From an uncultured bacterium (lineage in GTDB: Bacteria > B130-G9): a DNA stretch of 64,000 nt. Location of the stretch: positions 1 through 64,000 of the forward strand of contig CBDVDH010000012.1 in NCBI GenBank assembly GCA_965372715.1, given 5' to 3'. Of this stretch, positions 1 to 64,000 are shown one piece after another (the first letter of the stretch is position 1; the number at the start of each line of letters is the position of its first letter). Both the position numbers and the translations under genes were made by a program. The notes beneath the pieces are model-generated. The model was not told the origin of the DNA. It worked only from the letters and a program-made list of their open reading frames with translations, and ran no database searches.

Positions 1-35
1 TCATAACAGAAAGCGAAAATAGCATCAAGTGAAAT

Positions 36-1647
36 GTGTTACACTACACTAGGATGCAGGGAAACAGCAGTGATCCACGTTTTCCGAATAATATTCTGAA
101 GGGCATTTACTATACGCCGCCAGTAATGCGGGAGTATGCGGTCCTGCCTTGGTACGAGGGCAAGATCAAAAACCTGACCAATGGCTACAAGAAACTACAT
201 CCTTACTACCCAGGATTTAGAGAAGTGTGCATCTCGACAGAAACTGCGTGTGATTTGAGTAACATGCCTTCGAACGCGATTGACTATACTTTCACAGATC
301 CTTCGTACGCGGACAAGGTGCAGTATGGAGAGCTGAATTTCTTGTGGGAATCATGGCTTGGCTTCGACACACATTGGCATGACGATGAAATAATAGTCAA
401 TGAGGTTCGTGGAAAGACGACTGGGGACTGGGCCGATATGCTACGTCAGGCCATGTCCGAATGTTATCGGGTACTCAAGCCCGGACGTTGGCTGTCTCTC
501 TGCTACCACCATACTTCACCAGAAATGTGGACCCTCGTGCAGGACATTATGGCCGAGGTTGGGTTTCTCGTGGACAAGTCTGACTCGGTACTTTTCATTG
601 ACACGGGACAGAAGAGCTACAACCAGATAATGGCAGACAAGGTGACGAAGCGGGACCTAGTTATGAACTACCGCAAGCCACGGCCCGGCGAGCTAACCTC
701 ACTCATCCAAATCACTGGCGGCGAGGATCAGAGAACATTCGCAGAGAAGGTCCACACCGTCATCAGGGAATACCTGGGGGTCCATGCTGGCGCCACAAAA
801 GACCGGGTCTTTGACAGGGTCGTCAGCTGCATGGTACGCGCAGGCCTCATGGAGGCGCACAACTTCGATGAGCTCCTTCGACAAGTTGCGGATGAGGTCA
901 AGGCGCCTGTCATGAAGAATCTCTTTGAGCGGAAAGACCCGGATGTATTCGGCACCCATGAGGTCGGTCGTTGGTTTCTCAAGGAGACAGAACTCGACGT
1001 TGTCGATAGAGCTGAGTCGGCGAGAGAGGATGCAGCCGCCGATGCCATTGGCGCCTTCATCGCCAAGTTCCTGAAAGAGAACCCAGATGAGATAGGTGTC
1101 CACTACAGCGACATCTTTGAGCGCTATCTCTATGTTCCTGAAAGAGAACCCAGATGAGATAGGTGTCCACTACAGCGACATCTTTGAGCGCTATCTCTAT
1201 ACCGTCAAGGACAAGCCGAGGCACGAACCGTTGGATTGGCTTTTGGACTACTTCTACAAGACGGGCTACAGGAGCTACCGGCTACCCATCTCTGAGGAGG
1301 AGAAGCGTCTGAAGGCTCAGGGCAGGGCTAAAGGCATCATGAGATACATAAGGCGGTATCTTGCTTTTCTGGAGCGGGGTGTCGATGTTCCCCAAAAGAA
1401 GAGGCCGAGCGACGCCACACTTGCCGAGTGGATCCACCATTGCAGGCGTTCCGGTCTGTATGACCAGGGCAAGCTCCTCTATGAGATCGGTGGCCTCAAT
1501 CTGAACAGGTTGCCGGAGAAGACGAGGTTTGACATCCAGGAGGACTACGAGGTCTGTGTCCGGGAGCTCGGCCGCAGCCGGCTCGCTCAGAGCGGGAAGA
1601 AACGAGGGACAAAGAGACGGCGTGTCGGGATGAGGCCGGGAGAGTAA
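36..1647 (+). pseudogene. Adenine DNA methyltransferase (PglXI/DUF1156-like), C-terminal part, split by a 67-bp tandem duplication
   Basis: YTFTDPSY (DPPY-like motif IV), YGELNFLW and ECYRVLKPG motifs. ORFs 36..1157 and 1096..1647 fuse in frame if one copy of the 1067-1200 duplication is removed. All three + frames have stops within nt 1-32. Confidence 0.75.
1067..1200 (+). repeat. Perfect 67-bp tandem duplication (1067-1133 / 1134-1200)
   Basis: gttcctgaaagagaacccagatgagataggtgtccactacagcgacatctttgagcgctatctctat occurs twice back to back. Confidence 0.97.
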
Positions 1648-1650
1648 GAT

Positions 1651-4600
1651 ATGTCGAACGATATCTTGACCAATCGCAAGGGACTCGACGAGATCTGTTC
1701 CGTCCCGAAACACATCATCTCGGTCTATTCACTTGAGAAGCACGTTTGGGCCCATGCCAACGCGAAGGAAGCGCGCAAGAACCGCCAGCCAGAGCTTCAA
1801 ACGGTGGACGAGTTTCTGTTCGACCCGGTGCGGGCCTTTTTCATGGACGTCCTCCGGAAAATGGCTGCGCCATACTGGCCAGAGCGAAGGGATGAGCCAA
1901 TTGGCCAGGGGTATTGGATACAGGCCGAGTTTGGTTCAGGCAAGTCGCATATCCTGTCTGTCCTGTCCGCGCTTGCCCTCGGTGATCAGCGTGCCTGGGA
2001 CATAGTGCGTGAGAAAGAGCAGAGCGCTGGCCGAGGCAAGCGCGAGTCACTCTATCGCTTCTGGCAGGAGGGTATCAAATCCAAGGGCAAGGACGGGAAG
2101 AGAGGTATCTTTGTCTGCGTCAAGACGCTGGTCGGCGTTGGCGGACATGTCGCCGGACAGGACAAGGATAAGGGCAGGGATTTGTGCGAGTACATCCTCG
2201 ACGCCGTAAAGGAGCAGCTCGAGATTGAGCTTGGAAGGAACGTCTCGCTGTATCCCGCCGAGCTTCTGGTTGACCGTTTTCTTTCTCAGGACCTCGACCG
2301 TTATCGGAACGATCTGCGTAAGTTCCTTTGCGATCCGAAGTTCTTCGCCGAGGACGAGTTCGAGGATATCGGCAAGTTCATCCAAGAGATGCAGGACGAC
2401 AGATCTCCTGAATACAAGCGTAGCTGTGGGAACAAGCTCTGGCGCTTCTACGACGAGTATCTGAAGGTCAGGCCTCAGATCGAGACCGAGGCTGAGGAGT
2501 TACTGAAGCACATGGTCGAGACAATTCTCGCCGAGGGTTACAGCGGCTTTCTCCTGGTTCTGGATGAGGTTTCCATCTTCATGAAGGACCGCGACGAGCA
2601 GCTACGCACCGGCGACGAGAAGACGCTCGTTGTTCTCTCAAACCGCCTCGCCAAGGTGCACAACTTGCCTATCTGGACCGTCTGCACCGCGCAGCAAGCC
2701 ATCGAGAGCAAGATGGGCGTCAAGAATATAATCGCCGCCGACCGCCTGAAGCTCGTAACGCTGCTCGAAAAGCATGCCGACTATTACGACATAGTTCTGT
2801 CGAGGGTACGAGAGATCAAGGATTCGAGCGCGGTCGGGCCTTATTACCTTCATTACAAGCGTGGTTTCACATGGCCGAGCGCCATAGGAGAGGATGAGTT
2901 TGAGCACTTCTTTCCGTTCCACAAACCTGCGCTTGAGGTTCTTAGGCCAATAACCTTCGAGTTGACGACGAGTCGCTCAGCCATTCACTTCATGCATCAA
3001 ACCCTAAAGCACCAGGTCAAGTCCAAGGGAAAGCAACTCATCAGGCTCTGGGAGCTATTCGACGAGACTGTGCGCTATGAGGAGGACCCAAGTGGTGTTC
3101 ATGCAAGCCTGGCGTCAATAAAAACCAGTCGCGAAAGCGAGTATAAGGCATACGAGGCTTGTAAGCGCCAGATCGATGGACTCACCGGTGGCTATCTTCG
3201 ACATCACCATGACAAGGCGATAAAAATCCTACAGACATTATTCTTGGTGCACATCGCCAGAACCAAACAGCAGGGCATGTCTTCGGAGGAGATAGCCAAC
3301 TCCGTCCTCATTGAGAAGGATAGTGAGGCTACGCCGAACGAGAACATCCAGCATTACGAGACCCTCGCTGAGAAGCTAAATACGGAGCTGCGGCAGGTCG
3401 TTCAGACCTTCGATGACGAGGGCCGGCGGCTGTATCGGTTCGATCCTGTCATCACGGGTATTGACCCCAACGCTCGCTTCAAGAAGGCGCGCGATGATGC
3501 GGAATCAAATGAGAAGAGGCGCAAAGAGGCGTGGGAACAGCTACTATTTCTCGGTGAGTGGACGGTCAAGACTCGCAATATGACGCTCGATCTTAGCAAT
3601 GGGATTATCTCCATATTTCACGAATTGCCTACTCTAGAAGAGGCCAAATACGCCCGATCCGCAGGCGCCAAGATTGAGATCGAATGGGCGGGTCGCGAGG
3701 TGTTCGGCGAAGTGAGCATGTGCGACCTTGCGCGCATCAATCCCGACGGATTCGCCCTGAACAGCTCTGAGACCGACTACGACTTCAAGGTCTTCATATC
3801 CACCGGCCCAATTCCTGATGACAGATTGGACTCGTTTCTGAATAGCACGAAGGATCCGCGCATCCTACTTTGGACACCGGGGGAGCTGACCTCAGATGAA
3901 GAAGATAGACTTCTCGATTTCACGGCATACCGAAAGCTCGCACAGGAATTTGGGGGCGAGGAAACTGAAGACGCCGTCGCGGTGATCAACTGGGTCTATG
4001 GGAAACTCCAGACAGAGCTAGCGGCCATCAAGGGAATCGTTGACAATAGCTACGGTCGGGGAAGGATCGCCTCGCGCGAGAACACGAGAATGGGATTCCA
4101 TGTGGCCGGAGGGCTCCAGAGCATTCTGACCCCTGTCGCAGGCCAGGTTCTCGACAGCACTTATGCGTCCCGGGACATCAGGTTTGAGCATCCGCACAAG
4201 TTCACCAAAGATGAAGGTGTCAAGGTCATCAACGGAATTGTGAAAACCGGCGAAATCCCAAAGGGTGCTAGGGCAGACAGGAACGTCAGCGCCGTCCAGA
4301 ATTACGGGCTAGGCCTCAAGCTGGTAAGGCGAGGCGCAGAGAGGATATTGGACACCTCCGAGAACCCCCACGTTCGTGACATGTGGCGTTTCATCGATGA
4401 CAAACTGTCTGACGAGGGCCAGACCATGTCGGTCCAGACATTGTATAAGAACTTCATGGGGATCGGTGGGCCAGAGGATTACGGCTTAACCCGTCGGATG
4501 GTTCAGATTTTCCTCCTATGCTTAGTTCGGGAAGGTAAAATCCGTGCCGGCATTAGCCCGAAATCGGGTCTCCGACACCCCGCGATCGACTACGGGAACA

Positions 4601-5052
4601 TCTCAGGGGTTAATTTCTCAGTCAAGGTGCTCGATTCGCTCACCGATATCCGAAAAGTGGGGAAGCCAGAGAACTGGGATGTCCTTCGACCGTACGCGGA
4701 GAAACTCCTGGAATCAGAAATCCCTGAAACACACCACGAGGCGCTGATCGCGAAGTATCGTCGTGACCTCCGGGATCTACTTGTGCTGGAAAGGGAAAAG
4801 GCGCCTCGTCTTGAGAGCAGATCGAGAAGCCTCTTCGAGTTCCTCAAGGCAGAGAATCCCTACGAAACCGAACTCGGTCAGGCGGTCAACCTGTTCTCTG
4901 CCGACATCGAGAGTGGTGATGACATAAATCAGATCCTCTACATCCTCAAGAAGACATTTCATTATATGCCTTACGATGAAGGTCCGGCATCCCAGGATGA
5001 GGTAGATGATCTCGCGAACCGATTGAGAGCATCCTCAAGAGTGATGAGATGA
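1651..5052 (+). CDS. brxC: BrxC/DUF6079-like P-loop ATPase (possibly C-terminally truncated)
   Basis: Walker A-like AEFGSGKSH, Walker B LLVLDE, FFPFH motif typical of BrxC/DUF499-type ATPases; lies upstream of pglZ and brxL. Confidence 0.75.
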   Translation: MSNDILTNRKGLDEICSVPKHIISVYSLEKHVWAHANAKEARKNRQPELQTVDEFLFDPVRAFFMDVLRKMAAPYWPERRDEPIGQGYWIQAEFGSGKSHILSVLSALALGDQRAWDIVREKEQSAGRGKRESLYRFWQEGIKSKGKDGKRGIFVCVKTLVGVGGHVAGQDKDKGRDLCEYILDAVKEQLEIELGRNVSLYPAELLVDRFLSQDLDRYRNDLRKFLCDPKFFAEDEFEDIGKFIQEMQDDRSPEYKRSCGNKLWRFYDEYLKVRPQIETEAEELLKHMVETILAEGYSGFLLVLDEVSIFMKDRDEQLRTGDEKTLVVLSNRLAKVHNLPIWTVCTAQQAIESKMGVKNIIAADRLKLVTLLEKHADYYDIVLSRVREIKDSSAVGPYYLHYKRGFTWPSAIGEDEFEHFFPFHKPALEVLRPITFELTTSRSAIHFMHQTLKHQVKSKGKQLIRLWELFDETVRYEEDPSGVHASLASIKTSRESEYKAYEACKRQIDGLTGGYLRHHHDKAIKILQTLFLVHIARTKQQGMSSEEIANSVLIEKDSEATPNENIQHYETLAEKLNTELRQVVQTFDDEGRRLYRFDPVITGIDPNARFKKARDDAESNEKRRKEAWEQLLFLGEWTVKTRNMTLDLSNGIISIFHELPTLEEAKYARSAGAKIEIEWAGREVFGEVSMCDLARINPDGFALNSSETDYDFKVFISTGPIPDDRLDSFLNSTKDPRILLWTPGELTSDEEDRLLDFTAYRKLAQEFGGEETEDAVAVINWVYGKLQTELAAIKGIVDNSYGRGRIASRENTRMGFHVAGGLQSILTPVAGQVLDSTYASRDIRFEHPHKFTKDEGVKVINGIVKTGEIPKGARADRNVSAVQNYGLGLKLVRRGAERILDTSENPHVRDMWRFIDDKLSDEGQTMSVQTLYKNFMGIGGPEDYGLTRRMVQIFLLCLVREGKIRAGISPKSGLRHPAIDYGNISGVNFSVKVLDSLTDIRKVGKPENWDVLRPYAEKLLESEIPETHHEALIAKYRRDLRDLLVLEREKAPRLESRSRSLFEFLKAENPYETELGQAVNLFSADIESGDDINQILYILKKTFHYMPYDEGPASQDEVDDLANRLRASSRVMR

Positions 5053-5648
5053 AGGCACTCCGAGCTATGGAGAACATAAGCGTTCTGCAGGCGCCATTCG
5101 CAGATGAGATCGAAGAGAAGCTGAGCAAGTCCCTGGATTCGATCTTCTCGTGTCCATCGCCATCCAAGCAATCTGTCGAGGAGCAGCTCAAGACCGGACC
5201 GACCCATGAGTGCGACCTGTCTTTCGAGAGCGCTTCGGAATGTGTCGATGAGATGAAGATCGCTGTCAAGCAGGCCCGTCACATTCTTGAGTCCTCAATT
5301 CATGACAAGATGGCAGTAATGAGCAGCCCCGCAGTGCGCGAAAGATTAGCCCAGGGGGAATCTGAACCTGTCATCGATGGTCTTCTTTCCTGCAAAGACG
5401 TCGCCGAGGTAAGATCTTATCTCACGAAGGCCTGCATCGAGAACGCCTCTGTCGTTGAGATAATCAACCGATATCTGAAAAAGGTAGTCATCAGGCTCGT
5501 GAAGATCGCGGATTTCAGGCCCCAAACAACCATCATAGAAAGAGGGCATCTCCCCGTTCTGGTGCAGGAGTTCCAAGCCTTCCTTGAGAAGCAGTTCGAG
5601 GGCGCTGCTGAGGACGACGATGTCCTGCCATTGCTAAAGGTGGAATGA
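5049..5648 (+). CDS. Helical hypothetical protein; probably the detached C-terminus of the BrxC-like ATPase
   Basis: ATGA overlap with the ATPase stop; its frame is open upstream to 5010 and reads IESILKSDE-MKAL; its stop overlaps the pglZ start. Confidence 0.55.
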   Translation: MKALRAMENISVLQAPFADEIEEKLSKSLDSIFSCPSPSKQSVEEQLKTGPTHECDLSFESASECVDEMKIAVKQARHILESSIHDKMAVMSSPAVRERLAQGESEPVIDGLLSCKDVAEVRSYLTKACIENASVVEIINRYLKKVVIRLVKIADFRPQTTIIERGHLPVLVQEFQAFLEKQFEGAAEDDDVLPLLKVE

Positions 5649-8560
5649 TGGACCTCCTGAAGGCTTGGGTGCTCTCGAAGCTCGAGGCTGTTGCGGATCA
5701 AGAGCGAGTTCTGCTTCGTGACCCATTGCACCTGCTCCCCAAGGAAGACGGCACGGTTCATGCCTTTGCTCTGAAGCACGGTTTCACGGCTGTAGAAGCG
5801 GCTACCAATCTTGCCTTTCGAGATCTATACGAGAGGACGGTCGAAGATGCCGGCACCAGGAAGATTCTTCTCTATGATCGAACCCCATCCAGAAGAAAGA
5901 TGTCGCATTCTTCGACCAAGGCTCCTCCCCTCTTTTATCCGGACTTCGTGGCACAGATCCCTGCCGAATGCCAAATCGACCTCGACCTGAAAGAGTTCCT
6001 GATTGAGAGAACTGGGGACAGCGACTGGCCTAGTCACGCGAACGACCCGCAATATGCCAGGCTTATCGCTCAGAATTTGGGCCGCGTCTTACGAGCTCAT
6101 GAGAACCTTTGGGCGAGCCATCCTCGCCGTTTCACCGATAACGACTTCAAGACAATCGTCGGATACGCGGCACTCTCCATTCCAGAGGCTGCGTTCAAGA
6201 AGGACCTCAACCCTGAAGTGCATTGGAAGATCGGACTGCTGCATCACCGGTCGCTCACCGAGCTCGAGGCGCTAGCACCTGAGATCACGAAACCTATCAA
6301 GGACAGACTCGCAAAAGCCCGGGCGCCCTTCTGCTGGTTTGCAGACCATGACCCAGAAATGGTCGTGCGGGCGTTCTACCTTTCAGTAATTCTCAGACAG
6401 CATTTTGACCACTGGAGTCTCCTCTTAGCGAATATCGATTCCGCCATGAGGGCCTTCTCGTCGATTGAGCTGGAAGTGCTCGATGAGCTTGCGCCTAAAA
6501 TAACGAAATCAGATCCAGAACGGGCGGAAACTGACCTCTCACTAGTTGAGCAATCGCTGCCGCTCGATGCGCTCAAGCTACTTCTGATTGACCAGATGAA
6601 GCTCGATACGCCGAAAGGATTTGTGTCGGCGATACAGCGCGAGAGCTACAGCACACTCGTGCGTTCTCTTGCGCTGCTTATGGCGCTGGACGACCAGCTC
6701 TCAACTCAGCCGGCAGCAATTGAGCAGGCAGAGATCAAGAAATCGCTGTTTTCTGATTTAGATGACGTGGACCGCTTCGTCGATTCACGGTGCGAACCAG
6801 CCTGGTCTCATCTCAAGGAAGCATACAGACTGGCTGGCGACATTTGTAGCCTACGCGGTGTATTGGGCAGAGCGGTCAAAGACCTGAAAGTCACCAAGAC
6901 CCACGAGCTCGATTTCAGGTTTTTCAAGAAGCTCTTCAACGATAGGAAGGTCAGCAAACTTGAGTATTATATTTCTGCGATAGAGAGGCTTCTTAATACA
7001 AAAGATGTTCTTCCGCGCAGCAGCGATGAACTGCCGTCAGTATTTGGCGAGGCGTTGCAGCGAACACAGGAACAGGTCCGCGCAATTGGGGAGGAAGTAA
7101 GTCGCCAACTGGATGTGGTCAATCTTCGATTTCAAGATATGGTGGCAGCGCAGTATCCAACGTGGGTCACCAGTGACAGCGACGTAAGGCTTACCAGCCA
7201 GTTTATGCGCCGCTGCCTGAAATCCCATTGGGACCCCGAGAAACAGAAGGCAGTCATCTTCGTGTTCGACGGCATGCGTTATGACATCTGGGAAGAATTT
7301 ATCCGGCCCGTGTTTGAGGAGGCGATGGACATCGAGGTCGAGTATTCAGCATCGTCGCTGCTTCCGTCGGAGACTCACATCTCCCGCAAGGCAATCAGTG
7401 CAGGGACTTACTCAGATGAGTTTGATACCAGAATGAGCGAGGACAAGCTACTCAAGACGGCCCTCGCTCGCGAATTCGGCTTTGAGGGCGAAGTGGAGGT
7501 CCTGTCGTCTGAAGAGACGAGTACGGGGGAAGCCGTGCATTACCGTGCAGGGAATCTCGATGTACACATCTTTGAACTTTGCGATCAAGAGCTTCACAGG
7601 ATCAAGGTTAGGGAACATGCCGATGGACGAGTGGTTCCGCGCCGACCATTGGTCTTCATCTACGAACAGCTACTCAAGGACATCATTGACAACGAGGTAA
7701 GGGCTGTCGTTCGGGAGATTAAGCCTGGCACGAAGGTATTCGTGACCGCTGATCATGGATTTGTGAAGCTCGGTCGGAAGAAGGTGCGTCTGGAACAGGA
7801 TTGGTTGAACGAATCGAACGACTGCTTCTATCAGTATGCCCGACTGCTGAAACCTTTGGCGGCGCATGGGGCAGCTAAGAAAGTAACCGACAGAGTTATT
7901 GAACTGCCGGCATCCGCGCTTCGCATACCCACAACGGAGACCGCTCGCAATCAACTACTCAATTGGGATAAGCAATATGCCTCAGTGATATTCCCCAGGC
8001 CTGGTTGCGCCCTTTCACGCCCCGAGGCCCGGTTCGATCCTCCGGCTTTTAGCCATGGGGGCATTTCAGTTCAAGAACTGATGATCCCTATGGTTGTCAT
8101 GCGGGTCAGAGAGAAAGAAAACGCCACGCTCATTCTCGGCAAGATAGAAGGTCCCGAAGAGGTTGTCGAGGGACAGGAGGCGGAATTCAGTCTATCGATT
8201 AAGAGAGCAGGACGTGCACTCAACAGAGGGGATGAGATCAAAGTCGACATAGAGGCGTCGTACTGCCTCGCTCCTGACAAAGGTAAGCTGCCCCAGAAGT
8301 TTACTTATCTAACAACGCAAGAGAAGACCATATCTTACCGCTTTCTGCCAGATCCCAGCGACGCAACCGATGAGGAGAGACGCCAAGGAAGTATGAGTCG
8401 AACCCTCAAGATGTCAGTCACGTGTCCTATGAAAGGCAGCTACCGTAGGAAGTCCAAGACGCATTCGTTCACAATACGACTGGACTCAGAACGCATCACG
8501 CGCCGGGTCCCTCCGCGGCTCGGGAAGATATTGGGATTAACTCCGAAGAGCATGAAGTGA
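5645..8560 (+). CDS. pglZ: PglZ alkaline-phosphatase-superfamily protein with a beta-rich C-terminal extension
   Basis: [28 protein letters not shown] and [14 protein letters not shown] motifs. Confidence 0.9.
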
Positions 8561-8573
8561 CAAGGACTCGAAC

Positions 8574-10616
8574 ATGAACGACCATCTTAGGGAGGTCTTC
8601 AGAGGCAAGGTCGTAAATAAGGCCCACACCATAAATACGGGCGTGGACGAATTCCCTCGATACGTTCTGGAGTATCTTATCGACAACTACTGCGAGGAAG
8701 AGACGTTCCATCAGGACATGGAAAGGGTTGTTCGGCGCCTCAAGCAGACCTTCGTCCATGGTGCTGAAGCTGAGAAGATCCGCCACTACATTCGAGAGAA
8801 TCGCGAACACTCGGTGATTGCTAGCCTCGAGGCGCGATTGGTCGAGACCGAGGACAGGTATTGGGCCTCCATTTCCGCAATAAATGAGAACTTCGTGAAC
8901 ATCCCTGAGAGCATCATTCGCCAGTATCCGATGCTTCTCTCTGGGGGAATGTGGGGCACCATCGATCTCACCTACGACGAGACGGAAGTCCACAACAAGA
9001 AGATAAGGCCATTCAAGGTGACAGGCTTCACGCCTTTTCAGGTGAGCGTCATTGACCTGGAGGAGTTCATTAAGAATCGTTTTGAGTTCAGCACCGAGGA
9101 GTGGATCGATGTCCTCATAAACTCCTGCGGGCTCAACCCAGACAGAATGAGTCGTCGGCAGAAGCTGCTTTACATGTCCCGGTGCATACCGCTTGTAGAG
9201 ACGAACGTAAATATGGTTGAACTCGCACCGCGCGAGACTGGCAAGACATATCTCTACAGGAATATCTCCTATTGCGCTCACGTTCTCTCCGGAGGCAAAG
9301 CTACTCCCGCTCAACTCTTTATTAACCTGAATTCGGGAAGAATCGGTGAGGTTGGCACCCGTGACTCAGTGGTTTTCGACGAGATTGCCAATACGGACTT
9401 CAGCGACCCGAGGGCGTTTGTGAGCATCATGCAAGGTTACATGCAGGACGCTAGATTCAGCCGTGGGAAGAAGGAAATCCTAGCCTTTGCCAGCCTCGTG
9501 TTTGTGGGGAACATCGATGTTCAGGGAACTATGCCACATGAGAAATACTACCACCTCTTTGAGCCCTTCCCTGACTTCTTGCAGGTATTGGCTTTTTTGG
9601 ATCGAATTCACTGCTATTTGCCCGGCTGGGAGATCCCCAAGCTCTCACCGCACAGCTACTCAGAGGACTATGGCTTCATCACAGACTATTTCTGCGAGAT
9701 CATGCATGAGCTGCGGCGCGTTGATGCGCTAGGAGCGATCCGCGACCGCTTCGAGATCATTGACCTGAACAAGACGGCCCAGGGCGTCTCCGGACGAGAT
9801 CAAAGGGCCATCATGAAAACCACATCCGGGCTCTTGAAGCTGCTCTACCCTCACGGAAGTATCTCTGACCCTGAACTTCAGGAGCTATTACTGCTTTCAT
9901 GCGAATTCAGGCAACGTGTGCGTGATCAACTCCACCTCATAGCGCCCGGCGAATACGACAAGGTTAGGATAGGCCTCAAACTGACGCAATCGGGGCAGAA
10001 GCTCTTTCCGACCCTACCGGAAGCAGATCGGGTTCAGACGGTATCTCTGCCCGATGAGCCATCGGTTGGCGAGGTTATAGGATTGGGCGTGACCGCCGAC
10101 CACGGTTGTATCCTTCGCTTTGAGATGCAGGCCACTAAGGGAACGGGCCGGATAGTCCCGCTCGGCTCAATTCAGAAGGTGATGCGAGAGAGTATAGAGG
10201 CCGCGGCTCAGTACATAAGGGCCAGGCATGAGGATATGGGGATCAGCCCTGACTGGCGCCAGAACATCGATGTGGCTGTTCTTGCGACGTTCATGGGAGT
10301 ACCTAAAGAAGGACCATCTGCTGGGGCTACAATCGTGACAGGGATCGCCTCGGCATTGAAGAAAGTGCCCGTTCGGAACGACTTGGCCATAACAGGTGAG
10401 ATAACAATAATGGGGAGAGTTCTGCCGGTCGGCGGCATTCAACAGAAGATTCAGGCCGCGTATGAAGCTGGTGTCAAAGAGATTCTGCTACCCGCAGACA
10501 ACCTCAATGACGCCAATAGCCTCCCCTCATACATTACCGAAAGCGTCAAATTGACGCCCGTCCAGTCTGTCGAGGAGGTTCTTAGACTAGCTTTCTGTAA
10601 GACGAGAAGGGGATAG
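8574..10616 (+). CDS. brxL: BrxL Lon-like AAA+/protease
   Basis: [31 protein letters not shown] and C-terminal Lon domain PKEGPSAG...TGEI...VGGIQQK. Confidence 0.93.
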
Positions 10617-11133
10617 ACTGTTGACTGTTATCCTGCCCTAACGGAGATTTAAGGAAACGGAAGCCATCAAGAACCTCACAAGAATTTCCCCCCTTACCCC
10701 ATCAGGGAGCACCCTCGAAAATCTGAACCGCCTATGTGAGTCAGAAGTCGAAAGTCACGTGCCGCTTGTGTCGAGGACAACATTTACAGAACTTGACCAG
10801 CCAGCCGTATTTTTTCAGAGCAAAAATTTCTCTCGAGCTTTTGATACCTTTACCTCTCATAGGGGCAGATACGTTATTCTGAACCAGCCTCTCTCTACTG
10901 CCGGTCGGCCTACCGCGGCGGGCACGACCCGTGGTACCGGTACGACTACGGCGGTTTTCGCGTGGCCAGGTAATCTAATTGATCACCTGCCCACTTTGCT
11001 ACTTAGCTACCTGCGATAGTTTAGCGAGATGCAAAGGTGAAGGTAATCCCCGCGCGCAAGGTGAGTAGGGACCGGTTCAGAAGGTATAGTAGCACCACAC
11101 CAACCAGTAATTCCCCGCGCGCGAGGTAATGTG

Positions 11134-11466
11134 CTACGGCTTCTTTCGCTTGGCTTTGCGGAACTTCCACCACGCTCCTATCCGGGCCGCAAGAAAGAGC
11201 ATCAATCCGAGGAACGCGACCACCGCGCCTCCGAACGCCACATCTGGATCGGCCCCCGAGGCTCCACAGCCAACGAAACCGCCGTGGACTATAAGCAGTA
11301 TGCCCAGCAGTTGGCAGGCCTTGTAGGTCTTGCCCGTCTGCTCAACTGTTTGCACCGGCCGGCGGGGTTGTTCCTTCTCCTGTGCAATCGGGCAGCCACA
11401 ATTAGGGCAGGACGCCGCCTTCTCTGATACTCGTTTCCCGCATTCGGGGCAATCAATCAGTGCCAT
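11134..11466 (-). CDS. Zinc-ribbon membrane protein
   Basis: MALIDCPECG...CPNCG followed by two hydrophobic segments. Confidence 0.75.
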   Translation of the reverse strand: MALIDCPECGKRVSEKAASCPNCGCPIAQEKEQPRRPVQTVEQTGKTYKACQLLGILLIVHGGFVGCGASGADPDVAFGGAVVAFLGLMLFLAARIGAWWKFRKAKRKKP

Positions 11467-11508
11467 TAGTCTCCCTCATCGGACGGCTTCTCGCCGCGGA
11501 GAGCCTAC

Positions 11509-12099
11509 TCACTGCAAGACCTTCTCAACAAGCTTCAAGACGAAATTGCGTGAGAGCTTGTATGAATAACGATAGTCGTTAATGTAACGATCGACCGTCG
11601 ATCCAGGAGCTCCAGGATGACGCATTAGATTACGGCTCTTTCGGCTTTGAGCTATCTGTCGCCCAAAGCCCCACTTATACGCATACCAGTCGGCACATAG
11701 TTCTGAAGTCCACTCATCCGAAGGATGCTCGCCTCTTCTGTCCAGGTCTTCTACCCGTGTGCAGGCGTGGCCGAGCTCATGGGCTATCGTTGCAACATGC
11801 CGATCTTCAGCAAGGCGTTTGGCAAGGCCCACATCTCCTGGTGGGTTATCGAACCAAGCAGCATAGGCGGCGCGGTCTGTGTAAAGCAGATCTTCAGGAG
11901 GCGTCGGTATCGAGCACCATTCGCCGCTCGTCTTTCCATCATCCTCCCTCTCAGACAACCACCTGAAGCGCTTAACGAGCCGCTGTATGCGCTCAAAGTC
12001 TTTCGGACAACGGACCTTGATCTGGTCAAGCACTCGCCTGATGTTCCTGCGCAGCGGGCGGCTGCCGATCTCGACAGGTATGCCGTGTATTCGGCTCAT
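11509..12099 (-). CDS. HExxH metallopeptidase-like protein (ImmA/IrrE-like motif pattern)
   Basis: TIAHELGH...SELCADWYA; likely start is MSRIHG at 12099, just after the upstream gene's stop. Confidence 0.6.
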   Translation of the reverse strand: MSRIHGIPVEIGSRPLRRNIRRVLDQIKVRCPKDFERIQRLVKRFRWLSEREDDGKTSGEWCSIPTPPEDLLYTDRAAYAAWFDNPPGDVGLAKRLAEDRHVATIAHELGHACTRVEDLDRRGEHPSDEWTSELCADWYAYKWGFGRQIAQSRKSRNLMRHPGAPGSTVDRYINDYRYSYKLSRNFVLKLVEKVLQ

Positions 12100-12100
12100 C

Positions 12101-12532
12101 CTACTCACTGCCAGGCCCCGTGATACGGCTTGCTGCGAACGCGAGAATGTCCTCTCGCGCATATTGACGATTGGCGTTAGGCCGAACCTGCAGCGATCGG
12201 ATCGTGCCGGCCTTTGCCAGCGTGGTCAACTTGGAGTTGCCAATGCCCAGAATGGCCGCAGCCTCTTTGGTGGTCAATCGCCCTTTGCTCAAATACTGGG
12301 CAATCTGTGGCGCAACATGTGGCGCGCCTTCCAATGTCTGCATCGAGTCTATATGCCCCTCTAACGCCTCTCTAATGGCCTTGTGGACTACCACCTCAAT
12401 CTCGGCAAGCGACGGATATGCCGGCGCCTCAAGGGCCTCCAAATGTGGCGCTGCATGTGTGGCGCAACGTGGCGCAACCACTCCCTGGCTATCGCGGAAC
12501 TTGTGAACTTCTGTGATCTTCTGTGATATCAC
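12101..12532 (-). CDS. Excisionase/MerR-type HTH DNA-binding protein
   Basis: C-terminal LTTKEAAAILGIGNSKLTTLAKAGTIRS...RQYAREDI; start uncertain. Confidence 0.6.
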   Translation of the reverse strand: MISQKITEVHKFRDSQGVVAPRCATHAAPHLEALEAPAYPSLAEIEVVVHKAIREALEGHIDSMQTLEGAPHVAPQIAQYLSKGRLTTKEAAAILGIGNSKLTTLAKAGTIRSLQVRPNANRQYAREDILAFAASRITGPGSE

Positions 12533-12553
12533 AAGCGCAACAGTTGCGCCACA
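12306..12553. repeat. Cluster of (T)GTGGCGC(AAC) repeats, five direct and one inverted
   Basis: Copies at about 12306, 12318, 12444, 12458, 12469 and inverted gttgcgccaca at 12543. Confidence 0.7.
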
Positions 12554-13513
12554 CCGCGCAACACGAAATCACACCTCCAACTGTACCTCCAACTTCATCT
12601 TCAACTACAACTACAAATCAAGGTACTTCCCCTATTACCCCTCCTTCCCAAAAACCGAAGCGGCGCAAAAACGGCCCAACCAAGATGTAAACATCTGTAA
12701 ACACTCCCCGAATTGGGGAGTCCATGTTGCCCTGCGAGGCGCCGATCGACGCGGTGTTTTTTGAGAGCAAAAAATCTCACCACCAAAAATCTCTCATACA
12801 AAAGAGCACCCCTACTCCTCATATACACCATCTTTGAAATCTGAACCCGCCTTCTCTATCACGGCAAGGACAAGGATGACTGAGCAGCGGCGCCACAATG
12901 CCATTCTAGCTCCCGGGAGCAACGCTACACAATGCTTGGGGACACTCTGCTCTCGAAGTAGTGTTAGGACACCACTAGCCATCTCAGAAGCTCCCGGGAC
13001 AACAGAATTCACTGGCAAGGGCGAGATAAGGATGAAGGGATGATATGCGAACAGCATACGCTGTTGGGCCCGCATGGAGCGCTGAGTGTCCTATTGTGGC
13101 CAGTCCCTACAAGGGATAGTAGGGCTTCCTGGCAGCACTGAGGCCCTCAAGGTAAGGATGAAGGGAACAGCGTCAGCGCCGTGAGCTTCTGTGAAATCTG
13201 TTAAATTAGTGTCCTTAACATCTTTTAACACATCTCTCTTTGCTGCGCGACGGCGGCGCATATCCTCAAGGATGAAGGGGAACAGCACGCAGTTCCCTTG
13301 CATAGTAGCGCTGCGAGTGCAATGTCCGTCAGTCCCTGAGCGGGATGACTGGGCATCGAGTAGAGCCGTATGCCCATTGATGAGATGCAGCGTCATGTCG
13401 AGACGCTTGTCGCACTTTCCGTGCTCGGCGGACTGCGTCGCAAAGACGCATAAGAGCGCAAGCGTGGCGTGAGAGATGGATCGTGAAGGCTCACAAGGAA
13501 GTAAGAGTGGATT

Positions 13514-13618
13514 GCCGCGTTCCGATAATGCGATTATCGTAAGCGGCGCATAGATGTGGTGCAGCAGCCCACAATCAAGGCGCAGGGATGGACGTTACAT
13601 AATCTCGAGATTATGCAA
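13514..13618. promoter_or_regulatory. Pair of palindromic recombinase/regulator-type sites
   Basis: gccgcgttccgataat-gcg-attatcgtaagcggc (13514-13547) and the perfect 18-bp cataatctcgagattatg (13598-13615). Confidence 0.5.
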
Positions 13619-14517
13619 AGTGCATCCCCGCTACAGTCCCGCCCAAAGCGTGACTCCTATGGATGGCATGGTAACGCCGAGCCACGCTCCTGTGTATGCA
13701 TATCTTTGTTCAGGCGATTCATATAACCACCGACACACGCCTGACCAAATAACAGCATCCCCATCCACTTAGGCCGTCTTATCCCATGCTGTATTCATAA
13801 GATGCCCTCCCTCCAACCCATTCCAAGGCCGATGTCAGAACATGACTGCCAGAGACGGACGAGACACAAGGCCTCGCTCATGGTTTTTCTCACCACAGGG
13901 GCGGACTTGCGTCCGTTCGCCAGCGAATGAGAAAAATCCGTCTCAGTCAATCATGTTCCAACATGCGAAGTGCATTAGAACCTCCCTAGGGAACCTCAAG
14001 CGCCGGTTCCCCAGACCCCTTTCAGCGCTCCAGAAAAGAAAAGCTGGGGGAAGACAGAGAACTTCTCCCCCCAAACCCCTCTCACACCTTTCAGACAACA
14101 TTAAGCTCGTAACCTTCGACACACTAAAAGAGTGGTCTTGGCATCTACATGAGCCACCAATATGAGGCGGGCACAGGTCGAGTGCCCTGACGTGCCTCTT
14201 AGCCAGCACGAGCCACTCGAAGGATGAAAATCACTACATGATTTTCTAGTGAGCCTGCTATGGAACCTGCCAGGGAACCTCTACTCTCGTCAACCCACAA
14301 GGGGTCGCGACGTGAACTTGCGTCCTTCATTTGTTTTCTCAAGGGTTCCCACCCCAGAAAACAACACTCAGGATGACCCGAGCGAGAACCCCTGCCTCCT
14401 ACTTATGAGCAGGCTCACCCGAAAAAATCGATGTTGAAAAGTTCATTAGATGACGTGTCGTCGAGGCCGATGGCTACGACGACAGCCACAACCACAACTC
14501 ACGAAGGGAGACACCTT

Positions 14518-14838
14518 ATGGCACACGAAACCGCGAGAAACCTCACGCAGATAGAGCTTCTTGAGCCTCTGCCCGACGGCGGCTTAATCATTCGCTCTGA
14601 ATCAGGCGACGAGATATTCATCGCCAGCGACTTCGACTTCCCCGGCATCGCGACGACATTTGGTTGGCCAGGTTGCCCTTGTGGCAGCAGAGGCACCGAC
14701 GGAACAATTGACTGCCCCGATTGCGGACGAACAGCATCCACACTACTCCGCCGAGCCGCCCGTTGGATTGACGACAATTGGGGACTCATAGTCGAGGACC
14801 CTGGGTACTTCACAGACAAGGAGGAGGCTTACTTATGA
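14518..14838 (+). CDS. Small Cys-containing hypothetical protein (mobile-element type)
   Basis: GGGAG RBS before ATG 14518; CPCG...DCPDCG motif. Confidence 0.55.
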   Translation: MAHETARNLTQIELLEPLPDGGLIIRSESGDEIFIASDFDFPGIATTFGWPGCPCGSRGTDGTIDCPDCGRTASTLLRRAARWIDDNWGLIVEDPGYFTDKEEAYL

Positions 14839-15033
14839 CGAGAGCATTGGTTCTCAGACCATCACCACCAACCCCGAGGCCAGAGCCCTATGAGCTCATC
14901 CAACAGCCGAGGCCGGAACGCAAATGCTTTGGATGCCAAGGCTGAACGCCAGGAAGTGCCTACGGTGCAGAGACTTCGACCTTTGCTTTCACAAACACCT
15001 TGCAACCACAAAACAAAGGAGGATCAACCTGCT

Positions 15034-15348
15034 ATGAACGACAAGGTCAAGACAGCACTCAACGAGATAGTCGAGCTGTTCAGCTCAGGCGACATTGGCG
15101 ACAAGATAGCTATCGCCACGTTCCCGCCCTACGACGTGCCGTGCTCGAAGTGGAGTCCTGTAAATCAACTGCTGTGCCTTATGCGCGGCCCACTGGATGT
15201 TCGTGGCATCAGACAATGGAACAAGGGTGGACACCGAGTAATCAAGCGCTGTCAGCCCATTCGCATCTTACTGCCATGTCTCAAGAAGGAGATCGAGAAG
15301 GTGACCGGCGAGGAGGTCGTGGTCCTCGTTGGCTTCAAGACCTCTCCC
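15034..15348 (+). pseudogene. ArdC-like anti-restriction/ssDNA-binding protein, N-terminal fragment
   Basis: AGGAGG RBS; KWSPVNQLL...RGIRQWNKGGHRV...IRILLP pattern; similarity stops abruptly at about 15348. Confidence 0.6.
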
Positions 15349-15500
15349 AGGAGAGCTGGGGTCGCTGAGTTTCGACTCCTTGGCTTATGACATTGCTTTG
15401 CGAGCAAGCCGGCTGGGCTGGGGATTGACCTAGTTTCAATCACGAAACTGCTTGGTCATACTTCACTACGAATGAATATGCGCTACAACCACCTAAGCAC
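15349..15500 (+). pseudogene. Tyrosine integrase C-terminal (box II) remnant
   Basis: Reading through TGA 15388 gives RRAGVAEFRLLGL*HCFASKPAGLGIDLVSITKLLGHTSLRMNMRYNHLS, a decayed HxLRH...LLGH...RY. Confidence 0.8.
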
Positions 15501-16036
15501 CAGGAACTCAGAGATGCCGTCGATCGCCTTCCACAGTTATTGCCTCAAGATGCTGCTGCGGAGAGGGACAGGGGACAAAAAACACGCCCACACCCGAGTT
15601 ACGATTGTCGGCATCAAAGAGCTTTGCTACAGTACCCTGATCGTAATGCATTCCACCGGACAGTCTCAGTGCAAAGCTCAAACTTCAGCGTCGATGCTCT
15701 CCGAGAGAGTTCTCGGGACTCCTTTGAGAATGCAGAATGCTTGGGGCAACTACGCGCTTCGATTGGAGGTTATGTCTGCCGTTGACGCCGCCCGGAGGCT
15801 GTTCGCACCAGATCGATTCAACGGGGCCCTCGTGCGTGAACGGTGCGTCAGCCAAGAGCCTATGGCTGTTTGTCTTAGCCAACCAGGCTCTAGAAACTGC
15901 GGGTGTTTTTGGGTGCCTCTTCCGGAGTGCCAGGCTGCAAGGAGATGCAGCCTGGAAGTGATTAAAGGGGCGGGGGAGACTACAATCAAGCACAAAGAAT
16001 CTATTGCTCACAAATGACGTTCCATGAGGTTCCTGT

Positions 16037-17458
16037 GTGATGCTAGAAAGACCCCTGGGGCCATTTCTTCTTATAGACGATGATATCTATCTTCTTCAGA
16101 AGCTCAAAGAGACCCTTGAAGTGATGGGTTATGGGGTGGACCCAGCCCAATCACCCAAAGAAGCACTGGAACTGCTGACGGCCAAAAACTACACGTTGGT
16201 CATAACTGACCTGGCGATGCCAGGAACTGAAGGCCTCTCGATTTACGAGGCGATACGAAAGGTTGACCCAGTTGTCCCCGTGATCATCATAACCGGATAC
16301 GGTTCCCCTGACCAGGCGGCCTTGGCGATGAAGATGGGGTGCACTGACTATTTGCGTAAGCCGATTGATCCTGACGAGTTGGTTTTCCGCATTGAGAAGG
16401 CGCGTCATCAGTCAATGATGCAAGCGGAGGTAGTGTCGCTCCGTGCACAGCTCAAGCGGTCCGTGACAGAGCAAACCATAGTCGGCGCCTCTGCTGCAAT
16501 GCGGCTGGTCATGGACAAGATCGCGATGGTTGCAGATTCAGACGTTACCGTTCTGATCAGGGGGGAGACCGGAACGGGGAAGGAACTCGTGGCAAAGGCC
16601 ATACACAACAGCGGTCCCCGAGCCAAGCACCCCTTCGTTACAGTGGCCTGCGCAGCAATCCCACAAGCACTTCTCGAGGGGCAACTGTTCGGTCACAAGA
16701 AAGGCGCCTACACGGGGGCGGATAGGGATCAGGAGGGCCTGATAGAGTCGGCAGAACGCGGCACGCTGTTTCTGGATGAGATTGGTGAGGTCGATGCGAC
16801 ATCACAGGTGAAGCTGCTGAGATTCCTGGAGTCAGGGGAAGTCAGACCATTGGGCAGCACGAGGATGCACATCTTAAGTGTTCGCGTGGTCGCTGCGAGC
16901 AATCTTGATATGGAGCAGGCCATCGAGAAAAACCTGTTCAGAGAGGACTTGTTTTACAGGCTTGACGTATTTCCCATTGTTGTGCCGCCCCTGCGCGAGC
17001 GCAAGGAAGACATTCCGCTGCTTGTGAGACATTTTGCCGAACTTCACTGGCCACACCTCTGCAAAGAACACAAGATCTTCTCACCTGAAGCTATTAGGAG
17101 GCTGTTTCATTATGACTGGCCCGGAAATGTCCGGGAGCTTGAGAATAAGGTTCGTCAGGCAATCCTCCTGACGCGCGGCAACGTAGTAGGACCTTCAGTT
17201 GTTGACCTTCCAGTCCGAAGAAGCTCAGGATCGAGGGGAAAATTCGCAGAGGTGAAAAAGGAAGCGATTGACAGGGCTGAAGAGCAATTCGTTCAGGAAA
17301 TGCTCGATAGGGCCCACGGAGCTATCACGTTGGCGGCGAAACTTGCGGGATTGCACCGGAAGAACTTCTCGATTCTCATGAGAAAGCACGGAATACAAGC
17401 GGAAGAATTCCGTAGGCGAAAGGCGCGGGGAGACGGTGATTCAGGGCTTAACTCATGA
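16037..17458 (+). CDS. Sigma54-dependent response regulator (REC-AAA+-Fis HTH, NtrC family)
   Basis: IDDD/ITDLAMP receiver, GETGTGKE, GAYTGA, LFLDEIG, FREDLFYRL, WPGNVREL, C-terminal HTH. Confidence 0.95.
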   Translation: MMLERPLGPFLLIDDDIYLLQKLKETLEVMGYGVDPAQSPKEALELLTAKNYTLVITDLAMPGTEGLSIYEAIRKVDPVVPVIIITGYGSPDQAALAMKMGCTDYLRKPIDPDELVFRIEKARHQSMMQAEVVSLRAQLKRSVTEQTIVGASAAMRLVMDKIAMVADSDVTVLIRGETGTGKELVAKAIHNSGPRAKHPFVTVACAAIPQALLEGQLFGHKKGAYTGADRDQEGLIESAERGTLFLDEIGEVDATSQVKLLRFLESGEVRPLGSTRMHILSVRVVAASNLDMEQAIEKNLFREDLFYRLDVFPIVVPPLRERKEDIPLLVRHFAELHWPHLCKEHKIFSPEAIRRLFHYDWPGNVRELENKVRQAILLTRGNVVGPSVVDLPVRRSSGSRGKFAEVKKEAIDRAEEQFVQEMLDRAHGAITLAAKLAGLHRKNFSILMRKHGIQAEEFRRRKARGDGDSGLNS

Positions 17459-20400
17459 GCATCTGGGAAGGCTTCGCTCGAAAATCATTCGACAACAGAT
17501 ATGAGTTCCTTGGCTTTCTAGGCCAGGGCTCATGGAGCGAGGTTGTGCGCGCCTTCGATAGGGTCCGTTCAAGTGAAGTTGCTGTAAAACTCCTTAAGGA
17601 TCGGGCCGGTCACGATGTTCTAGCCGACCGCTTTTTCCGTACCGAGTTCAGGGCAATGGCCAACATTGACCATCCAAACGTGGTCCGCGTTCTGGATTTT
17701 GGGCAAAGCCCTGAACGGATTCGATATTACACAATGGAGATTGTGCCTGGCAAGGTGCTCTCAGAATTCGCTGGCAAGCTTCGAGGAAAGCGGTTTGAAG
17801 ATGTATTCGAGGGTCTGTGCCATGCACTGTGGGCGGTTCACGTGAAGGGATGTTTGCATTGCGATGTCAAACCTGATAACGTCATGCTAGTCTTAAAGCG
17901 GGGCAAGTATAAGCCTGTTTTGATGGATTTTGGCCTCAATATCGATCTCTCAGCCAGTTCTAATGCCCTCCCGCGCGGGACGCCCCTGTATGCGGCTCCA
18001 GAGATGCTAGCAGGACGGGAGGTTGACGCGAGAGCTGACATCTATTCGCTGGGGATGACACTGCTGGCGGTGTTAACGGGCAAGCTCCCATTTAAGGGCT
18101 TGAACTTCTCTGGTGTCCTGTCAGCAAAGGGCTCAAGCGACACGATAAGGGAATCCCTAGCAAGCATCCCGAAGCGCTATAGGGATTGTATTGAGAGGAT
18201 GACTGCCCCCGACCCGCGGGACCGGTTCCCATCTTGCCTCGCCGTTCTTAACACAATGGCTGCGAAAGGCAATCGTGACCCCCACCTGCCCTCGCCCCCA
18301 TCCGTTCAACGCCATCTTCTTCGTCCCGATCTAATTGGAAGAGAGAAGCAGCTAAAAGCGATCACCCAAAGAATAGATGATCGTGAGAAGAGCAAAGGAG
18401 GATGCATACTAATACAAGGGCCAAGGAAGAGCGGGAAGACCCGCCTTCTTGAGGAGGTAAGATATCACGCCCAGCTTTCAGGCGCAAGGGTTGTCGCGAC
18501 GACTGACCACGCATGTTTTGCACGCGGCGCCTCGCTGTGTTCTACCCTCAGAAGTGCTATGAGCCCGAGAAACCGCGATGGAAAGAGCCAAAGCAGCCAC
18601 CAAACGGGTGTTCATGAGATCTTGGGGCTCGTCAGGCAGCGCCCCACCGTGCTTTTGATAGACGATATACACAAACTCGAGGCAAGCGACGCCAAGTTGT
18701 GGAGTTCCCTTGCTTACAGAGCAGCCAGGAACGGATATCTGATTGTCTCATCTATGTCCCTTAAGGAGTATCCCAAGGGCTCTGACACCGATCTCTTTCT
18801 TGACGCCTTGAGCAATGAGGAGGGCTTTGCGCGCCTCGAGCTCACCAGCTTCAAGCTAGAAGAGGTGTCTAAACTGTGTGAGTCAATGCTCGGCTCTGCT
18901 GATAATGTGGCAGAGGTGGCCGAGTTCTTGACGACCCGAACCGGCGGGAACGTCGGAGCCTGTGTAGAGCTGTTGAACGCACTCGCCGAAGATGGTCGTC
19001 TGAAGCACCGTCTGGGGCAATGGTCGGTGACCTCTGCTGGCGCAGGCCAAACAAGGAAGCGGAGGCGGCGTTCAGCACTCAGGCTTAGCAGCCTGCCAGC
19101 AGGGCTCCGGGCCGTTCTACTCGCCGCCGCTGTCAGCGGCCCCAGAGCACCCACCTCAATAGCGCAGCGGACTACTGGCCTCGCCCAGGGTGAATTTGCA
19201 CAGCAGATCCTCCAACTTGAAAGCATGAGCATACTAGCCTGGGAAACAGTCCGGAACCAGGCCTTTATCCGCTTTCTAGACCCTATCCTTCCGGTTCGTC
19301 TCCTTGACAAGGCCGATCACGATGTTGTCGCCCGACTGAGCAGCAAAGCTGCCGACGAACTGCTTTCGTGTCGGTCAAAGGGCCGACCATTTGATGCAGT
19401 TCGGTTGGTTGAACACCTTAGCAGGGCAGGGCGCCCGAGAGAAGCACTGGAGGTGGCGATCGCAGAAAGTGAGCGGCGGGAGTCCCAGGGGGAGTTTTCG
19501 CTCGGTATAGAGCTGTTGACGTATGCGTTGAGGATTTCTGAGGTCTTGCCAAGCCCGGATGTCTCGAGAGTGGCTAAACTTCACCTGTCAATTGCCAGGA
19601 TGACTAGGTCCCGGGGCGACCCGAATGCTGGTCTGGATCATTGTGAGAAGGGGCTTTCTCAGCTGGGAGGGGCAGGTCTTCGTGGCTCCGACACCAAGAT
19701 ATCGACAGCTACTCAATTGGAGAGGCAGGCGGGACTGTGCTGTGAGGACTTGAGCGAATATGATGCAGCGATCGACCATTATCGGCGAGCGTTGTCGTTG
19801 CTTGGCCCATTCTCCCACAATCCCGAGCACGTGAGGCTATGGATGGAGTTGCAGAACCTATTGGGCTGGACACAAATGCTGGCCCGTCGTTACGACGAGA
19901 GCGAGAAGACGACTAAGGAGCTGCTCAAGCACGTAAATACGGAGTCGTTTCCCGAACAGGCAATAGAAGCACTTAATATACTCGGATGGATCTGTTTTTA
20001 TCGAGGCAAGCCGCAGGAGGGCCTGAAGCACTTCAGACGAGCGCTTTCTGAAGCCCACAGAGATTCGCTGTCCGCAGATGCAGAGTTCCAAAGTGTTACG
20101 GGTGCTGCTGGAGCCTCGTGGCTTCTGGGACAATGGACCGATGCGGTCTCCTATTATCAACGGGCTTTGGAACTTGCGGAGCGCAATCGGAATCCAGCTC
20201 TTAAGAGCAAGGCAATAGGTAACCTTGCGGTGGCCGAATACCAGCTCGGGAAGCTTCGTCTAGCAGAAAGACACTTCAGGGAGTTTCTTGCCCTGGCCAT
20301 TGAGGGCGGGCTAATAGAAACCTATGTCATCGCTCTCGGCAATCTTGGTGCATTGCTGAGGGACCAGGGCAAGAATGAGCAAGCCCAGGAGCTGCTGCAG

Positions 20401-22215
20401 AAGGCGCGGCGAATTGCTCGCACAAGGCATTATGACCGCCACGAGCTTGTGATCGAGGGGAACATAGGGGAACTACTTCTGAATAAGGGAGAATACAAAC
20501 GCTCCGAATCGCTCTTACGAGAAGTGCTTCAGCGTGCGCGTAGAGGCGGCTACGCCGACCTCGTTCCGGAAGCGTACCGGAGAATGGCAAGCGTGACGCT
20601 TAGGCAAGGGTCCTCGCGGCGCTTCAGCTACTACGCTCGAAAGTGCGAAGAATGCGCCCGCCTGATTGGCAAACAAGACGAGCTCTATTATCTCGAACGA
20701 CTGAAAGCGCAGTACTACATCCTTCGGAACCAATACCAAAAGGCAGAAGCGACATTCAGAAATGTCGCGTCCTCATTTGAGTCAAGCGGGGGATCGTTCG
20801 AGAGAGCACTCACGGAACTTCAATGGGCGGACCTGTGCTTGAGGCAAGGAAAGGTGACTCGGGCAGAGCAACTTCTATCAGGGCTCGAAAGCGCGTTCGA
20901 CGAGGCTGGGGCGACCAAACATCTGGATAGAGTGACAGCCCTGCGAGAAGAAATGTCTCAAAGAACGATGCGCTCTGACGAGATCGTCCATATCCTCGAG
21001 GCCTTTGAAAAGGTGCGAGCCTCCGATGATGCAGAGGCGGCGCTTCAATCGGTCGCCCAGACCATTGTCTTGACGACCGGGGCTGACCGAGGCCTGATCA
21101 TTGGACTCAATCGGCGCGGTATGATTCAGTTCGAGGCGTCGGCCAACTTCGCAGGCGCGCCGCAGCAGCATCTTAATGTTTCATCTAAGATTCTAAAGCA
21201 TGTGGCGAAGTCTCAAGAACTGCTTCAGATCGAGTCGGCGATCACAGACCCTCGCTTCTTGGACAGTTCGAGCATTCGTAGTCTTCAGCTCGGGTCAGTT
21301 ATCTGCGCACCGGTTTTTGTGGGTGATAGCCTGCACGGCGTCCTTTACATTGATAGCAGGAAACCCGGCCTGTTCCGTGAGCGGAGGCATCTCTCTCTTA
21401 TGCGGCTCGTTGCGCACCACGTTGGTCTATTCCTGGACAATCTGAGAATTCGCAATGAAAATGAACTCGTCGAGGAACTTATTGCCTGTCTGGCACACGA
21501 GATGAGGTCGCTTCTGAGCGGGGTCCTGTGCTCTCTGAAAATGATGACGATGCCTTCCAAACAGCCGTTGTCCTATCACGTTGGGTCTGCTAATGAGCAG
21601 GTCAAAAGGCTCTCACGACTTGCCGACGAGACTGTCGATCTCATAAGGTGCAAAAGCCGCTTCCGTAACCTCGGTTCAGAGAGAATCGATATGAATGCAC
21701 TAATTCGCCATACGGTTAAGGCCCTGGAGCTCATTGTGCGTGAGAGAGGTTTGTCTCTCGAGCTCGAACTCTGGGACGATCTGCCCGCCATAAAGGGACA
21801 ACCAGATGCATTGGAGCAAGTTCTCACCAACCTGATCACCAACGCCAGCAAGTACACGAGCTCAGGTGGCACGATTCGCATAAGATCTAGATTGAGATCC
21901 AGCGTGCGTGATCAGTCAACATCCGCCTCATCCTATCTATACCTGAGCCACGACAGAAACTGGAAGGGCTCATTCGCAACGATTACTATAATCGATGATG
22001 GTGAAGGGATGGATGAGGCCGAGTGTGATCGCGTCTTTAAAAAATACACAAGAGGTCGCAAGGTGGGAAGCGATAAACATATCAAAGGTTCCGGGCTGGG
22101 ACTCTACATCTGCCGTACAATTATCGAGCAACATGGCGGTCGCATCTGGGCCACGTCCCAAAAGGGCAAGGGAACCGACATAACATTCACCCTTCCAATT
22201 GCCTCCCCTCCTTAG
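17455..22215 (+). CDS. Hybrid Ser/Thr kinase - P-loop - TPR - GAF - histidine kinase
   Basis: LGQGSWSEV, VAVK, HCDVKPDN, DFG, APE; GPRKSGKT and LLIDD; TPR-like helices; GAF (ICAP..GVLYID); AHEMRS, QVLTNLITNA, DDGEG, GSGLGL. Confidence 0.9.
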   Translation: MSIWEGFARKSFDNRYEFLGFLGQGSWSEVVRAFDRVRSSEVAVKLLKDRAGHDVLADRFFRTEFRAMANIDHPNVVRVLDFGQSPERIRYYTMEIVPGKVLSEFAGKLRGKRFEDVFEGLCHALWAVHVKGCLHCDVKPDNVMLVLKRGKYKPVLMDFGLNIDLSASSNALPRGTPLYAAPEMLAGREVDARADIYSLGMTLLAVLTGKLPFKGLNFSGVLSAKGSSDTIRESLASIPKRYRDCIERMTAPDPRDRFPSCLAVLNTMAAKGNRDPHLPSPPSVQRHLLRPDLIGREKQLKAITQRIDDREKSKGGCILIQGPRKSGKTRLLEEVRYHAQLSGARVVATTDHACFARGASLCSTLRSAMSPRNRDGKSQSSHQTGVHEILGLVRQRPTVLLIDDIHKLEASDAKLWSSLAYRAARNGYLIVSSMSLKEYPKGSDTDLFLDALSNEEGFARLELTSFKLEEVSKLCESMLGSADNVAEVAEFLTTRTGGNVGACVELLNALAEDGRLKHRLGQWSVTSAGAGQTRKRRRRSALRLSSLPAGLRAVLLAAAVSGPRAPTSIAQRTTGLAQGEFAQQILQLESMSILAWETVRNQAFIRFLDPILPVRLLDKADHDVVARLSSKAADELLSCRSKGRPFDAVRLVEHLSRAGRPREALEVAIAESERRESQGEFSLGIELLTYALRISEVLPSPDVSRVAKLHLSIARMTRSRGDPNAGLDHCEKGLSQLGGAGLRGSDTKISTATQLERQAGLCCEDLSEYDAAIDHYRRALSLLGPFSHNPEHVRLWMELQNLLGWTQMLARRYDESEKTTKELLKHVNTESFPEQAIEALNILGWICFYRGKPQEGLKHFRRALSEAHRDSLSADAEFQSVTGAAGASWLLGQWTDAVSYYQRALELAERNRNPALKSKAIGNLAVAEYQLGKLRLAERHFREFLALAIEGGLIETYVIALGNLGALLRDQGKNEQAQELLQKARRIARTRHYDRHELVIEGNIGELLLNKGEYKRSESLLREVLQRARRGGYADLVPEAYRRMASVTLRQGSSRRFSYYARKCEECARLIGKQDELYYLERLKAQYYILRNQYQKAEATFRNVASSFESSGGSFERALTELQWADLCLRQGKVTRAEQLLSGLESAFDEAGATKHLDRVTALREEMSQRTMRSDEIVHILEAFEKVRASDDAEAALQSVAQTIVLTTGADRGLIIGLNRRGMIQFEASANFAGAPQQHLNVSSKILKHVAKSQELLQIESAITDPRFLDSSSIRSLQLGSVICAPVFVGDSLHGVLYIDSRKPGLFRERRHLSLMRLVAHHVGLFLDNLRIRNENELVEELIACLAHEMRSLLSGVLCSLKMMTMPSKQPLSYHVGSANEQVKRLSRLADETVDLIRCKSRFRNLGSERIDMNALIRHTVKALELIVRERGLSLELELWDDLPAIKGQPDALEQVLTNLITNASKYTSSGGTIRIRSRLRSSVRDQSTSASSYLYLSHDRNWKGSFATITIIDDGEGMDEAECDRVFKKYTRGRKVGSDKHIKGSGLGLYICRTIIEQHGGRIWATSQKGKGTDITFTLPIASPP

Positions 22216-22594
22216 AAAGCACAACTTCAATCAGCTTGGGTAGGTCGTCTGTCATCGAGACAAGCCACGCCGAAGCGTAGGCCGGATGATCTTCTGCCGC
22301 AGTAACCAACCACCGATCTTGACCGTCGATGCGCGTGATGAACAGAAGAGGGATTTCAGCGCGTAGGGAACTGACGATATTCGTAATCAAGAGGCCATAC
22401 CCATCCCCAGAGACGCAAAGGTCGGTCAATACCAGATCGTACGTGACGCTTTCTAGTGCCTCGGGCGCCCTCGCCAGGCTGCCGACACGCTTCACCTGAT
22501 ACCCGAGGCTGTCGAGCACGTCTTCGAGAACCTGGCCAAAAACATCGTCATCGTCAATAACCAGTATCGTCTCACGCTTCCCGGCTGGCGTCAA
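22187..22594 (-). CDS. Stand-alone receiver domain protein (atypical)
   Basis: ILVIDDD, DLVLTD; the conserved C-terminal KP lysine is not evident. Confidence 0.7.
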   Translation of the reverse strand: MTPAGKRETILVIDDDDVFGQVLEDVLDSLGYQVKRVGSLARAPEALESVTYDLVLTDLCVSGDGYGLLITNIVSSLRAEIPLLFITRIDGQDRWLVTAAEDHPAYASAWLVSMTDDLPKLIEVVLSKEGRQLEG

Positions 22595-24378
22595 TAGATC
22601 ATGGTGGTTGGGTCCGCAAACCAGGGCACGAAATCGAGTGTTGCGGAAGTCCCGGTTGCCCTAAGCGGCATGACTATCATTGAGTCCCCGTGCTCTTTCA
22701 AGGTTCCCGGGATATTCTCGTTCTCAGAGAAAAGCTCCCCGCCCTCCACGACATTGGTAATCACGAAACCGAATTCGGGATTCAAAGTGCCCGTTGTTGC
22801 AGATGTGAATGTGCATTCCCCACCGGAGAATGTAACCCGGGAGTCGTTGCCGACCGCATCCCCCTCCCAGTAGCCATAGACGGTAGCACCCGACGCAGGC
22901 TCCGAACCTTCGGAGGTAATCGTGCTGACCGTAACATATGCCTCAGCATAGTGAGTGCCGCCTTCGCCATCCTTGACTGTGATGTTGACCGACGTCTCGT
23001 ACTCTGGGAACTGAGGAATGATCTCATCGAGGGCGAATTCAAGAGCCTTATTGACATCCACAAGCCCGAATCCGGTCTCGCAATCGAATCCGTTGATGCT
23101 GGAGAGGTCGATAATCCCCGATTCATCCCCGGGGTCCCAGTCGATCTTCGAGGCGGTTCCTTTGATCACAGCCAACGTCTCCTCTCGATCAAGCCCCAGT
23201 GACATCAGCACACCCGCAATGCCTGAAACCTGAGCGGCCGCGCCAGATGTTCCGGACGCCCACCAAAGGTCCCAACACCCTGAAGGTGCGCCTCCATCGA
23301 AGCTCTCTGCAAGTATCGCCTCCGGATACAGGTCCTCATTCCTGTCGCCCGAATCTCCTCCCGGCGCAACCACATCCAAGGCAACGCCGTAATTGGTGTA
23401 TCCCGCCGGAACTAAATCGCCAGGATTCTCCTCGGGAAGCGTCGCGCCCACGGCCAGGAAGTCGTTGTAGGCGGCGGGGAACTTAACGTAAGGGAGGTCG
23501 GCATTACCCGCTGAGCCAATCAGTACCGTGCCGCTAGTGGCCGCGTATGTGACGGCCTCAGCTAGAATCTCGCTATGAGAGTAATACCAGGAAAACCCAG
23601 CGCTGCAGTTGATAACATCCGCACCATTGTCCACCGCAAAATAGATGCCCTCCACCAACGAGGCAGTATCGCCACTTTGATACTCACCCAGAACCTTAAC
23701 CGGCATGATCTCACAGCCAAAGGCGATCGAGGCCACGCCCGTCGAATTATTCGTGGACTGAGCGATGACGCCACATACAAACGTGCCATGACCGTTGTCG
23801 TCATTAGGATGATAATCGTCGTTGACTGCGTCATACCCATCCACGAAAACTATGTCATCGAAGTCGGGGGCACGCTCGTATTCGTACTTCTCATCTTCAT
23901 AGCTCTCATAAGCAATGCCGGTATCCAGCACTGCTATGACAGCAGGTGCTGCAAAATCTGCATCTTTGAGGAAAAGGTCCCATGCAGCCTCATAGCCGAT
24001 ACTCGGGAGATTCCACTGCAACCAGTACCACTCGTCATTGGGTACTGAACAAGCTTGGCACTTATAAACCGGCTCCGAACGACAAACCCCGGGGACCTCT
24101 TCGGCGTTAGCAATTGCGCTTCTCAGGTCCGCATGGCCGGGTGCCTCAAGTCTAAGCATGCAACTTCGGCGATAATTGCGAATCAACGCGAAGCCCCGTT
24201 GGGAAAGGTCAGTGCAGAGATATCGCAGCTGCTGGTCTGCAATCCCGCGTTCGTACTGGACAAGAATCTGCCCAGGTAGGACGTCAGGTTCTCCGCACTC
24301 CTTCCCAACAAGGATCGTTGTGTAGCTGTGGAGTACCAACACAGCAACAAAGCCAATCAAGCAATTTCTAAGTCTCAT
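22591..24378 (-). CDS. Secreted S8 (subtilase) serine protease
   Basis: Signal peptide; triad motifs AVLDTG, NGHGT and SGTS; oxyanion SAGN. Confidence 0.92.
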   Translation of the reverse strand: MRLRNCLIGFVAVLVLHSYTTILVGKECGEPDVLPGQILVQYERGIADQQLRYLCTDLSQRGFALIRNYRRSCMLRLEAPGHADLRSAIANAEEVPGVCRSEPVYKCQACSVPNDEWYWLQWNLPSIGYEAAWDLFLKDADFAAPAVIAVLDTGIAYESYEDEKYEYERAPDFDDIVFVDGYDAVNDDYHPNDDNGHGTFVCGVIAQSTNNSTGVASIAFGCEIMPVKVLGEYQSGDTASLVEGIYFAVDNGADVINCSAGFSWYYSHSEILAEAVTYAATSGTVLIGSAGNADLPYVKFPAAYNDFLAVGATLPEENPGDLVPAGYTNYGVALDVVAPGGDSGDRNEDLYPEAILAESFDGGAPSGCWDLWWASGTSGAAAQVSGIAGVLMSLGLDREETLAVIKGTASKIDWDPGDESGIIDLSSINGFDCETGFGLVDVNKALEFALDEIIPQFPEYETSVNITVKDGEGGTHYAEAYVTVSTITSEGSEPASGATVYGYWEGDAVGNDSRVTFSGGECTFTSATTGTLNPEFGFVITNVVEGGELFSENENIPGTLKEHGDSMIVMPLRATGTSATLDFVPWFADPTTMIY

Positions 24379-24438
24379 CTCATCCTCCCTCTAACTCACC
24401 AATGTTGACATTCCGCACTCAGTATCCTTGATTTCTCC

Positions 24439-24455
24439 AGCATTTTGCGTGCCAA
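24439..24455 (-). promoter_or_regulatory. Sigma54 -24/-12 promoter for the subtilase
   Basis: Minus strand TTGGCACGCAAAATGCT, GG-N10-GC, about 60 bp upstream of the ATG. Confidence 0.75.
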
Positions 24456-24595
24456 AGCAGGTAACGATGTGACGAGACCGGTTCGCCAAGGTGCCTGACT
24501 GCTGAAATCGCCCGTCTATCGGCAGATCAGGAGAGCGGTGCGATCATGCAATTGGGAAAGTAGATTATGCGGTAGGTAGCGCCAAGTTCACGGAT

Positions 24596-24635
24596 TGAGG
24601 TGTACTCACCTCATAAATGAGGCGCTAGCGCCTCC
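24596..24635. promoter_or_regulatory. Tandem palindromic enhancer (UAS)-like sites
   Basis: TGAGGTG-tact-CACCTCA (24596-24613) and TGAGGCG-ctag-CGCCTCC (24618-24635), 22-bp period. Confidence 0.6.
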
Positions 24636-24830
24636 TATCGATCACTGGAACTGGCCTCCGGGGAGTGAGAGGGCTGAGCGAAGTGCGCCCATACACCCAG
24701 TCTCAGAACTGGGATTTCATGGTGCCGAGCCTCTGTTCAGCGTGTGTTCGGGTCTTTGAGCTGGCAGGGCGGCCTACGAGGTTCACAAGCGCGTTAGCCT
24801 CGCCGAATATCGCTCCCGCGAGGCAACCAG

Positions 24831-25829
24831 ACAGAGGGGGACGCCGATCTCACAATCACAGACATCTCCACCGATGATTCAGCGTTTTCGGTTACGATTG
24901 CCGGCGGGCTGCCCGCGACGATTAAGCCAGAAGATGAGGCCCAGGTGGCTGTTGTCTTCGCGCCGGATACAGACGGTGTGTTCAGTAGTGAGCTCCTAGT
25001 AGCATCGGACGATCCCGACACGCCAACGCTCATTGTCTCGCTCACGGGTGAGGGCGTTCCCATTCCAGGCGAGCTCACAGTTGAGGTAGCGGCCAACTCT
25101 GACGCCTTTGTGTTCGGCGATACCTTGCAGGTCAATCTCATAATCGAGAACACTGGGGAACCTGTTACGGTCGATCTCTTCGTTGCGCTCACCTTTGACC
25201 TGGGTGGTCCAGAGGAGAGACACTGGTCAGCTCTTGTCGGCAGAGACTGGGCGGAAGGCCTCTTGCATTACGACACGCATGTAGAGATTGAGACTGGACA
25301 CGATGAGACCGCGCAGGTTCTCTCAACGACGCTGCCGTCCGACGTCCCGATGGTTGTGAAGACGGGCGATTACACGCTTAGAACCGTTGCTGTCGAGGCT
25401 GGGACCCTCGACTTCCTGACGGACATTGCGACCGCTCAGTTCACGTTAGATGGCGAACCGTTTGTGGGTGTGTCCACCGACAAAGCCACCTATACGCTGG
25501 ATGGGGACACCGTTGTGATCTCTTTGGTCGTTGATGTGCCTTACGATCTGACCGCAGACGTTTACGTTCTGATGCTCGCGCCGGACGGTCAGTTCTGGTC
25601 ACCGACCGGGTTCGGCGAAGCGTCGTGGGTTTCAGACATTGTGCCGATCATCCCCAGCATAGCTCTTGACGGGGGATTCACCTTCTCAGGCCCCGCTTTT
25701 GCGGCCGGTTTGCCGGTCCATGCGCCATTCAACACAGCGGGAGAATTCACGCTATTCACAGCGCTGGTCGAGCCAGGCACGCTGACACCGTTTTCGGACA
25801 TTGGGACAGCCACCTTCGCTCTGCAGTGA
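24831..25829 (+). pseudogene. 5'-truncated secreted-protein gene (Ig-like ASH/choice-of-anchor-D domain plus two C-terminal beta domains)
   Basis: Frame open only from 24798; starts mid-domain (EGDADLTITDI...SDDPDTP...LTGEG) with no signal peptide. Confidence 0.65.
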
Positions 25830-26262
25830 GCCCATAGCCCTCACGCCTTGAGCAAACGCCCTCATCCAGTCCTTGACCTCGTGGCAATGGGCCCTGAAGA
25901 ACCCGAACTCGCACAGCCACACATCCGCACACCTTGACAACCGCAGAATATAGTGGCAGCCTCGGTCTAGGCACAAAAGGTGCCGTCCGAGGCTGACCCA
26001 TATAGACTACCAGGTCGGCAATTCGCAAGAGACCGACACAAGCTAGCCACCATGAGGCGCAGACCTCGCCTCGACCGATTGGCCGCAAAAGGCTTTCCTT
26101 CTCCTGATTGAACGTATCCGGAGGGCAGCTGTCTTTGGGCTGCTCATGCTGAGAGAGAATGTCGGCTTGCCCTGGAGTGATTCTGGTCATTCTGCTTTAG
26201 AAGGGCGTCTATAAACTGTACCCGGCGGGGCCGCAGCCATGTGGCATGATTCCCGGCTGTCC

Positions 26263-26370
26263 GGGCATGGTTGGGCATAGTTTACCCCCTTTTGTGGGAG
26301 TAGCCTAGGGATCCGGTAGATCTCCCCGGGTGCTGTGACAAACACCGTGAAACTATGCCCAACTATGCCC
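26263..26370. repeat. Iteron-like inverted repeat (putative ori) downstream of the helicase
   Basis: gggcatggttgggcatagttt (26263-26283) / aaactatgcccaactatgccc (26350-26370); 10-bp unit AACTATGCCC x2 per arm, one mismatch. Confidence 0.7.
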
Positions 26371-26374
26371 AGGG

Positions 26375-27985
26375 TCATCGCTTCAATCTGATTCCAAGGT
26401 AGGTGACTTTCTTCTTATCCGAGCCATTAGAGCGGAGTCGCTGCTTGTCGAATCCGCAATTCTTGAGCTCAATCCCGAATTGGGTCAGGGTCATAGTTGG
26501 TGTTTCACAGTCTTCGCAGAATTTGGTGTAGGCGGAATAGAGCGCGTCGGCAGTTTCTTTGAAGCCAGAGCGCGTTTCGCATTGGTCTGCGATGAAGACT
26601 TTGAGCGGGTTCATGTCGAGCTCGTATTGCCGAGTGTCGTCCTTGACGCTTCCGGGGATAGCGAGTCCGCTTCGGCAGAGTTTTATTGCCCCCTGCGCAG
26701 CCCAGGCGAGGACGCCAGGCCCCTCTTGCTCGATGATGACATTCCAGTATTTCTCGACGCGTTTGGTTTCGGGGACCTGGTTGTGGAAATTGATTCGCAC
26801 TGTGCGGCGCCACATCGCGTGTGTGGTGTCCTTGATTTTGGGCTCTGCGTTGGAGCATAGAACGAATGTACACACCGGGACGAAGACGGACTGAGGAGCG
26901 AAGAACCCATGTGTTGACAGCTGTGCGCCGTCGGCCAATCCTTTGACGAGCTCTTCGTTGATGCGACTGCCGCCGAACTCATTGGTATCTACGAAGCGGC
27001 AGCCTTTGAGCTCGGCCATCTCGAACTTTTCGTTCCGGGTGAGTTGGAGGGTTTCCGCCCTGATGTGGCGTGCGTATCCGCCGGTGACGTGATCGCCCAT
27101 GATGCCTCGCATAGTCTCGATGATTGTCGTTTTGCCATTGGAGCCTTCACCGAGAAACAACCACCATCTCTGTTGATCGGAGTTGCCAATTAGCATGTAT
27201 CCGCATAAGCGTTGGACATGTTCGATGAGCTCCACATCGCCGTCGAAGCAGAAGTCCAGATGGTCGAGCCAGAGCGGGCATTCGGCGTTCGCGTGGTAGG
27301 TAATTGGAGTGATTTGGGTCAGCATATACTCATGATGGTGTTTGCGCAGTTCGCCGGTCTTCAGGTCGATGATCCCGTTCTGGACGTTGAGCAGATACTC
27401 GTGTTTGTCTAGCTGGGACTCTTCGCATCGGAGCGGGGTGTTGAGGGATGCTTGATGTAGGCTCGCGGACATGCGCCGGTCTTGCATGGAGCTGCGTCCC
27501 CATCGAACGGCGATGTTTCGCTGCTTCTCGTCGTCTATTCGCGTGCCCACATAGGTCTGTGTGACAGCTGTTCGTCGCATGAGTTGGAGTGCCCGGTCTC
27601 TTGAGTTGCGCCGCCAGCGCTTGCGGTCCCACACGATCCAGCCGTCGTATTTCTGCACTCGGATGTCTGTTGGCTCGACGAATCTGACGTATCCTTTGGT
27701 GAGCCGTTGGAACGCGTATCCATTTTCGGCCTCGGTTCCATGTAATCCATTCAGAAAATGGGCGGTCTCTGCGTCGAGTTTGAACGGTTGTGGTACGTCT
27801 TCGGGACTGGTCTTGGGCCGCGTGGTTTTATGTGCGCCGGGGTCATCTTTTGGTGGGGCTGGCTGCTTATGCTTCTCTGCCTCGGCCTCTGCTTGATGAA
27901 GATTCGTGGGCTCTTGGGCGGTGCGCAAGCTGTCTTGCCAGGTGGCCTGTTCCTCAAGAACTTGGGTTGCTGGATTTTCGCTCAT
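26375..27985 (-). CDS. P4-family/D5-like SF3 helicase (phage/plasmid primase, P4 family)
   Basis: LLNVQNGIIDLKTG, CPLWLDHL, GEGSNGKTT, AMWRR, C-terminal winged helix ending YLGIRLK. Confidence 0.88.
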   Translation of the reverse strand: MSENPATQVLEEQATWQDSLRTAQEPTNLHQAEAEAEKHKQPAPPKDDPGAHKTTRPKTSPEDVPQPFKLDAETAHFLNGLHGTEAENGYAFQRLTKGYVRFVEPTDIRVQKYDGWIVWDRKRWRRNSRDRALQLMRRTAVTQTYVGTRIDDEKQRNIAVRWGRSSMQDRRMSASLHQASLNTPLRCEESQLDKHEYLLNVQNGIIDLKTGELRKHHHEYMLTQITPITYHANAECPLWLDHLDFCFDGDVELIEHVQRLCGYMLIGNSDQQRWWLFLGEGSNGKTTIIETMRGIMGDHVTGGYARHIRAETLQLTRNEKFEMAELKGCRFVDTNEFGGSRINEELVKGLADGAQLSTHGFFAPQSVFVPVCTFVLCSNAEPKIKDTTHAMWRRTVRINFHNQVPETKRVEKYWNVIIEQEGPGVLAWAAQGAIKLCRSGLAIPGSVKDDTRQYELDMNPLKVFIADQCETRSGFKETADALYSAYTKFCEDCETPTMTLTQFGIELKNCGFDKQRLRSNGSDKKKVTYLGIRLKR

Positions 27986-28356
27986 CCGGCCCCTCCGAGG
28001 ACGGACTCAAGCGTCCTGACTTCCATCATAATCAACCGCTGATGTGCCGCCTCGCTGTGGCGTTTGCGGATATATGCTCGCACTGCGCTGACTGTGATTG
28101 GCCAGTCGCCCCAGAGGCGCGCGACCAACCGAGCGAGGATCGAGTCGAAGATGTGCTGGAGTCGGATGTCCGTGTATTGTGGTCTGGTTTTTTCGCAGAA
28201 CTGTCGAAAGGCCACAATCATCGGATGTCGATCGGACTGCAAGAAATAGTTGGATTGACAGCGACGGGCCTCGTGGGGTAACTTGTCTGTGCTGTTTGGG
28301 TGGGCCGTCCTCAGGTTAGAGACTTGGGGGCGGCCCGATTCTCTTCGGTCGGGCAT
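27982..28356 (-). CDS. Hypothetical protein
   Basis: Stop overlaps the helicase start; same orientation as the xis-helicase run. Confidence 0.45.
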   Translation of the reverse strand: MPDRRESGRPQVSNLRTAHPNSTDKLPHEARRCQSNYFLQSDRHPMIVAFRQFCEKTRPQYTDIRLQHIFDSILARLVARLWGDWPITVSAVRAYIRKRHSEAAHQRLIMMEVRTLESVLGGAG

Positions 28357-28504
28357 TATTTGCCTCTTCGCTCTTTTGACTTGCGGGGTCCCGCGCTCAG
28401 ATCGAAAACATTCAGTTCTTTTCCGTCAGCTCCGCGTAGTGGTATCAGACGAAGCCTGTGCTCTTCGTGCTCGGAGTTCTTACGTTTGGGCTTCGTCGGC
28501 GCCA

Positions 28505-28729
28505 CTAAGTTCTGACTCCTTGCCCAATGGGCTTGACGCGGCTCTTCTCCAGAATGGCGTCGAGCTCGTGGCGATCGAATCGAAGGGACCCGTTGAGTCG
28601 CGAGAACGGCAGCCGACGGAGCCGGCAACGCTCATACAATCCCTTGCGGGTGAGGCCGAGATATAAACTGGCCTCGGCAACGTTCAGCCAGCGACGCGGG
28701 GGGCCTTGCATGATCAATTTTCGGGACAT
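28505..28729 (-). CDS. Excisionase/AlpA-like HTH protein
   Basis: WLNVAEASLYLGLTRKGLY...LPFSRLNGSLRFDRHELD; GGAG RBS. Confidence 0.85.
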   Translation of the reverse strand: MSRKLIMQGPPRRWLNVAEASLYLGLTRKGLYERCRLRRLPFSRLNGSLRFDRHELDAILEKSRVKPIGQGVRT

Positions 28730-28754
28730 GATTTCTCCTTGTCATCCCAATGAA

Positions 28755-28808
28755 AGTCTATAGACTGCGAATTCGTGCTTGACATGCCCTAACACTACTT
28801 GGTATAGT
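28755..28808 (+). promoter_or_regulatory. Sigma70 promoter (probably leaderless transcript) with an operator-like palindrome
   Basis: TTGACA 28779-84, TG-extended TATAGT 28803-08, ATG at 28816; agtctatagact palindrome 28755-66. Confidence 0.6.
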
Positions 28809-28815
28809 TGGGTCT

Positions 28816-29952
28816 ATGAATCAGCAGCGCACAAAAGCATTCTTAGAACGGCTCTACGGGGGCGAAGTCATTGTGGGTGGGAAGTCTGCCGAGGGAGATG
28901 AGGCGGGCTTTTATGGTGAGGGTCGAGATGAAGGACACCGGATGCTAAAGCAATATGGTCGGCCTGTTAAGTGGCGGGGCTTTTGGAGCAAGTTGAGGCT
29001 GGAGGGCGTGGGCGTTCATAGGGAAGCGCGTGACGGGTTTATGCTAGTGGTGGACGAGAAGGCTTCGACATTGCATAAGGCTGTGGTGCCTTGCCGATTG
29101 ACGTTTCGGGAGCTGTGCGATCTGGTTCTTGAGTGGAATAAGAGCGTGAAAACTCTTCCCTTGTATGAGCAGGACGTTGGCTTGGCCGCCAATCTCTGTG
29201 AGACGTTCGGGAAGAGACGGGCGGCAGGGATTACACGACAAGACCTTGACGAGTACTTACTGGCTCGAAAGGAGAAGGTGGGCTGGGCTTCGGTCTGTCG
29301 TGAGATGAGTTTTTGTGGTCATGTCTTTGACATGGGAATCGCGTGGAAGTTGCTCGAGGATGATCCCGTGCCGATGGTTTGCGAAAACCCGAGGCTCCAC
29401 TTAGTGGAGCAGCCAGACGAGCATAATGCGTGGTGCAAGAAATACGATGTGATCATGTTTAATCTAGTGAAGCCGTCCGATGTTGTGCGCGGCCTTTATG
29501 TGGGGGAGCTGGATGATTGTGATATGTCGGTGGAGTATGAGCGAGAGAGATTGCACAAGTTGTATAAGTATCGCGGTTATATCCGAGAACCTGTTATAGA
29601 GAAGTTCCTATTGCCTTATTTGAGGTCAAAGGGGCAGTCGGGGACTGATCTTGAGCTTTTGGATCATGCGGGTGACGAGGCGTTCGCGCCGGGAGAAACG
29701 AAGCCACAACTTTCTCTTGGGGAGGGCAAGACGGGGCAAGAGAAGTTTCTGAGGACTCTCGAGCAGGAAGGGGCGTCGCGGTGTCTGCTATTAGCGGTCG
29801 AACGTGCCAATCGGCTGTTTCCGAAGTACCGCTTCAACGTGCGAGGCGGACGACCACGGCTGTCTTGGCGGATGCAGAGGAAGGAGATGGTTGCGCTAAG
29901 AAGAGCTGCGATGCGATATTTGAAATCGAGGGAGGGAAATGGTGAAGAATGA
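28816..29952 (+). CDS. Hypothetical protein containing an integrase core-binding (SAM-like) domain
   Basis: LTFRELCD...ITRQDLDEYLLARK...ASVCREMSFCGHVFDMGIAWKLLEDDPV; no catalytic RHRY motifs. Confidence 0.6.
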   Translation: MNQQRTKAFLERLYGGEVIVGGKSAEGDEAGFYGEGRDEGHRMLKQYGRPVKWRGFWSKLRLEGVGVHREARDGFMLVVDEKASTLHKAVVPCRLTFRELCDLVLEWNKSVKTLPLYEQDVGLAANLCETFGKRRAAGITRQDLDEYLLARKEKVGWASVCREMSFCGHVFDMGIAWKLLEDDPVPMVCENPRLHLVEQPDEHNAWCKKYDVIMFNLVKPSDVVRGLYVGELDDCDMSVEYERERLHKLYKYRGYIREPVIEKFLLPYLRSKGQSGTDLELLDHAGDEAFAPGETKPQLSLGEGKTGQEKFLRTLEQEGASRCLLLAVERANRLFPKYRFNVRGGRPRLSWRMQRKEMVALRRAAMRYLKSREGNGEE

Positions 29953-31054
29953 AGGCCCGAAATGTAGGGGCTTACGGAAGAGGAATGGACGTTGGATGAT
30001 CGACTGTCAGATCAAGGGCGTTCGTATTCGAGAGTGCACGGGAAGTTCGTCGTTCTCGACCGCGAAAGATATTCTCGAGCGGCGCCGAACGGAGCTAGCG
30101 AGAGAGCGACATCTTGGCGAGCGCCCTGTGCCGAAAACCACGCTTGGCGAATTGATCGAGACCTATCTTCGACGGCCTGACGGCAATGTATGTGACGAGA
30201 CGAGCGTCAAATCGATACTAAGGTTCTTTGATGGGACTCGCGGTGCAGGGTCGATACACGTAGAAGATGTGCTCGCGTATCGAGAATGGCGAGCCTCGCA
30301 GGTCAAAAAAGGCGGTGGGTCGATAAGCCCTCGGACGATCAACATCGAGGTTAGTTTCTTGAGGTCGATGTTTAACTTTGGGATCAAGGCGAACCTCGTC
30401 TTGAGTAATCCGGTGGCTGGTCTTCCGATGCTGCGCGAGGCGAGAAGGTTGCGCATCCCGACGAAGGGTGAGGTCTTCAAGTTACTTGAGGCGGCGCGTC
30501 AAGGTCCCGGATACCTACGGCCGCTTCTGCTGTTGGCTGTGAATACGGGCGCAAGACGCTCAGAATTACTTGGTCTTGAATGGGGACATATCCGCTGGCA
30601 GGAGGGGCGGCTGTGGATTGCAAAAGGGAAGGGCTCCGTGGATCGATACGTGCCTATGAATGAGGCGGTTGTGGTGGCGCTCAGGAGCTTGCCGCAGACT
30701 GGACAGTGGGTGTTCCCTGTCAAGAGCGTGAGGACTGCATATTGCACAGCTCGGCAACGAGCGGGCCTCGATGCGAGTTTGACGCTTCATTCGCTGCGGC
30801 ACTTTTGCGCAAGCCAGTTGGCAGAAAATGGCTGCGACGGTTTCGCAATTATGCAAATCTTGGGACACGTCAGTTTGTCGATGTCGGCTCGTTATATTCA
30901 CGTCTCGGAAGCGCGGACAAAGGCGGGGGTTCGAGCGCTTCCTGATTTCGCAGAAGATGTCGATGCGCCTGAGGCTGATGACGTCATGAGCTTAGAACGG
31001 ATGGCGCCTCAGCGGCACGGGGCGATTCTTGGGGTCGCCAAAGCAGCCATTTAA
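29939..31054 (+). CDS. Tyrosine recombinase/integrase
   Basis: TGARRSEL, KGK, HSLRH, LGH, RY catalytic set intact. Confidence 0.95.
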   Translation: MVKNEGPKCRGLRKRNGRWMIDCQIKGVRIRECTGSSSFSTAKDILERRRTELARERHLGERPVPKTTLGELIETYLRRPDGNVCDETSVKSILRFFDGTRGAGSIHVEDVLAYREWRASQVKKGGGSISPRTINIEVSFLRSMFNFGIKANLVLSNPVAGLPMLREARRLRIPTKGEVFKLLEAARQGPGYLRPLLLLAVNTGARRSELLGLEWGHIRWQEGRLWIAKGKGSVDRYVPMNEAVVVALRSLPQTGQWVFPVKSVRTAYCTARQRAGLDASLTLHSLRHFCASQLAENGCDGFAIMQILGHVSLSMSARYIHVSEARTKAGVRALPDFAEDVDAPEADDVMSLERMAPQRHGAILGVAKAAI

Positions 31055-31073
31055 GGGCTTGTGGGTGGTTGGA

Positions 31074-31122
31074 CACCTGCTTTGCACGCAGGGGGTCAGC
31101 GGTTCGAATCCGCTCATCTCCA
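31074..31122 (+). mobile_element. attR-like duplicated 3' part of tRNA-Ala(TGC)
   Basis: cctgc-tt-TGC-ac-gcagg anticodon arm, T arm ggttcgaatcc, 3' ...atctcca; no matching 5' acceptor strand or D arm. Confidence 0.85.
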
Positions 31123-31126
31123 TTTC

Positions 31127-32641
31127 TTACTTCCTTGCTTTAGGCTCTCTCTTGGGCTTCCCTTTGTCGATTATCGATTCGGCGGCCACAACACGGTTCT
31201 TGCCTTCTTTCTTGGCGACGTCAAGAGCCTTGTGAGCGAGGGACATCAGCTCGTTCTTGCTCTCTGCGTCATCCGGAAAGGAGACGAGTCCTATGCTCAC
31301 CGTGATCTTCTCGGCGGACTCTCTTGTGGAGGGGAAAGCGTGTTCCTCAATCTCTTGCCTCAGCCTGTCGGCCATGGTTAGCCCCTTTTTGGCCGGCAAG
31401 CTCGGCGAGAGCACGCCAAACCTGTCCCCTGCGTATCTGGCGAGAATATCAATGGACCTGACGCTGTCTCGCAACAGCTTTGAGATGTCTTTGACCAATT
31501 CGGTGCCTACTTCACGACCGAGCCGTTCACACACGCCATAGTAGCCGTCAACATCGATCATCATGAAGCTGAGCGGCGCCTCATACCGAGAGCTGCGCTT
31601 GATTTCGCTGTCCATTAGAACGTCAAGGTGCTTCGTATTGAATAGCCCGGTCAGTGGGTCCCTGATAGAAAGCTCCTCAATTTGAGCCTGCGATTCTGCG
31701 TTGGCGATAGCCAGTGCCGCATAGTCAGCGAAAGGAGCTACGTTCTCCGTGTCGGTATCAGAATAGGCCGTGTCCGCGGCTCTGTTGATCAATTGCAGGA
31801 TACCCATCAAACTGTCGGCGAAGACCAGCGGCACGCACAGCATTGACTTCGGGCTGACGCCGGTTATCTCTTCGAGCGCGTTGTCGTAGCGCTTGTCCCT
31901 TTTGACGTTCTCCACAATTGCGGCGGTCTTGTGTGTCGCGACCCATCCGAGGATGCCTTGTCCGGCACTAAATCGAGGCGCAGGTTCGGTTTGCGCCTCG
32001 CCACACACGATCCTGAAAATCATCTCGCCAGTCCCAGGGTCGAGGAATACGATGTTCCAGCATTCAGAGGGAACGATCGTGCTAATACGTTTTAATAGGC
32101 CGGTCAGTTTCTCTTCAATTGGGAGTTTCGAGGCGAGCAGCTGTCCTAACTGAGTATGTATCTCAAGTTCTGTCTCTCGCATCTGGAACCGTTCCTGCAT
32201 TTTGACAGATGCAGACTTCAGCGCCCACGTTGAAAGGAGCCGTCTGACCAGGATAAGGAACTCGTCGTTCTGGTAGGGCTTGTTAAGATAGTAGAATTCC
32301 TTGAACCTGAGAATAGGTTTTAGCTGCCTATACGTGGATTCTGCCGACATGACAATGACCGGCATCTCCTGGACGTAGCTTTGAAGTCGCTCAATCAGGT
32401 CGAGGATGGACGGGCTTATCGTAACGATGTCGATCAGGATCAGACCGATATTGCCTCGTTTGAGCTTGAAGAAAATGTCCTCGGCATCAGAGATGAACTC
32501 TATGCCGATGCCCGTCTCCCTAAGAATGTCGATGACGGCGTTGCCCGGAAACATCGGGTCGCTTATCAGCGCTGCTTTCGCTTCCATTGCCTCGAACGGC
32601 TCATAAACCACGGGTCGCTCCTCAGAATACCTATATTTCAC
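31127..32641 (-). CDS. REC-like + GAF + degenerate GGDEF protein
   Basis: DPLTGLFN, MIDVDGY, RSID (RxxD) followed by RYAGDRF in place of GGDEF, AKKEGKNR. Confidence 0.88.
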   Translation of the reverse strand: MKYRYSEERPVVYEPFEAMEAKAALISDPMFPGNAVIDILRETGIGIEFISDAEDIFFKLKRGNIGLILIDIVTISPSILDLIERLQSYVQEMPVIVMSAESTYRQLKPILRFKEFYYLNKPYQNDEFLILVRRLLSTWALKSASVKMQERFQMRETELEIHTQLGQLLASKLPIEEKLTGLLKRISTIVPSECWNIVFLDPGTGEMIFRIVCGEAQTEPAPRFSAGQGILGWVATHKTAAIVENVKRDKRYDNALEEITGVSPKSMLCVPLVFADSLMGILQLINRAADTAYSDTDTENVAPFADYAALAIANAESQAQIEELSIRDPLTGLFNTKHLDVLMDSEIKRSSRYEAPLSFMMIDVDGYYGVCERLGREVGTELVKDISKLLRDSVRSIDILARYAGDRFGVLSPSLPAKKGLTMADRLRQEIEEHAFPSTRESAEKITVSIGLVSFPDDAESKNELMSLAHKALDVAKKEGKNRVVAAESIIDKGKPKREPKARK

Positions 32642-32854
32642 ATTATCGATTTATACACGCACTTCAGCGAAAGTCAAGAGTTGTTTGGAGAAAACCTCCG
32701 CGACACAGAAACTCCTCAACAGAAACTTCCTCTTGACTGGGGGTGCAGAGAACAGTAGATTGGGCGGCACTGTTATCTTCTTGATATTGGTGGCGTGTGC
32801 CAATACAGGGCATTGCAATTGGGATTCTATTCAACTTGTTGCGCGGAAAAGCTA

Positions 32855-32884
32855 TTGACACGGTCGAACTCGTTGTTGTATTGT
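32855..32884 (+). promoter_or_regulatory. Possible sigma70 promoter for the giant surface protein gene
   Basis: TTGACA-N18-TATTGT; AGGAGG RBS before 33153. Confidence 0.4.
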
Positions 32885-33152
32885 GTCCGACTGACTACTA
32901 TATCTGTGTTTGCTTGGCCGTTTGACGGTGTATTTTGCGTTGAGGCCACTGCTGCTGTTATTGCTAAATAATCAAAAGCGTTAGGTCGATAAGGAACTTG
33001 AGTAGTAATTTACAGTTCCTGAGAAGACTTCTGTTCGCAGCGTTGCGAACACGGCTTCTTTATAACTATTGAACACCTTTGCAAAAGGGGATGTTCCTTT
33101 TGATGCATGTGGGAATGGCACTCATTTTGAATCGAAACGATAGGAGGAGAAC

Positions 33153-36100
33153 ATGAATCGAGGCTCAAGCAGGCTGTACTTGCTGATTGCTGTTGCTCTG
33201 ACGGTCTTTTGTGTTGGCGCGGTGGCAAGGGCTGCAATTCCTTTGGAGACGGACCCGTCGTGGCACTCCACGGACGAGTTCCGCACCTACGATGTTGAGT
33301 GGTTCTTCGCGACTGATGGGACTGTTTATCCCGATCTATACGCGGCAAACATAGATGGACCTGTCTATGTTTATACTAGCTCGAAGACCGATCCGATAAC
33401 GATCAGCACGACGCCCGCAACGGTGTCCGCGGTCAGCGAGAATGCCATTGACATCGATTTTTGCGATTATGACTGGAACGGTTACACGGACATGGCGCTT
33501 GTTCTCGACAACGGGTTAGTCGAGGTCTATCGCGCCACGACAGGCACCATAGCTACGGACTGGACGCTCATTTGGCAGTCGTGTCAGATTCCAACGGCCA
33601 ATACCACAAAGGTTAAGTGGGCCTTCGTCGATGGCGACGGTTACCCCGACCTCATCACTATTGGTGATCCTGATTATGTGAAAGTCTATTACAACAACGG
33701 GAACTACAACTTTAGGTCTCATTCCGGTTGCTCTGACTATCCTGATTGGGAGACGCCGTCTTCCTATCCGGCGCTGAGCATCGACGTCGGCAATGTCAAC
33801 GGGGATGGCACGCCCTGGATGTATCAGGACTTTGTGATCGGCACCGGTGACGGTGACCCAATCTATCTGTTTATCTTCGACCCCAACTTGGGCTCCAGGG
33901 GCTATTATATGCCCGATCCTGTCTGGCAATCGACGGCTACACCCATCACGAGGGGGGTGTTGCTGCGTGATTTCGACAAGGATGACCAGCTCGATCTGGC
34001 CGCAGGTAACGTCGGCGACCCGTCCTGGATATTCCAAAACACTGGCGCGGAGCCGTGGTTCGCATCCACGCCGGACTGGGCATCCGACCCAGCTAACGAT
34101 ACCTACGATATCGCGGCCGCGGACTTCGACGTCGATAGCGACCCAGGCACCGAAAACGACCTCGAACTGGTTGAGGGTAACTTCGCGGCGGCGGACGTCA
34201 TCTACGTCAACAACACGACCACGATCGGCTTGCTCGACATGCCGACGACGCCGATCTGGGTCTCCGATTTCGCGACTGGCGAGACGCTGTCTCTTGCCTG
34301 CGCCGACATCGGCGAGGACCTCAACAACGCCACATACCCAACCATAGACCCAGAACTCGCCGCCGGCGACTGGGATCAATATAACGTTATATATATCAAC
34401 TGGTCCGAGCTCGGCCCGTATCTGGATAATCAGATACCAAGTGAGAGCTCACTTTGTGTTGGCCTTGATGACGATATGAGGCTTCCTCCCGTGGGCACGT
34501 GCTCCTCGATAGAGAATATCTACCTTCAAGTATGGGCATCCGCCCCTGGCTCCTCGATTACCTCGATCAGGGTGTTTGTTGATGGCACGACGAGCACGAT
34601 GCAGGAGGTTACGGCGAGCTGTGCGACCAACGCCGTGAGCTACGATGGCATCCCCGCCAGGTTCTGGGAGGTTTGCTACTTCGATCCGACGATGTGGAAT
34701 TGGGGCGACTGGGTCTATGTGCGTGTGAACGCGACGGACAGCAACCTGCGGTTCAGGTCGATGACCTACAGCTTCCACATCATGGATGAGATCTCCTTGT
34801 ATGAGTCGGATCCAGAGGAGGGTGAGGTCTGGCCGGCTGGCAATACACTGTGGTACACGCTTGCTGACACCTGTTGCACAATCACTACGGCCTACGCCGA
34901 CCTGCATTGGACAGGTCCATTTGGCCCAACGTCCGCGTCGTTGACCACCGCGGCGATAGTTGGCGGCCCGACGCTTTACACGATAGTCTGCACTACGCAG
35001 GACGGTTACCCGCTTGGCCCGGGCTCTTATACCTGGGATTTCTGGGGTGATGACGACTGCGGCATGCTGTATGACTACACCATACACTTCACCGTAGTAG
35101 GGCCTGTATGGCCGACCTTCAGGGGTCCTGGATGGCCAGGCTACGCTCAGGAACCGCTGCACAGTGGTATGACTATCTATCCGGCTTATATGGAATGTCC
35201 ATCTCGAAGGTGGAGCTTTCCTAAGCCGCAGGACCCAGAGGTCGGAGACTTCTACGCATCGCCGGTCAAGGATTGGCAGGGGAATGTCTATACGATTGAC
35301 ACTAACCACATCCTTTACAAGGTAGCGTCGAGCGGAACGCTTGTGTGGTCCGTCGATACAGGTACTCCTGCCGACTATTCGAGGTACGCGCCGGTGCTTG
35401 GGCCGACGGCCACCGATAATTCCATCGTTTTCTTGCCGGCAGGGGATGAGGTGCACGCGTATGAGGCATCCGATGGCTCGTTGATTGACACCTATTCGGT
35501 TACGCCCGGCAACTACATTAGGTCCTCGCTCCTGCTTTTCTTCTACGATAACGACCCACTATATCCGGTATTGGCGTTTGGCACGCGAGCCAACGTTGCC
35601 GGGGACAACTTCTTCATGCTTTATGCAGACCGTGCGAATCTCTTCGACGAGTTCTGCGCCCTTGAGATAACAGGTGAGCACATCCAATCGACCCCGGTGG
35701 CCAATCCCGAGGGGGACTGCGTCTGGGTCGGGACACACTTGGGCTATATGCACAAGATCTGCACGGGTGAGGGGTGCAATATAGATGCTACCTTTGACAC
35801 ATCTGTTTACGAGGGTTCGGTCTTTGGCGGTCTAATCCACGGCAGCCCGGCGGTTGCAACCGACGGCTCGGTATTCTTCGGGGATGACGCTGGGTACTTC
35901 TTCAAGATCGGGTCTGATGCGACCATCGGCTCAACCGGATGGTATGTAGAGACGAGTTACTCGATTCACTCCTCGCCCGCGCTGTTTACGACCGGGGCCA
36001 CGCTCTGCGTTGCCTATGGTGACAACAACGGCACGCTGTGGGTGTTCGGCGCTTATCAAGCCTTGACTGTTCTGTGTGTTGGGGACGAGTTCTTTACGGC

Positions 36101-39100
36101 GGGGCCACAGGATGGCGGCGGCAGCACTATCTTTCATGGTATATCCGTTTCTGCGGACGGCTACATCTATTTTGGTTCTCAGAACGGGCGTTTGTACTGC
36201 GTGGACGCGACCCAGGGCGACGACAGCTACGATCATGACCTGTGGGATATCCTGCTTGGTAACTACGTCTATACGACGCCGGCGATTGGCTGGTATGGCG
36301 AGGTCAATGTCTGCACAGCGACAGGCGCCGGCCAAGGTGGTGTGATCTACGAGATCATCTCAGACTGCAACGCGCCTTCTACGTCGTGCCTGTCGATCAA
36401 CTACCTGACGTTCGATTACACCAACGTTCCGGACTTCCAGCTGAGATACCTGGGCACCGATTACCAATCTGGCATTGAGTCGATAGACTTCTACCGGAAG
36501 CCGAAATTCGGAGGGTCTTTCCAGAATATCGGAACGGAATACCCGACGGCGCCTGGCTTCAACGTTGACGGCACGTTCGACACGTCGCTTGCGACCGAGG
36601 GCACGTTCCACTTCTACACCATTGGCTTTGACAGGAAAGAACCGCCCAACGAGGAGAACCCGCCAGCAAGCTACGACTGCGCGATCATCTACGACGCGAC
36701 GGAACCGCTGGCGACTTGCAGCACGACAGACCCGTGGGCATCGTCTGGTACCCTGGCTGTCTGCTTCACGGCTTGGGAGGACATCTCCGCGACGACGAGC
36801 GTTTCTGGCCTTCACACCGTCAAGTTCTACACGCAGTGGATGGCCAACAACTGCGGCGCGAGCTGGGGCTCATGGCAAGCGGAGAGCACGCACGCCACCA
36901 CGTATGCGACTGGGACGACGCTGGCCACGGGCTGCATCGCCTGGGTACCGCCCAACGAGGGTTACTACAACTTCGCGTTTGTGGCTAGCGACTGGGCTAG
37001 CAACGCCATGATCGAGCCGCCGGTTGCCTCGTGCAGCTCGACGGTTGTTGACTACACGGAGCCTGAGTCGCAGACGATCGGCTGCGCCGCGACAAACAAT
37101 CCTGTGATAACGAGGGCCTACACCGCCAGCGACGCTATCAGTGGTCTCGATCAGATCGATCTTTACTACTGGTATTCAAACGACGGCGGCGCGAGCTGGG
37201 GCTCATTCACGTGGGCAGACATGGTCAAGACCGATCCCGATGGCGACGACACCGCTTGTGTCTGGGACGGCGACTGGACCTTTGACGTCACAGCGATTGG
37301 CGAGGGCATCTATCGCTTCGTTACGATAGCGCTTGATAACGTTGGCACCTGGGAGACACATCCTACGGATCCGTCCGATCCTCCGTATTATCAGATTTAC
37401 TACGACATAACCGAGCCCGAAACTTGGGCCATCACCAACGAGACCTATTGGAACTACGACGCCAATTGCCCGACCTGTGGGACAATCGAGGTCTGCTTCG
37501 ATTCTACATTCCCAGAGCCGGGCGGAAGCGGGCTCGAGCAGGTAACCCTGTGGTGGAGAGTGCAAGAGGACTGCGTGGGCGGCTGGACAACCTGGAGCGA
37601 CATGCTCACCGAGCCGATTACTGGACCGACGATCTGCTCCACAACGGCGACGGTTCTGACCAGCGGCTGCTGGTTCTTCCCCGCGGCCACAACCGGTTGG
37701 TATGAGTTCTACACCATCGGTGAGGACTTCGGCGGCAACACCGAGGCGCCGCCTGTAAGCGCCGATGACGACGCGATGTATGAGAACATACCGCCTGAGT
37801 CCGAGGCATACGCGATTCCTGAGTATGCGAATATACCGGTCGATCTTGGCCTAACGAGCTGGGATGACCCCGGACTATGCGCAAGCGGCATCGCGACGGT
37901 CGCCTCGCTCTATCAGTTCGAGGGCGAAGCTACTTGGTCAACGATTGCGGGCGTTATGATCCCGACGTCAGGCACAGTTTCTTGGCTGCCTGCGCCTCCA
38001 TGGGAAGGTATCTACAGGGTGTTGAGCAACGCTCAGGACAAGGCCGGTAACTGGGAGTATCGCAACTGGGCGATTCTTAACGCTCAGAGCGAGGACGATT
38101 GGTTCGTTTATGATGTTAGCGATCCTGTAGCGACGCTGACGTGCGTCAGCCCGCCGTATCTGTCCTCTGTGGCGACGATGTATTATGACTTCAACGACGA
38201 GAACGCCTCGGGCACGACTGTATCAGGATTCGATTACACAGAGCTGTGGGGCTGGGATGCAAGCACAGGGACCGTCTGCGTCCTTGCAACTGACACAACT
38301 GTATATGGACAGACAGGTCCTGGCACCTCGTCATTCACGTTCACGCCTCCTCACGAGGGTCTGTTCGGTCTCTACACTACGGGCTACGACAGGGCCACCA
38401 ACTTTGAGGCGGGCACCGTTACTGAGTGCACGGTAACGTTTGATTGGACGCTGCCGACCTCAACTATCACAAGCGTGGTTCCGACGGTAGCGACTTCGGA
38501 TCCTGCTGACGAATGCATTGCGATTGACTTCATCGCGACCGATGCGGTCAGTGGCATCGCAGAGGTTCACCTGTTCTACCGCTACACCGAGGACGGCGGC
38601 GCCAGCTGGGAGCCGGACGGCGTGTGCGGCTGGCGTGATTACAACGACGATGTCTCTGGCTCGACTGTAATGGGCGCGACGTCAGGCACGTTCGCGTTCT
38701 GCTTCGACGACCTCGTGAACGGTGACCTTGACGGCTACTACGAGTTCTACACCCATGCCATAGACCACGCCGGGAACAATCAGGCGCCGATCGATAACGA
38801 CATTGACGGCTGCCAAGACGCGTTTGGCTTCTGCCTGAGAGATACAACGGGGCCGTGGTCGAGCGCAGAGTGCACCGAGGACATTTATCCGAATCACATA
38901 GCGGCCACGTCAGTAGTAGAGATCTGCTACGAGGCGGGCGACGGCAGTGGCTTGAACCTCGATCGGGTGGAGCTGTGGTTCAGGTATTACATGGCTTATT
39001 ACTCCACTTGGACGCACTGGTGCACGGATAGCACACTTGCCTATGAGGGTGCGCCGGTAGCGACCAGCGGGGTCTTCTACTTCGATACACTCAATCCATA

Positions 39101-42100
39101 CAACGCCAATTGGCAGGCGTATGGCGATGGTATCTACCAGTTCTTCACGTTGGCTCGCGACGAGGCGGGCAACTGGGAGCGTATGCCAACGTATCCACCG
39201 AGGGATTACGACACCTATCTGATGGTCGATACCACTGCGCCGATTGCGTCATGCGACCTCGACGCGGATGTCTATTCCAGCGGGCCGATCGAGGTCAGCT
39301 ACTCGGCGTCCGACGAGCTGTCAGGCATCAGCTACGTTGAGCTGTGGTATGCGACTTACACGACGGTCTGGCTCTGGGCCACCGAGGGCACAATCAGCAC
39401 CGATGAGGTCGGAGCGTTCACGTTCGATCCATCCGCGTTCGGCATCACAGAGGGCGCCCTCAGGTTCTACGTCCAGGCACACGACGCTGCGGGCAACTCA
39501 ATGACCGCTCCGTCCGGCGAGGCAGGTTGTGGTCCCGTCTATATCGACATCGACGATCCGACGATCATCTGCGATTCGGCTGCTTACACGCTGGGCGCGA
39601 CGGTCGATATCACCTACGAGGCCTCGGACGGCACGACTTGGGCTGACACAGTTGACCTCTATTATAGCTTCGAGGGCGCAGATTGGGTTGACGCTGGCGT
39701 CTCCGACGAAAACACGATGGACGACAATCCGTTCGTAGGGACGTTCACGTTTGCGCCCGAGAACGGTGAGGGCGAATACGTGTTCAGGCTGGTTGCGACC
39801 GATGCGATTGGCCACAGCGCGTTCTGTGAGACCAGCACAGTATTCGACGAGACCAAACCTCAGACTGAGGTTACTGGCGACGAATACGTGATTGGCGGAA
39901 CGATTGAGCTGACCGTATTTGGTGAGGACCCGCAGGATGATTCCCGGACGATTTCGGGCATCGATTATGTGGAGCTCTTCTATAAGTATGCGGTAGATGG
40001 CGACTTCACGGGCGTGTCCTGGATGACGACCGGTATCACAACCGCGACAATCGATACTCTTGGAACCTACACAACGCCGCCGTGGAATCCCGTTGATGGC
40101 GACGGCTGGTATCGTTTCTGCACGATAGGTCACGACAACGCCGGCAACGTCGAGGCGTTCCCGTATCACTACGATTGGGAGCTAGCCTACCAGTCCGGCG
40201 CCTCTCTCGTGACCTCGTTCTGCTGGACAAGGGGCGGCCAGGAGTATTGGACAGAAGAGATAGTGATTGAGTATATAGCGACGCCGACGACGACGGCGCT
40301 GGATACCGTTGAGCTCTGGTATCGCTACCAGGCGTATCCTGGCGCTGGGTGGACGACCTGGTCATACACGGGCTACATCGCATACGAGACCTATGGGACG
40401 TTCAATTTCGCGTATCTAAACTACGGTGAGGGCCTGTATGAGTTCTACACTCACGCGACCGAGATCTCGGGCCTTGAGGAAGAGCACAACGCAGACCCGA
40501 ACATGCGCTACGATTGCTGGGGCCATTACGACGTAACGGCGCCGGAGTCGTTCGCATGGGTCGCTGCGACATACACGAACGCGACGAACATCAACGTTTC
40601 GATTGACTTCGACGACTACGTGATGATGGGCGGTTCAGGCGTGGACTGCATCGAGCTCTGGTATCGCCTCGAGGGCGGCACTTGGGAGAACACGGCATGT
40701 CAGGCTATCGCTGGCGGCACGCCGCAGGATGTTATCTTCACTGCGACGGACGACGGCGAGTATGAGTTCTTCTCGATAGCTGTCGATAACGCAGGCAACA
40801 GAGAGACTAACCCGACGGATGCTGACGGCACGATCATCAGGGATGCTCTTGAGCCCTGGGCTGTTGCCTCGGCGCCCGCTTACACGAATGATGCGGCCTT
40901 GACTGTGACATATATGGGCGACGACACTGTTGGGACGACGCCGAACGTGTCCGGGCTCGACAGCGTGCGCCTCTACTACATGTTCGCCGAGGACGGCGCG
41001 AGCTGGCCTGGAACCTGGACGAACACCGGTCTCGTGAGCGACACTGGCGCATTTGCGTTCAATCTGCTCGATGGCCAGGGCGTTTATAGGTTCTACGCGG
41101 AGGCCACGGACCACGCGGGTAACGTTGAGACCTTCAACGGCGCGTTTGAGGCGGAGACCGTCTATGACACTGACGTTCCGAACTCCGCATGCACATCGCC
41201 GACGTTTGCGACTGATACGATTGTAGAGGTTACGTTCACGGCGGAAGACCCACAGACCGGGGCAATACTGCCGAGCGATCTTGCATTCATGGAGCTGTGG
41301 TATCGCTACTACGACGCCCCAACGGATACGTGGACTGATTGGGACGATAGTGGCCTGAGAGGCGTTGGCACGGCGGGCACGATCGAGTTTGACATCGACC
41401 TGTTTGGCTACGGCGAGGGCGACTATGAGTTCTACACGATTGCCGTTGACAACGCTGGCAATCGAGAGAACGCGCCAACGGTGGCAGATGACGCAACGAC
41501 GGTTGCGATTACTCTGCCGGCCTCGATGGTAATGGATGCTTTGACGCCCGATTACTGCAACGACGGCGTCATGGAGATCTATTACGAGGCAGCAAGTCCG
41601 GCGGCCGCGATTGTTGACGTTGACCTCTGGTATCGCTACTCGCCTGACGGAGTGCTCTGGCCCGGCTGGCAGGAGGCGACAGCGACGAGGTTCGCCGATC
41701 GCTTCGAGATGCCGGCGGACGTGCTTCCGATGCCGGTCGATGGCGTTACAGATGAGGGTTATTACGAGTTCTACACGATAGCGACGGACGCCGCGGGTAA
41801 CGTTGAGCTGCCGCCTCTGGTTGCGGATGCGGGCGTTATCACTGACATCACACCAGTGGTTTCGATGGTTGACGCCCCGGCGTGCACGGGCACCGGCGAG
41901 GTTCTGGTTCACTTCTACGCCACGGACAATCTAAGCGGGCTCGCCAGGGTGGAGCTCGAGATTGCGACAGTTGCCGGCGTTTGGACGCCGACGGGTCTTT
42001 CGAGCACGCAAGGCTCGGGCGTGATGCTCTTTGAGCCTGAGACAGAGGGCCTCTACTGGCTGACGACCGTCGGCTATGACCGTGCGGGCAACGTTGAGGG

Positions 42101-45100
42101 CGACAAGGACCTCAGAGCCGTTCAGATGTCTTACGACCTTACGGCGCCTGAGACCACGCTGACCAGGACGGTCGCGGCGAGTCGGACGGTCCCAATACCT
42201 GTCGATTACAGCGTCCTGGAAGAGGGTTGCGGCCTAGTCGAGCTCAGATTGTATTACAAGACTGACCCGACGGCCGCTACGTGGTTTGACTGCGGCCTCT
42301 CTACCACAAGTCCTGAAGGCACAATCAACTTCGTGCCGCCTGGTCTGCTACAAGGTCGCTACTATCTAGGAGGTTGCGCGAAGGACGTTGCTGGAAACGT
42401 GGAGCTGCTGCCGGCGGTACCCAATTACGACATCGAGGTTATCTACGATGTTACGCCGCCTGTTACCACGGTTTCCGATCCGGCTACGCGGCTCTTGGAT
42501 GACTGCGAGACGATCGGCGTCTCGTATATCGTCAACGACGCTTACAGCCCGATCCAGACGGTCGCCCTGTATTACAAATACGAGGATGGCGCTTGGACCG
42601 ACAGTCTGCTGCGGAAGTCTGGCGCGACGGGCGAGTTCTCCTTCACGCCGCCTGAAGCGTTCGGCATCTACTACTTCATCATGGTGTCGGAGGATGCTGC
42701 GGGTAACGCTGAGGAATTCGTTCCGACCGACGAGGGTATGGCGTGGTTCATGTTCGACAGCGAGCCGCCATACGTTGTGGCTGGCAGCATCGAGCCGGCG
42801 CCCGGTGGTTTTGGGTATCCGCGAGACGCGAACATCGAGTTCACGTTGATGGACGATGGCTATGGCGTGGACGTTACGACCATCGAGATTGAGGTGGTTG
42901 ACGCCTACGGTCGGAACATCACCGCCTCGACGATTACGATGGATGTAAATGCGGACGGCAGTGTTGATGTCGTATTCGAGCCAAGCAGGCTTTACGGATA
43001 CGAGGATGTAATCACTGTTTACGTAACGGCCTGCGACCTGGTGCCCTCCGGTGTGCCGGGCAACTGCGAGAACTGCATCGAGACGCCTGAGACTTGGAGC
43101 TTCTCCGTTACCGCGAGGCAGGTGCCTCAGCTGTCGGATGGCTCTGTAACGCCGGATGTCGGTTACGTGCCTCTTAACACAGAGTTCACCTACGAGGTCA
43201 GCTACTTTAGCGCGACGGTTGACATTCCAACGACGAAGCTCGTCTATATCGACGGCGCGTCCCACGGGATGGAGCTCGTCGCTGGCGACGAGTGGAATGG
43301 AACGTATCAGTTTGTGATTGACGGACTGGAAGAGGGCGTGCACGAGTATTACTTCCTGTTTGCGACGGAGGGCGGCGATCAGGCGAGATGGCCGGCGGTT
43401 GGCACCGAGGGAGGTCCTACGGTTCATGCCGAGATGACCACAACGCTATCTTGCACTGTGCTGCCAGAAGAGCCGAGTGTCCACGACACGCTCGTTATCT
43501 CTGGCGTCCTGGGCACAGGTGCGACAGAAGAGACAATAGCGATCAATATAGCGAATCCGGTGATATCATTCATCGGGACCGCGGTTACGACGGATGGCGG
43601 TGACTTTGTATATGAGGCGTCGGCATCGGTAATCGGCCCGTGGTCTGTGAGCGCGTTCTGGGCTGGCAACGAGGATTACAGCCCAGTTGAGAGCGCGATT
43701 GTCGAGTTCGAGGTCAGCAAGATTGCCACGGCGCTTGAGCTGGATGTTATGCCTCACTCGCTCAGAGTAGGTGAGACGGTTGACATTACGGGTCGGCTTA
43801 ACGCGGTGCCGGTGTTCAACGATGGCGTTGTTTATATCGAGCTGATCAATCCGGCCGGCGAACGTTCAGAGGGCATCGAAGTCGAGCTGCTGCCTGACGG
43901 CACATTTGAGCTCATGAGCTTCGATATGCTCACGCTTCTGGGCACGTGGCAGATCGTCGCGATGTTTGACGGAACAGCCGAGTATGCGGCCTCGGAATCC
44001 GAGTTTGTGACCGTAGTGGTTACTGGCGGGGATGCGGCTGTTCTGATCCACGGTCATTCTGATCTACCGAGGGCGCGCAACGAAAGACACCGCACGATGG
44101 AATATGTCTATCAGACGCTTCGTAGAAGAGGCTTGAGCCACGCTGACATCTACTATCTGACGAACATGCTGGAGCAGTCGCAGTATGCGGATGCGGGCTG
44201 CAACGAGGGTGAATACGACGACGTGATTACGGAGCTCGTCAATAGAATCGAGGCGGGCAACGCGCCAGAGAACCTGTATGTGGTGCTGATGGGTCAGTCC
44301 TCGCAGGAGGGCGCGTTCTTCACGCTGCAAGTGGCGGACACCCTGTCGAGCACCAAGCTCCGATCAGACCTCGACATGCTGAAGGCTCTCGCGCCAGCGA
44401 TGGAGACGGTCGGTGTCATGGCGTTCGATGCCTCTCAGCGGTTTGCGGAATACCTGGGGATGATCGCCGACAGCGTGTTCATCTCCACCGCTGTGGAGCC
44501 GGATGGCTATACGTATCCAGTTCCAGGAACGGAGCACGGCGACTTGTTTGTTGCTGAGTTCTTCTCCGCGGTGGCCTCTGACAAGAGCGTCGATGTGGCG
44601 TTCGACATGGCCTACGATTCAGCCAAGGTCCTGCACGAGCCGCAGGAGCCGATGATGTTCGACACCGGTGGGCTCGCGCCGACCACAAGCATCGGCAGCT
44701 GGACGATCAGGGGCGATATGGCGCCGGTCATACTCGATTATGCAGAGGGAACCACGTTTGCGGACAGCGGCGCAACCCCGACGACCGTTGACCTGTGGGT
44801 CCAGGCCGAGGACGACTTCATGGTTGCCCAGGTCTATGCTCTGATAATGCCGGAGGGTTATGACGCTGCCGCCGTGCCGTTCACAGGCGCCTCAACAGCA
44901 GAGCCAGTTGCTCTTGCCAGGCAGGTTGGCGGCTACTGGACAGGTGAGTTTGCTATCGCAGTGCCGGGCGCCTACGAGGTCGCTTACGTTGCGATTGATA
45001 CCGTCGGCAACGTGTCTGAGCTGGCTTCAACCACATGGGCGATGGCCGTTCTGGAGATAGAGCTTGAACTCAACGGCTATATCTTCCATCCAGGTGACAC

Positions 45101-45419
45101 GCTCCAGGTCAGCGTCGGCTACACAAATGGGAGCCACGTCCCCGTGTATGTTGATCTGTTCCTCGTTGTGCAGTTCCCCAATGGGCAGTATCTGTTCATA
45201 AGCGGCTTGTTCGGGCCTTCGTGGGATATCTCGAGCCCCTATTGGACTGGTTACCTACCCGCTGGTCATAGCGACCCGTTCCCGCTGTTCTGGCTACCAA
45301 TACCAGAGGTGGGAGGACTTGAGGGCACATACTACTGGGTCGCGGCTTTCGTCGAGCCAGGCACCACCTGGAACATCATAGCCGCGACAGAGCCTCAAGC
45401 GATGGAGCTCCAGCCCTAA
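33153..45419 (+). CDS. Giant secreted surface protein/adhesin (FG-GAP repeats, PQQ-like propeller, about 19 Ig-like repeats, inactive C13-like domain, C-terminal beta domain)
   Basis: Signal peptide; DxDxDGxxDL repeats; SPAV..DG.V.FG repeats; recurrent VELWYRY...YEFYT.A.D.AGN.E. Confidence 0.88.
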   Translation: MNRGSSRLYLLIAVALTVFCVGAVARAAIPLETDPSWHSTDEFRTYDVEWFFATDGTVYPDLYAANIDGPVYVYTSSKTDPITISTTPATVSAVSENAIDIDFCDYDWNGYTDMALVLDNGLVEVYRATTGTIATDWTLIWQSCQIPTANTTKVKWAFVDGDGYPDLITIGDPDYVKVYYNNGNYNFRSHSGCSDYPDWETPSSYPALSIDVGNVNGDGTPWMYQDFVIGTGDGDPIYLFIFDPNLGSRGYYMPDPVWQSTATPITRGVLLRDFDKDDQLDLAAGNVGDPSWIFQNTGAEPWFASTPDWASDPANDTYDIAAADFDVDSDPGTENDLELVEGNFAAADVIYVNNTTTIGLLDMPTTPIWVSDFATGETLSLACADIGEDLNNATYPTIDPELAAGDWDQYNVIYINWSELGPYLDNQIPSESSLCVGLDDDMRLPPVGTCSSIENIYLQVWASAPGSSITSIRVFVDGTTSTMQEVTASCATNAVSYDGIPARFWEVCYFDPTMWNWGDWVYVRVNATDSNLRFRSMTYSFHIMDEISLYESDPEEGEVWPAGNTLWYTLADTCCTITTAYADLHWTGPFGPTSASLTTAAIVGGPTLYTIVCTTQDGYPLGPGSYTWDFWGDDDCGMLYDYTIHFTVVGPVWPTFRGPGWPGYAQEPLHSGMTIYPAYMECPSRRWSFPKPQDPEVGDFYASPVKDWQGNVYTIDTNHILYKVASSGTLVWSVDTGTPADYSRYAPVLGPTATDNSIVFLPAGDEVHAYEASDGSLIDTYSVTPGNYIRSSLLLFFYDNDPLYPVLAFGTRANVAGDNFFMLYADRANLFDEFCALEITGEHIQSTPVANPEGDCVWVGTHLGYMHKICTGEGCNIDATFDTSVYEGSVFGGLIHGSPAVATDGSVFFGDDAGYFFKIGSDATIGSTGWYVETSYSIHSSPALFTTGATLCVAYGDNNGTLWVFGAYQALTVLCVGDEFFTAGPQDGGGSTIFHGISVSADGYIYFGSQNGRLYCVDATQGDDSYDHDLWDILLGNYVYTTPAIGWYGEVNVCTATGAGQGGVIYEIISDCNAPSTSCLSINYLTFDYTNVPDFQLRYLGTDYQSGIESIDFYRKPKFGGSFQNIGTEYPTAPGFNVDGTFDTSLATEGTFHFYTIGFDRKEPPNEENPPASYDCAIIYDATEPLATCSTTDPWASSGTLAVCFTAWEDISATTSVSGLHTVKFYTQWMANNCGASWGSWQAESTHATTYATGTTLATGCIAWVPPNEGYYNFAFVASDWASNAMIEPPVASCSSTVVDYTEPESQTIGCAATNNPVITRAYTASDAISGLDQIDLYYWYSNDGGASWGSFTWADMVKTDPDGDDTACVWDGDWTFDVTAIGEGIYRFVTIALDNVGTWETHPTDPSDPPYYQIYYDITEPETWAITNETYWNYDANCPTCGTIEVCFDSTFPEPGGSGLEQVTLWWRVQEDCVGGWTTWSDMLTEPITGPTICSTTATVLTSGCWFFPAATTGWYEFYTIGEDFGGNTEAPPVSADDDAMYENIPPESEAYAIPEYANIPVDLGLTSWDDPGLCASGIATVASLYQFEGEATWSTIAGVMIPTSGTVSWLPAPPWEGIYRVLSNAQDKAGNWEYRNWAILNAQSEDDWFVYDVSDPVATLTCVSPPYLSSVATMYYDFNDENASGTTVSGFDYTELWGWDASTGTVCVLATDTTVYGQTGPGTSSFTFTPPHEGLFGLYTTGYDRATNFEAGTVTECTVTFDWTLPTSTITSVVPTVATSDPADECIAIDFIATDAVSGIAEVHLFYRYTEDGGASWEPDGVCGWRDYNDDVSGSTVMGATSGTFAFCFDDLVNGDLDGYYEFYTHAIDHAGNNQAPIDNDIDGCQDAFGFCLRDTTGPWSSAECTEDIYPNHIAATSVVEICYEAGDGSGLNLDRVELWFRYYMAYYSTWTHWCTDSTLAYEGAPVATSGVFYFDTLNPYNANWQAYGDGIYQFFTLARDEAGNWERMPTYPPRDYDTYLMVDTTAPIASCDLDADVYSSGPIEVSYSASDELSGISYVELWYATYTTVWLWATEGTISTDEVGAFTFDPSAFGITEGALRFYVQAHDAAGNSMTAPSGEAGCGPVYIDIDDPTIICDSAAYTLGATVDITYEASDGTTWADTVDLYYSFEGADWVDAGVSDENTMDDNPFVGTFTFAPENGEGEYVFRLVATDAIGHSAFCETSTVFDETKPQTEVTGDEYVIGGTIELTVFGEDPQDDSRTISGIDYVELFYKYAVDGDFTGVSWMTTGITTATIDTLGTYTTPPWNPVDGDGWYRFCTIGHDNAGNVEAFPYHYDWELAYQSGASLVTSFCWTRGGQEYWTEEIVIEYIATPTTTALDTVELWYRYQAYPGAGWTTWSYTGYIAYETYGTFNFAYLNYGEGLYEFYTHATEISGLEEEHNADPNMRYDCWGHYDVTAPESFAWVAATYTNATNINVSIDFDDYVMMGGSGVDCIELWYRLEGGTWENTACQAIAGGTPQDVIFTATDDGEYEFFSIAVDNAGNRETNPTDADGTIIRDALEPWAVASAPAYTNDAALTVTYMGDDTVGTTPNVSGLDSVRLYYMFAEDGASWPGTWTNTGLVSDTGAFAFNLLDGQGVYRFYAEATDHAGNVETFNGAFEAETVYDTDVPNSACTSPTFATDTIVEVTFTAEDPQTGAILPSDLAFMELWYRYYDAPTDTWTDWDDSGLRGVGTAGTIEFDIDLFGYGEGDYEFYTIAVDNAGNRENAPTVADDATTVAITLPASMVMDALTPDYCNDGVMEIYYEAASPAAAIVDVDLWYRYSPDGVLWPGWQEATATRFADRFEMPADVLPMPVDGVTDEGYYEFYTIATDAAGNVELPPLVADAGVITDITPVVSMVDAPACTGTGEVLVHFYATDNLSGLARVELEIATVAGVWTPTGLSSTQGSGVMLFEPETEGLYWLTTVGYDRAGNVEGDKDLRAVQMSYDLTAPETTLTRTVAASRTVPIPVDYSVLEEGCGLVELRLYYKTDPTAATWFDCGLSTTSPEGTINFVPPGLLQGRYYLGGCAKDVAGNVELLPAVPNYDIEVIYDVTPPVTTVSDPATRLLDDCETIGVSYIVNDAYSPIQTVALYYKYEDGAWTDSLLRKSGATGEFSFTPPEAFGIYYFIMVSEDAAGNAEEFVPTDEGMAWFMFDSEPPYVVAGSIEPAPGGFGYPRDANIEFTLMDDGYGVDVTTIEIEVVDAYGRNITASTITMDVNADGSVDVVFEPSRLYGYEDVITVYVTACDLVPSGVPGNCENCIETPETWSFSVTARQVPQLSDGSVTPDVGYVPLNTEFTYEVSYFSATVDIPTTKLVYIDGASHGMELVAGDEWNGTYQFVIDGLEEGVHEYYFLFATEGGDQARWPAVGTEGGPTVHAEMTTTLSCTVLPEEPSVHDTLVISGVLGTGATEETIAINIANPVISFIGTAVTTDGGDFVYEASASVIGPWSVSAFWAGNEDYSPVESAIVEFEVSKIATALELDVMPHSLRVGETVDITGRLNAVPVFNDGVVYIELINPAGERSEGIEVELLPDGTFELMSFDMLTLLGTWQIVAMFDGTAEYAASESEFVTVVVTGGDAAVLIHGHSDLPRARNERHRTMEYVYQTLRRRGLSHADIYYLTNMLEQSQYADAGCNEGEYDDVITELVNRIEAGNAPENLYVVLMGQSSQEGAFFTLQVADTLSSTKLRSDLDMLKALAPAMETVGVMAFDASQRFAEYLGMIADSVFISTAVEPDGYTYPVPGTEHGDLFVAEFFSAVASDKSVDVAFDMAYDSAKVLHEPQEPMMFDTGGLAPTTSIGSWTIRGDMAPVILDYAEGTTFADSGATPTTVDLWVQAEDDFMVAQVYALIMPEGYDAAAVPFTGASTAEPVALARQVGGYWTGEFAIAVPGAYEVAYVAIDTVGNVSELASTTWAMAVLEIELELNGYIFHPGDTLQVSVGYTNGSHVPVYVDLFLVVQFPNGQYLFISGLFGPSWDISSPYWTGYLPAGHSDPFPLFWLPIPEVGGLEGTYYWVAAFVEPGTTWNIIAATEPQAMELQP

Positions 45420-45431
45420 CGCTCGACTCGG

Positions 45432-45911
45432 ATGAAATACGATAATCTACCGAGGAGGGGATCGGCGCTTGCCGGTTCCCTCCTTTTCTTATTCTTGGTC
45501 GCGTGCGTTCAGGTAGGCTGCGAGAGCGAGCTGGACAAGGAGCAGGCGGCGTACGATTCTCTGAAGGCGTGCGTCAACGCCTACTGGCAGACGAGGGTCG
45601 AGGGGAAGGTCTGGCAGGATACCGAGCAGTGCTGTGCCTCAGTCGAGGCAGAGGAGTCAGGCGGCGAGGCCGGCAGGCGAGACCCCGTCGCCCCCCAGAT
45701 TAGCATCGAGCGCTTTGAGATCAGAGAACTGAACGTCAAACGGGACCTCAAACGGGCTGAGGTCAAGGTCTGGCTCGAATACAGCATCCCGCTCATCCCG
45801 ACATCTCTCACCAACGTAGTGACCGAGAGGTGGGAGCTGCGCGACGGCGTCTGGCATCGCGTCCCCTCCAACCTGAACGCTATTCTGATCGGGGCGGGAA
45901 GGCCGGGGTAG
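45432..45911 (+). CDS. Putative lipoprotein (NTF2-like fold pattern)
   Basis: Hydrophobic leader ending QVGC; C-terminal ERWELRDGVWHR. Confidence 0.6.
   Translation: MKYDNLPRRGSALAGSLLFLFLVACVQVGCESELDKEQAAYDSLKACVNAYWQTRVEGKVWQDTEQCCASVEAEESGGEAGRRDPVAPQISIERFEIRELNVKRDLKRAEVKVWLEYSIPLIPTSLTNVVTERWELRDGVWHRVPSNLNAILIGAGRPG
45452..45490 (+). terminator. Rho-independent terminator-like hairpin
   Basis: gaggaggggatcggc-gctt-gccggttccctcctt followed by ttctt. Confidence 0.65.
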
Positions 45912-45977
45912 GGGCAATCCACCGTGGTTGCCCTTTATAATTGATAAGAGAGGGCAGGCGCGGGGGCCTGCCCCTAC
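45908..45977. repeat. GTAG-type REP doublet between convergent genes
   Basis: gtaggggcaatccaccgtggttgccct ... agggcaggcgcgggggcctgcccctac. Confidence 0.7.
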
Positions 45978-47170
45978 GGAACCTGGGCGTGATCCAAGGC
46001 GTCGCGCAGTTCCTCTACGTGGCCTTGTCCGATGAGTGCCAGTTGGATCTTGAGGGCGAACACCTCGGGTGCGTTCTGAGGCAAGAGGCCGGCGAGCCTG
46101 GGCGCGTCCTTATCCGTGGTAACCAGTAGGTCAAATCGGCCGGACTGTCGTTGCGAGAGAAGGCTCGCGATCTCTGCCCTTGTATAAGCGTGATGGTCGG
46201 GGAATGGCACGCCAGTTACTGAGGCGCCCAGCGCGGAGAGAGTTGAGAAGAAGCTCTCGGGCCTCGCGATGCCGCAGAATGCGAGAACGCTTTTGCCCCT
46301 CAAATGCTCAAGGTCAAACGCCTCTGAATCTGAGATGCGTCTGAGTCCCGCCGGTCGGTGGACAGAATGAAGAACGGTCATGTCCGGGTTGTATCGGCGA
46401 ATAGCCTCTTCAGTGGCTGCAAGCTCATCCGGTTCGCACTGATCCGCGCGTGAGATTATCGCCACCTTGGCACGCTCGATGGCCCAGAGCGGCTCACGGA
46501 GCGTTCCACACGGCAGGAGTCGGCGGTTGGCAAATGGATACTTGGCGTCGAACATCAGGATGTCGAGGTCCCTTTGAAGCCGCAGGTGGCCGAAGCCGTC
46601 ATCCATGACCAGAACGTCAGGCGCGAGGCTCTCGCAAGCACGTTTGGCTGCCGCCGCCCGATCCGCCGACACGATAATCGGAACATCTTCGAGGTGGGCC
46701 GCCAGCGTCAGAACCTCATCGCCAAATCGGTTCAGAGCTGCCCGCGGCTCGAGACAATGAAGATCGCCCGGCGCGAGAACCTGCATCGATCGCTCGGAGC
46801 GTCGGTAGCCGCGCGAAAGGACGAGCACTTGTTTGCCCATCTGTTGAAGCAGCTGGCAGACGAGGACAACCGCCGGCGTCTTGCCGGCGCCCCCAGTCGT
46901 GATGTTGCCGACGCACACTGTGGGGCAAGGCGGCCGATACGTTTTCAGTGTCCCTCTTCTGTAAAGCGCCATGCGTGTGGCCACTGCGGCGCCATAGACG
47001 ATTGAGAATGGCTCCAGCAAGGCAAGGAGGGTGGCGGCGCACAGATCGAGAAAGCGATCTTGCTTCCGATCGGCAGAGCCGGTCGCCGTGCCGAGGCCCG
47101 GATCGAGGCGCGCCATAAGAGCTGCCTTGAAGCGCGAGAAAGACGAGGCGCGGAGATTGGCCTTTCTCAA
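45974..47170 (-). CDS. lpxK: Tetraacyldisaccharide 4'-kinase
   Basis: VGNITTGGAGKTP, LSRGY, GDE, MDDGFGH, GTLRE, FPDHH, TDKD. Confidence 0.95.
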   Translation of the reverse strand: MRKANLRASSFSRFKAALMARLDPGLGTATGSADRKQDRFLDLCAATLLALLEPFSIVYGAAVATRMALYRRGTLKTYRPPCPTVCVGNITTGGAGKTPAVVLVCQLLQQMGKQVLVLSRGYRRSERSMQVLAPGDLHCLEPRAALNRFGDEVLTLAAHLEDVPIIVSADRAAAAKRACESLAPDVLVMDDGFGHLRLQRDLDILMFDAKYPFANRRLLPCGTLREPLWAIERAKVAIISRADQCEPDELAATEEAIRRYNPDMTVLHSVHRPAGLRRISDSEAFDLEHLRGKSVLAFCGIARPESFFSTLSALGASVTGVPFPDHHAYTRAEIASLLSQRQSGRFDLLVTTDKDAPRLAGLLPQNAPEVFALKIQLALIGQGHVEELRDALDHAQVP

Positions 47171-48486
47171 TGTTCTGGGCCCTCTTCCAGGAAGCCATCG
47201 CGCTCAAGATGCGCCATTATCCTGTCGATTGCGCCTCGATTAGCGGCGAGAACGTCCTGGGCCGCCCTTGCCATCCGTTCCCGCGTCTTTAGCGAAGAGA
47301 GAATGTCCGAGATTGCCTGGAGCAATTCTGGTCCGTCATTAACTCGCCTCGCGGCCCCGCTTGAGACCAGTATCTCGGCTATGAACCGGAAGTTCTGCAT
47401 GTTTGGTCCAAAGAGGGTCGGGACGCCGCAGGCAGCTGGCTCAATCGGGTTCTGTCCGCCGGTTACGTTGGGAGCAAGGCTCTTGCCTACGAAGGCCACG
47501 GTGGCGATCTGGTAGGCCCGCATAAGCTCCCCGATTGTATCGAGGATGAGTACGTCGAATGTACCAGACGCAGGCCCCTGCTCGCTTCTTCGCACATACG
47601 AGACGCCCTTTTTGGCCGCGATTTGAGCGACTTGTCCGCCTCGCTCGACGTGTCTGGGCGCAAGGATCAAGGCGAGGTCGGGATGTTTCTCCTTGAGTGT
47701 GAGAAAGACATCGAGGACGATCTCATCCTCGCCGGGGTGCGTGCTTCCAGCGACCAGTGTGGTTCTTGCGGGGTCGAGGCTGAAGTCGCTGGCGGTCCGC
47801 TTCCTTTCGGCGTCTGAAGTCTCCTGTGATGGGACGTCCAGCTTGACCGTGCCCGCCACACTGACCCGCTCTTCCGGAGCGCCCATCTGCATCAGCCTGG
47901 TTTTGTCCTGCTTAGTTTGAGTGAGCATTATGGAGACTTTGGGCAGGATTCGTTTCCACAGCGGCCGCGTGAGTATGTAACGCTTGAATGATTGGTCCGA
48001 GATGCGACCGTTGACCAGTGCAAGTGGTATGCAGGCCCCGTGTGCCGCGCCGATGAGATTCGGCCAAAGCTCGGTCTCAAGAACGATCACGCTGCGAGGG
48101 TTGACCAGCCTCAGGAAACGGTTCAACAGAATCGGCAGATCAAATGGCATATAGACCGTGAAGGCGTCTTGGCCCACCTGTTCTTTGGCGAACGCTTGGC
48201 CTGTTGCTGTGATCGTTGACAGAACAACCGGGATATTCAGGCTAGCGAGGCGCCTCACTATGGGGCAGGCGACGCCCACCTCTCCGACGGAGACGGCATG
48301 GATCAGTATCGGGCGTTGGGGGAGAGCTGAAATTGAGGCTCGGGCGCGGCCTATGAATCCCAGCCGGCGCCATAAGTTCGCCCTGTATTTCTTTGAGCAC
48401 AGAACGATCGGGACAATGACTGGGCTGAGGACAACGAGAGCGATGTGGAGGAGCAGGTTATATAGAAAGAGCACAAATGGTCCCAA
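47167..48486 (-). CDS. waaA: 3-deoxy-D-manno-octulosonic acid transferase
   Basis: HAVSVGE, ETELWPN, GSTHPGE, APRHVER, GGQNPIEP, GPNMQNF. Confidence 0.95.
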   Translation of the reverse strand: MGPFVLFLYNLLLHIALVVLSPVIVPIVLCSKKYRANLWRRLGFIGRARASISALPQRPILIHAVSVGEVGVACPIVRRLASLNIPVVLSTITATGQAFAKEQVGQDAFTVYMPFDLPILLNRFLRLVNPRSVIVLETELWPNLIGAAHGACIPLALVNGRISDQSFKRYILTRPLWKRILPKVSIMLTQTKQDKTRLMQMGAPEERVSVAGTVKLDVPSQETSDAERKRTASDFSLDPARTTLVAGSTHPGEDEIVLDVFLTLKEKHPDLALILAPRHVERGGQVAQIAAKKGVSYVRRSEQGPASGTFDVLILDTIGELMRAYQIATVAFVGKSLAPNVTGGQNPIEPAACGVPTLFGPNMQNFRFIAEILVSSGAARRVNDGPELLQAISDILSSLKTRERMARAAQDVLAANRGAIDRIMAHLERDGFLEEGPEH

Positions 48487-48502
48487 TTGCCTTGTGGCGA
48501 TG

Positions 48503-49156
48503 TTATCGCACCAGCTCTTCCGCTTGGTGCGTTATCTCGATCAATCTTGTTTCGAGAGCCTGTCTGAGAGTCTCCACCGTTTGCGCATCAGCGTCCGCCG
48601 GCACGTCGAGCGGGTCCCCGAAAACGAATACGCCTCGGCTGAACGGCGCCGGGATGATGAAGTTGTCCCAGCTGTTGAACTCCTTGCGTCTGGAGCACGC
48701 GTACGTAGCCGGAAAGATCGGGACCCCGGCCGCTTTCGCGAGCACAATCGTGCCTTTGTGCGCCTTCCACTTAGGCCCGCGTGGCCCGTCCGGCGTTATC
48801 GCAACGTCGCCGCCAGCGCGCAGCATCTGGAGCATTAGTCTGAACCCGGCGCTTCCGCCCCTCGTGCCCGAGCCTCGGATCGACCGCACGCCGAGACGCG
48901 AGACAGCCCTTGCGATGAGTTCACCGTCTCTGTGATTGCTGATCAGCACATAGAGGCCGTGGCCTTTGTAGGCCAGCGGCATCATCAGGAGTCGCTGGTG
49001 CCACAGTGCAAAGATCGATGGGAGTTTCTGCTTCCATCGGCTCTCCACTTCGTCGAAGCCACGTCTTGAGAATCCTATGGTCCAGCCGAGTGTCCTGACG
49101 AATAAGCTTATCAGACAAGGCGCGGCGGCGAGAACGAAACGGTTGTTAAGGCGCAT
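48503..49156 (-). CDS. Lysophospholipid acyltransferase family protein (DUF374)
   Basis: ALWHQR, SNHRDGE, IRGS, ITPDGPRGP, SWD...PAPF. Confidence 0.9.
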   Translation of the reverse strand: MRLNNRFVLAAAPCLISLFVRTLGWTIGFSRRGFDEVESRWKQKLPSIFALWHQRLLMMPLAYKGHGLYVLISNHRDGELIARAVSRLGVRSIRGSGTRGGSAGFRLMLQMLRAGGDVAITPDGPRGPKWKAHKGTIVLAKAAGVPIFPATYACSRRKEFNSWDNFIIPAPFSRGVFVFGDPLDVPADADAQTVETLRQALETRLIEITHQAEELVR

Positions 49157-49298
49157 AGCTAACCTCTGGGGGACAGCCCCATTGGGTGCTGGACGCGGAT
49201 ACCGGGATTCTCGGTTAGCGACAGCTTATAGGCGTTCATGTGGCTGAAGTGCTTGTGCGAGAGAAGCAGAACATCTTTCGCCGCCTCTGCTGGCTTGT

Positions 49299-50210
49299 TT
49301 AGGCGACATTTGACAGCCTCCTGCTGAGCTGGTTTATGTGCTCCGGGGTCGTGCCGCAGCACCCGCCGACCATTGCGGCGCCGGCGTCCGCGAGCTTCGC
49401 CGTCTTCTCGGCGAACTCATCCGGAGCCTCGTCATAGACGGCGACGCTATCCTGCATTCTGGGCATTCCCGCATTGGGATAGGCGACGATCGGCATGCGC
49501 GTGCACCCTCGAAGCGCTGCGACGACCGAAACCATGTCATCCGCGCCGGTGCCGCAGTTTGTGCCCACGCCATCGACGCTAATGTTTTGGTCTGCGAGCA
49601 TCTTCACGAAACGCTCCGGGCTTGTTCCCATCATGGTGCGCGGCCCGTGGGGCGTCGGCTCGTAGGTGAGGTTGACGATGACTGGGAGCGACTGGAGGAC
49701 GGACTTCGCAGCTCTTGCGGCCAGAATCGCCTCTTCGGGGGAGATCATCGTCTCGACGATAATCGCATCGACGCCGCCCTCGACCAGCGCCCTGATTTGG
49801 ACCGCGAACTGCTCGAGCAGAGACTGTGGGGTTGCAGTGCCAAGCGGCTCAAGAAGCTCCCCAGTTGGGCCGACGCTGCCGAAGATCAGAGCTGGTTTGC
49901 TCCTGCCGCACGCGCCGCGCGCTTTTGCCGCAAGTTCGGCCCCCGCGCGGTTGATCTCCTCGGTTCTTTCTTGGAGCCCGAACATCTTGAGCTTCTCTGG
50001 CGAGCCGCCGAACGTGTTGGTTACGATTATGTCGGCGCCCGCTTTGAGGTAGTCCTCGTGGATGTCTTGGACGCTCTCCGCGTGCTCGATGTTCCACAGT
50101 TCAGGGCACTCGCCCAGCCCCAGGCCGGCGCTCTGGAGCATTGTCCCCATTGCGCCGTCAACGATGAGCAACCGCTTCTTGGCGATGAGCTCGGTCAATC
50201 TGCTAGCCAA
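49299..50210 (-). CDS. Homocysteine S-methyltransferase domain protein (MetH Hcy module)
   Basis: DGAMGTML, GADIIVTNTFG, GTNCG, PNAGMP, GGCCGTTPEHI. Confidence 0.92.
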   Translation of the reverse strand: MASRLTELIAKKRLLIVDGAMGTMLQSAGLGLGECPELWNIEHAESVQDIHEDYLKAGADIIVTNTFGGSPEKLKMFGLQERTEEINRAGAELAAKARGACGRSKPALIFGSVGPTGELLEPLGTATPQSLLEQFAVQIRALVEGGVDAIIVETMISPEEAILAARAAKSVLQSLPVIVNLTYEPTPHGPRTMMGTSPERFVKMLADQNISVDGVGTNCGTGADDMVSVVAALRGCTRMPIVAYPNAGMPRMQDSVAVYDEAPDEFAEKTAKLADAGAAMVGGCCGTTPEHINQLSRRLSNVA

Positions 50211-50880
50211 TTTGCAGCAGCTCCTTCACCTTTTGAACGGCCCCTGTGGCGTCGTCCGCGTAGCCGTCTGCGCCGATCGAGTTTGCGAACTCCTGGGTAA
50301 CTGGCGCTCCGCCAACCATAACCGAAACACACCCCTTCAGGCCGTTTGCTTCGAGGAGCTCGATCGTCCGCCTCATCTGCGGCATTGAGGTGGTTATGAG
50401 CGAAGATAACCCTATGACTTCTGCTCCGGTTTCCTTTGCGGCCTCGATAAACTTCTCGGGGGCCACGTCCCGACCGAGGTTAATGACCTCGAAGCCATTT
50501 CCCTCCAGCATCATGCCGACGACGTTCTTGCCGATGTCGTGCAGATCGCCGAGAACCGTGCCGATTACTACTTTCCCGCGCGGTTCTGCGCCGGACGCGG
50601 CGAGAATGGGTTTCAATAGGCCGGTCGCAGAGGTCATCGCCCTGGCGGCCAGCAAGACTTCCGGGATGAAGAACTCCTTCTTCTGGAAGCGGTCGCCAAC
50701 GACCTGCATCCCGGCGATCATGACGTCCATGACTCTCTTGGCGGATTCTCCCTCGTCAAGTGCGCTTCTGACAAGATCGCAAAGCTGCTCCTGCTGCCCC
50801 GTGATGAGAGAATCCTTTATGCGCTTTTCGTCCAACGCTTGTCTCCTTCTGACCGACTGAAACCGCCTCTGAGCCATCAC
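50203..50880 (-). CDS. Corrinoid (B12-binding) protein
   Basis: FIPEVLLAA, GTVLGDLHDIGKN, GLSSL, MVGGAP. Confidence 0.92.
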   Translation of the reverse strand: MMAQRRFQSVRRRQALDEKRIKDSLITGQQEQLCDLVRSALDEGESAKRVMDVMIAGMQVVGDRFQKKEFFIPEVLLAARAMTSATGLLKPILAASGAEPRGKVVIGTVLGDLHDIGKNVVGMMLEGNGFEVINLGRDVAPEKFIEAAKETGAEVIGLSSLITTSMPQMRRTIELLEANGLKGCVSVMVGGAPVTQEFANSIGADGYADDATGAVQKVKELLQIG

Positions 50881-50893
50881 CCGGAGGCTTATC

Positions 50894-51178
50894 CTATAAC
50901 TTAAACTGTTTCCACTTCTGATTCAAAGTATAGACGAACGCAAGGATCTCCGCGACCGCTTTGTAGAGCTCGGGCGGAATCGCCTCCTCCAAATCCAGCA
51001 GCATCAGCGCCTCGACCAGATCGGCGTCCTCCTTGATCGGTATGTTGTGTTCTTTGGCGAGCTCGATGATCTTCTCGGCAAGGTGTCCAGCGCCTTTTGC
51101 CAGCAGCTTTGGCGGGTCAGGGCACTTATGATCATAAGAAAGTGCGGCCGCCTTTTTTCTCTCTTGCTTCTTGGCCAT
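50894..51178 (-). CDS. FlhB C-terminal-domain-only protein (FlhX-like)
   Basis: AAALSYD...PKLLAKG...AEKIIELA...IPPELYKAVAEILAFVY. Confidence 0.9.
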   Translation of the reverse strand: MAKKQERKKAAALSYDHKCPDPPKLLAKGAGHLAEKIIELAKEHNIPIKEDADLVEALMLLDLEEAIPPELYKAVAEILAFVYTLNQKWKQFKL

Positions 51179-51181
51179 CGA

Positions 51182-53548
51182 TCAAAGCCCCGTATCGATC
51201 TCAGAGAAGCGGCGGGTTCTCTGTGTCGCTGAGACCTTCTGTTCGAGCGGCTCGGCGCCTTCCACGAACGCCTCGATAATTGCGTCGGTCGTCTTGTCGG
51301 TCGCAAGCTCGCCGCTATTGGAGTCGACCATCCTGAACACTATGCCCTCTGGGACGGGAAAGTCGGTCTCTGGGTCATCCTTCAGCGCCTCTTTCATGAA
51401 TTCGATCCAGACCGGAAGCGCTGCCCTCGCCCCGGTCTCGCCTTTGCCAATTGGTTTCAGCTCGTCGAAACCGACCCACGTCCCAACCACGAGGTCCGGG
51501 CTGAAGCCAATGAACCAAGCGTCCACGAAATCGTTTGTAGTGCCGGTCTTGCCCGCTAGGTTGTGGCCCAGCCCCCTCGCCCTGACGCCAGTGCCTCGTT
51601 GAATCACGCCTTTGAGCATGTGGATCATAACGTAGGCGGTCTGTGGGCTGATGATCTGTTCTAAATCTGGTTCTTGGGTATAAAGAGCTCTGTCGGAACG
51701 GTCAGTTATCTCCTTGATGAAAACGGGCGTAAATCGCTTGCCCCCGGTTGCGATAACGCCATACAGGCAAGTCAGATCAAGGAGGCTGACGCCAATCGAG
51801 CCGAGCGCCAAGGAGGGAACTGGCTCGAGATGCGTTTGGATACCCAGCAGGCGGGCATACTCGACAGCGAGCTCCGGGCTAAGCCTCTTGATCAGGTTAA
51901 TCGTAGCTAAGTTCTTCGACTTCTCCAGCCCAGTCTGAAGCGTGACAGGCCCGAAGACGCGCTCGCCGTAGTTCTGCGGCTTCCAGACCTTCTCGATCTC
52001 GTCCATATAGACCGGGACGTCGAGTACTATATCGGTTGGGATCATGCCCGAGTCTATCGCTGCGGTGTAAATGACTGGTTTGAAAGCGGAGCCCGGTTGC
52101 CGGTATGACTGAACCGCTCTGTTGAACTCGCTTTTCTTGAAGCTGCATCCCCCGGCCATTGCCTTGACGTGGCCGGTCTGAAGGTCTATCGCGACGAGCG
52201 CTCCCTCGACCTCTGGCTCTTGCTCAAGCCAAAGCTGCACTGGCCCCTCCTCCTTAGGCCTGAAGTCATCAGCGACCCTGACCTCAATGACGGACCCTGT
52301 CGCGAGGCGCAGCTCGTGCTTCTCGTCAAGCGCCCACTTGAAACGCTTCCTAGCGATGACGCCTGAGATGTCGTTGCCCAATGTAACGGTGATCGCCTCG
52401 GGTCCAAGTCCAGTCACTCTGGCGAGCGATACCAGCCCGGGCCTAAGATGCGCCCGGTCCAGCTTGTCGTCGAGCTCTTTGTCCTCGACCGGTCCGCGGA
52501 AGCCCTGCCGCTTGTCCAGCTCCCGCAGCCCTCTTTCGACCGCGCGCTCCGCGGCCGCCTGCAGACTCAGGTCTATCGTTGAGTAGATGTTCAGACCGTC
52601 GCGATACACAACGTCGCTGGCCGAAGTACCAAACAGTCGGCTTTCGGCCTTTTCTTCATCGGCCGGTTCGTCCGATGGGGCTTTGAATATCTCAAGCGCG
52701 CTGCGCCTGATGTGTTCGAAGAACCAAGCTCCACAGGCCGTGTCGTGCAAGGTGCCCGCGTCAACCGTGTCCAGCGGGCTGGCGATTGCCTCTCGGTATC
52801 GTTGCACAGAAATGAACCCTTCGGTCAGCATCCTTCCGAGGGCGAAGTTCCTTCGGCCTGCGGCCAGGGACGGGTTTCTGAATGGCGAATACCTGCTCGG
52901 CGCTCGAGGCAGCCCTGCAAGCATTGCGAATTGTGGCAAGGACAGCTCGTTCAAAGGCTTGCCGAAATACACTTGTGCCGCTGCGACGACGCCATAGGCC
53001 CCGGACCCGAAGTATATCTCGTTGAGGTAGTATTCCAGTATCTTTCGTTTATCTGAGAGTTTCTTCTCGATCTTGCGGGCGAGTATGATCTCCCTGAGCT
53101 TCCGCTCGATCGTCTTCTCGGGCGTTAGGAAGAGGCGCCTGGCCAGCTGCTGAGTGATTGTGCTTGCGCCCTGTTCAATGCGTCTTTTGCGGAGATTTGC
53201 CCACGCGGCGCGGAGGATGCCGAGCCAGTCAACGCCGCGGTGGGAGTAGAATCTCGAGTCCTCCACAGCGATGATCGCCTGCAGCATCATCTCTGGTATC
53301 TCATCAATAGAGGTCCATATTCGCCGCTCGATGTAGAATTCGTGGACCTTTTGTCCTTTGTCATCGAAGACTAGAGACGCGAGGCTTGGCCGGAAGTCGT
53401 CGAGAACCTCTATTGACGGGAGGCCAGACGCAAGTTTGTGATACACGAACACGGCAGCGCCGCCCGAGACAAGGGCAAAAAGGACGATGAGCCAAACAAT
53501 GACCCTAATGAGACGTCTACCTCTTCTGGCCTTGATCATTGCTACCAT
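51182..53548 (-). CDS. Class A penicillin-binding protein (PBP1A family)
   Basis: EDSRFYSH, GASTITQQL, RKLRE, YLNEIY; SAFK, SKN, KTGT. Confidence 0.95.
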   Translation of the reverse strand: MVAMIKARRGRRLIRVIVWLIVLFALVSGGAAVFVYHKLASGLPSIEVLDDFRPSLASLVFDDKGQKVHEFYIERRIWTSIDEIPEMMLQAIIAVEDSRFYSHRGVDWLGILRAAWANLRKRRIEQGASTITQQLARRLFLTPEKTIERKLREIILARKIEKKLSDKRKILEYYLNEIYFGSGAYGVVAAAQVYFGKPLNELSLPQFAMLAGLPRAPSRYSPFRNPSLAAGRRNFALGRMLTEGFISVQRYREAIASPLDTVDAGTLHDTACGAWFFEHIRRSALEIFKAPSDEPADEEKAESRLFGTSASDVVYRDGLNIYSTIDLSLQAAAERAVERGLRELDKRQGFRGPVEDKELDDKLDRAHLRPGLVSLARVTGLGPEAITVTLGNDISGVIARKRFKWALDEKHELRLATGSVIEVRVADDFRPKEEGPVQLWLEQEPEVEGALVAIDLQTGHVKAMAGGCSFKKSEFNRAVQSYRQPGSAFKPVIYTAAIDSGMIPTDIVLDVPVYMDEIEKVWKPQNYGERVFGPVTLQTGLEKSKNLATINLIKRLSPELAVEYARLLGIQTHLEPVPSLALGSIGVSLLDLTCLYGVIATGGKRFTPVFIKEITDRSDRALYTQEPDLEQIISPQTAYVMIHMLKGVIQRGTGVRARGLGHNLAGKTGTTNDFVDAWFIGFSPDLVVGTWVGFDELKPIGKGETGARAALPVWIEFMKEALKDDPETDFPVPEGIVFRMVDSNSGELATDKTTDAIIEAFVEGAEPLEQKVSATQRTRRFSEIDTGL

Positions 53549-54396
53549 TGTTGATCTTTGATCTGTTCAAGTTCATCCTTTCGCTCCGCCACGAGCGCGA
53601 GCAGCTCCTCCAGTTGTTGAACGTTTACGAAGGCGCAGACCTTCGCGGTTTTCGTCAACGCCCCCTTTTTCTTAACAACCGAGCGGACAGTTCCGACCCT
53701 CAGGCCCCGTGGGAAAACCCCGCCGAACCCGGAAGTGAGCAGCGTGTCCCCTGGCCTGATGTCCGCTCCTGCATCGATATAGACCATCTCGCACAGATTG
53801 CTGCCGGTTCCCTGGAGTATCCCCGGCGCTCTCGATCGCTGAACGAGCACCGCAACGCTGGACCTAGCGTCTGTCAGCAGCTGAACCCGTGCCGTATGTC
53901 TCGAAATCTTAACGATCTTGCCCACAACTCCGTCGTACGTGATGATGGGCATGTTCCGGCTGAGACCATCGTCGGACCCACGATCAACGAATACGCTGCT
54001 AAAGAGCCTTGAAGCATCGACACCTATGACTGAACAGAGCAGCGACTCAAAGCGCCTTGACTCACTGAGGTTCACGATTTTTCTTAAGCGCCTGTTTTGT
54101 ATCGCTGCTTCCATTAGGCTGGCCTTTTGCGCCTCGAGCCTCGACATGTCCCTTCTGAGTCTCACGTTTTCCTTGTTGGTGTTGACGAGGCAGAAGTAGG
54201 TTTCAAGGGTTTCGCCGATGAAGTTGCACATCGTTGTGCAAGCCAATTGCACAGGGGCGAAGGCGGCCATGACGGCCCTTTCGATAACGAGCGTCTGGTC
54301 CGGGTTACGGATGTCCAACGACATCAGATAGACAGATGACGCAACATAGCAGACGAGCAACATGAAGGTTCGGTGCCTTCTGGCGAAAGCAGCCAT
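53542..54396 (-). CDS. mreC: Rod shape-determining protein MreC
   Basis: N-terminal TM, coiled coil, GVVGKI, TSGFGGVFPRG; follows mreB. Confidence 0.92.
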   Translation of the reverse strand: MAAFARRHRTFMLLVCYVASSVYLMSLDIRNPDQTLVIERAVMAAFAPVQLACTTMCNFIGETLETYFCLVNTNKENVRLRRDMSRLEAQKASLMEAAIQNRRLRKIVNLSESRRFESLLCSVIGVDASRLFSSVFVDRGSDDGLSRNMPIITYDGVVGKIVKISRHTARVQLLTDARSSVAVLVQRSRAPGILQGTGSNLCEMVYIDAGADIRPGDTLLTSGFGGVFPRGLRVGTVRSVVKKKGALTKTAKVCAFVNVQQLEELLALVAERKDELEQIKDQQW

Positions 54397-54417
54397 ATCT
54401 TGTTCCCAGCCTGCCGG

Positions 54418-55458
54418 CTACCTGGACATTGATGCGACCTTGCGCAGAAGGTCAAGATCGTTCAGCATCCGGCCCGCCCCGAGCGCGACGCATGTGAGCG
54501 GGTCCTCACATATCTTGATAGGAAGTCCCGTCTCGTCCTTTAGCCGTAGGTCGAGGTTCCTCAACAGCGATCCGCCGCCCGAAATTGTCAAACCTCGCTC
54601 GGCTATGTCGCCCGAAAGCTCCGGAGGCGTTTTCTCAAGAGCCTGCCTTATCAGATGGACAATCGAGTCCACCGCATCCTTCAGCGCCTCCCTTATCTCG
54701 TCGTCGGTCACGGTAATCCGTTTTGGGACCCCCCTTATTATGTCTCGTCCCATGATCTCGACCGAAAGCGGCTTCTGAAGCGGATAGGCGGAGCCCACCT
54801 GGATCTTGACGTTCTCGGCCATTCGCTGCCCGATCAAGAGGTTGTGTTTCTTTTTTATGTATTGCTGGACGCACTCGTCCATCTTGTCGCCGCCAAGTCG
54901 CAATGACTGCTTGAAGACCATTCCCGCGAGCGATATAACCGCGACTTCGGTCGTTCCGCCGCCGATATCGACGATCATGCTGCCCATTGGCTCGTCAATA
55001 GGCAGTCCGGACCCGATAGCAGCCGCCATTGGCTCCTCGACAAGATAGACCTCCGCCGCGCCGGCCTTTACTGCTGACTCTATGACCGCTTTCCGCTCAA
55101 CTTGAGTGATACCAGATGGGACGGCCACGATTATCCGCGGCCTAATGAACGGTCTTGAAATCGCGCCGCCCCCGTGGACCTCGCTAATGAAGTGGCGCAG
55201 CATTTTCTCTGTTATGTCGAAATCAGATATGACGCCATCTTGCAGCGGTCTTATGGCTAGAATGTTCTGAGGTGTTCTGCCGACCATGCGCCTAGCATCT
55301 TTGCCCACGGCGAGCACCTTTCTTGTATCAGTCTGTATCGCTACGATGGACGGCTCGCTGAGCACTATTCCGCGATTCTTCATGTAGATGAGGCTGTTGG
55401 CCGTGCCCAGGTCTATTGCGAGGTCGTTTGAAAAGAAAGAGAAAAGCCACTGAAACAT
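54418..55458 (-). CDS. mreB: Rod shape-determining protein MreB
   Basis: IDLGTAN, EPMAAAIG, DIGGGTTE, LEKTPPEL. Confidence 0.97.
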   Translation of the reverse strand: MFQWLFSFFSNDLAIDLGTANSLIYMKNRGIVLSEPSIVAIQTDTRKVLAVGKDARRMVGRTPQNILAIRPLQDGVISDFDITEKMLRHFISEVHGGGAISRPFIRPRIIVAVPSGITQVERKAVIESAVKAGAAEVYLVEEPMAAAIGSGLPIDEPMGSMIVDIGGGTTEVAVISLAGMVFKQSLRLGGDKMDECVQQYIKKKHNLLIGQRMAENVKIQVGSAYPLQKPLSVEIMGRDIIRGVPKRITVTDDEIREALKDAVDSIVHLIRQALEKTPPELSGDIAERGLTISGGGSLLRNLDLRLKDETGLPIKICEDPLTCVALGAGRMLNDLDLLRKVASMSR

Positions 55459-55754
55459 CTATATTACCTCCGCGTCCTGTCCGGTTGATCGGGCAGGAGC
55501 CTTAGTGCTAAAATCCTATTCAAGTCGAACGAAGTCTCACTATCTAAACTAAGCGTGGGCACGCACACTGTCAAGATAATTGGCGCGTCAGTTTCCGTAA
55601 CCGGGCTGCATTGTATAGTTGGGACTCCAAGGTGGAAGGCCGGATGAATGCCACATAATTGGTCAGAGGGAATGTCGGGAGGCGGGACGAAGAGTGTTCT
55701 CTGTGTTGTGTTTTGGCAGGCAGGTCTTGTGATTGACGAGGGGCAGGTGTTTCA

Positions 55755-56612
55755 ATGAACCTAGTAAGAGCGATGCTTTTCGGCACTGTCCAGGGTCTGA
55801 CCGAGTTCTTGCCGGTCAGTTCCTCAGGCCATCTAGCCGTCTTTCACCGGCTCTTTGGCGCAAGGGCGGAGACAATGGTTCCGATGGGCGTGATTGCTCA
55901 CGTCGGAACGCTTCTTGCTGTCCTCATCTACTTTCGCAGAGACCTCGCGATGTTCGCACGAGCGCTATCCCCCAACGCACTATCAAGCCCGATACGCAAG
56001 CCGTCGCTCCTGTTCGCCTCAACGGCGGACCAGGACGAGGAGAGTCGCGGTTGGTATCAGCGGGTGCTTGCGATGATCGCAATTGGCACGATTCCGGCTG
56101 CAATCGTGGGGCTTGTGTTCAAAGACGCGATTGAGCACGCCTTTTCGAGCATCAACCTAGTGGGCGCGATGTTCCTTGTTACCGCCGTCGTGCTTTTCCT
56201 GACGAGGCTATCGGGCCAGGGCAAGAAGACCGTCTGGCACTTCTGGCTTTTTGGTGCGCTCTTCATCGGGGTGGCTCAAGCTGTGGCGATAACGCCAGGC
56301 ATCTCGCGCTCGGGCGCCACGATCGCCGCCGCCTTATTCTTGGGCTTCAGGCGAGAATTCGCGGCCAGGTTCTCATTCCTGTTATCCATACCGGCCATAG
56401 CGGGGGCTTTCTTGCTCAAACTCGACGAGATCGCCCAGATGTTCAGCACTCAAGGCGCCTCGGAGACTGCGCTGGTATTCTTGTCGGCCTTTGGGGTCGG
56501 ATACGCCTCAATAGCGGTCCTTCTGCGCGTCGTCGGCCGAGGCAAACTTCATCTGTTCGGCTTCTACTGCCTTGCCGCCGGGCTCGTCGCCCTGTTTGCC
56601 GTCGGCGCTTAG
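55755..56612 (+). CDS. uppP: Undecaprenyl-diphosphate phosphatase
   Basis: QGLTEFLPVSSSGH, PGISRSGAT, ARFSFLLSIP. Confidence 0.95.
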   Translation: MNLVRAMLFGTVQGLTEFLPVSSSGHLAVFHRLFGARAETMVPMGVIAHVGTLLAVLIYFRRDLAMFARALSPNALSSPIRKPSLLFASTADQDEESRGWYQRVLAMIAIGTIPAAIVGLVFKDAIEHAFSSINLVGAMFLVTAVVLFLTRLSGQGKKTVWHFWLFGALFIGVAQAVAITPGISRSGATIAAALFLGFRREFAARFSFLLSIPAIAGAFLLKLDEIAQMFSTQGASETALVFLSAFGVGYASIAVLLRVVGRGKLHLFGFYCLAAGLVALFAVGA

Positions 56613-56946
56613 CCCGAATAATCCAAGGCCGTGACTTCCGTCTGTGTGTGGCGGGCTTTCCGAGGCTGGGTCATAAGTCGTTGCGGTTGTGTAGGGGCGT
56701 GGTCTGAAGACCCGCCCTTTCGAATTGATGGTCGCATAAGATGCCTCGTATCCGCAGGGATTGATGTAGGCGGGCGGGTCTGAGACACCGCCGCTACAGG
56801 CCGATTCCGACAATCGCGTCGCATAAGAGAACCGCCGCGTTGATCTTGACAATCGGTCGCATTTCCTGTGTCGTTGTTGTCTGAATGGGCAACGAAATCC
56901 TCGCCAATTGAATTATGACCCAGGCTGGAAAGCCTGCCCCACATCT
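56609..56946. repeat. Nested REP/MITE-like element, copy 1
   Basis: Highly similar to 62567-62903; long terminal inverted repeats and an internal GTAG hairpin pair. Confidence 0.88.
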
Positions 56947-56977
56947 GATCGCATCGGGGGTTTGTGAATGGTTTGCG

Positions 56978-58357
56978 CTAGATTAACTTGCCCCTGAGTT
57001 CCTGGAGAGCTTGTTTCGACGAAGCTGCGGCCTGGGCTCTGATGTTCGGTCTTGCGGCTATTTTCGGGAAGTCCTGTTTGAGGAGAAGGTCGATCTCGCC
57101 TCGGTTGAACTCCTCATGCTTCAGGATCATCTGAAGCGATTCGGGGGCGATTTGACCTGATAGAGCCAGCTCGAGACACCTTAGCGCGTTGAAATACCCA
57201 TGAACGTTGCTCACGCCCTCGCAGAAGAGAGCGATCGCCTGCTCGGTCTTGCCCGGTTGATAAAGGAGCTCGTCGAGGTCCTTCAGCGAGATCATGGCGC
57301 GGACGAGCTCGCTGAGCGCGCTTTTGCAGTTACCCGCGCCACCGGAGAAGTCAGCGGTCAGGAAGGTTACGAAATCGGTCTCGACCGTGAACATCAGTCT
57401 GGACAGGATGCCGGAGAAGTATCGCACGCGTTGGCCGAGCGACTGCGCAACGAGCGCCTGAAACGGTTCGAAGTATGAGAGCGAAATGAAGCTCTCTCTT
57501 GAGCCTGATCTCGTGCTGATTCTGCTTCTGAGTCTCGCCTTGTGGAGGCCGAGTTCGAGCTGCGTGTCGATCATGTCCTGGAACTTTACGACGTTCAACG
57601 TTTCTGCCCCCTCGCCCTTGACACCCTCTTTGTAGGGCTTCAACAGGGCGCTCATCACCGGTTCATTCAGCGTTTGTACGTGCGTTGTTTTTGCTCTGCG
57701 CCCATTTGCCAGCAGCTCGTCGAGGTCAACCAGATTCAGCACATTATCGTTTCCGAGGGCGAACGTCCTTGAAGCGCCCATTCCCCTTGCTCTATGGAAA
57801 AATGCGTCTTCACCTCTCTGGTGAAGATATCGCACGACCTCGTTCAGGCTTCTGAGCTTCGATGCCAGACCTTCGTCTCGTGGGTTCTGGAGCGATTTCG
57901 CGACGTCGGGTCTGATCTCGGTCAAGAGTCCCAGCGCCCTCTTGTGTTGCGAGAAATACATCACATCGTCGCACAAGTTGAACAGCAGGACTCGCTTGAG
58001 GAACCAGAAGTGAGAGAGGAATCTTTCCTTGATACTTGTGAGAGTGGTTCTTATCTCGGTGGCGTCCGTCTGGCTGACCCTAGCATAGGATTCTATCAGG
58101 GCATCGATACTGGTCATGCACGAGAGCAGTCGCCTGCTGAGCTTGTCGCAGATAACTTGGAGGTTATGCTTCTTGCTGCAACGGTGGGTAATGTTCTCGA
58201 CGCTAAATGGCTCGTTGCCCCGAACGGCGACCTGGGTCATCTTGGAGAACATCTTACCGAGCTCGCTCAAACTCCTGACCGCTTTCCTATTGGCCTCTAT
58301 GAACTGGCTGTATCGCTGGACGAGGCGCTTCAGCTCATTGCTTCTCTCACCTGCCAC
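56978..58357 (-). CDS. Hypothetical protein resembling accessory N- and C-terminal domains of PEP-synthase-like dikinases
   Basis: Overlaps the PPDK-like stop; SLNEVVRYLHQ..., LGLHKARL, RVRYFSGILSRLMFTVE, KDLD patterns (recalled similarity). Confidence 0.5.
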   Translation of the reverse strand: MAGERSNELKRLVQRYSQFIEANRKAVRSLSELGKMFSKMTQVAVRGNEPFSVENITHRCSKKHNLQVICDKLSRRLLSCMTSIDALIESYARVSQTDATEIRTTLTSIKERFLSHFWFLKRVLLFNLCDDVMYFSQHKRALGLLTEIRPDVAKSLQNPRDEGLASKLRSLNEVVRYLHQRGEDAFFHRARGMGASRTFALGNDNVLNLVDLDELLANGRRAKTTHVQTLNEPVMSALLKPYKEGVKGEGAETLNVVKFQDMIDTQLELGLHKARLRSRISTRSGSRESFISLSYFEPFQALVAQSLGQRVRYFSGILSRLMFTVETDFVTFLTADFSGGAGNCKSALSELVRAMISLKDLDELLYQPGKTEQAIALFCEGVSNVHGYFNALRCLELALSGQIAPESLQMILKHEEFNRGEIDLLLKQDFPKIAARPNIRAQAAASSKQALQELRGKLI

Positions 58358-61160
58358 TGTCGAGCCTCGTCTTTTTTACCTTCGCCGCGATCAGTTTTGC
58401 GACCGGGACCATGATCGGCGGGCAGCATATCTCCGTGATGCCAAGATCGAGCAGTCTCTCGAGGCTATACTCGTTTGAGCAGTGTGTCCCTGCGACGAGT
58501 ATTCGTATGTTCGGGTTGACGCGTTTGGCGGCCTCAACGGCATGTCCGACCAATCTCTCGGTACTTTTCTGGATAACCCTGAACGGGTCGCCATAGAACC
58601 AGCCCCGGTCGACGTATTCGCCCAGAAACTCCTCCGCGTCCTCTCTCACGAGATGGTGCGTCGAGGTGGTGAGCTTGTCGGACCTGATCACGATAAGGTT
58701 GGTGTGGCAAGCGATCTTGTCCATCTCGAATGCGATTCCGCTGATCTCGACAACCGGGACCACCTCGTAGTTGAGGTCAGCTGCGCCGCAGTCAGCCGCA
58801 ATCCTATCGGCAAGTTCCTGCACATAGAGCAGTTCCCCCACGACGGATATGTAGGGAACCAGTATCTCGACGCGCATCTCCTTGTCTTCGGCCCGCATCT
58901 TCCGCATGGCGCTCAATATCGCCTTGATCTCCGTTTCATATACCTGCGGAAGCGTCGTTGCCAGCCGGACCCCTCGTCTGCCCAGTATCGGGTTGTAGTC
59001 CTCCTGCCGCCTTTTCTGTTTTCTGATCGTTCTCACCATTCTCTCGACCTGGTCGCTTTGCAGGCCAACGTCGCCGTTGCTTGAGCCGTCGCTTACCCTG
59101 TTCTTCAGGATGTACTTGGCGAGGTTGATGACGTCAGAGCGTTCCTTGGGGAAGTATTCATACATCGTGTGTTTGCAGAGCCTGATCGCCATGTAGTTCT
59201 CATCGATGGTCCGGAATATGCGCAGGAAGTCCTTCTCTAACAGGGCGTGAAGTTGCTCGCGAGCTCGCGGTTCGTTGGGCGTGCCGACGCTCAGGACATA
59301 GTCGCAAAGCGCGAAGTTGACTCGTTTCTTGAAGAACAGGAGGTCTGTGCGGAAATTGGCCACGCCGTCCGCGCCGAGCCTCTTGGCCGTCGCGTATGTC
59401 TCGTGGTCTTCCGCCTGCGCATAGACCTTTATGTTGCTGTAATCCTTGACGAGTTCGCAGAAACGCAGCGTGAGCGGGTCCTTGACGCCCGAGACGCGGA
59501 CCTCCATCCGGTCCCCATATATCAGGCCTCGCTGCGCGTCGATAGAAATCGTATCGCCTTCCCTCAGGAGGCCGGGGCGCATTCCATCGCCTCCATACCT
59601 GACAGTGCCGGCTACTGGGTCGATCGTAACCGATGCCTTCACAATGCTCGGTCTGCCGAGGTATCGCGCGTTGAGCGTCGCGTGCGACAGGACGTTTTTT
59701 TGAGACGAAACGATCCCATCCACGACTTCCAGCACAGGCATGTGGGACAGCCGCAGCCTGTCGCAGCAGAAAATAACCGGCTCGTTCTTAGACTTGAATT
59801 GCCTCACTTTACCGATGTCGAAGCAGATCCTGCCGGTTGCGTAACCGGGCACGAGGGGGCTGCCCTTCCCAATTGGCTTCATTGAGCCGGGCGGGCCGGA
59901 TGTTACGGCCGCCGAAAGCGCCTGCTCAAGCTGCCTCGGGTCTGTTCTGGCGATAACGTCCGCATCGGACACGATTCCCTCCTCAATCATGTCCAGCTGC
60001 GCCCGCAGGAAAGCGGCCGGCGCCATTTTGGCTGGTCTTGCTTGAAGAACGTAGAGCTTGCCGGACTCAAGCGTGAACTCGATGTCCTGAACGTAGCCGG
60101 AGTCGAGCTCCAGCCTACGGGCGATCTCGGTAAGCCTCTCGCAGACTCCCGGATGTGTCGATTGGAGGTCCTTGACCGCGCCCTCCTCGCCGAGGTCCCG
60201 AACGACATCGTCGCCCTGAGATTGCACGATGATCTGCCCAAACAGCCGCGTGTTGCCCGGCGTTCCGGCCGGTTGACCGGTTGATGGATTCCGGCTGAAG
60301 ACAACGCCGCTGCCAGATTCGGCGTCGAGGTTCCCGAAGACCATTCTCTGAACGGCTACTGCTGTCTTCAAGGGTTCCTGGATGTAGTTGATGCGCATGA
60401 ACTCCCGCACCTGCCTTGTTCTAGCCGAGAGTATCACAGCCATAATGCAGGCCTTCAACGCTTGCCACGGGTCGTCCGGTACCTGACTGATTGTGAGGTA
60501 TCGGTCGATGAGGTCCGCGAGACTTCCTGCCTGAGAGAGCTTCTGGGCTTCTAGGATGGCCCTGAAACGACTCCTGCCCGTCCCAAGAACAGCACTGCCA
60601 AAGCCCTCGATGAACCTTCGGAAACAATCCAAGAGAAGGATGCGTCGTTCGTCCGAATGACTGAGGCGCTCGAGCATATTCCTTGTGAGGCCAACGTTGC
60701 AGACGGTCTCCATGAGGCCCGGCAGCGATACAGTTCCACCTGATCTAACCGAGACAAGGAGGGGGCAGTCTATGTCCCCGAACAGCCTTTCGGTTCTCTC
60801 CTCGAGCCAATGGATGCCCTCTTTGACTGCTTCCCACAGGCCGTCAGGGAGGAGGAGCTGCTCGATTATTTCACCCGGCGGCGTGTCGGCCCGGTCTATC
60901 CCGGAAAGGACCTCCTCGTTTAGCTTGTTGAACTCCTCGGTCGCCGAGGTTCCGACAATGAAACCCTCTGGACAAGGCATGCCGAGCTCGCATAGCCGCA
61001 GCAGGCCGCCGCCCTTTACGCCCAGGCAGGCGATTCGGAGCCTCTCGTCGCTCTCTAGCGATCCCCCGAGCATGCCCTTGTAGAACCTCAAAACATCAGG
61101 AGCGCTCGTCTTCTCTGTCATTTGTCGCCAAAGGTCCTCATTCGGGTCAGGACTCTTCAC
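58347..61160 (-). CDS. PPDK-like protein with a degenerate pyruvate/PEP domain
   Basis: PLLVSVRSG, QRMVFGN, QDIEFT..LYVLQAR, SHA (phospho-His), NPILGRRGVRL; C-terminal motifs diverged. Confidence 0.85.
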   Translation of the reverse strand: MKSPDPNEDLWRQMTEKTSAPDVLRFYKGMLGGSLESDERLRIACLGVKGGGLLRLCELGMPCPEGFIVGTSATEEFNKLNEEVLSGIDRADTPPGEIIEQLLLPDGLWEAVKEGIHWLEERTERLFGDIDCPLLVSVRSGGTVSLPGLMETVCNVGLTRNMLERLSHSDERRILLLDCFRRFIEGFGSAVLGTGRSRFRAILEAQKLSQAGSLADLIDRYLTISQVPDDPWQALKACIMAVILSARTRQVREFMRINYIQEPLKTAVAVQRMVFGNLDAESGSGVVFSRNPSTGQPAGTPGNTRLFGQIIVQSQGDDVVRDLGEEGAVKDLQSTHPGVCERLTEIARRLELDSGYVQDIEFTLESGKLYVLQARPAKMAPAAFLRAQLDMIEEGIVSDADVIARTDPRQLEQALSAAVTSGPPGSMKPIGKGSPLVPGYATGRICFDIGKVRQFKSKNEPVIFCCDRLRLSHMPVLEVVDGIVSSQKNVLSHATLNARYLGRPSIVKASVTIDPVAGTVRYGGDGMRPGLLREGDTISIDAQRGLIYGDRMEVRVSGVKDPLTLRFCELVKDYSNIKVYAQAEDHETYATAKRLGADGVANFRTDLLFFKKRVNFALCDYVLSVGTPNEPRAREQLHALLEKDFLRIFRTIDENYMAIRLCKHTMYEYFPKERSDVINLAKYILKNRVSDGSSNGDVGLQSDQVERMVRTIRKQKRRQEDYNPILGRRGVRLATTLPQVYETEIKAILSAMRKMRAEDKEMRVEILVPYISVVGELLYVQELADRIAADCGAADLNYEVVPVVEISGIAFEMDKIACHTNLIVIRSDKLTTSTHHLVREDAEEFLGEYVDRGWFYGDPFRVIQKSTERLVGHAVEAAKRVNPNIRILVAGTHCSNEYSLERLLDLGITEICCPPIMVPVAKLIAAKVKKTRLDSGR

Positions 61161-61306
61161 AAGAACGAGGCGTGTGCCGCCTCACTGCTAGGATCAAAAC
61201 AAAGCCGGAGCATTTGGTCAACCTGTCAACCTTGAGGTGCTTCTAATCTCGCGTCGAAACTGTCTTACCTCAATAATCACATCGACGGAGGCTGGTTCTG
61301 TCTTTT

Positions 61307-61477
61307 TGGACTGCGGCGGCTTGACGCCGCTTTGATTGGTGGTGGCTTGACACCACCCTCTGATACATCCCCCTTCGACTCAAGAGGCAGCGACTGAACG
61401 AATGGACCGTTGCTGATCAGAGCGGACGCCGCGTCAAGCCGCGGGCAGCGAAAGCGGCGTCAAGCCGCCGCACTCCA
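61307..61477. repeat. REP-like palindromic doublet (second family)
   Basis: tggactgcggcggcttgacgccgcttt / aaagcggcgtcaagccgccgcactcca with internal degenerate copies. Confidence 0.8.
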
Positions 61478-61541
61478 CAATCACCCAACGGGTTAAGTCT
61501 TCGCTTGACCGCGGCATCTGCGTTTGCTAAGCCTGTTGGCT

Positions 61542-62570
61542 ATGGATCCGGTTTCACACGTCGCCTGGGGAATTGTCGCAACGAATCTGCTGCCCGAGCC
61601 TGACGCGGCGCTGCCCAGAATCGTGATCGCTGCCGCTGCGGCCGCCGCGCCCGACCTTGATTTCGTCACCAAGTTCTTCAAGAACATCTACTTCCTGAAG
61701 TATCACCACAGCGTTACCCACTCGCTTGTCGGCGTGTCCGTGATGGGTCTTGGCATTGCTTTTCTGGGGCGCCTCGTCTTCCCCGAGGTTGGCTTCTGGG
61801 AGGCCTATCTCGTTGCCCTTGTGGCAGGCGTCAGCCATTGTCTGCTGGACCTCCTCATGCACGGGACGGGCGCGATGGTTCTCTGGCCGTTTTCGAGGCG
61901 CATGATTACGGGCAGCTTGCTCTTGGGGCTCAATCCCACAACTACTCACGCGAGATGCCACGAGAAGTCGCTGCGCGTCTGCCTCGCCTGCCAGCTTCAC
62001 AGCGCTGTTATGTCGCCTATGATGTGGCTGGGCCTTCTGACAGCAGTTGCCTCGACGTTCGCACGGTCTCTCAGACCGATCACTGCGCTGGCGGGAGCGG
62101 CCTTGGGCGCCTCCTACGTGCTCATGTGCCATTTGCAGAAGAAAAAGACGAGGCGAGTTGCTCTACAGCTCGCTGATGACGCGACGGAGGTCTTGGCTTT
62201 TCCCGCTGGTTTCTCGCCGTTTGAGTGGCTCGCCGTTTGTCGGCTTCCTGAAGGGTTCCGATTACTCTGGCTGAGCTCCCCCAAGAGCGAACTGATGGCG
62301 ATTCGAACGCTTCCCCCGGCGGCGTCCTCTGCCGCAATCGACAGGTCGAGGTCAACAAAGACTGTTCGGGAGTTCCTTTCGGCGTGCGTCATCCCGTGGG
62401 CCCTTCAAATCAAGGATCGCGGCGCCGTTCGGGTGCAGTGGCAGGACCTCAGCTACGCTCTCAGTTCGTCGATGGACCTATACGCGGCCCGGATCACAAT
62501 GTCCCCCGATTTGACGGTGCTTGACGAAGATTTCCGCGAGCGCTGGCCGGACCTTTGGCGGCCCGGTTAG
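61542..62570 (+). CDS. Membrane metal-dependent hydrolase (YdjM family)
   Basis: MDPVSH, APDLD, HHSVTHS, SHCLLD, LWPF. Confidence 0.85.
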   Translation: MDPVSHVAWGIVATNLLPEPDAALPRIVIAAAAAAAPDLDFVTKFFKNIYFLKYHHSVTHSLVGVSVMGLGIAFLGRLVFPEVGFWEAYLVALVAGVSHCLLDLLMHGTGAMVLWPFSRRMITGSLLLGLNPTTTHARCHEKSLRVCLACQLHSAVMSPMMWLGLLTAVASTFARSLRPITALAGAALGASYVLMCHLQKKKTRRVALQLADDATEVLAFPAGFSPFEWLAVCRLPEGFRLLWLSSPKSELMAIRTLPPAASSAAIDRSRSTKTVREFLSACVIPWALQIKDRGAVRVQWQDLSYALSSSMDLYAARITMSPDLTVLDEDFRERWPDLWRPG

Positions 62571-62903
62571 CCCGAATAATTCGAGGTCATGACTCCGGCG
62601 GGTGTGTGGCGGGCTTTCCGAGGCTGGGTCATAAGTCGTTGCGGTTGTGTAGGGGCGTGGTCTCAGACCTGCCCTCTCTAATTGATGGTCGCATAAGATG
62701 CCTCGTATCCGCAGGGATTCATGTAGGCGGGCGGGTCTGAGACACCGCCCCTACAGGCCGATTCCGACAATCGCGTCGCAAATGAAAACCGCCGCGTTGA
62801 TCTTGACAATCGGCCGTATTTCCTGTATCGTTGTTGTCTGAATGGACAACAAATCCTCGTCAATCGACTTATGACCCAGCCTCGGAAAGCCCGCCCCACA
62901 TCT
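62567..62903. repeat. Nested REP/MITE-like element, copy 2
   Basis: tgtggcgggctttccgaggctgggtcataagtcg ... cgacttatgacccagcctcggaaagcccgccccaca. Confidence 0.88.
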
Positions 62904-62934
62904 CACGCCATCTGCGGTTTATGAATAATAAGGG

Positions 62935-64000
62935 CTAGTTGAGCCTGAGCTCCGGCCAGCAGCGCTCGAAGGCGCCGCTCCGCCCTTTGACGCGAAGGTT
63001 GAGGTAAAGCCCCTCGATGTATGTGCCGTCTCCCGTCGGGATATGCGGCCAGGGCACACTCTGAAGCCCTTCGTGGTCTGTCGCGACGACCTCTACCAGA
63101 TAGAGTCCTGCCCCGATTCCAGAGAGGTCCTCGAACTCGATAGTCGTTAACCACTCGAACAATTGGATGCTGCCCGGGGCGGCAAGGCCCCGCTCCATCG
63201 GGAAGGTTAGAGTCGCGCCAGGGATTCTGACATCGCAAGAGGCAATGGCCGTTGGGTCCCACGGGTCGTTCGCGTCGAAGGCGAAGGCCCTCACAGAAAA
63301 GCTGCCGCTCTCGTTTGCGAACATCGCGTTCTGTGAGATGCCGGCTGCGAAGATGAGGGGGTGCCTCGCTCCGTCTGCTATCAAGCTGTTGGGCGCGCCG
63401 GGCTCCGTCCCAGGAGCGGTCAAGAGCGCGGTGAATATCCCGTCCCCGGCGACCGGATCGCTGTCCTGGCCGCGATCATTCATGGAGACCTCAAGGTCCA
63501 GGTCGTTGTAGAAGACCTTGATGCTGTCGATGAACGATGGCCCGTAGGGCAGGGCTACAACTGTGATATTACCGGCAACGCTCCCGTCAGGATTGACGTC
63601 GAGGTAGGAGTCAAGTGTGCCGGCGGCCCTGAAAGAGGGATACTTCGCGGGGGCGATATGGAGAATGTGCACGAAGTCGGAGATGGTTGTCTCTTCAATG
63701 ATTATCGTGCTGGCGCTTTCCGGGTCGATGCTATACAGAAGGGGCCTCTCTTTGCAGGAGACATCAAGTGTGTGGAAATCGCCGTCCGGGAGTGTGCTAA
63801 CTTCCCAGACCTCGGGCGGCACCGTCGTGTCATAGAGCAGCTCGGGCGCAGAGAGGTCTATCTTGAGCCAGGCTGAGATTGTGTTCGGATTTGTGAGCTC
63901 GCCCGTTCTGACGTATGTAAGACCTCGCTCGGTGCGGTAATCGTCGCCGAGGGAAAGCGGGAAGTCCGTCATCTTCCAGTCCGCGATAAGTATCTCCCCC
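62935..64000 (-). CDS. Partial (C-terminal) secreted protein with a choice-of-anchor-X-like motif
   Basis: MNDRGQDSDPVAGDGIFTA; frame appears open to the window edge. Confidence 0.6.
   Translation of the reverse strand, partial: GEILIADWKMTDFPLSLGDDYRTERGLTYVRTGELTNPNTISAWLKIDLSAPELLYDTTVPPEVWEVSTLPDGDFHTLDVSCKERPLLYSIDPESASTIIIEETTISDFVHILHIAPAKYPSFRAAGTLDSYLDVNPDGSVAGNITVVALPYGPSFIDSIKVFYNDLDLEVSMNDRGQDSDPVAGDGIFTALLTAPGTEPGAPNSLIADGARHPLIFAAGISQNAMFANESGSFSVRAFAFDANDPWDPTAIASCDVRIPGATLTFPMERGLAAPGSIQLFEWLTTIEFEDLSGIGAGLYLVEVVATDHEGLQSVPWPHIPTGDGTYIEGLYLNLRVKGRSGAFERCWPELRLN

Follow-up and report, generated by a model that had tools for sequence, protein, structure and literature searches.

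A probable relic of a six-gene BREX-family locus with a PglXI-type methylase and BrxL in an uncultured bacterium

Does a methylase gene that stands next to brxC, pglZ and brxL belong to one of the described BREX types, or to a type of its own? The question is raised by the beginning of a contig (here C12) of an uncultured bacterium, from which a stretch of 64,000 nt, the window, was analysed. Between positions 36 and 10616 the ORFs are co-directional and tightly packed, with gaps of 3 nt (1647/1651) and 13 nt (8560/8574) and 4-nt overlaps (5049/5052 and 5645/5648). A sequence-only reading had described this part as a tightly coupled gene row and had named four functions in it: a methylase (MTase), a BrxC-type ATPase, PglZ and BrxL. 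The spacings in the ORF list bear out the coupling, and matches to family profiles bear out the four functions. With PglZ and a BrxC/PglY-type ATPase in one operon, the locus belongs to the BREX superfamily. Its features are compiled in Table 1.

Table 1. Features of the locus in the window and at the end of contig C27
Feature	Position	Strand	Evidence or remark
Right end of insertion sequence	1..52		ends ...TACACTACACTAG
Methylase, middle segment with motif IV	53..1157	+	PADLOC PglXI 140.9 bits (model positions 432-701); listed as ORF 36-1157
Perfect 67-bp tandem duplication	1067-1200 (1067-1133 + 1134-1200)	+	Tandem Repeats Finder: period 67, 2.0 copies, 100% matches
Methylase, C-terminal segment in displaced frame	1096..1647	+	homology from 1126
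BrxC-like AAA+ ATPase, N-terminal 1133 residues	1651..5052	+	Pfam BrxC_BrxD 25 bits (cut-off 22.2)
BrxC-like C-terminal fragment, 199 aa, other frame	5049..5648	+	homology from 5013
PglZ, 971 aa, apparently intact	5645..8560	+	Pfam PglZ 33.4 bits (cut-off 25)
BrxL, 680 aa, apparently intact, MCM-like AAA+ and Lon domain	8574..10616	+	TIGR02688 459.5 bits (cut-off 329.3)
HhH-BrxA fusion gene (X)	C27:44837-46042		first gene of the set, end of contig C27
BrxF/BrxB-like inactive P-loop protein gene (F)	C27:46039-46569		second gene of the set

The methylase is indeed of the PglXI type, but the ORF that had been called MTase is only the middle of the gene; the 5' half lies on another contig (C27) and the C-terminus is ORF 1096-1647. 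Besides the middle segment, the PADLOC PglXI model (PDLC02541; 919 positions) matches the N-terminal half with 198.9 bits and the methylase of L013, a related locus from a GTDB genome, with 354 bits. Window positions 53-1157 are collinear with residues 363-713 of this 838-aa protein, and bases 36-52 of the ORF are insertion sequence (IS), not methylase. The 67-bp duplication, which can also be seen directly in the sequence, is not a multiple of three and shifts the methylase frame by +1. Both frames match the relative's residues 678-713 in tblastn, and 1126-1602 corresponds to its residues 678-838 with 59% identity (tblastn, with blastp concordant). The assignment to the DPPY class suits all 46 relatives, but the window copy itself reads DPSY, which is unique among the 47 methylase sequences. 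Five Cys columns between motifs I and IV are kept in at least 43 of the 46 members, so that the family has the Cys cluster in a methylase insert that characterises the PglXI type of type-3 BREX, and its profile recognises the methylase of a canonical type-3 locus with 309 bits. It is not a BREX-1 PglX: PglXI is the best PADLOC model, and the family profile found no match at E<=10 on two BREX-1 PglX proteins.

Both the window and its contig start inside the IS that splits the methylase gene. The 52-56 bases of its right end recur at five other contig ends; in total the assembly has six right and six left IS ends, all at contig ends, the left ones reading CTAGTGTAGTG..., the inverted repeat of the right ones. 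C27 terminates in a left end and C12 opens with a right end. At the end of C27 are found the 5' half of the methylase gene and two intact ORFs, the HhH-BrxA fusion gene and the BrxF-like gene. PADLOC PglXI model positions 70-422 fall on the end of C27 and positions 430-701 on the start of C12. Subtraction of the IS and of one copy of the CTAG/TA duplication from C27 plus C12 gives, by arithmetic, a single methylase frame, and the residues at the junction agree with the family consensus. In the relatives checked for an empty site, the flanks lie on separate, broken contigs. The adjacency of C27 and C12 is a join which we infer from these sequences, with no read or contig bridging it.

Across this join the full locus would read HhH-BrxA, BrxF/BrxB-like protein, PglXI-type N6-adenine methylase with Cys-rich insert, BrxC-like protein (about 1445 aa), PglZ (about 970 aa) and BrxL. 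What the window contains is likely the 3' five-sixths of a BREX-family defence locus with six genes, and the copy in this genome is likely a relic. The genes to the left of the window had been out of view of the sequence-only reading. They complete the set with a BrxA-like and a BrxF-like gene, but what results appears to be a new set and not a described one. Profile scans of the ORFs from C27:44837 to window position 10616 found no helicase and no BrxP, and no ORF of the locus matched PAPS reductase (BrxP).

The product of the first gene has a BrxA fold with an extra N-terminal HhH domain. Its family profile matches a protein named BrxA by PGAP (E 8.8e-21), which itself scores 24.6 bits with Pfam BrxA (cut-off 23). 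The product of the second gene resembles BrxF: NCBIfam BrxF is matched by 22 of 27 family members, all weakly (best E 3.6e-5). No Walker A motif of the form G-x4-GK[ST] was found in this family, and a search of its profile against solved chains returned a chance match alone (E 2.1).

ORF 1651-5052 carries a Walker A motif (GSGKS, residue 95) and a Walker B motif (LDEV, residue 304) and aligns with 60% identity to residues 5-1133 of the BrxC of L013, a protein of 1446 aa. Positions 5013-5645 correspond to residues 1236-1446 of the same protein, and residues 1134-1235 are without counterpart (tblastn). Judged by this comparison, ORFs 1651-5052 and 5049-5648 are two pieces of one BrxC-like protein of about 1445 aa, with a loss of about 102 residues between them. 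In the 81 related loci described below, brxC is one ORF, of 1435-1489 aa where complete, and of 1380 aa in L046 and L048. The earlier label of a DUF6079-like ATPase stands in part: BrxC_BrxD is above its cut-off, but DUF6079 reaches 16.5 bits, under the cut-off of 23. Among 26 rows of the family alignment BrxC_BrxD is matched by 25 and DUF6079 by 8, and none of them matched DUF499 at E<=0.01 (Pfam). Against solved chains the BrxC family profile found nothing at E<=1.

The invariant residues of PglZ include D542, T577, D703, H704 and H804; as the window protein is the first row of the alignment, all invariant columns are found in it. The full-length relatives share 49-57% identity with it and are, among the 119 matches listed, 961-996 aa long, so the window protein is of normal family length. 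About 130 residues follow the last catalytic motif, and the family consensus shows in this tail an alternating pattern of beta character. A beta-rich tail had been taken as unusual. This view did not survive the comparison, for the length is normal within the family, and type-1 PglZ also ends in a beta domain, described as a C-terminal beta-barrel of residues 749-867 (accessible part of PMC12205998) or as a beta-sandwich (accessible part of a 2026 survey, PMC12839542). Searched against solved chains, the PglZ family profile had PorX-type response-regulator chains as its sole matches.

BrxL is matched over all its parts (BrxL_ATPase 377 bits, Lon_C 174 bits, BrxL_N 103 bits; PADLOC BrxL 560.6 bits) and exceeds the cut-off of the TIGR02688 model (Table 1). 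In a gapless alignment to E. coli Lon (6u5z, E 5e-41) its S582 falls on S679 and its K625 on K722. Of the 57 rows of the BrxL family, 56 have the Ser and 55 the Lys; the Lon Ser is absent from all three type-1 BrxL proteins compared. The domain retains the Ser-Lys dyad of S16 Lon proteases and may be catalytic. The structurally studied BrxL of Acinetobacter is described as being without the Lon residues essential for protease activity (PMC10164562, in part), and the 2026 survey, in its accessible sections, describes the Lon domain of BrxL as without the dyad (PMC12839542).

For the conservation of the set we took the best 80 of 219 metagenome stretches together with L013, and these 81 loci fell into 55 clusters at >=95% PglZ identity. 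The related loci come from many sources and phyla; that of the PglZ of Dehalococcoides mccartyi DCMB5 is an example of an intact one. All 25 clusters that span the range from the BrxF-like gene to brxL have all six genes, barring ends of the L077/L079 type that are cut by contig edges, and wherever at least 5.5 kb are available downstream of pglZ, which is the case in 24 clusters, BrxL follows in all 24. The claim of a conserved system of PglXI-type methylase, brxC, pglZ and brxL is thereby supported. No gene of BrxHII size was found, as the 55 representative loci contain no unlabelled ORF of >=500 aa (the longest has 486 aa), and no helicase domain was detected in 24 unlabelled in-operon ORFs scanned. 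Other genes found inside the related loci are variable passengers: AAA_21 with DUF4276, AbiEi, PIN, HEPN and Schlafen-AlbA_2. Six other genomes of the host's phylum gave no PglZ match, and neither did 72,556 plasmids in a tblastn search. With Pfam PglZ, 7 of 301 genomes of the phylum of L013 were matched, and the genome of L013 itself was missed, which left too few references for a PglZ tree.

The methylase gene had been thought to define the system by standing before brxC. This was not confirmed: in the 25 complete clusters it precedes brxC in 11, follows pglZ in 10 and occupies both sites in 4, and on a FastTree tree of the methylases the two positions are interleaved. Gene order therefore does not define the system. 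Because the methylase is so often moved, duplicated or broken, its cassette may be an exchangeable specificity module.

To place the family among the known types, profiles and hhalign were used against four annotated plasmid loci. The role set is that of type 1 (A, B, C, X, Z, L), but two of its members, the methylase and the BrxF-like protein, belong with those of type 3. The order of type-1 BREX is brxA-brxB-brxC-pglX-pglZ-brxL (reference: Halomicrobium salinisoli plasmid NZ_CP084467.1, locus L104). In contrast to this type, the family has a PglXI-type methylase, a protein in the BrxB position that matches BrxF and not BrxB, a BrxA with HhH, a BrxC of about 1445 aa without match to type-1 BrxC at E<=10 and a BrxL that keeps the Lon dyad; of PglZ the core alone is common. 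Type-3 BREX has the order brxF-brxC-pglXI-brxHII-pglZ-brxA (Roseicitreum antarcticum pRA04 NZ_CP061499.1, locus L103). It shares with the family the type of methylase, whose Cys-rich insert follows motif I and precedes DPPY, a BrxF-like protein without Walker A, and the best PglZ subtype model, BREX-3. Unlike type 3, the family has BrxL and no BrxHII (a Swi2/Snf2 helicase of about 940 aa), its BrxA-like gene stands first and is fused to HhH, its PglZ has about 970 aa and a C-terminal tail, whereas that of type 3 has about 640-670 aa and none, and its BrxC is barely alignable (15.8 bits). Type 4, which is defined by BrxP and no methylase, does not fit a locus with a methylase. A helicase-less haloarchaeal cassette (Halorarius halobius plasmid NZ_CP101162.1, locus L102), with the order methylase-BrxA-173 aa-1301 aa-PglZ-metallophosphoesterase, differs from the family by having no BrxL, a PglZ of 726 aa, a BrxA without HhH and another gene order. 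The type-3 BREX-related (BR) systems have, according to the accessible sections of PMC12839542, a PglXI-like methylase, an inactive STAND-like protein and PglZ in common with the family, and further a DUF499 ATPase, a BrxHII-like helicase and a stand-alone PglZ domain. The family differs from them in an ATPase that matches BrxC_BrxD/DUF6079, in the lack of a helicase and in a multidomain PglZ.

The scores on the subtype models were low throughout. The window PglZ gave 41.9 bits with the BREX-3 model NF033449 (cut-off 250), 21.5 bits with type-1A TIGR02687 (cut-off 270.35) and 24.9 bits with type-1B NF033450 (cut-off 400); the NCBIfam models of types 2 and 5 scored below BREX-3. The BrxF-like protein of the same genome reached 23.5 bits with NF033453 (cut-off 50), and on PADLOC models PglZ, BrxC and BrxF obtained 14-31 bits. 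As read from the proteins themselves, PglZ and BrxC resemble catalogued BREX proteins weakly, and the divergence of the core proteins is too great for a place in any catalogued subtype. Because these three proteins are so far under the NCBIfam cut-offs and score so low on PADLOC, the family appears outside the current catalogues. The earlier suggestion of an undescribed BREX subtype gains from these scores, but the gene order and the PglZ tail, on which it had been built, do not distinguish the family. A pairing of PglXI-type methylase and BrxL is not listed in those parts of the BREX literature that were accessible, and the 2026 survey, in the same partial sense, treats this methylase type as type-3-specific (PMC12839542). 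Our tentative reading, which may well need revision, is a seventh, unnamed BREX subtype of bacterial and archaeal phyla from anoxic sediments and bioreactors, in which type-1 roles are combined with a methylase of type 3 and the Lon domain of BrxL would be a working protease.

A somewhat unlikely, though still considerable, alternative is a sub-form of type 3 in which BrxL has replaced BrxHII, hidden among the 23% of type-3 loci that the survey found without BrxHII. In that survey BrxHII occurs in 702 of 919 type-3 taxa, so helicase-less loci are filed as type 3, and BrxL and helicases are proposed to have the same DNA-unwinding role (PMC12839542, accessible sections). The nearest catalogued profiles are also all of type 3: BREX_PglZ_3 is matched by 30 of 30 PglZ members with the lowest E-value among the BREX subtype models (6e-15, as compared with 2.5e-8 and 1.5e-8 for the best of the 30 with types 1A and 1B), BrxF is matched as given above, and PglXI fits L013 well. 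However, the accessible text of the survey confines BrxL to types 1 and 4, calls it 'entirely absent' from type 3 and describes the PglZ of type 3 as without C-terminal domains, and the family's PglZ carries its tail of about 130 residues. The type-3 scores of PglZ and BrxF are far under their cut-offs, the BrxC profile hardly reaches type-3 BrxC, and in hhalign, where the catalytic core alone was aligned, PglZ is about equally far from type 1 (E 1.5e-9, 265 columns) and type 3 (E 5.2e-9, 75 columns). With the PglZ family profile, one type-3 locus scored 31.7 bits and two type-1 PglZ 26.5 and 12.0 bits.

These last two values, together with the type-1A and type-1B scores above, also make it improbable that we are dealing with a divergent type-1 BREX in which a methylase of another type has taken the place of the original one. 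The profiles of the BrxF-like protein, BrxC and the methylase had no match at E<=10 to BrxB, BrxC and the two PglX of two type-1 loci, and the search of solved chains with PglZ led to PorX-type chains only. Yet the six roles are identical to those of type 1 and the order is nearly so, the first protein has the BrxA fold, and PglZ, like its type-1 counterpart (PMC12205998, in part), has an extended N-terminal region and a tail at the C-terminus. BrxL resembles the type-1 proteins most: its scores on two loci of that type were 517.6 and 408.2 bits, and on 8emc 349 bits. That remnants of two defence systems have come to lie side by side by chance in a defence island is effectively refuted: the variable passenger genes show that the region accepts insertions, but the six families occur together in every locus-spanning cluster, from many sources and phyla, and BrxL in every cluster where it could be seen.

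Turning to the copy in the present genome, its methylase is hit by the IS, by the frameshift of the 67-bp duplication and by DPSY, and its BrxC by the loss of about 102 residues and a frameshift. With these lesions neither marking nor defence is expected, and the copy is probably inactive. Family-conserved columns are departed from in 17 of 224 cases in PglZ, 15 of 411 in BrxL, 8 of 133 in the methylase and 38 of 453 in BrxC. Used as a measure of relaxed selection, these departures do not separate broken from intact genes, and they may only reflect a distant branch. It is quite improbable, even more so than a type-1 origin, that the copy still works, with the split ORFs as subunits and the IS and the duplication as minority alleles or assembly artefacts. 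The two BrxC pieces overlap as ATGA, which is typical of coupled translation, and PglZ, BrxL and both C27 genes are intact, but a split BrxC occurs in no complete relative, and several independent lesions have struck two genes, one of them in a catalytic motif. The duplication is exact and out of frame, and the six IS copies break the assembly alike. In one public run 0.16 of the sampled words and 13 short identical contigs on the locus were found, none of the latter over 735-2202, so that they do not cover the lesions there; the IS, the duplication or the BrxC deletion might conceivably stem from an assembly error or be polymorphic in the population.

For intact members a mode of action can be proposed by analogy with the work on type-1 BREX, as far as given in the accessible parts of PMC12205998 and PMC12839542. 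Together with BrxC, PglZ and the two small proteins, the methylase would mark a motif in the host DNA, and the same complex would recognise incoming DNA that lacks the mark. Such DNA could then be stopped by PglZ as a metal-dependent nuclease or phosphodiesterase and by a DNA-loading BrxL ring. The BrxL of this lineage may have protease activity in addition.

The copy in the window clearly exemplifies how a BREX methylation module decays step by step. The six-gene family has probably been undercounted in defence censuses of anaerobic and uncultured lineages. A BrxL with canonical Lon dyad, next to a type-3-style methylase and without helicase, provides a natural contrast for the role of BrxL, which is an open point in BREX, and the intact members are suited to asking whether proteolysis takes part in restriction and whether BrxL and BrxHII can stand in for each other as modules. 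If the reading as a seventh subtype with a working Lon protease is true, BREX restriction in this lineage would involve protein degradation besides DNA handling.

A co-directional row of open reading frames (ORFs) at window positions 36-10616 carries methylase, ATPase, PglZ and BrxL signatures, and the family matches for all four bear out the defence gene row that the sequence-only reading placed here. However, the window shows an incomplete locus, with more genes on C27, another contig of the same assembly. BrxL is identified unambiguously (TIGR02688, 459.5 bits at a cut-off of 329.3; PADLOC BrxL, 560.6 bits). PglZ (Pfam PglZ, 33.4 bits) and the ATPase (BrxC_BrxD, 25 bits; DUF6079, 16.5 bits, under its cut-off) are recognisable from weak matches. 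The first ORF covers only positions 432-701 of the 919-position PADLOC PglXI model and is therefore a fragment.

The window lies at the beginning of contig C12 in a 112-contig assembly. Its positions 1-52 are also present at five other contig ends, and six matching opposite ends (CTAGTGTAGTG...) sit at further ones, so that twelve contig ends are involved in all (C12 both ends, C14, C22, C25 and C80; C27, C33, C40, C54, C87 and C95). This pattern marks a multi-copy insertion sequence (IS); its terminal inverted repeats read CTAGTGTAGTG... and CTAG stands at all twelve junctions, implying at least six copies, while the IS body is absent from the assembly. C27 closes with one opposite IS end, reached without interruption by an ORF that matches PglXI positions 70-422. 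When the IS is removed arithmetically along with a single copy of the CTAG (or TA) duplication, both methylase halves fall into one frame, and the residues across the junction agree with the family consensus. Reading upstream, as had been advised, adds two further co-directional genes on C27, encoding a predicted HhH-BrxA fusion and a BrxF-like protein (table), preceded by tRNA-Ile(GAT), tRNA-Ala(TGC) and housekeeping genes.

Coordinates of the locus, its surroundings and features of related loci (L012, stretch of C27; G000, this assembly; L016 to L089, related loci; L102, haloarchaeal cassette)
Feature	Location	Strand or orientation	Remarks
HhH-BrxA fusion, 401 aa	L012:16838-18043	co-directional with window row	C27, upstream
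BrxF-like protein, 176 aa	L012:18040-18570	co-directional with window row	C27, upstream
tRNA-Ile(GAT) + tRNA-Ala(TGC)	L012:15877-16077 (G000:C27:43876-44076)		about 760 bp upstream of first locus gene
Zinc-ribbon protein	window 11134-11466	minus	
Weak IrrE/M78-like protein	window 11509-12162	minus	
HTH_17 protein	window 12101-12532	minus	
Doubled methylase	L058:1896-4520 + 13774-16377		copies closest to each other, support 100
Doubled methylase	L068:3052-5547 + 13520-16057		
AAA_21/AAA_15 ATPase inside operon	L046:15721-17531; L089:14267-15565; L026:4133-5314		
Kinase	L016:8839-9972		Pkinase 137.6 bits in L016; matching ORFs in L017, L050, L053, L058, L061, L070
DUF7662 gene	L016:3692-4474		DUF7662 89.7 bits in L016
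L102, Halorarius halobius plasmid	NZ_CP101162.1:14184-25420		methylase-BrxA-173 aa-1301 aa-PglZ-metallophosphoesterase

Relatives are widespread. A search with PglZ gave 377 proteins at E<=0.001 among 8000 scored candidates; among the matches listed, the 119 non-self relatives share 49-57% identity and, at 961-996 aa, are full-length, and named sources include Dehalococcoides, Anaerolineae, Acidobacteriota, Omnitrophota, Syntrophales and Bathyarchaeota. A representative library of 1.84 billion proteins contained 357 clusters at E<=0.001, of which 97 reach E<=1e-30. Neighbourhoods were taken from one GTDB genome (L013) and the best 80 of 219 metagenome stretches, mapped by tblastn and ORF-level blastp against the L013 proteins, and collapsed to 55 clusters at >=95% PglZ identity. 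The same six families occur in every cluster spanning the locus, and BrxL in 24 of the 24 with at least 5.5 kb downstream of pglZ.

Gene order, stressed by the sequence-only reading, does not make the system a distinct one. In 11 clusters, as in this copy, the methylase gene follows the BrxF-like gene and precedes brxC; in 10 it stands after pglZ and before brxL, and 4 have it at both sites; with its position so variable, order is not defining for the system. Nor is the PglZ tail, likewise emphasised, what sets it apart. A FastTree phylogeny of 46 methylases mixes the two positions (starred pairs include L019-down and L031-up, L024-down and L062-up, and, as sisters, the two L058 copies); therefore, this is one orthologous cassette, moving and duplicating. 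Some loci have a full methylase gene both before and after brxC-pglZ, and at one site of L019, L027, L069 and L073 only fragments are seen, so methylase turnover looks frequent.

In PglZ the columns expected to form the metal site (Asp, Thr, Asp-His and His) are present and invariant, and among solved structures its profile finds PorX-type chains only. The BrxC-like ATPase (about 1445 aa) has Walker A and B motifs, and 25 of 26 alignment rows match BrxC_BrxD, 8 of 26 DUF6079. In the methylase, motif I (PFCGSGG) comes first, in the N-terminal part, a Cys-rich insert next and DPPY last, the layout given for type-3 BrxXI in PMC12839542; the family profile scores 309 bits against the methylase of a canonical type-3 locus. 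The HhH-BrxA profile matches a PGAP-named, Pfam-positive BrxA (E 8.8e-21). NCBIfam BrxF is matched by 22 of 27 members of the BrxF-like family, every one under the cut-off; a motif search of the members found no Walker A, in line with PMC12839542, where BrxB/BrxF are described as 'inactive STAND'.

The proposal of an uncatalogued BREX combination holds. By role the six parts correspond one for one to the type-1 set (A, B, C, X, Z, L); in sequence they do not. Against two annotated type-1 loci, the BrxF-like, BrxC and methylase profiles had no match at E<=10 to BrxB, BrxC or the two PglX proteins, and the PglZ profile scored 26.5 and 12.0 bits. Type 3 supplies the closest catalogued profiles, still far under cut-off (PglZ 41.9 vs 250, BrxF 23.5 vs 50). 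The type-3 helicase is absent: unassigned ORFs within the 55 representative loci do not exceed 486 aa. With hhalign, alignment is confined to the PglZ core, whether against type 1 (E 1.5e-9, 265 columns), type 3 (E 5.2e-9, 75 columns) or a helicase-less cassette of haloarchaea (E 5.4e-13, 214 columns). This cassette, L102, is the closest annotated relative of all the families except BrxL, which it lacks, as it lacks a helicase. According to PMC12839542, BrxL is confined to types 1 and 4 and does not occur in types 2 and 3, BrxXI is treated as type-3-specific, type-3 PglZ has no C-terminal domain and BrxHII occurs in only 77% of type-3 taxa; therefore, the six-gene family may sit hidden in those survey data. 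In searches of full-text articles, the combination (PglXI-type methylase with BrxL and a BrxF-like protein) came up in no paper.

Further genes accompany the related loci. From 39 unassigned ORFs, the 24 on the plus strand and non-nested were scanned. They are passenger modules, 10 without a family and the others AAA_21/AAA_15 ATPases (3 loci), DUF4276 (1), AbiEi (2), PIN (2), HEPN (1), Schlafen-AlbA_2 (3) and others (2). In L046 and L089 the ATPase gene lies between methylase and brxL, with DUF4276 adjoining in L046, a pairing reminiscent of PARIS; AbiEi, PIN, HEPN and Schlafen-AlbA_2 genes occupy the same slot elsewhere. In 7 of 81 loci a Ser/Thr protein kinase (376-411 aa) stands between brxC and pglZ, recalling the PglW kinase of type-2 BREX; its tail resembles the methylase C-terminus. 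About 16 loci carry a stand-alone 190-320-aa gene with DUF7662 just before brxC, which resembles the C-terminal part of the methylase (L013 residues 739-831); no mention of DUF7662 was found in the literature searched.

Pairs of tRNA-Ile(GAT) and tRNA-Ala(TGC) are usual in rRNA spacers, and the pair here may mark the insertion site of an island; a same-genus assembly is broken exactly at it. A search of 6 further genomes from the phylum did not find the locus, and window 10.6-15 kb is not conserved in three related genomes, with both outer flanks conserved, including the DNA from about 15,000 onward. Both observations fit an acquired island beside the tRNA pair. Small ORFs follow brxL at 10620-15000, and this stretch may be left over from the element that carried the locus in.

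In this copy the HhH-BrxA, BrxF-like, PglZ and BrxL proteins are full length. As assembled, a perfect 67-bp tandem duplication (window 1067-1133 and 1134-1200) shifts the methylase frame, so that ORF 1096-1647 is the displaced methylase C-terminus. Motif IV reads DPSY here and DPPY in 46 of 46 relatives. BrxC is split over two frames, leaving L013 residues 1134-1235 without a match, and is a single ORF in complete relatives. With these lesions and the IS, as the assembly gives them, the copy is a predicted relic, and no activity of the system would be expected in this genome.

The C-terminal domain of BrxL aligns without gaps to E. coli Lon (E about 4e-41), placing S582 on Lon S679 and K625 on K722. 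Of 57 family rows, 56 retain the Ser and 55 the Lys, the rest being gaps. In three type-1 BrxL proteins compared, the Ser position has Leu, Glu or Ala, a contrast that applies to these three comparators; Shen et al. (PMC10164562) report that BrxL of Acinetobacter is without the Lon residues that protease activity requires. By analogy with type-1 work (PMC12205998, PMC12839542), in the family the methylase would mark a host motif in concert with BrxC, PglZ and the pair of small proteins. Unmarked DNA would be bound through the BrxA-HhH protein and BrxC arms, to be attacked by the PglZ nuclease along with the BrxL ring, whose Lon domain is a candidate for cleaving a protein target.
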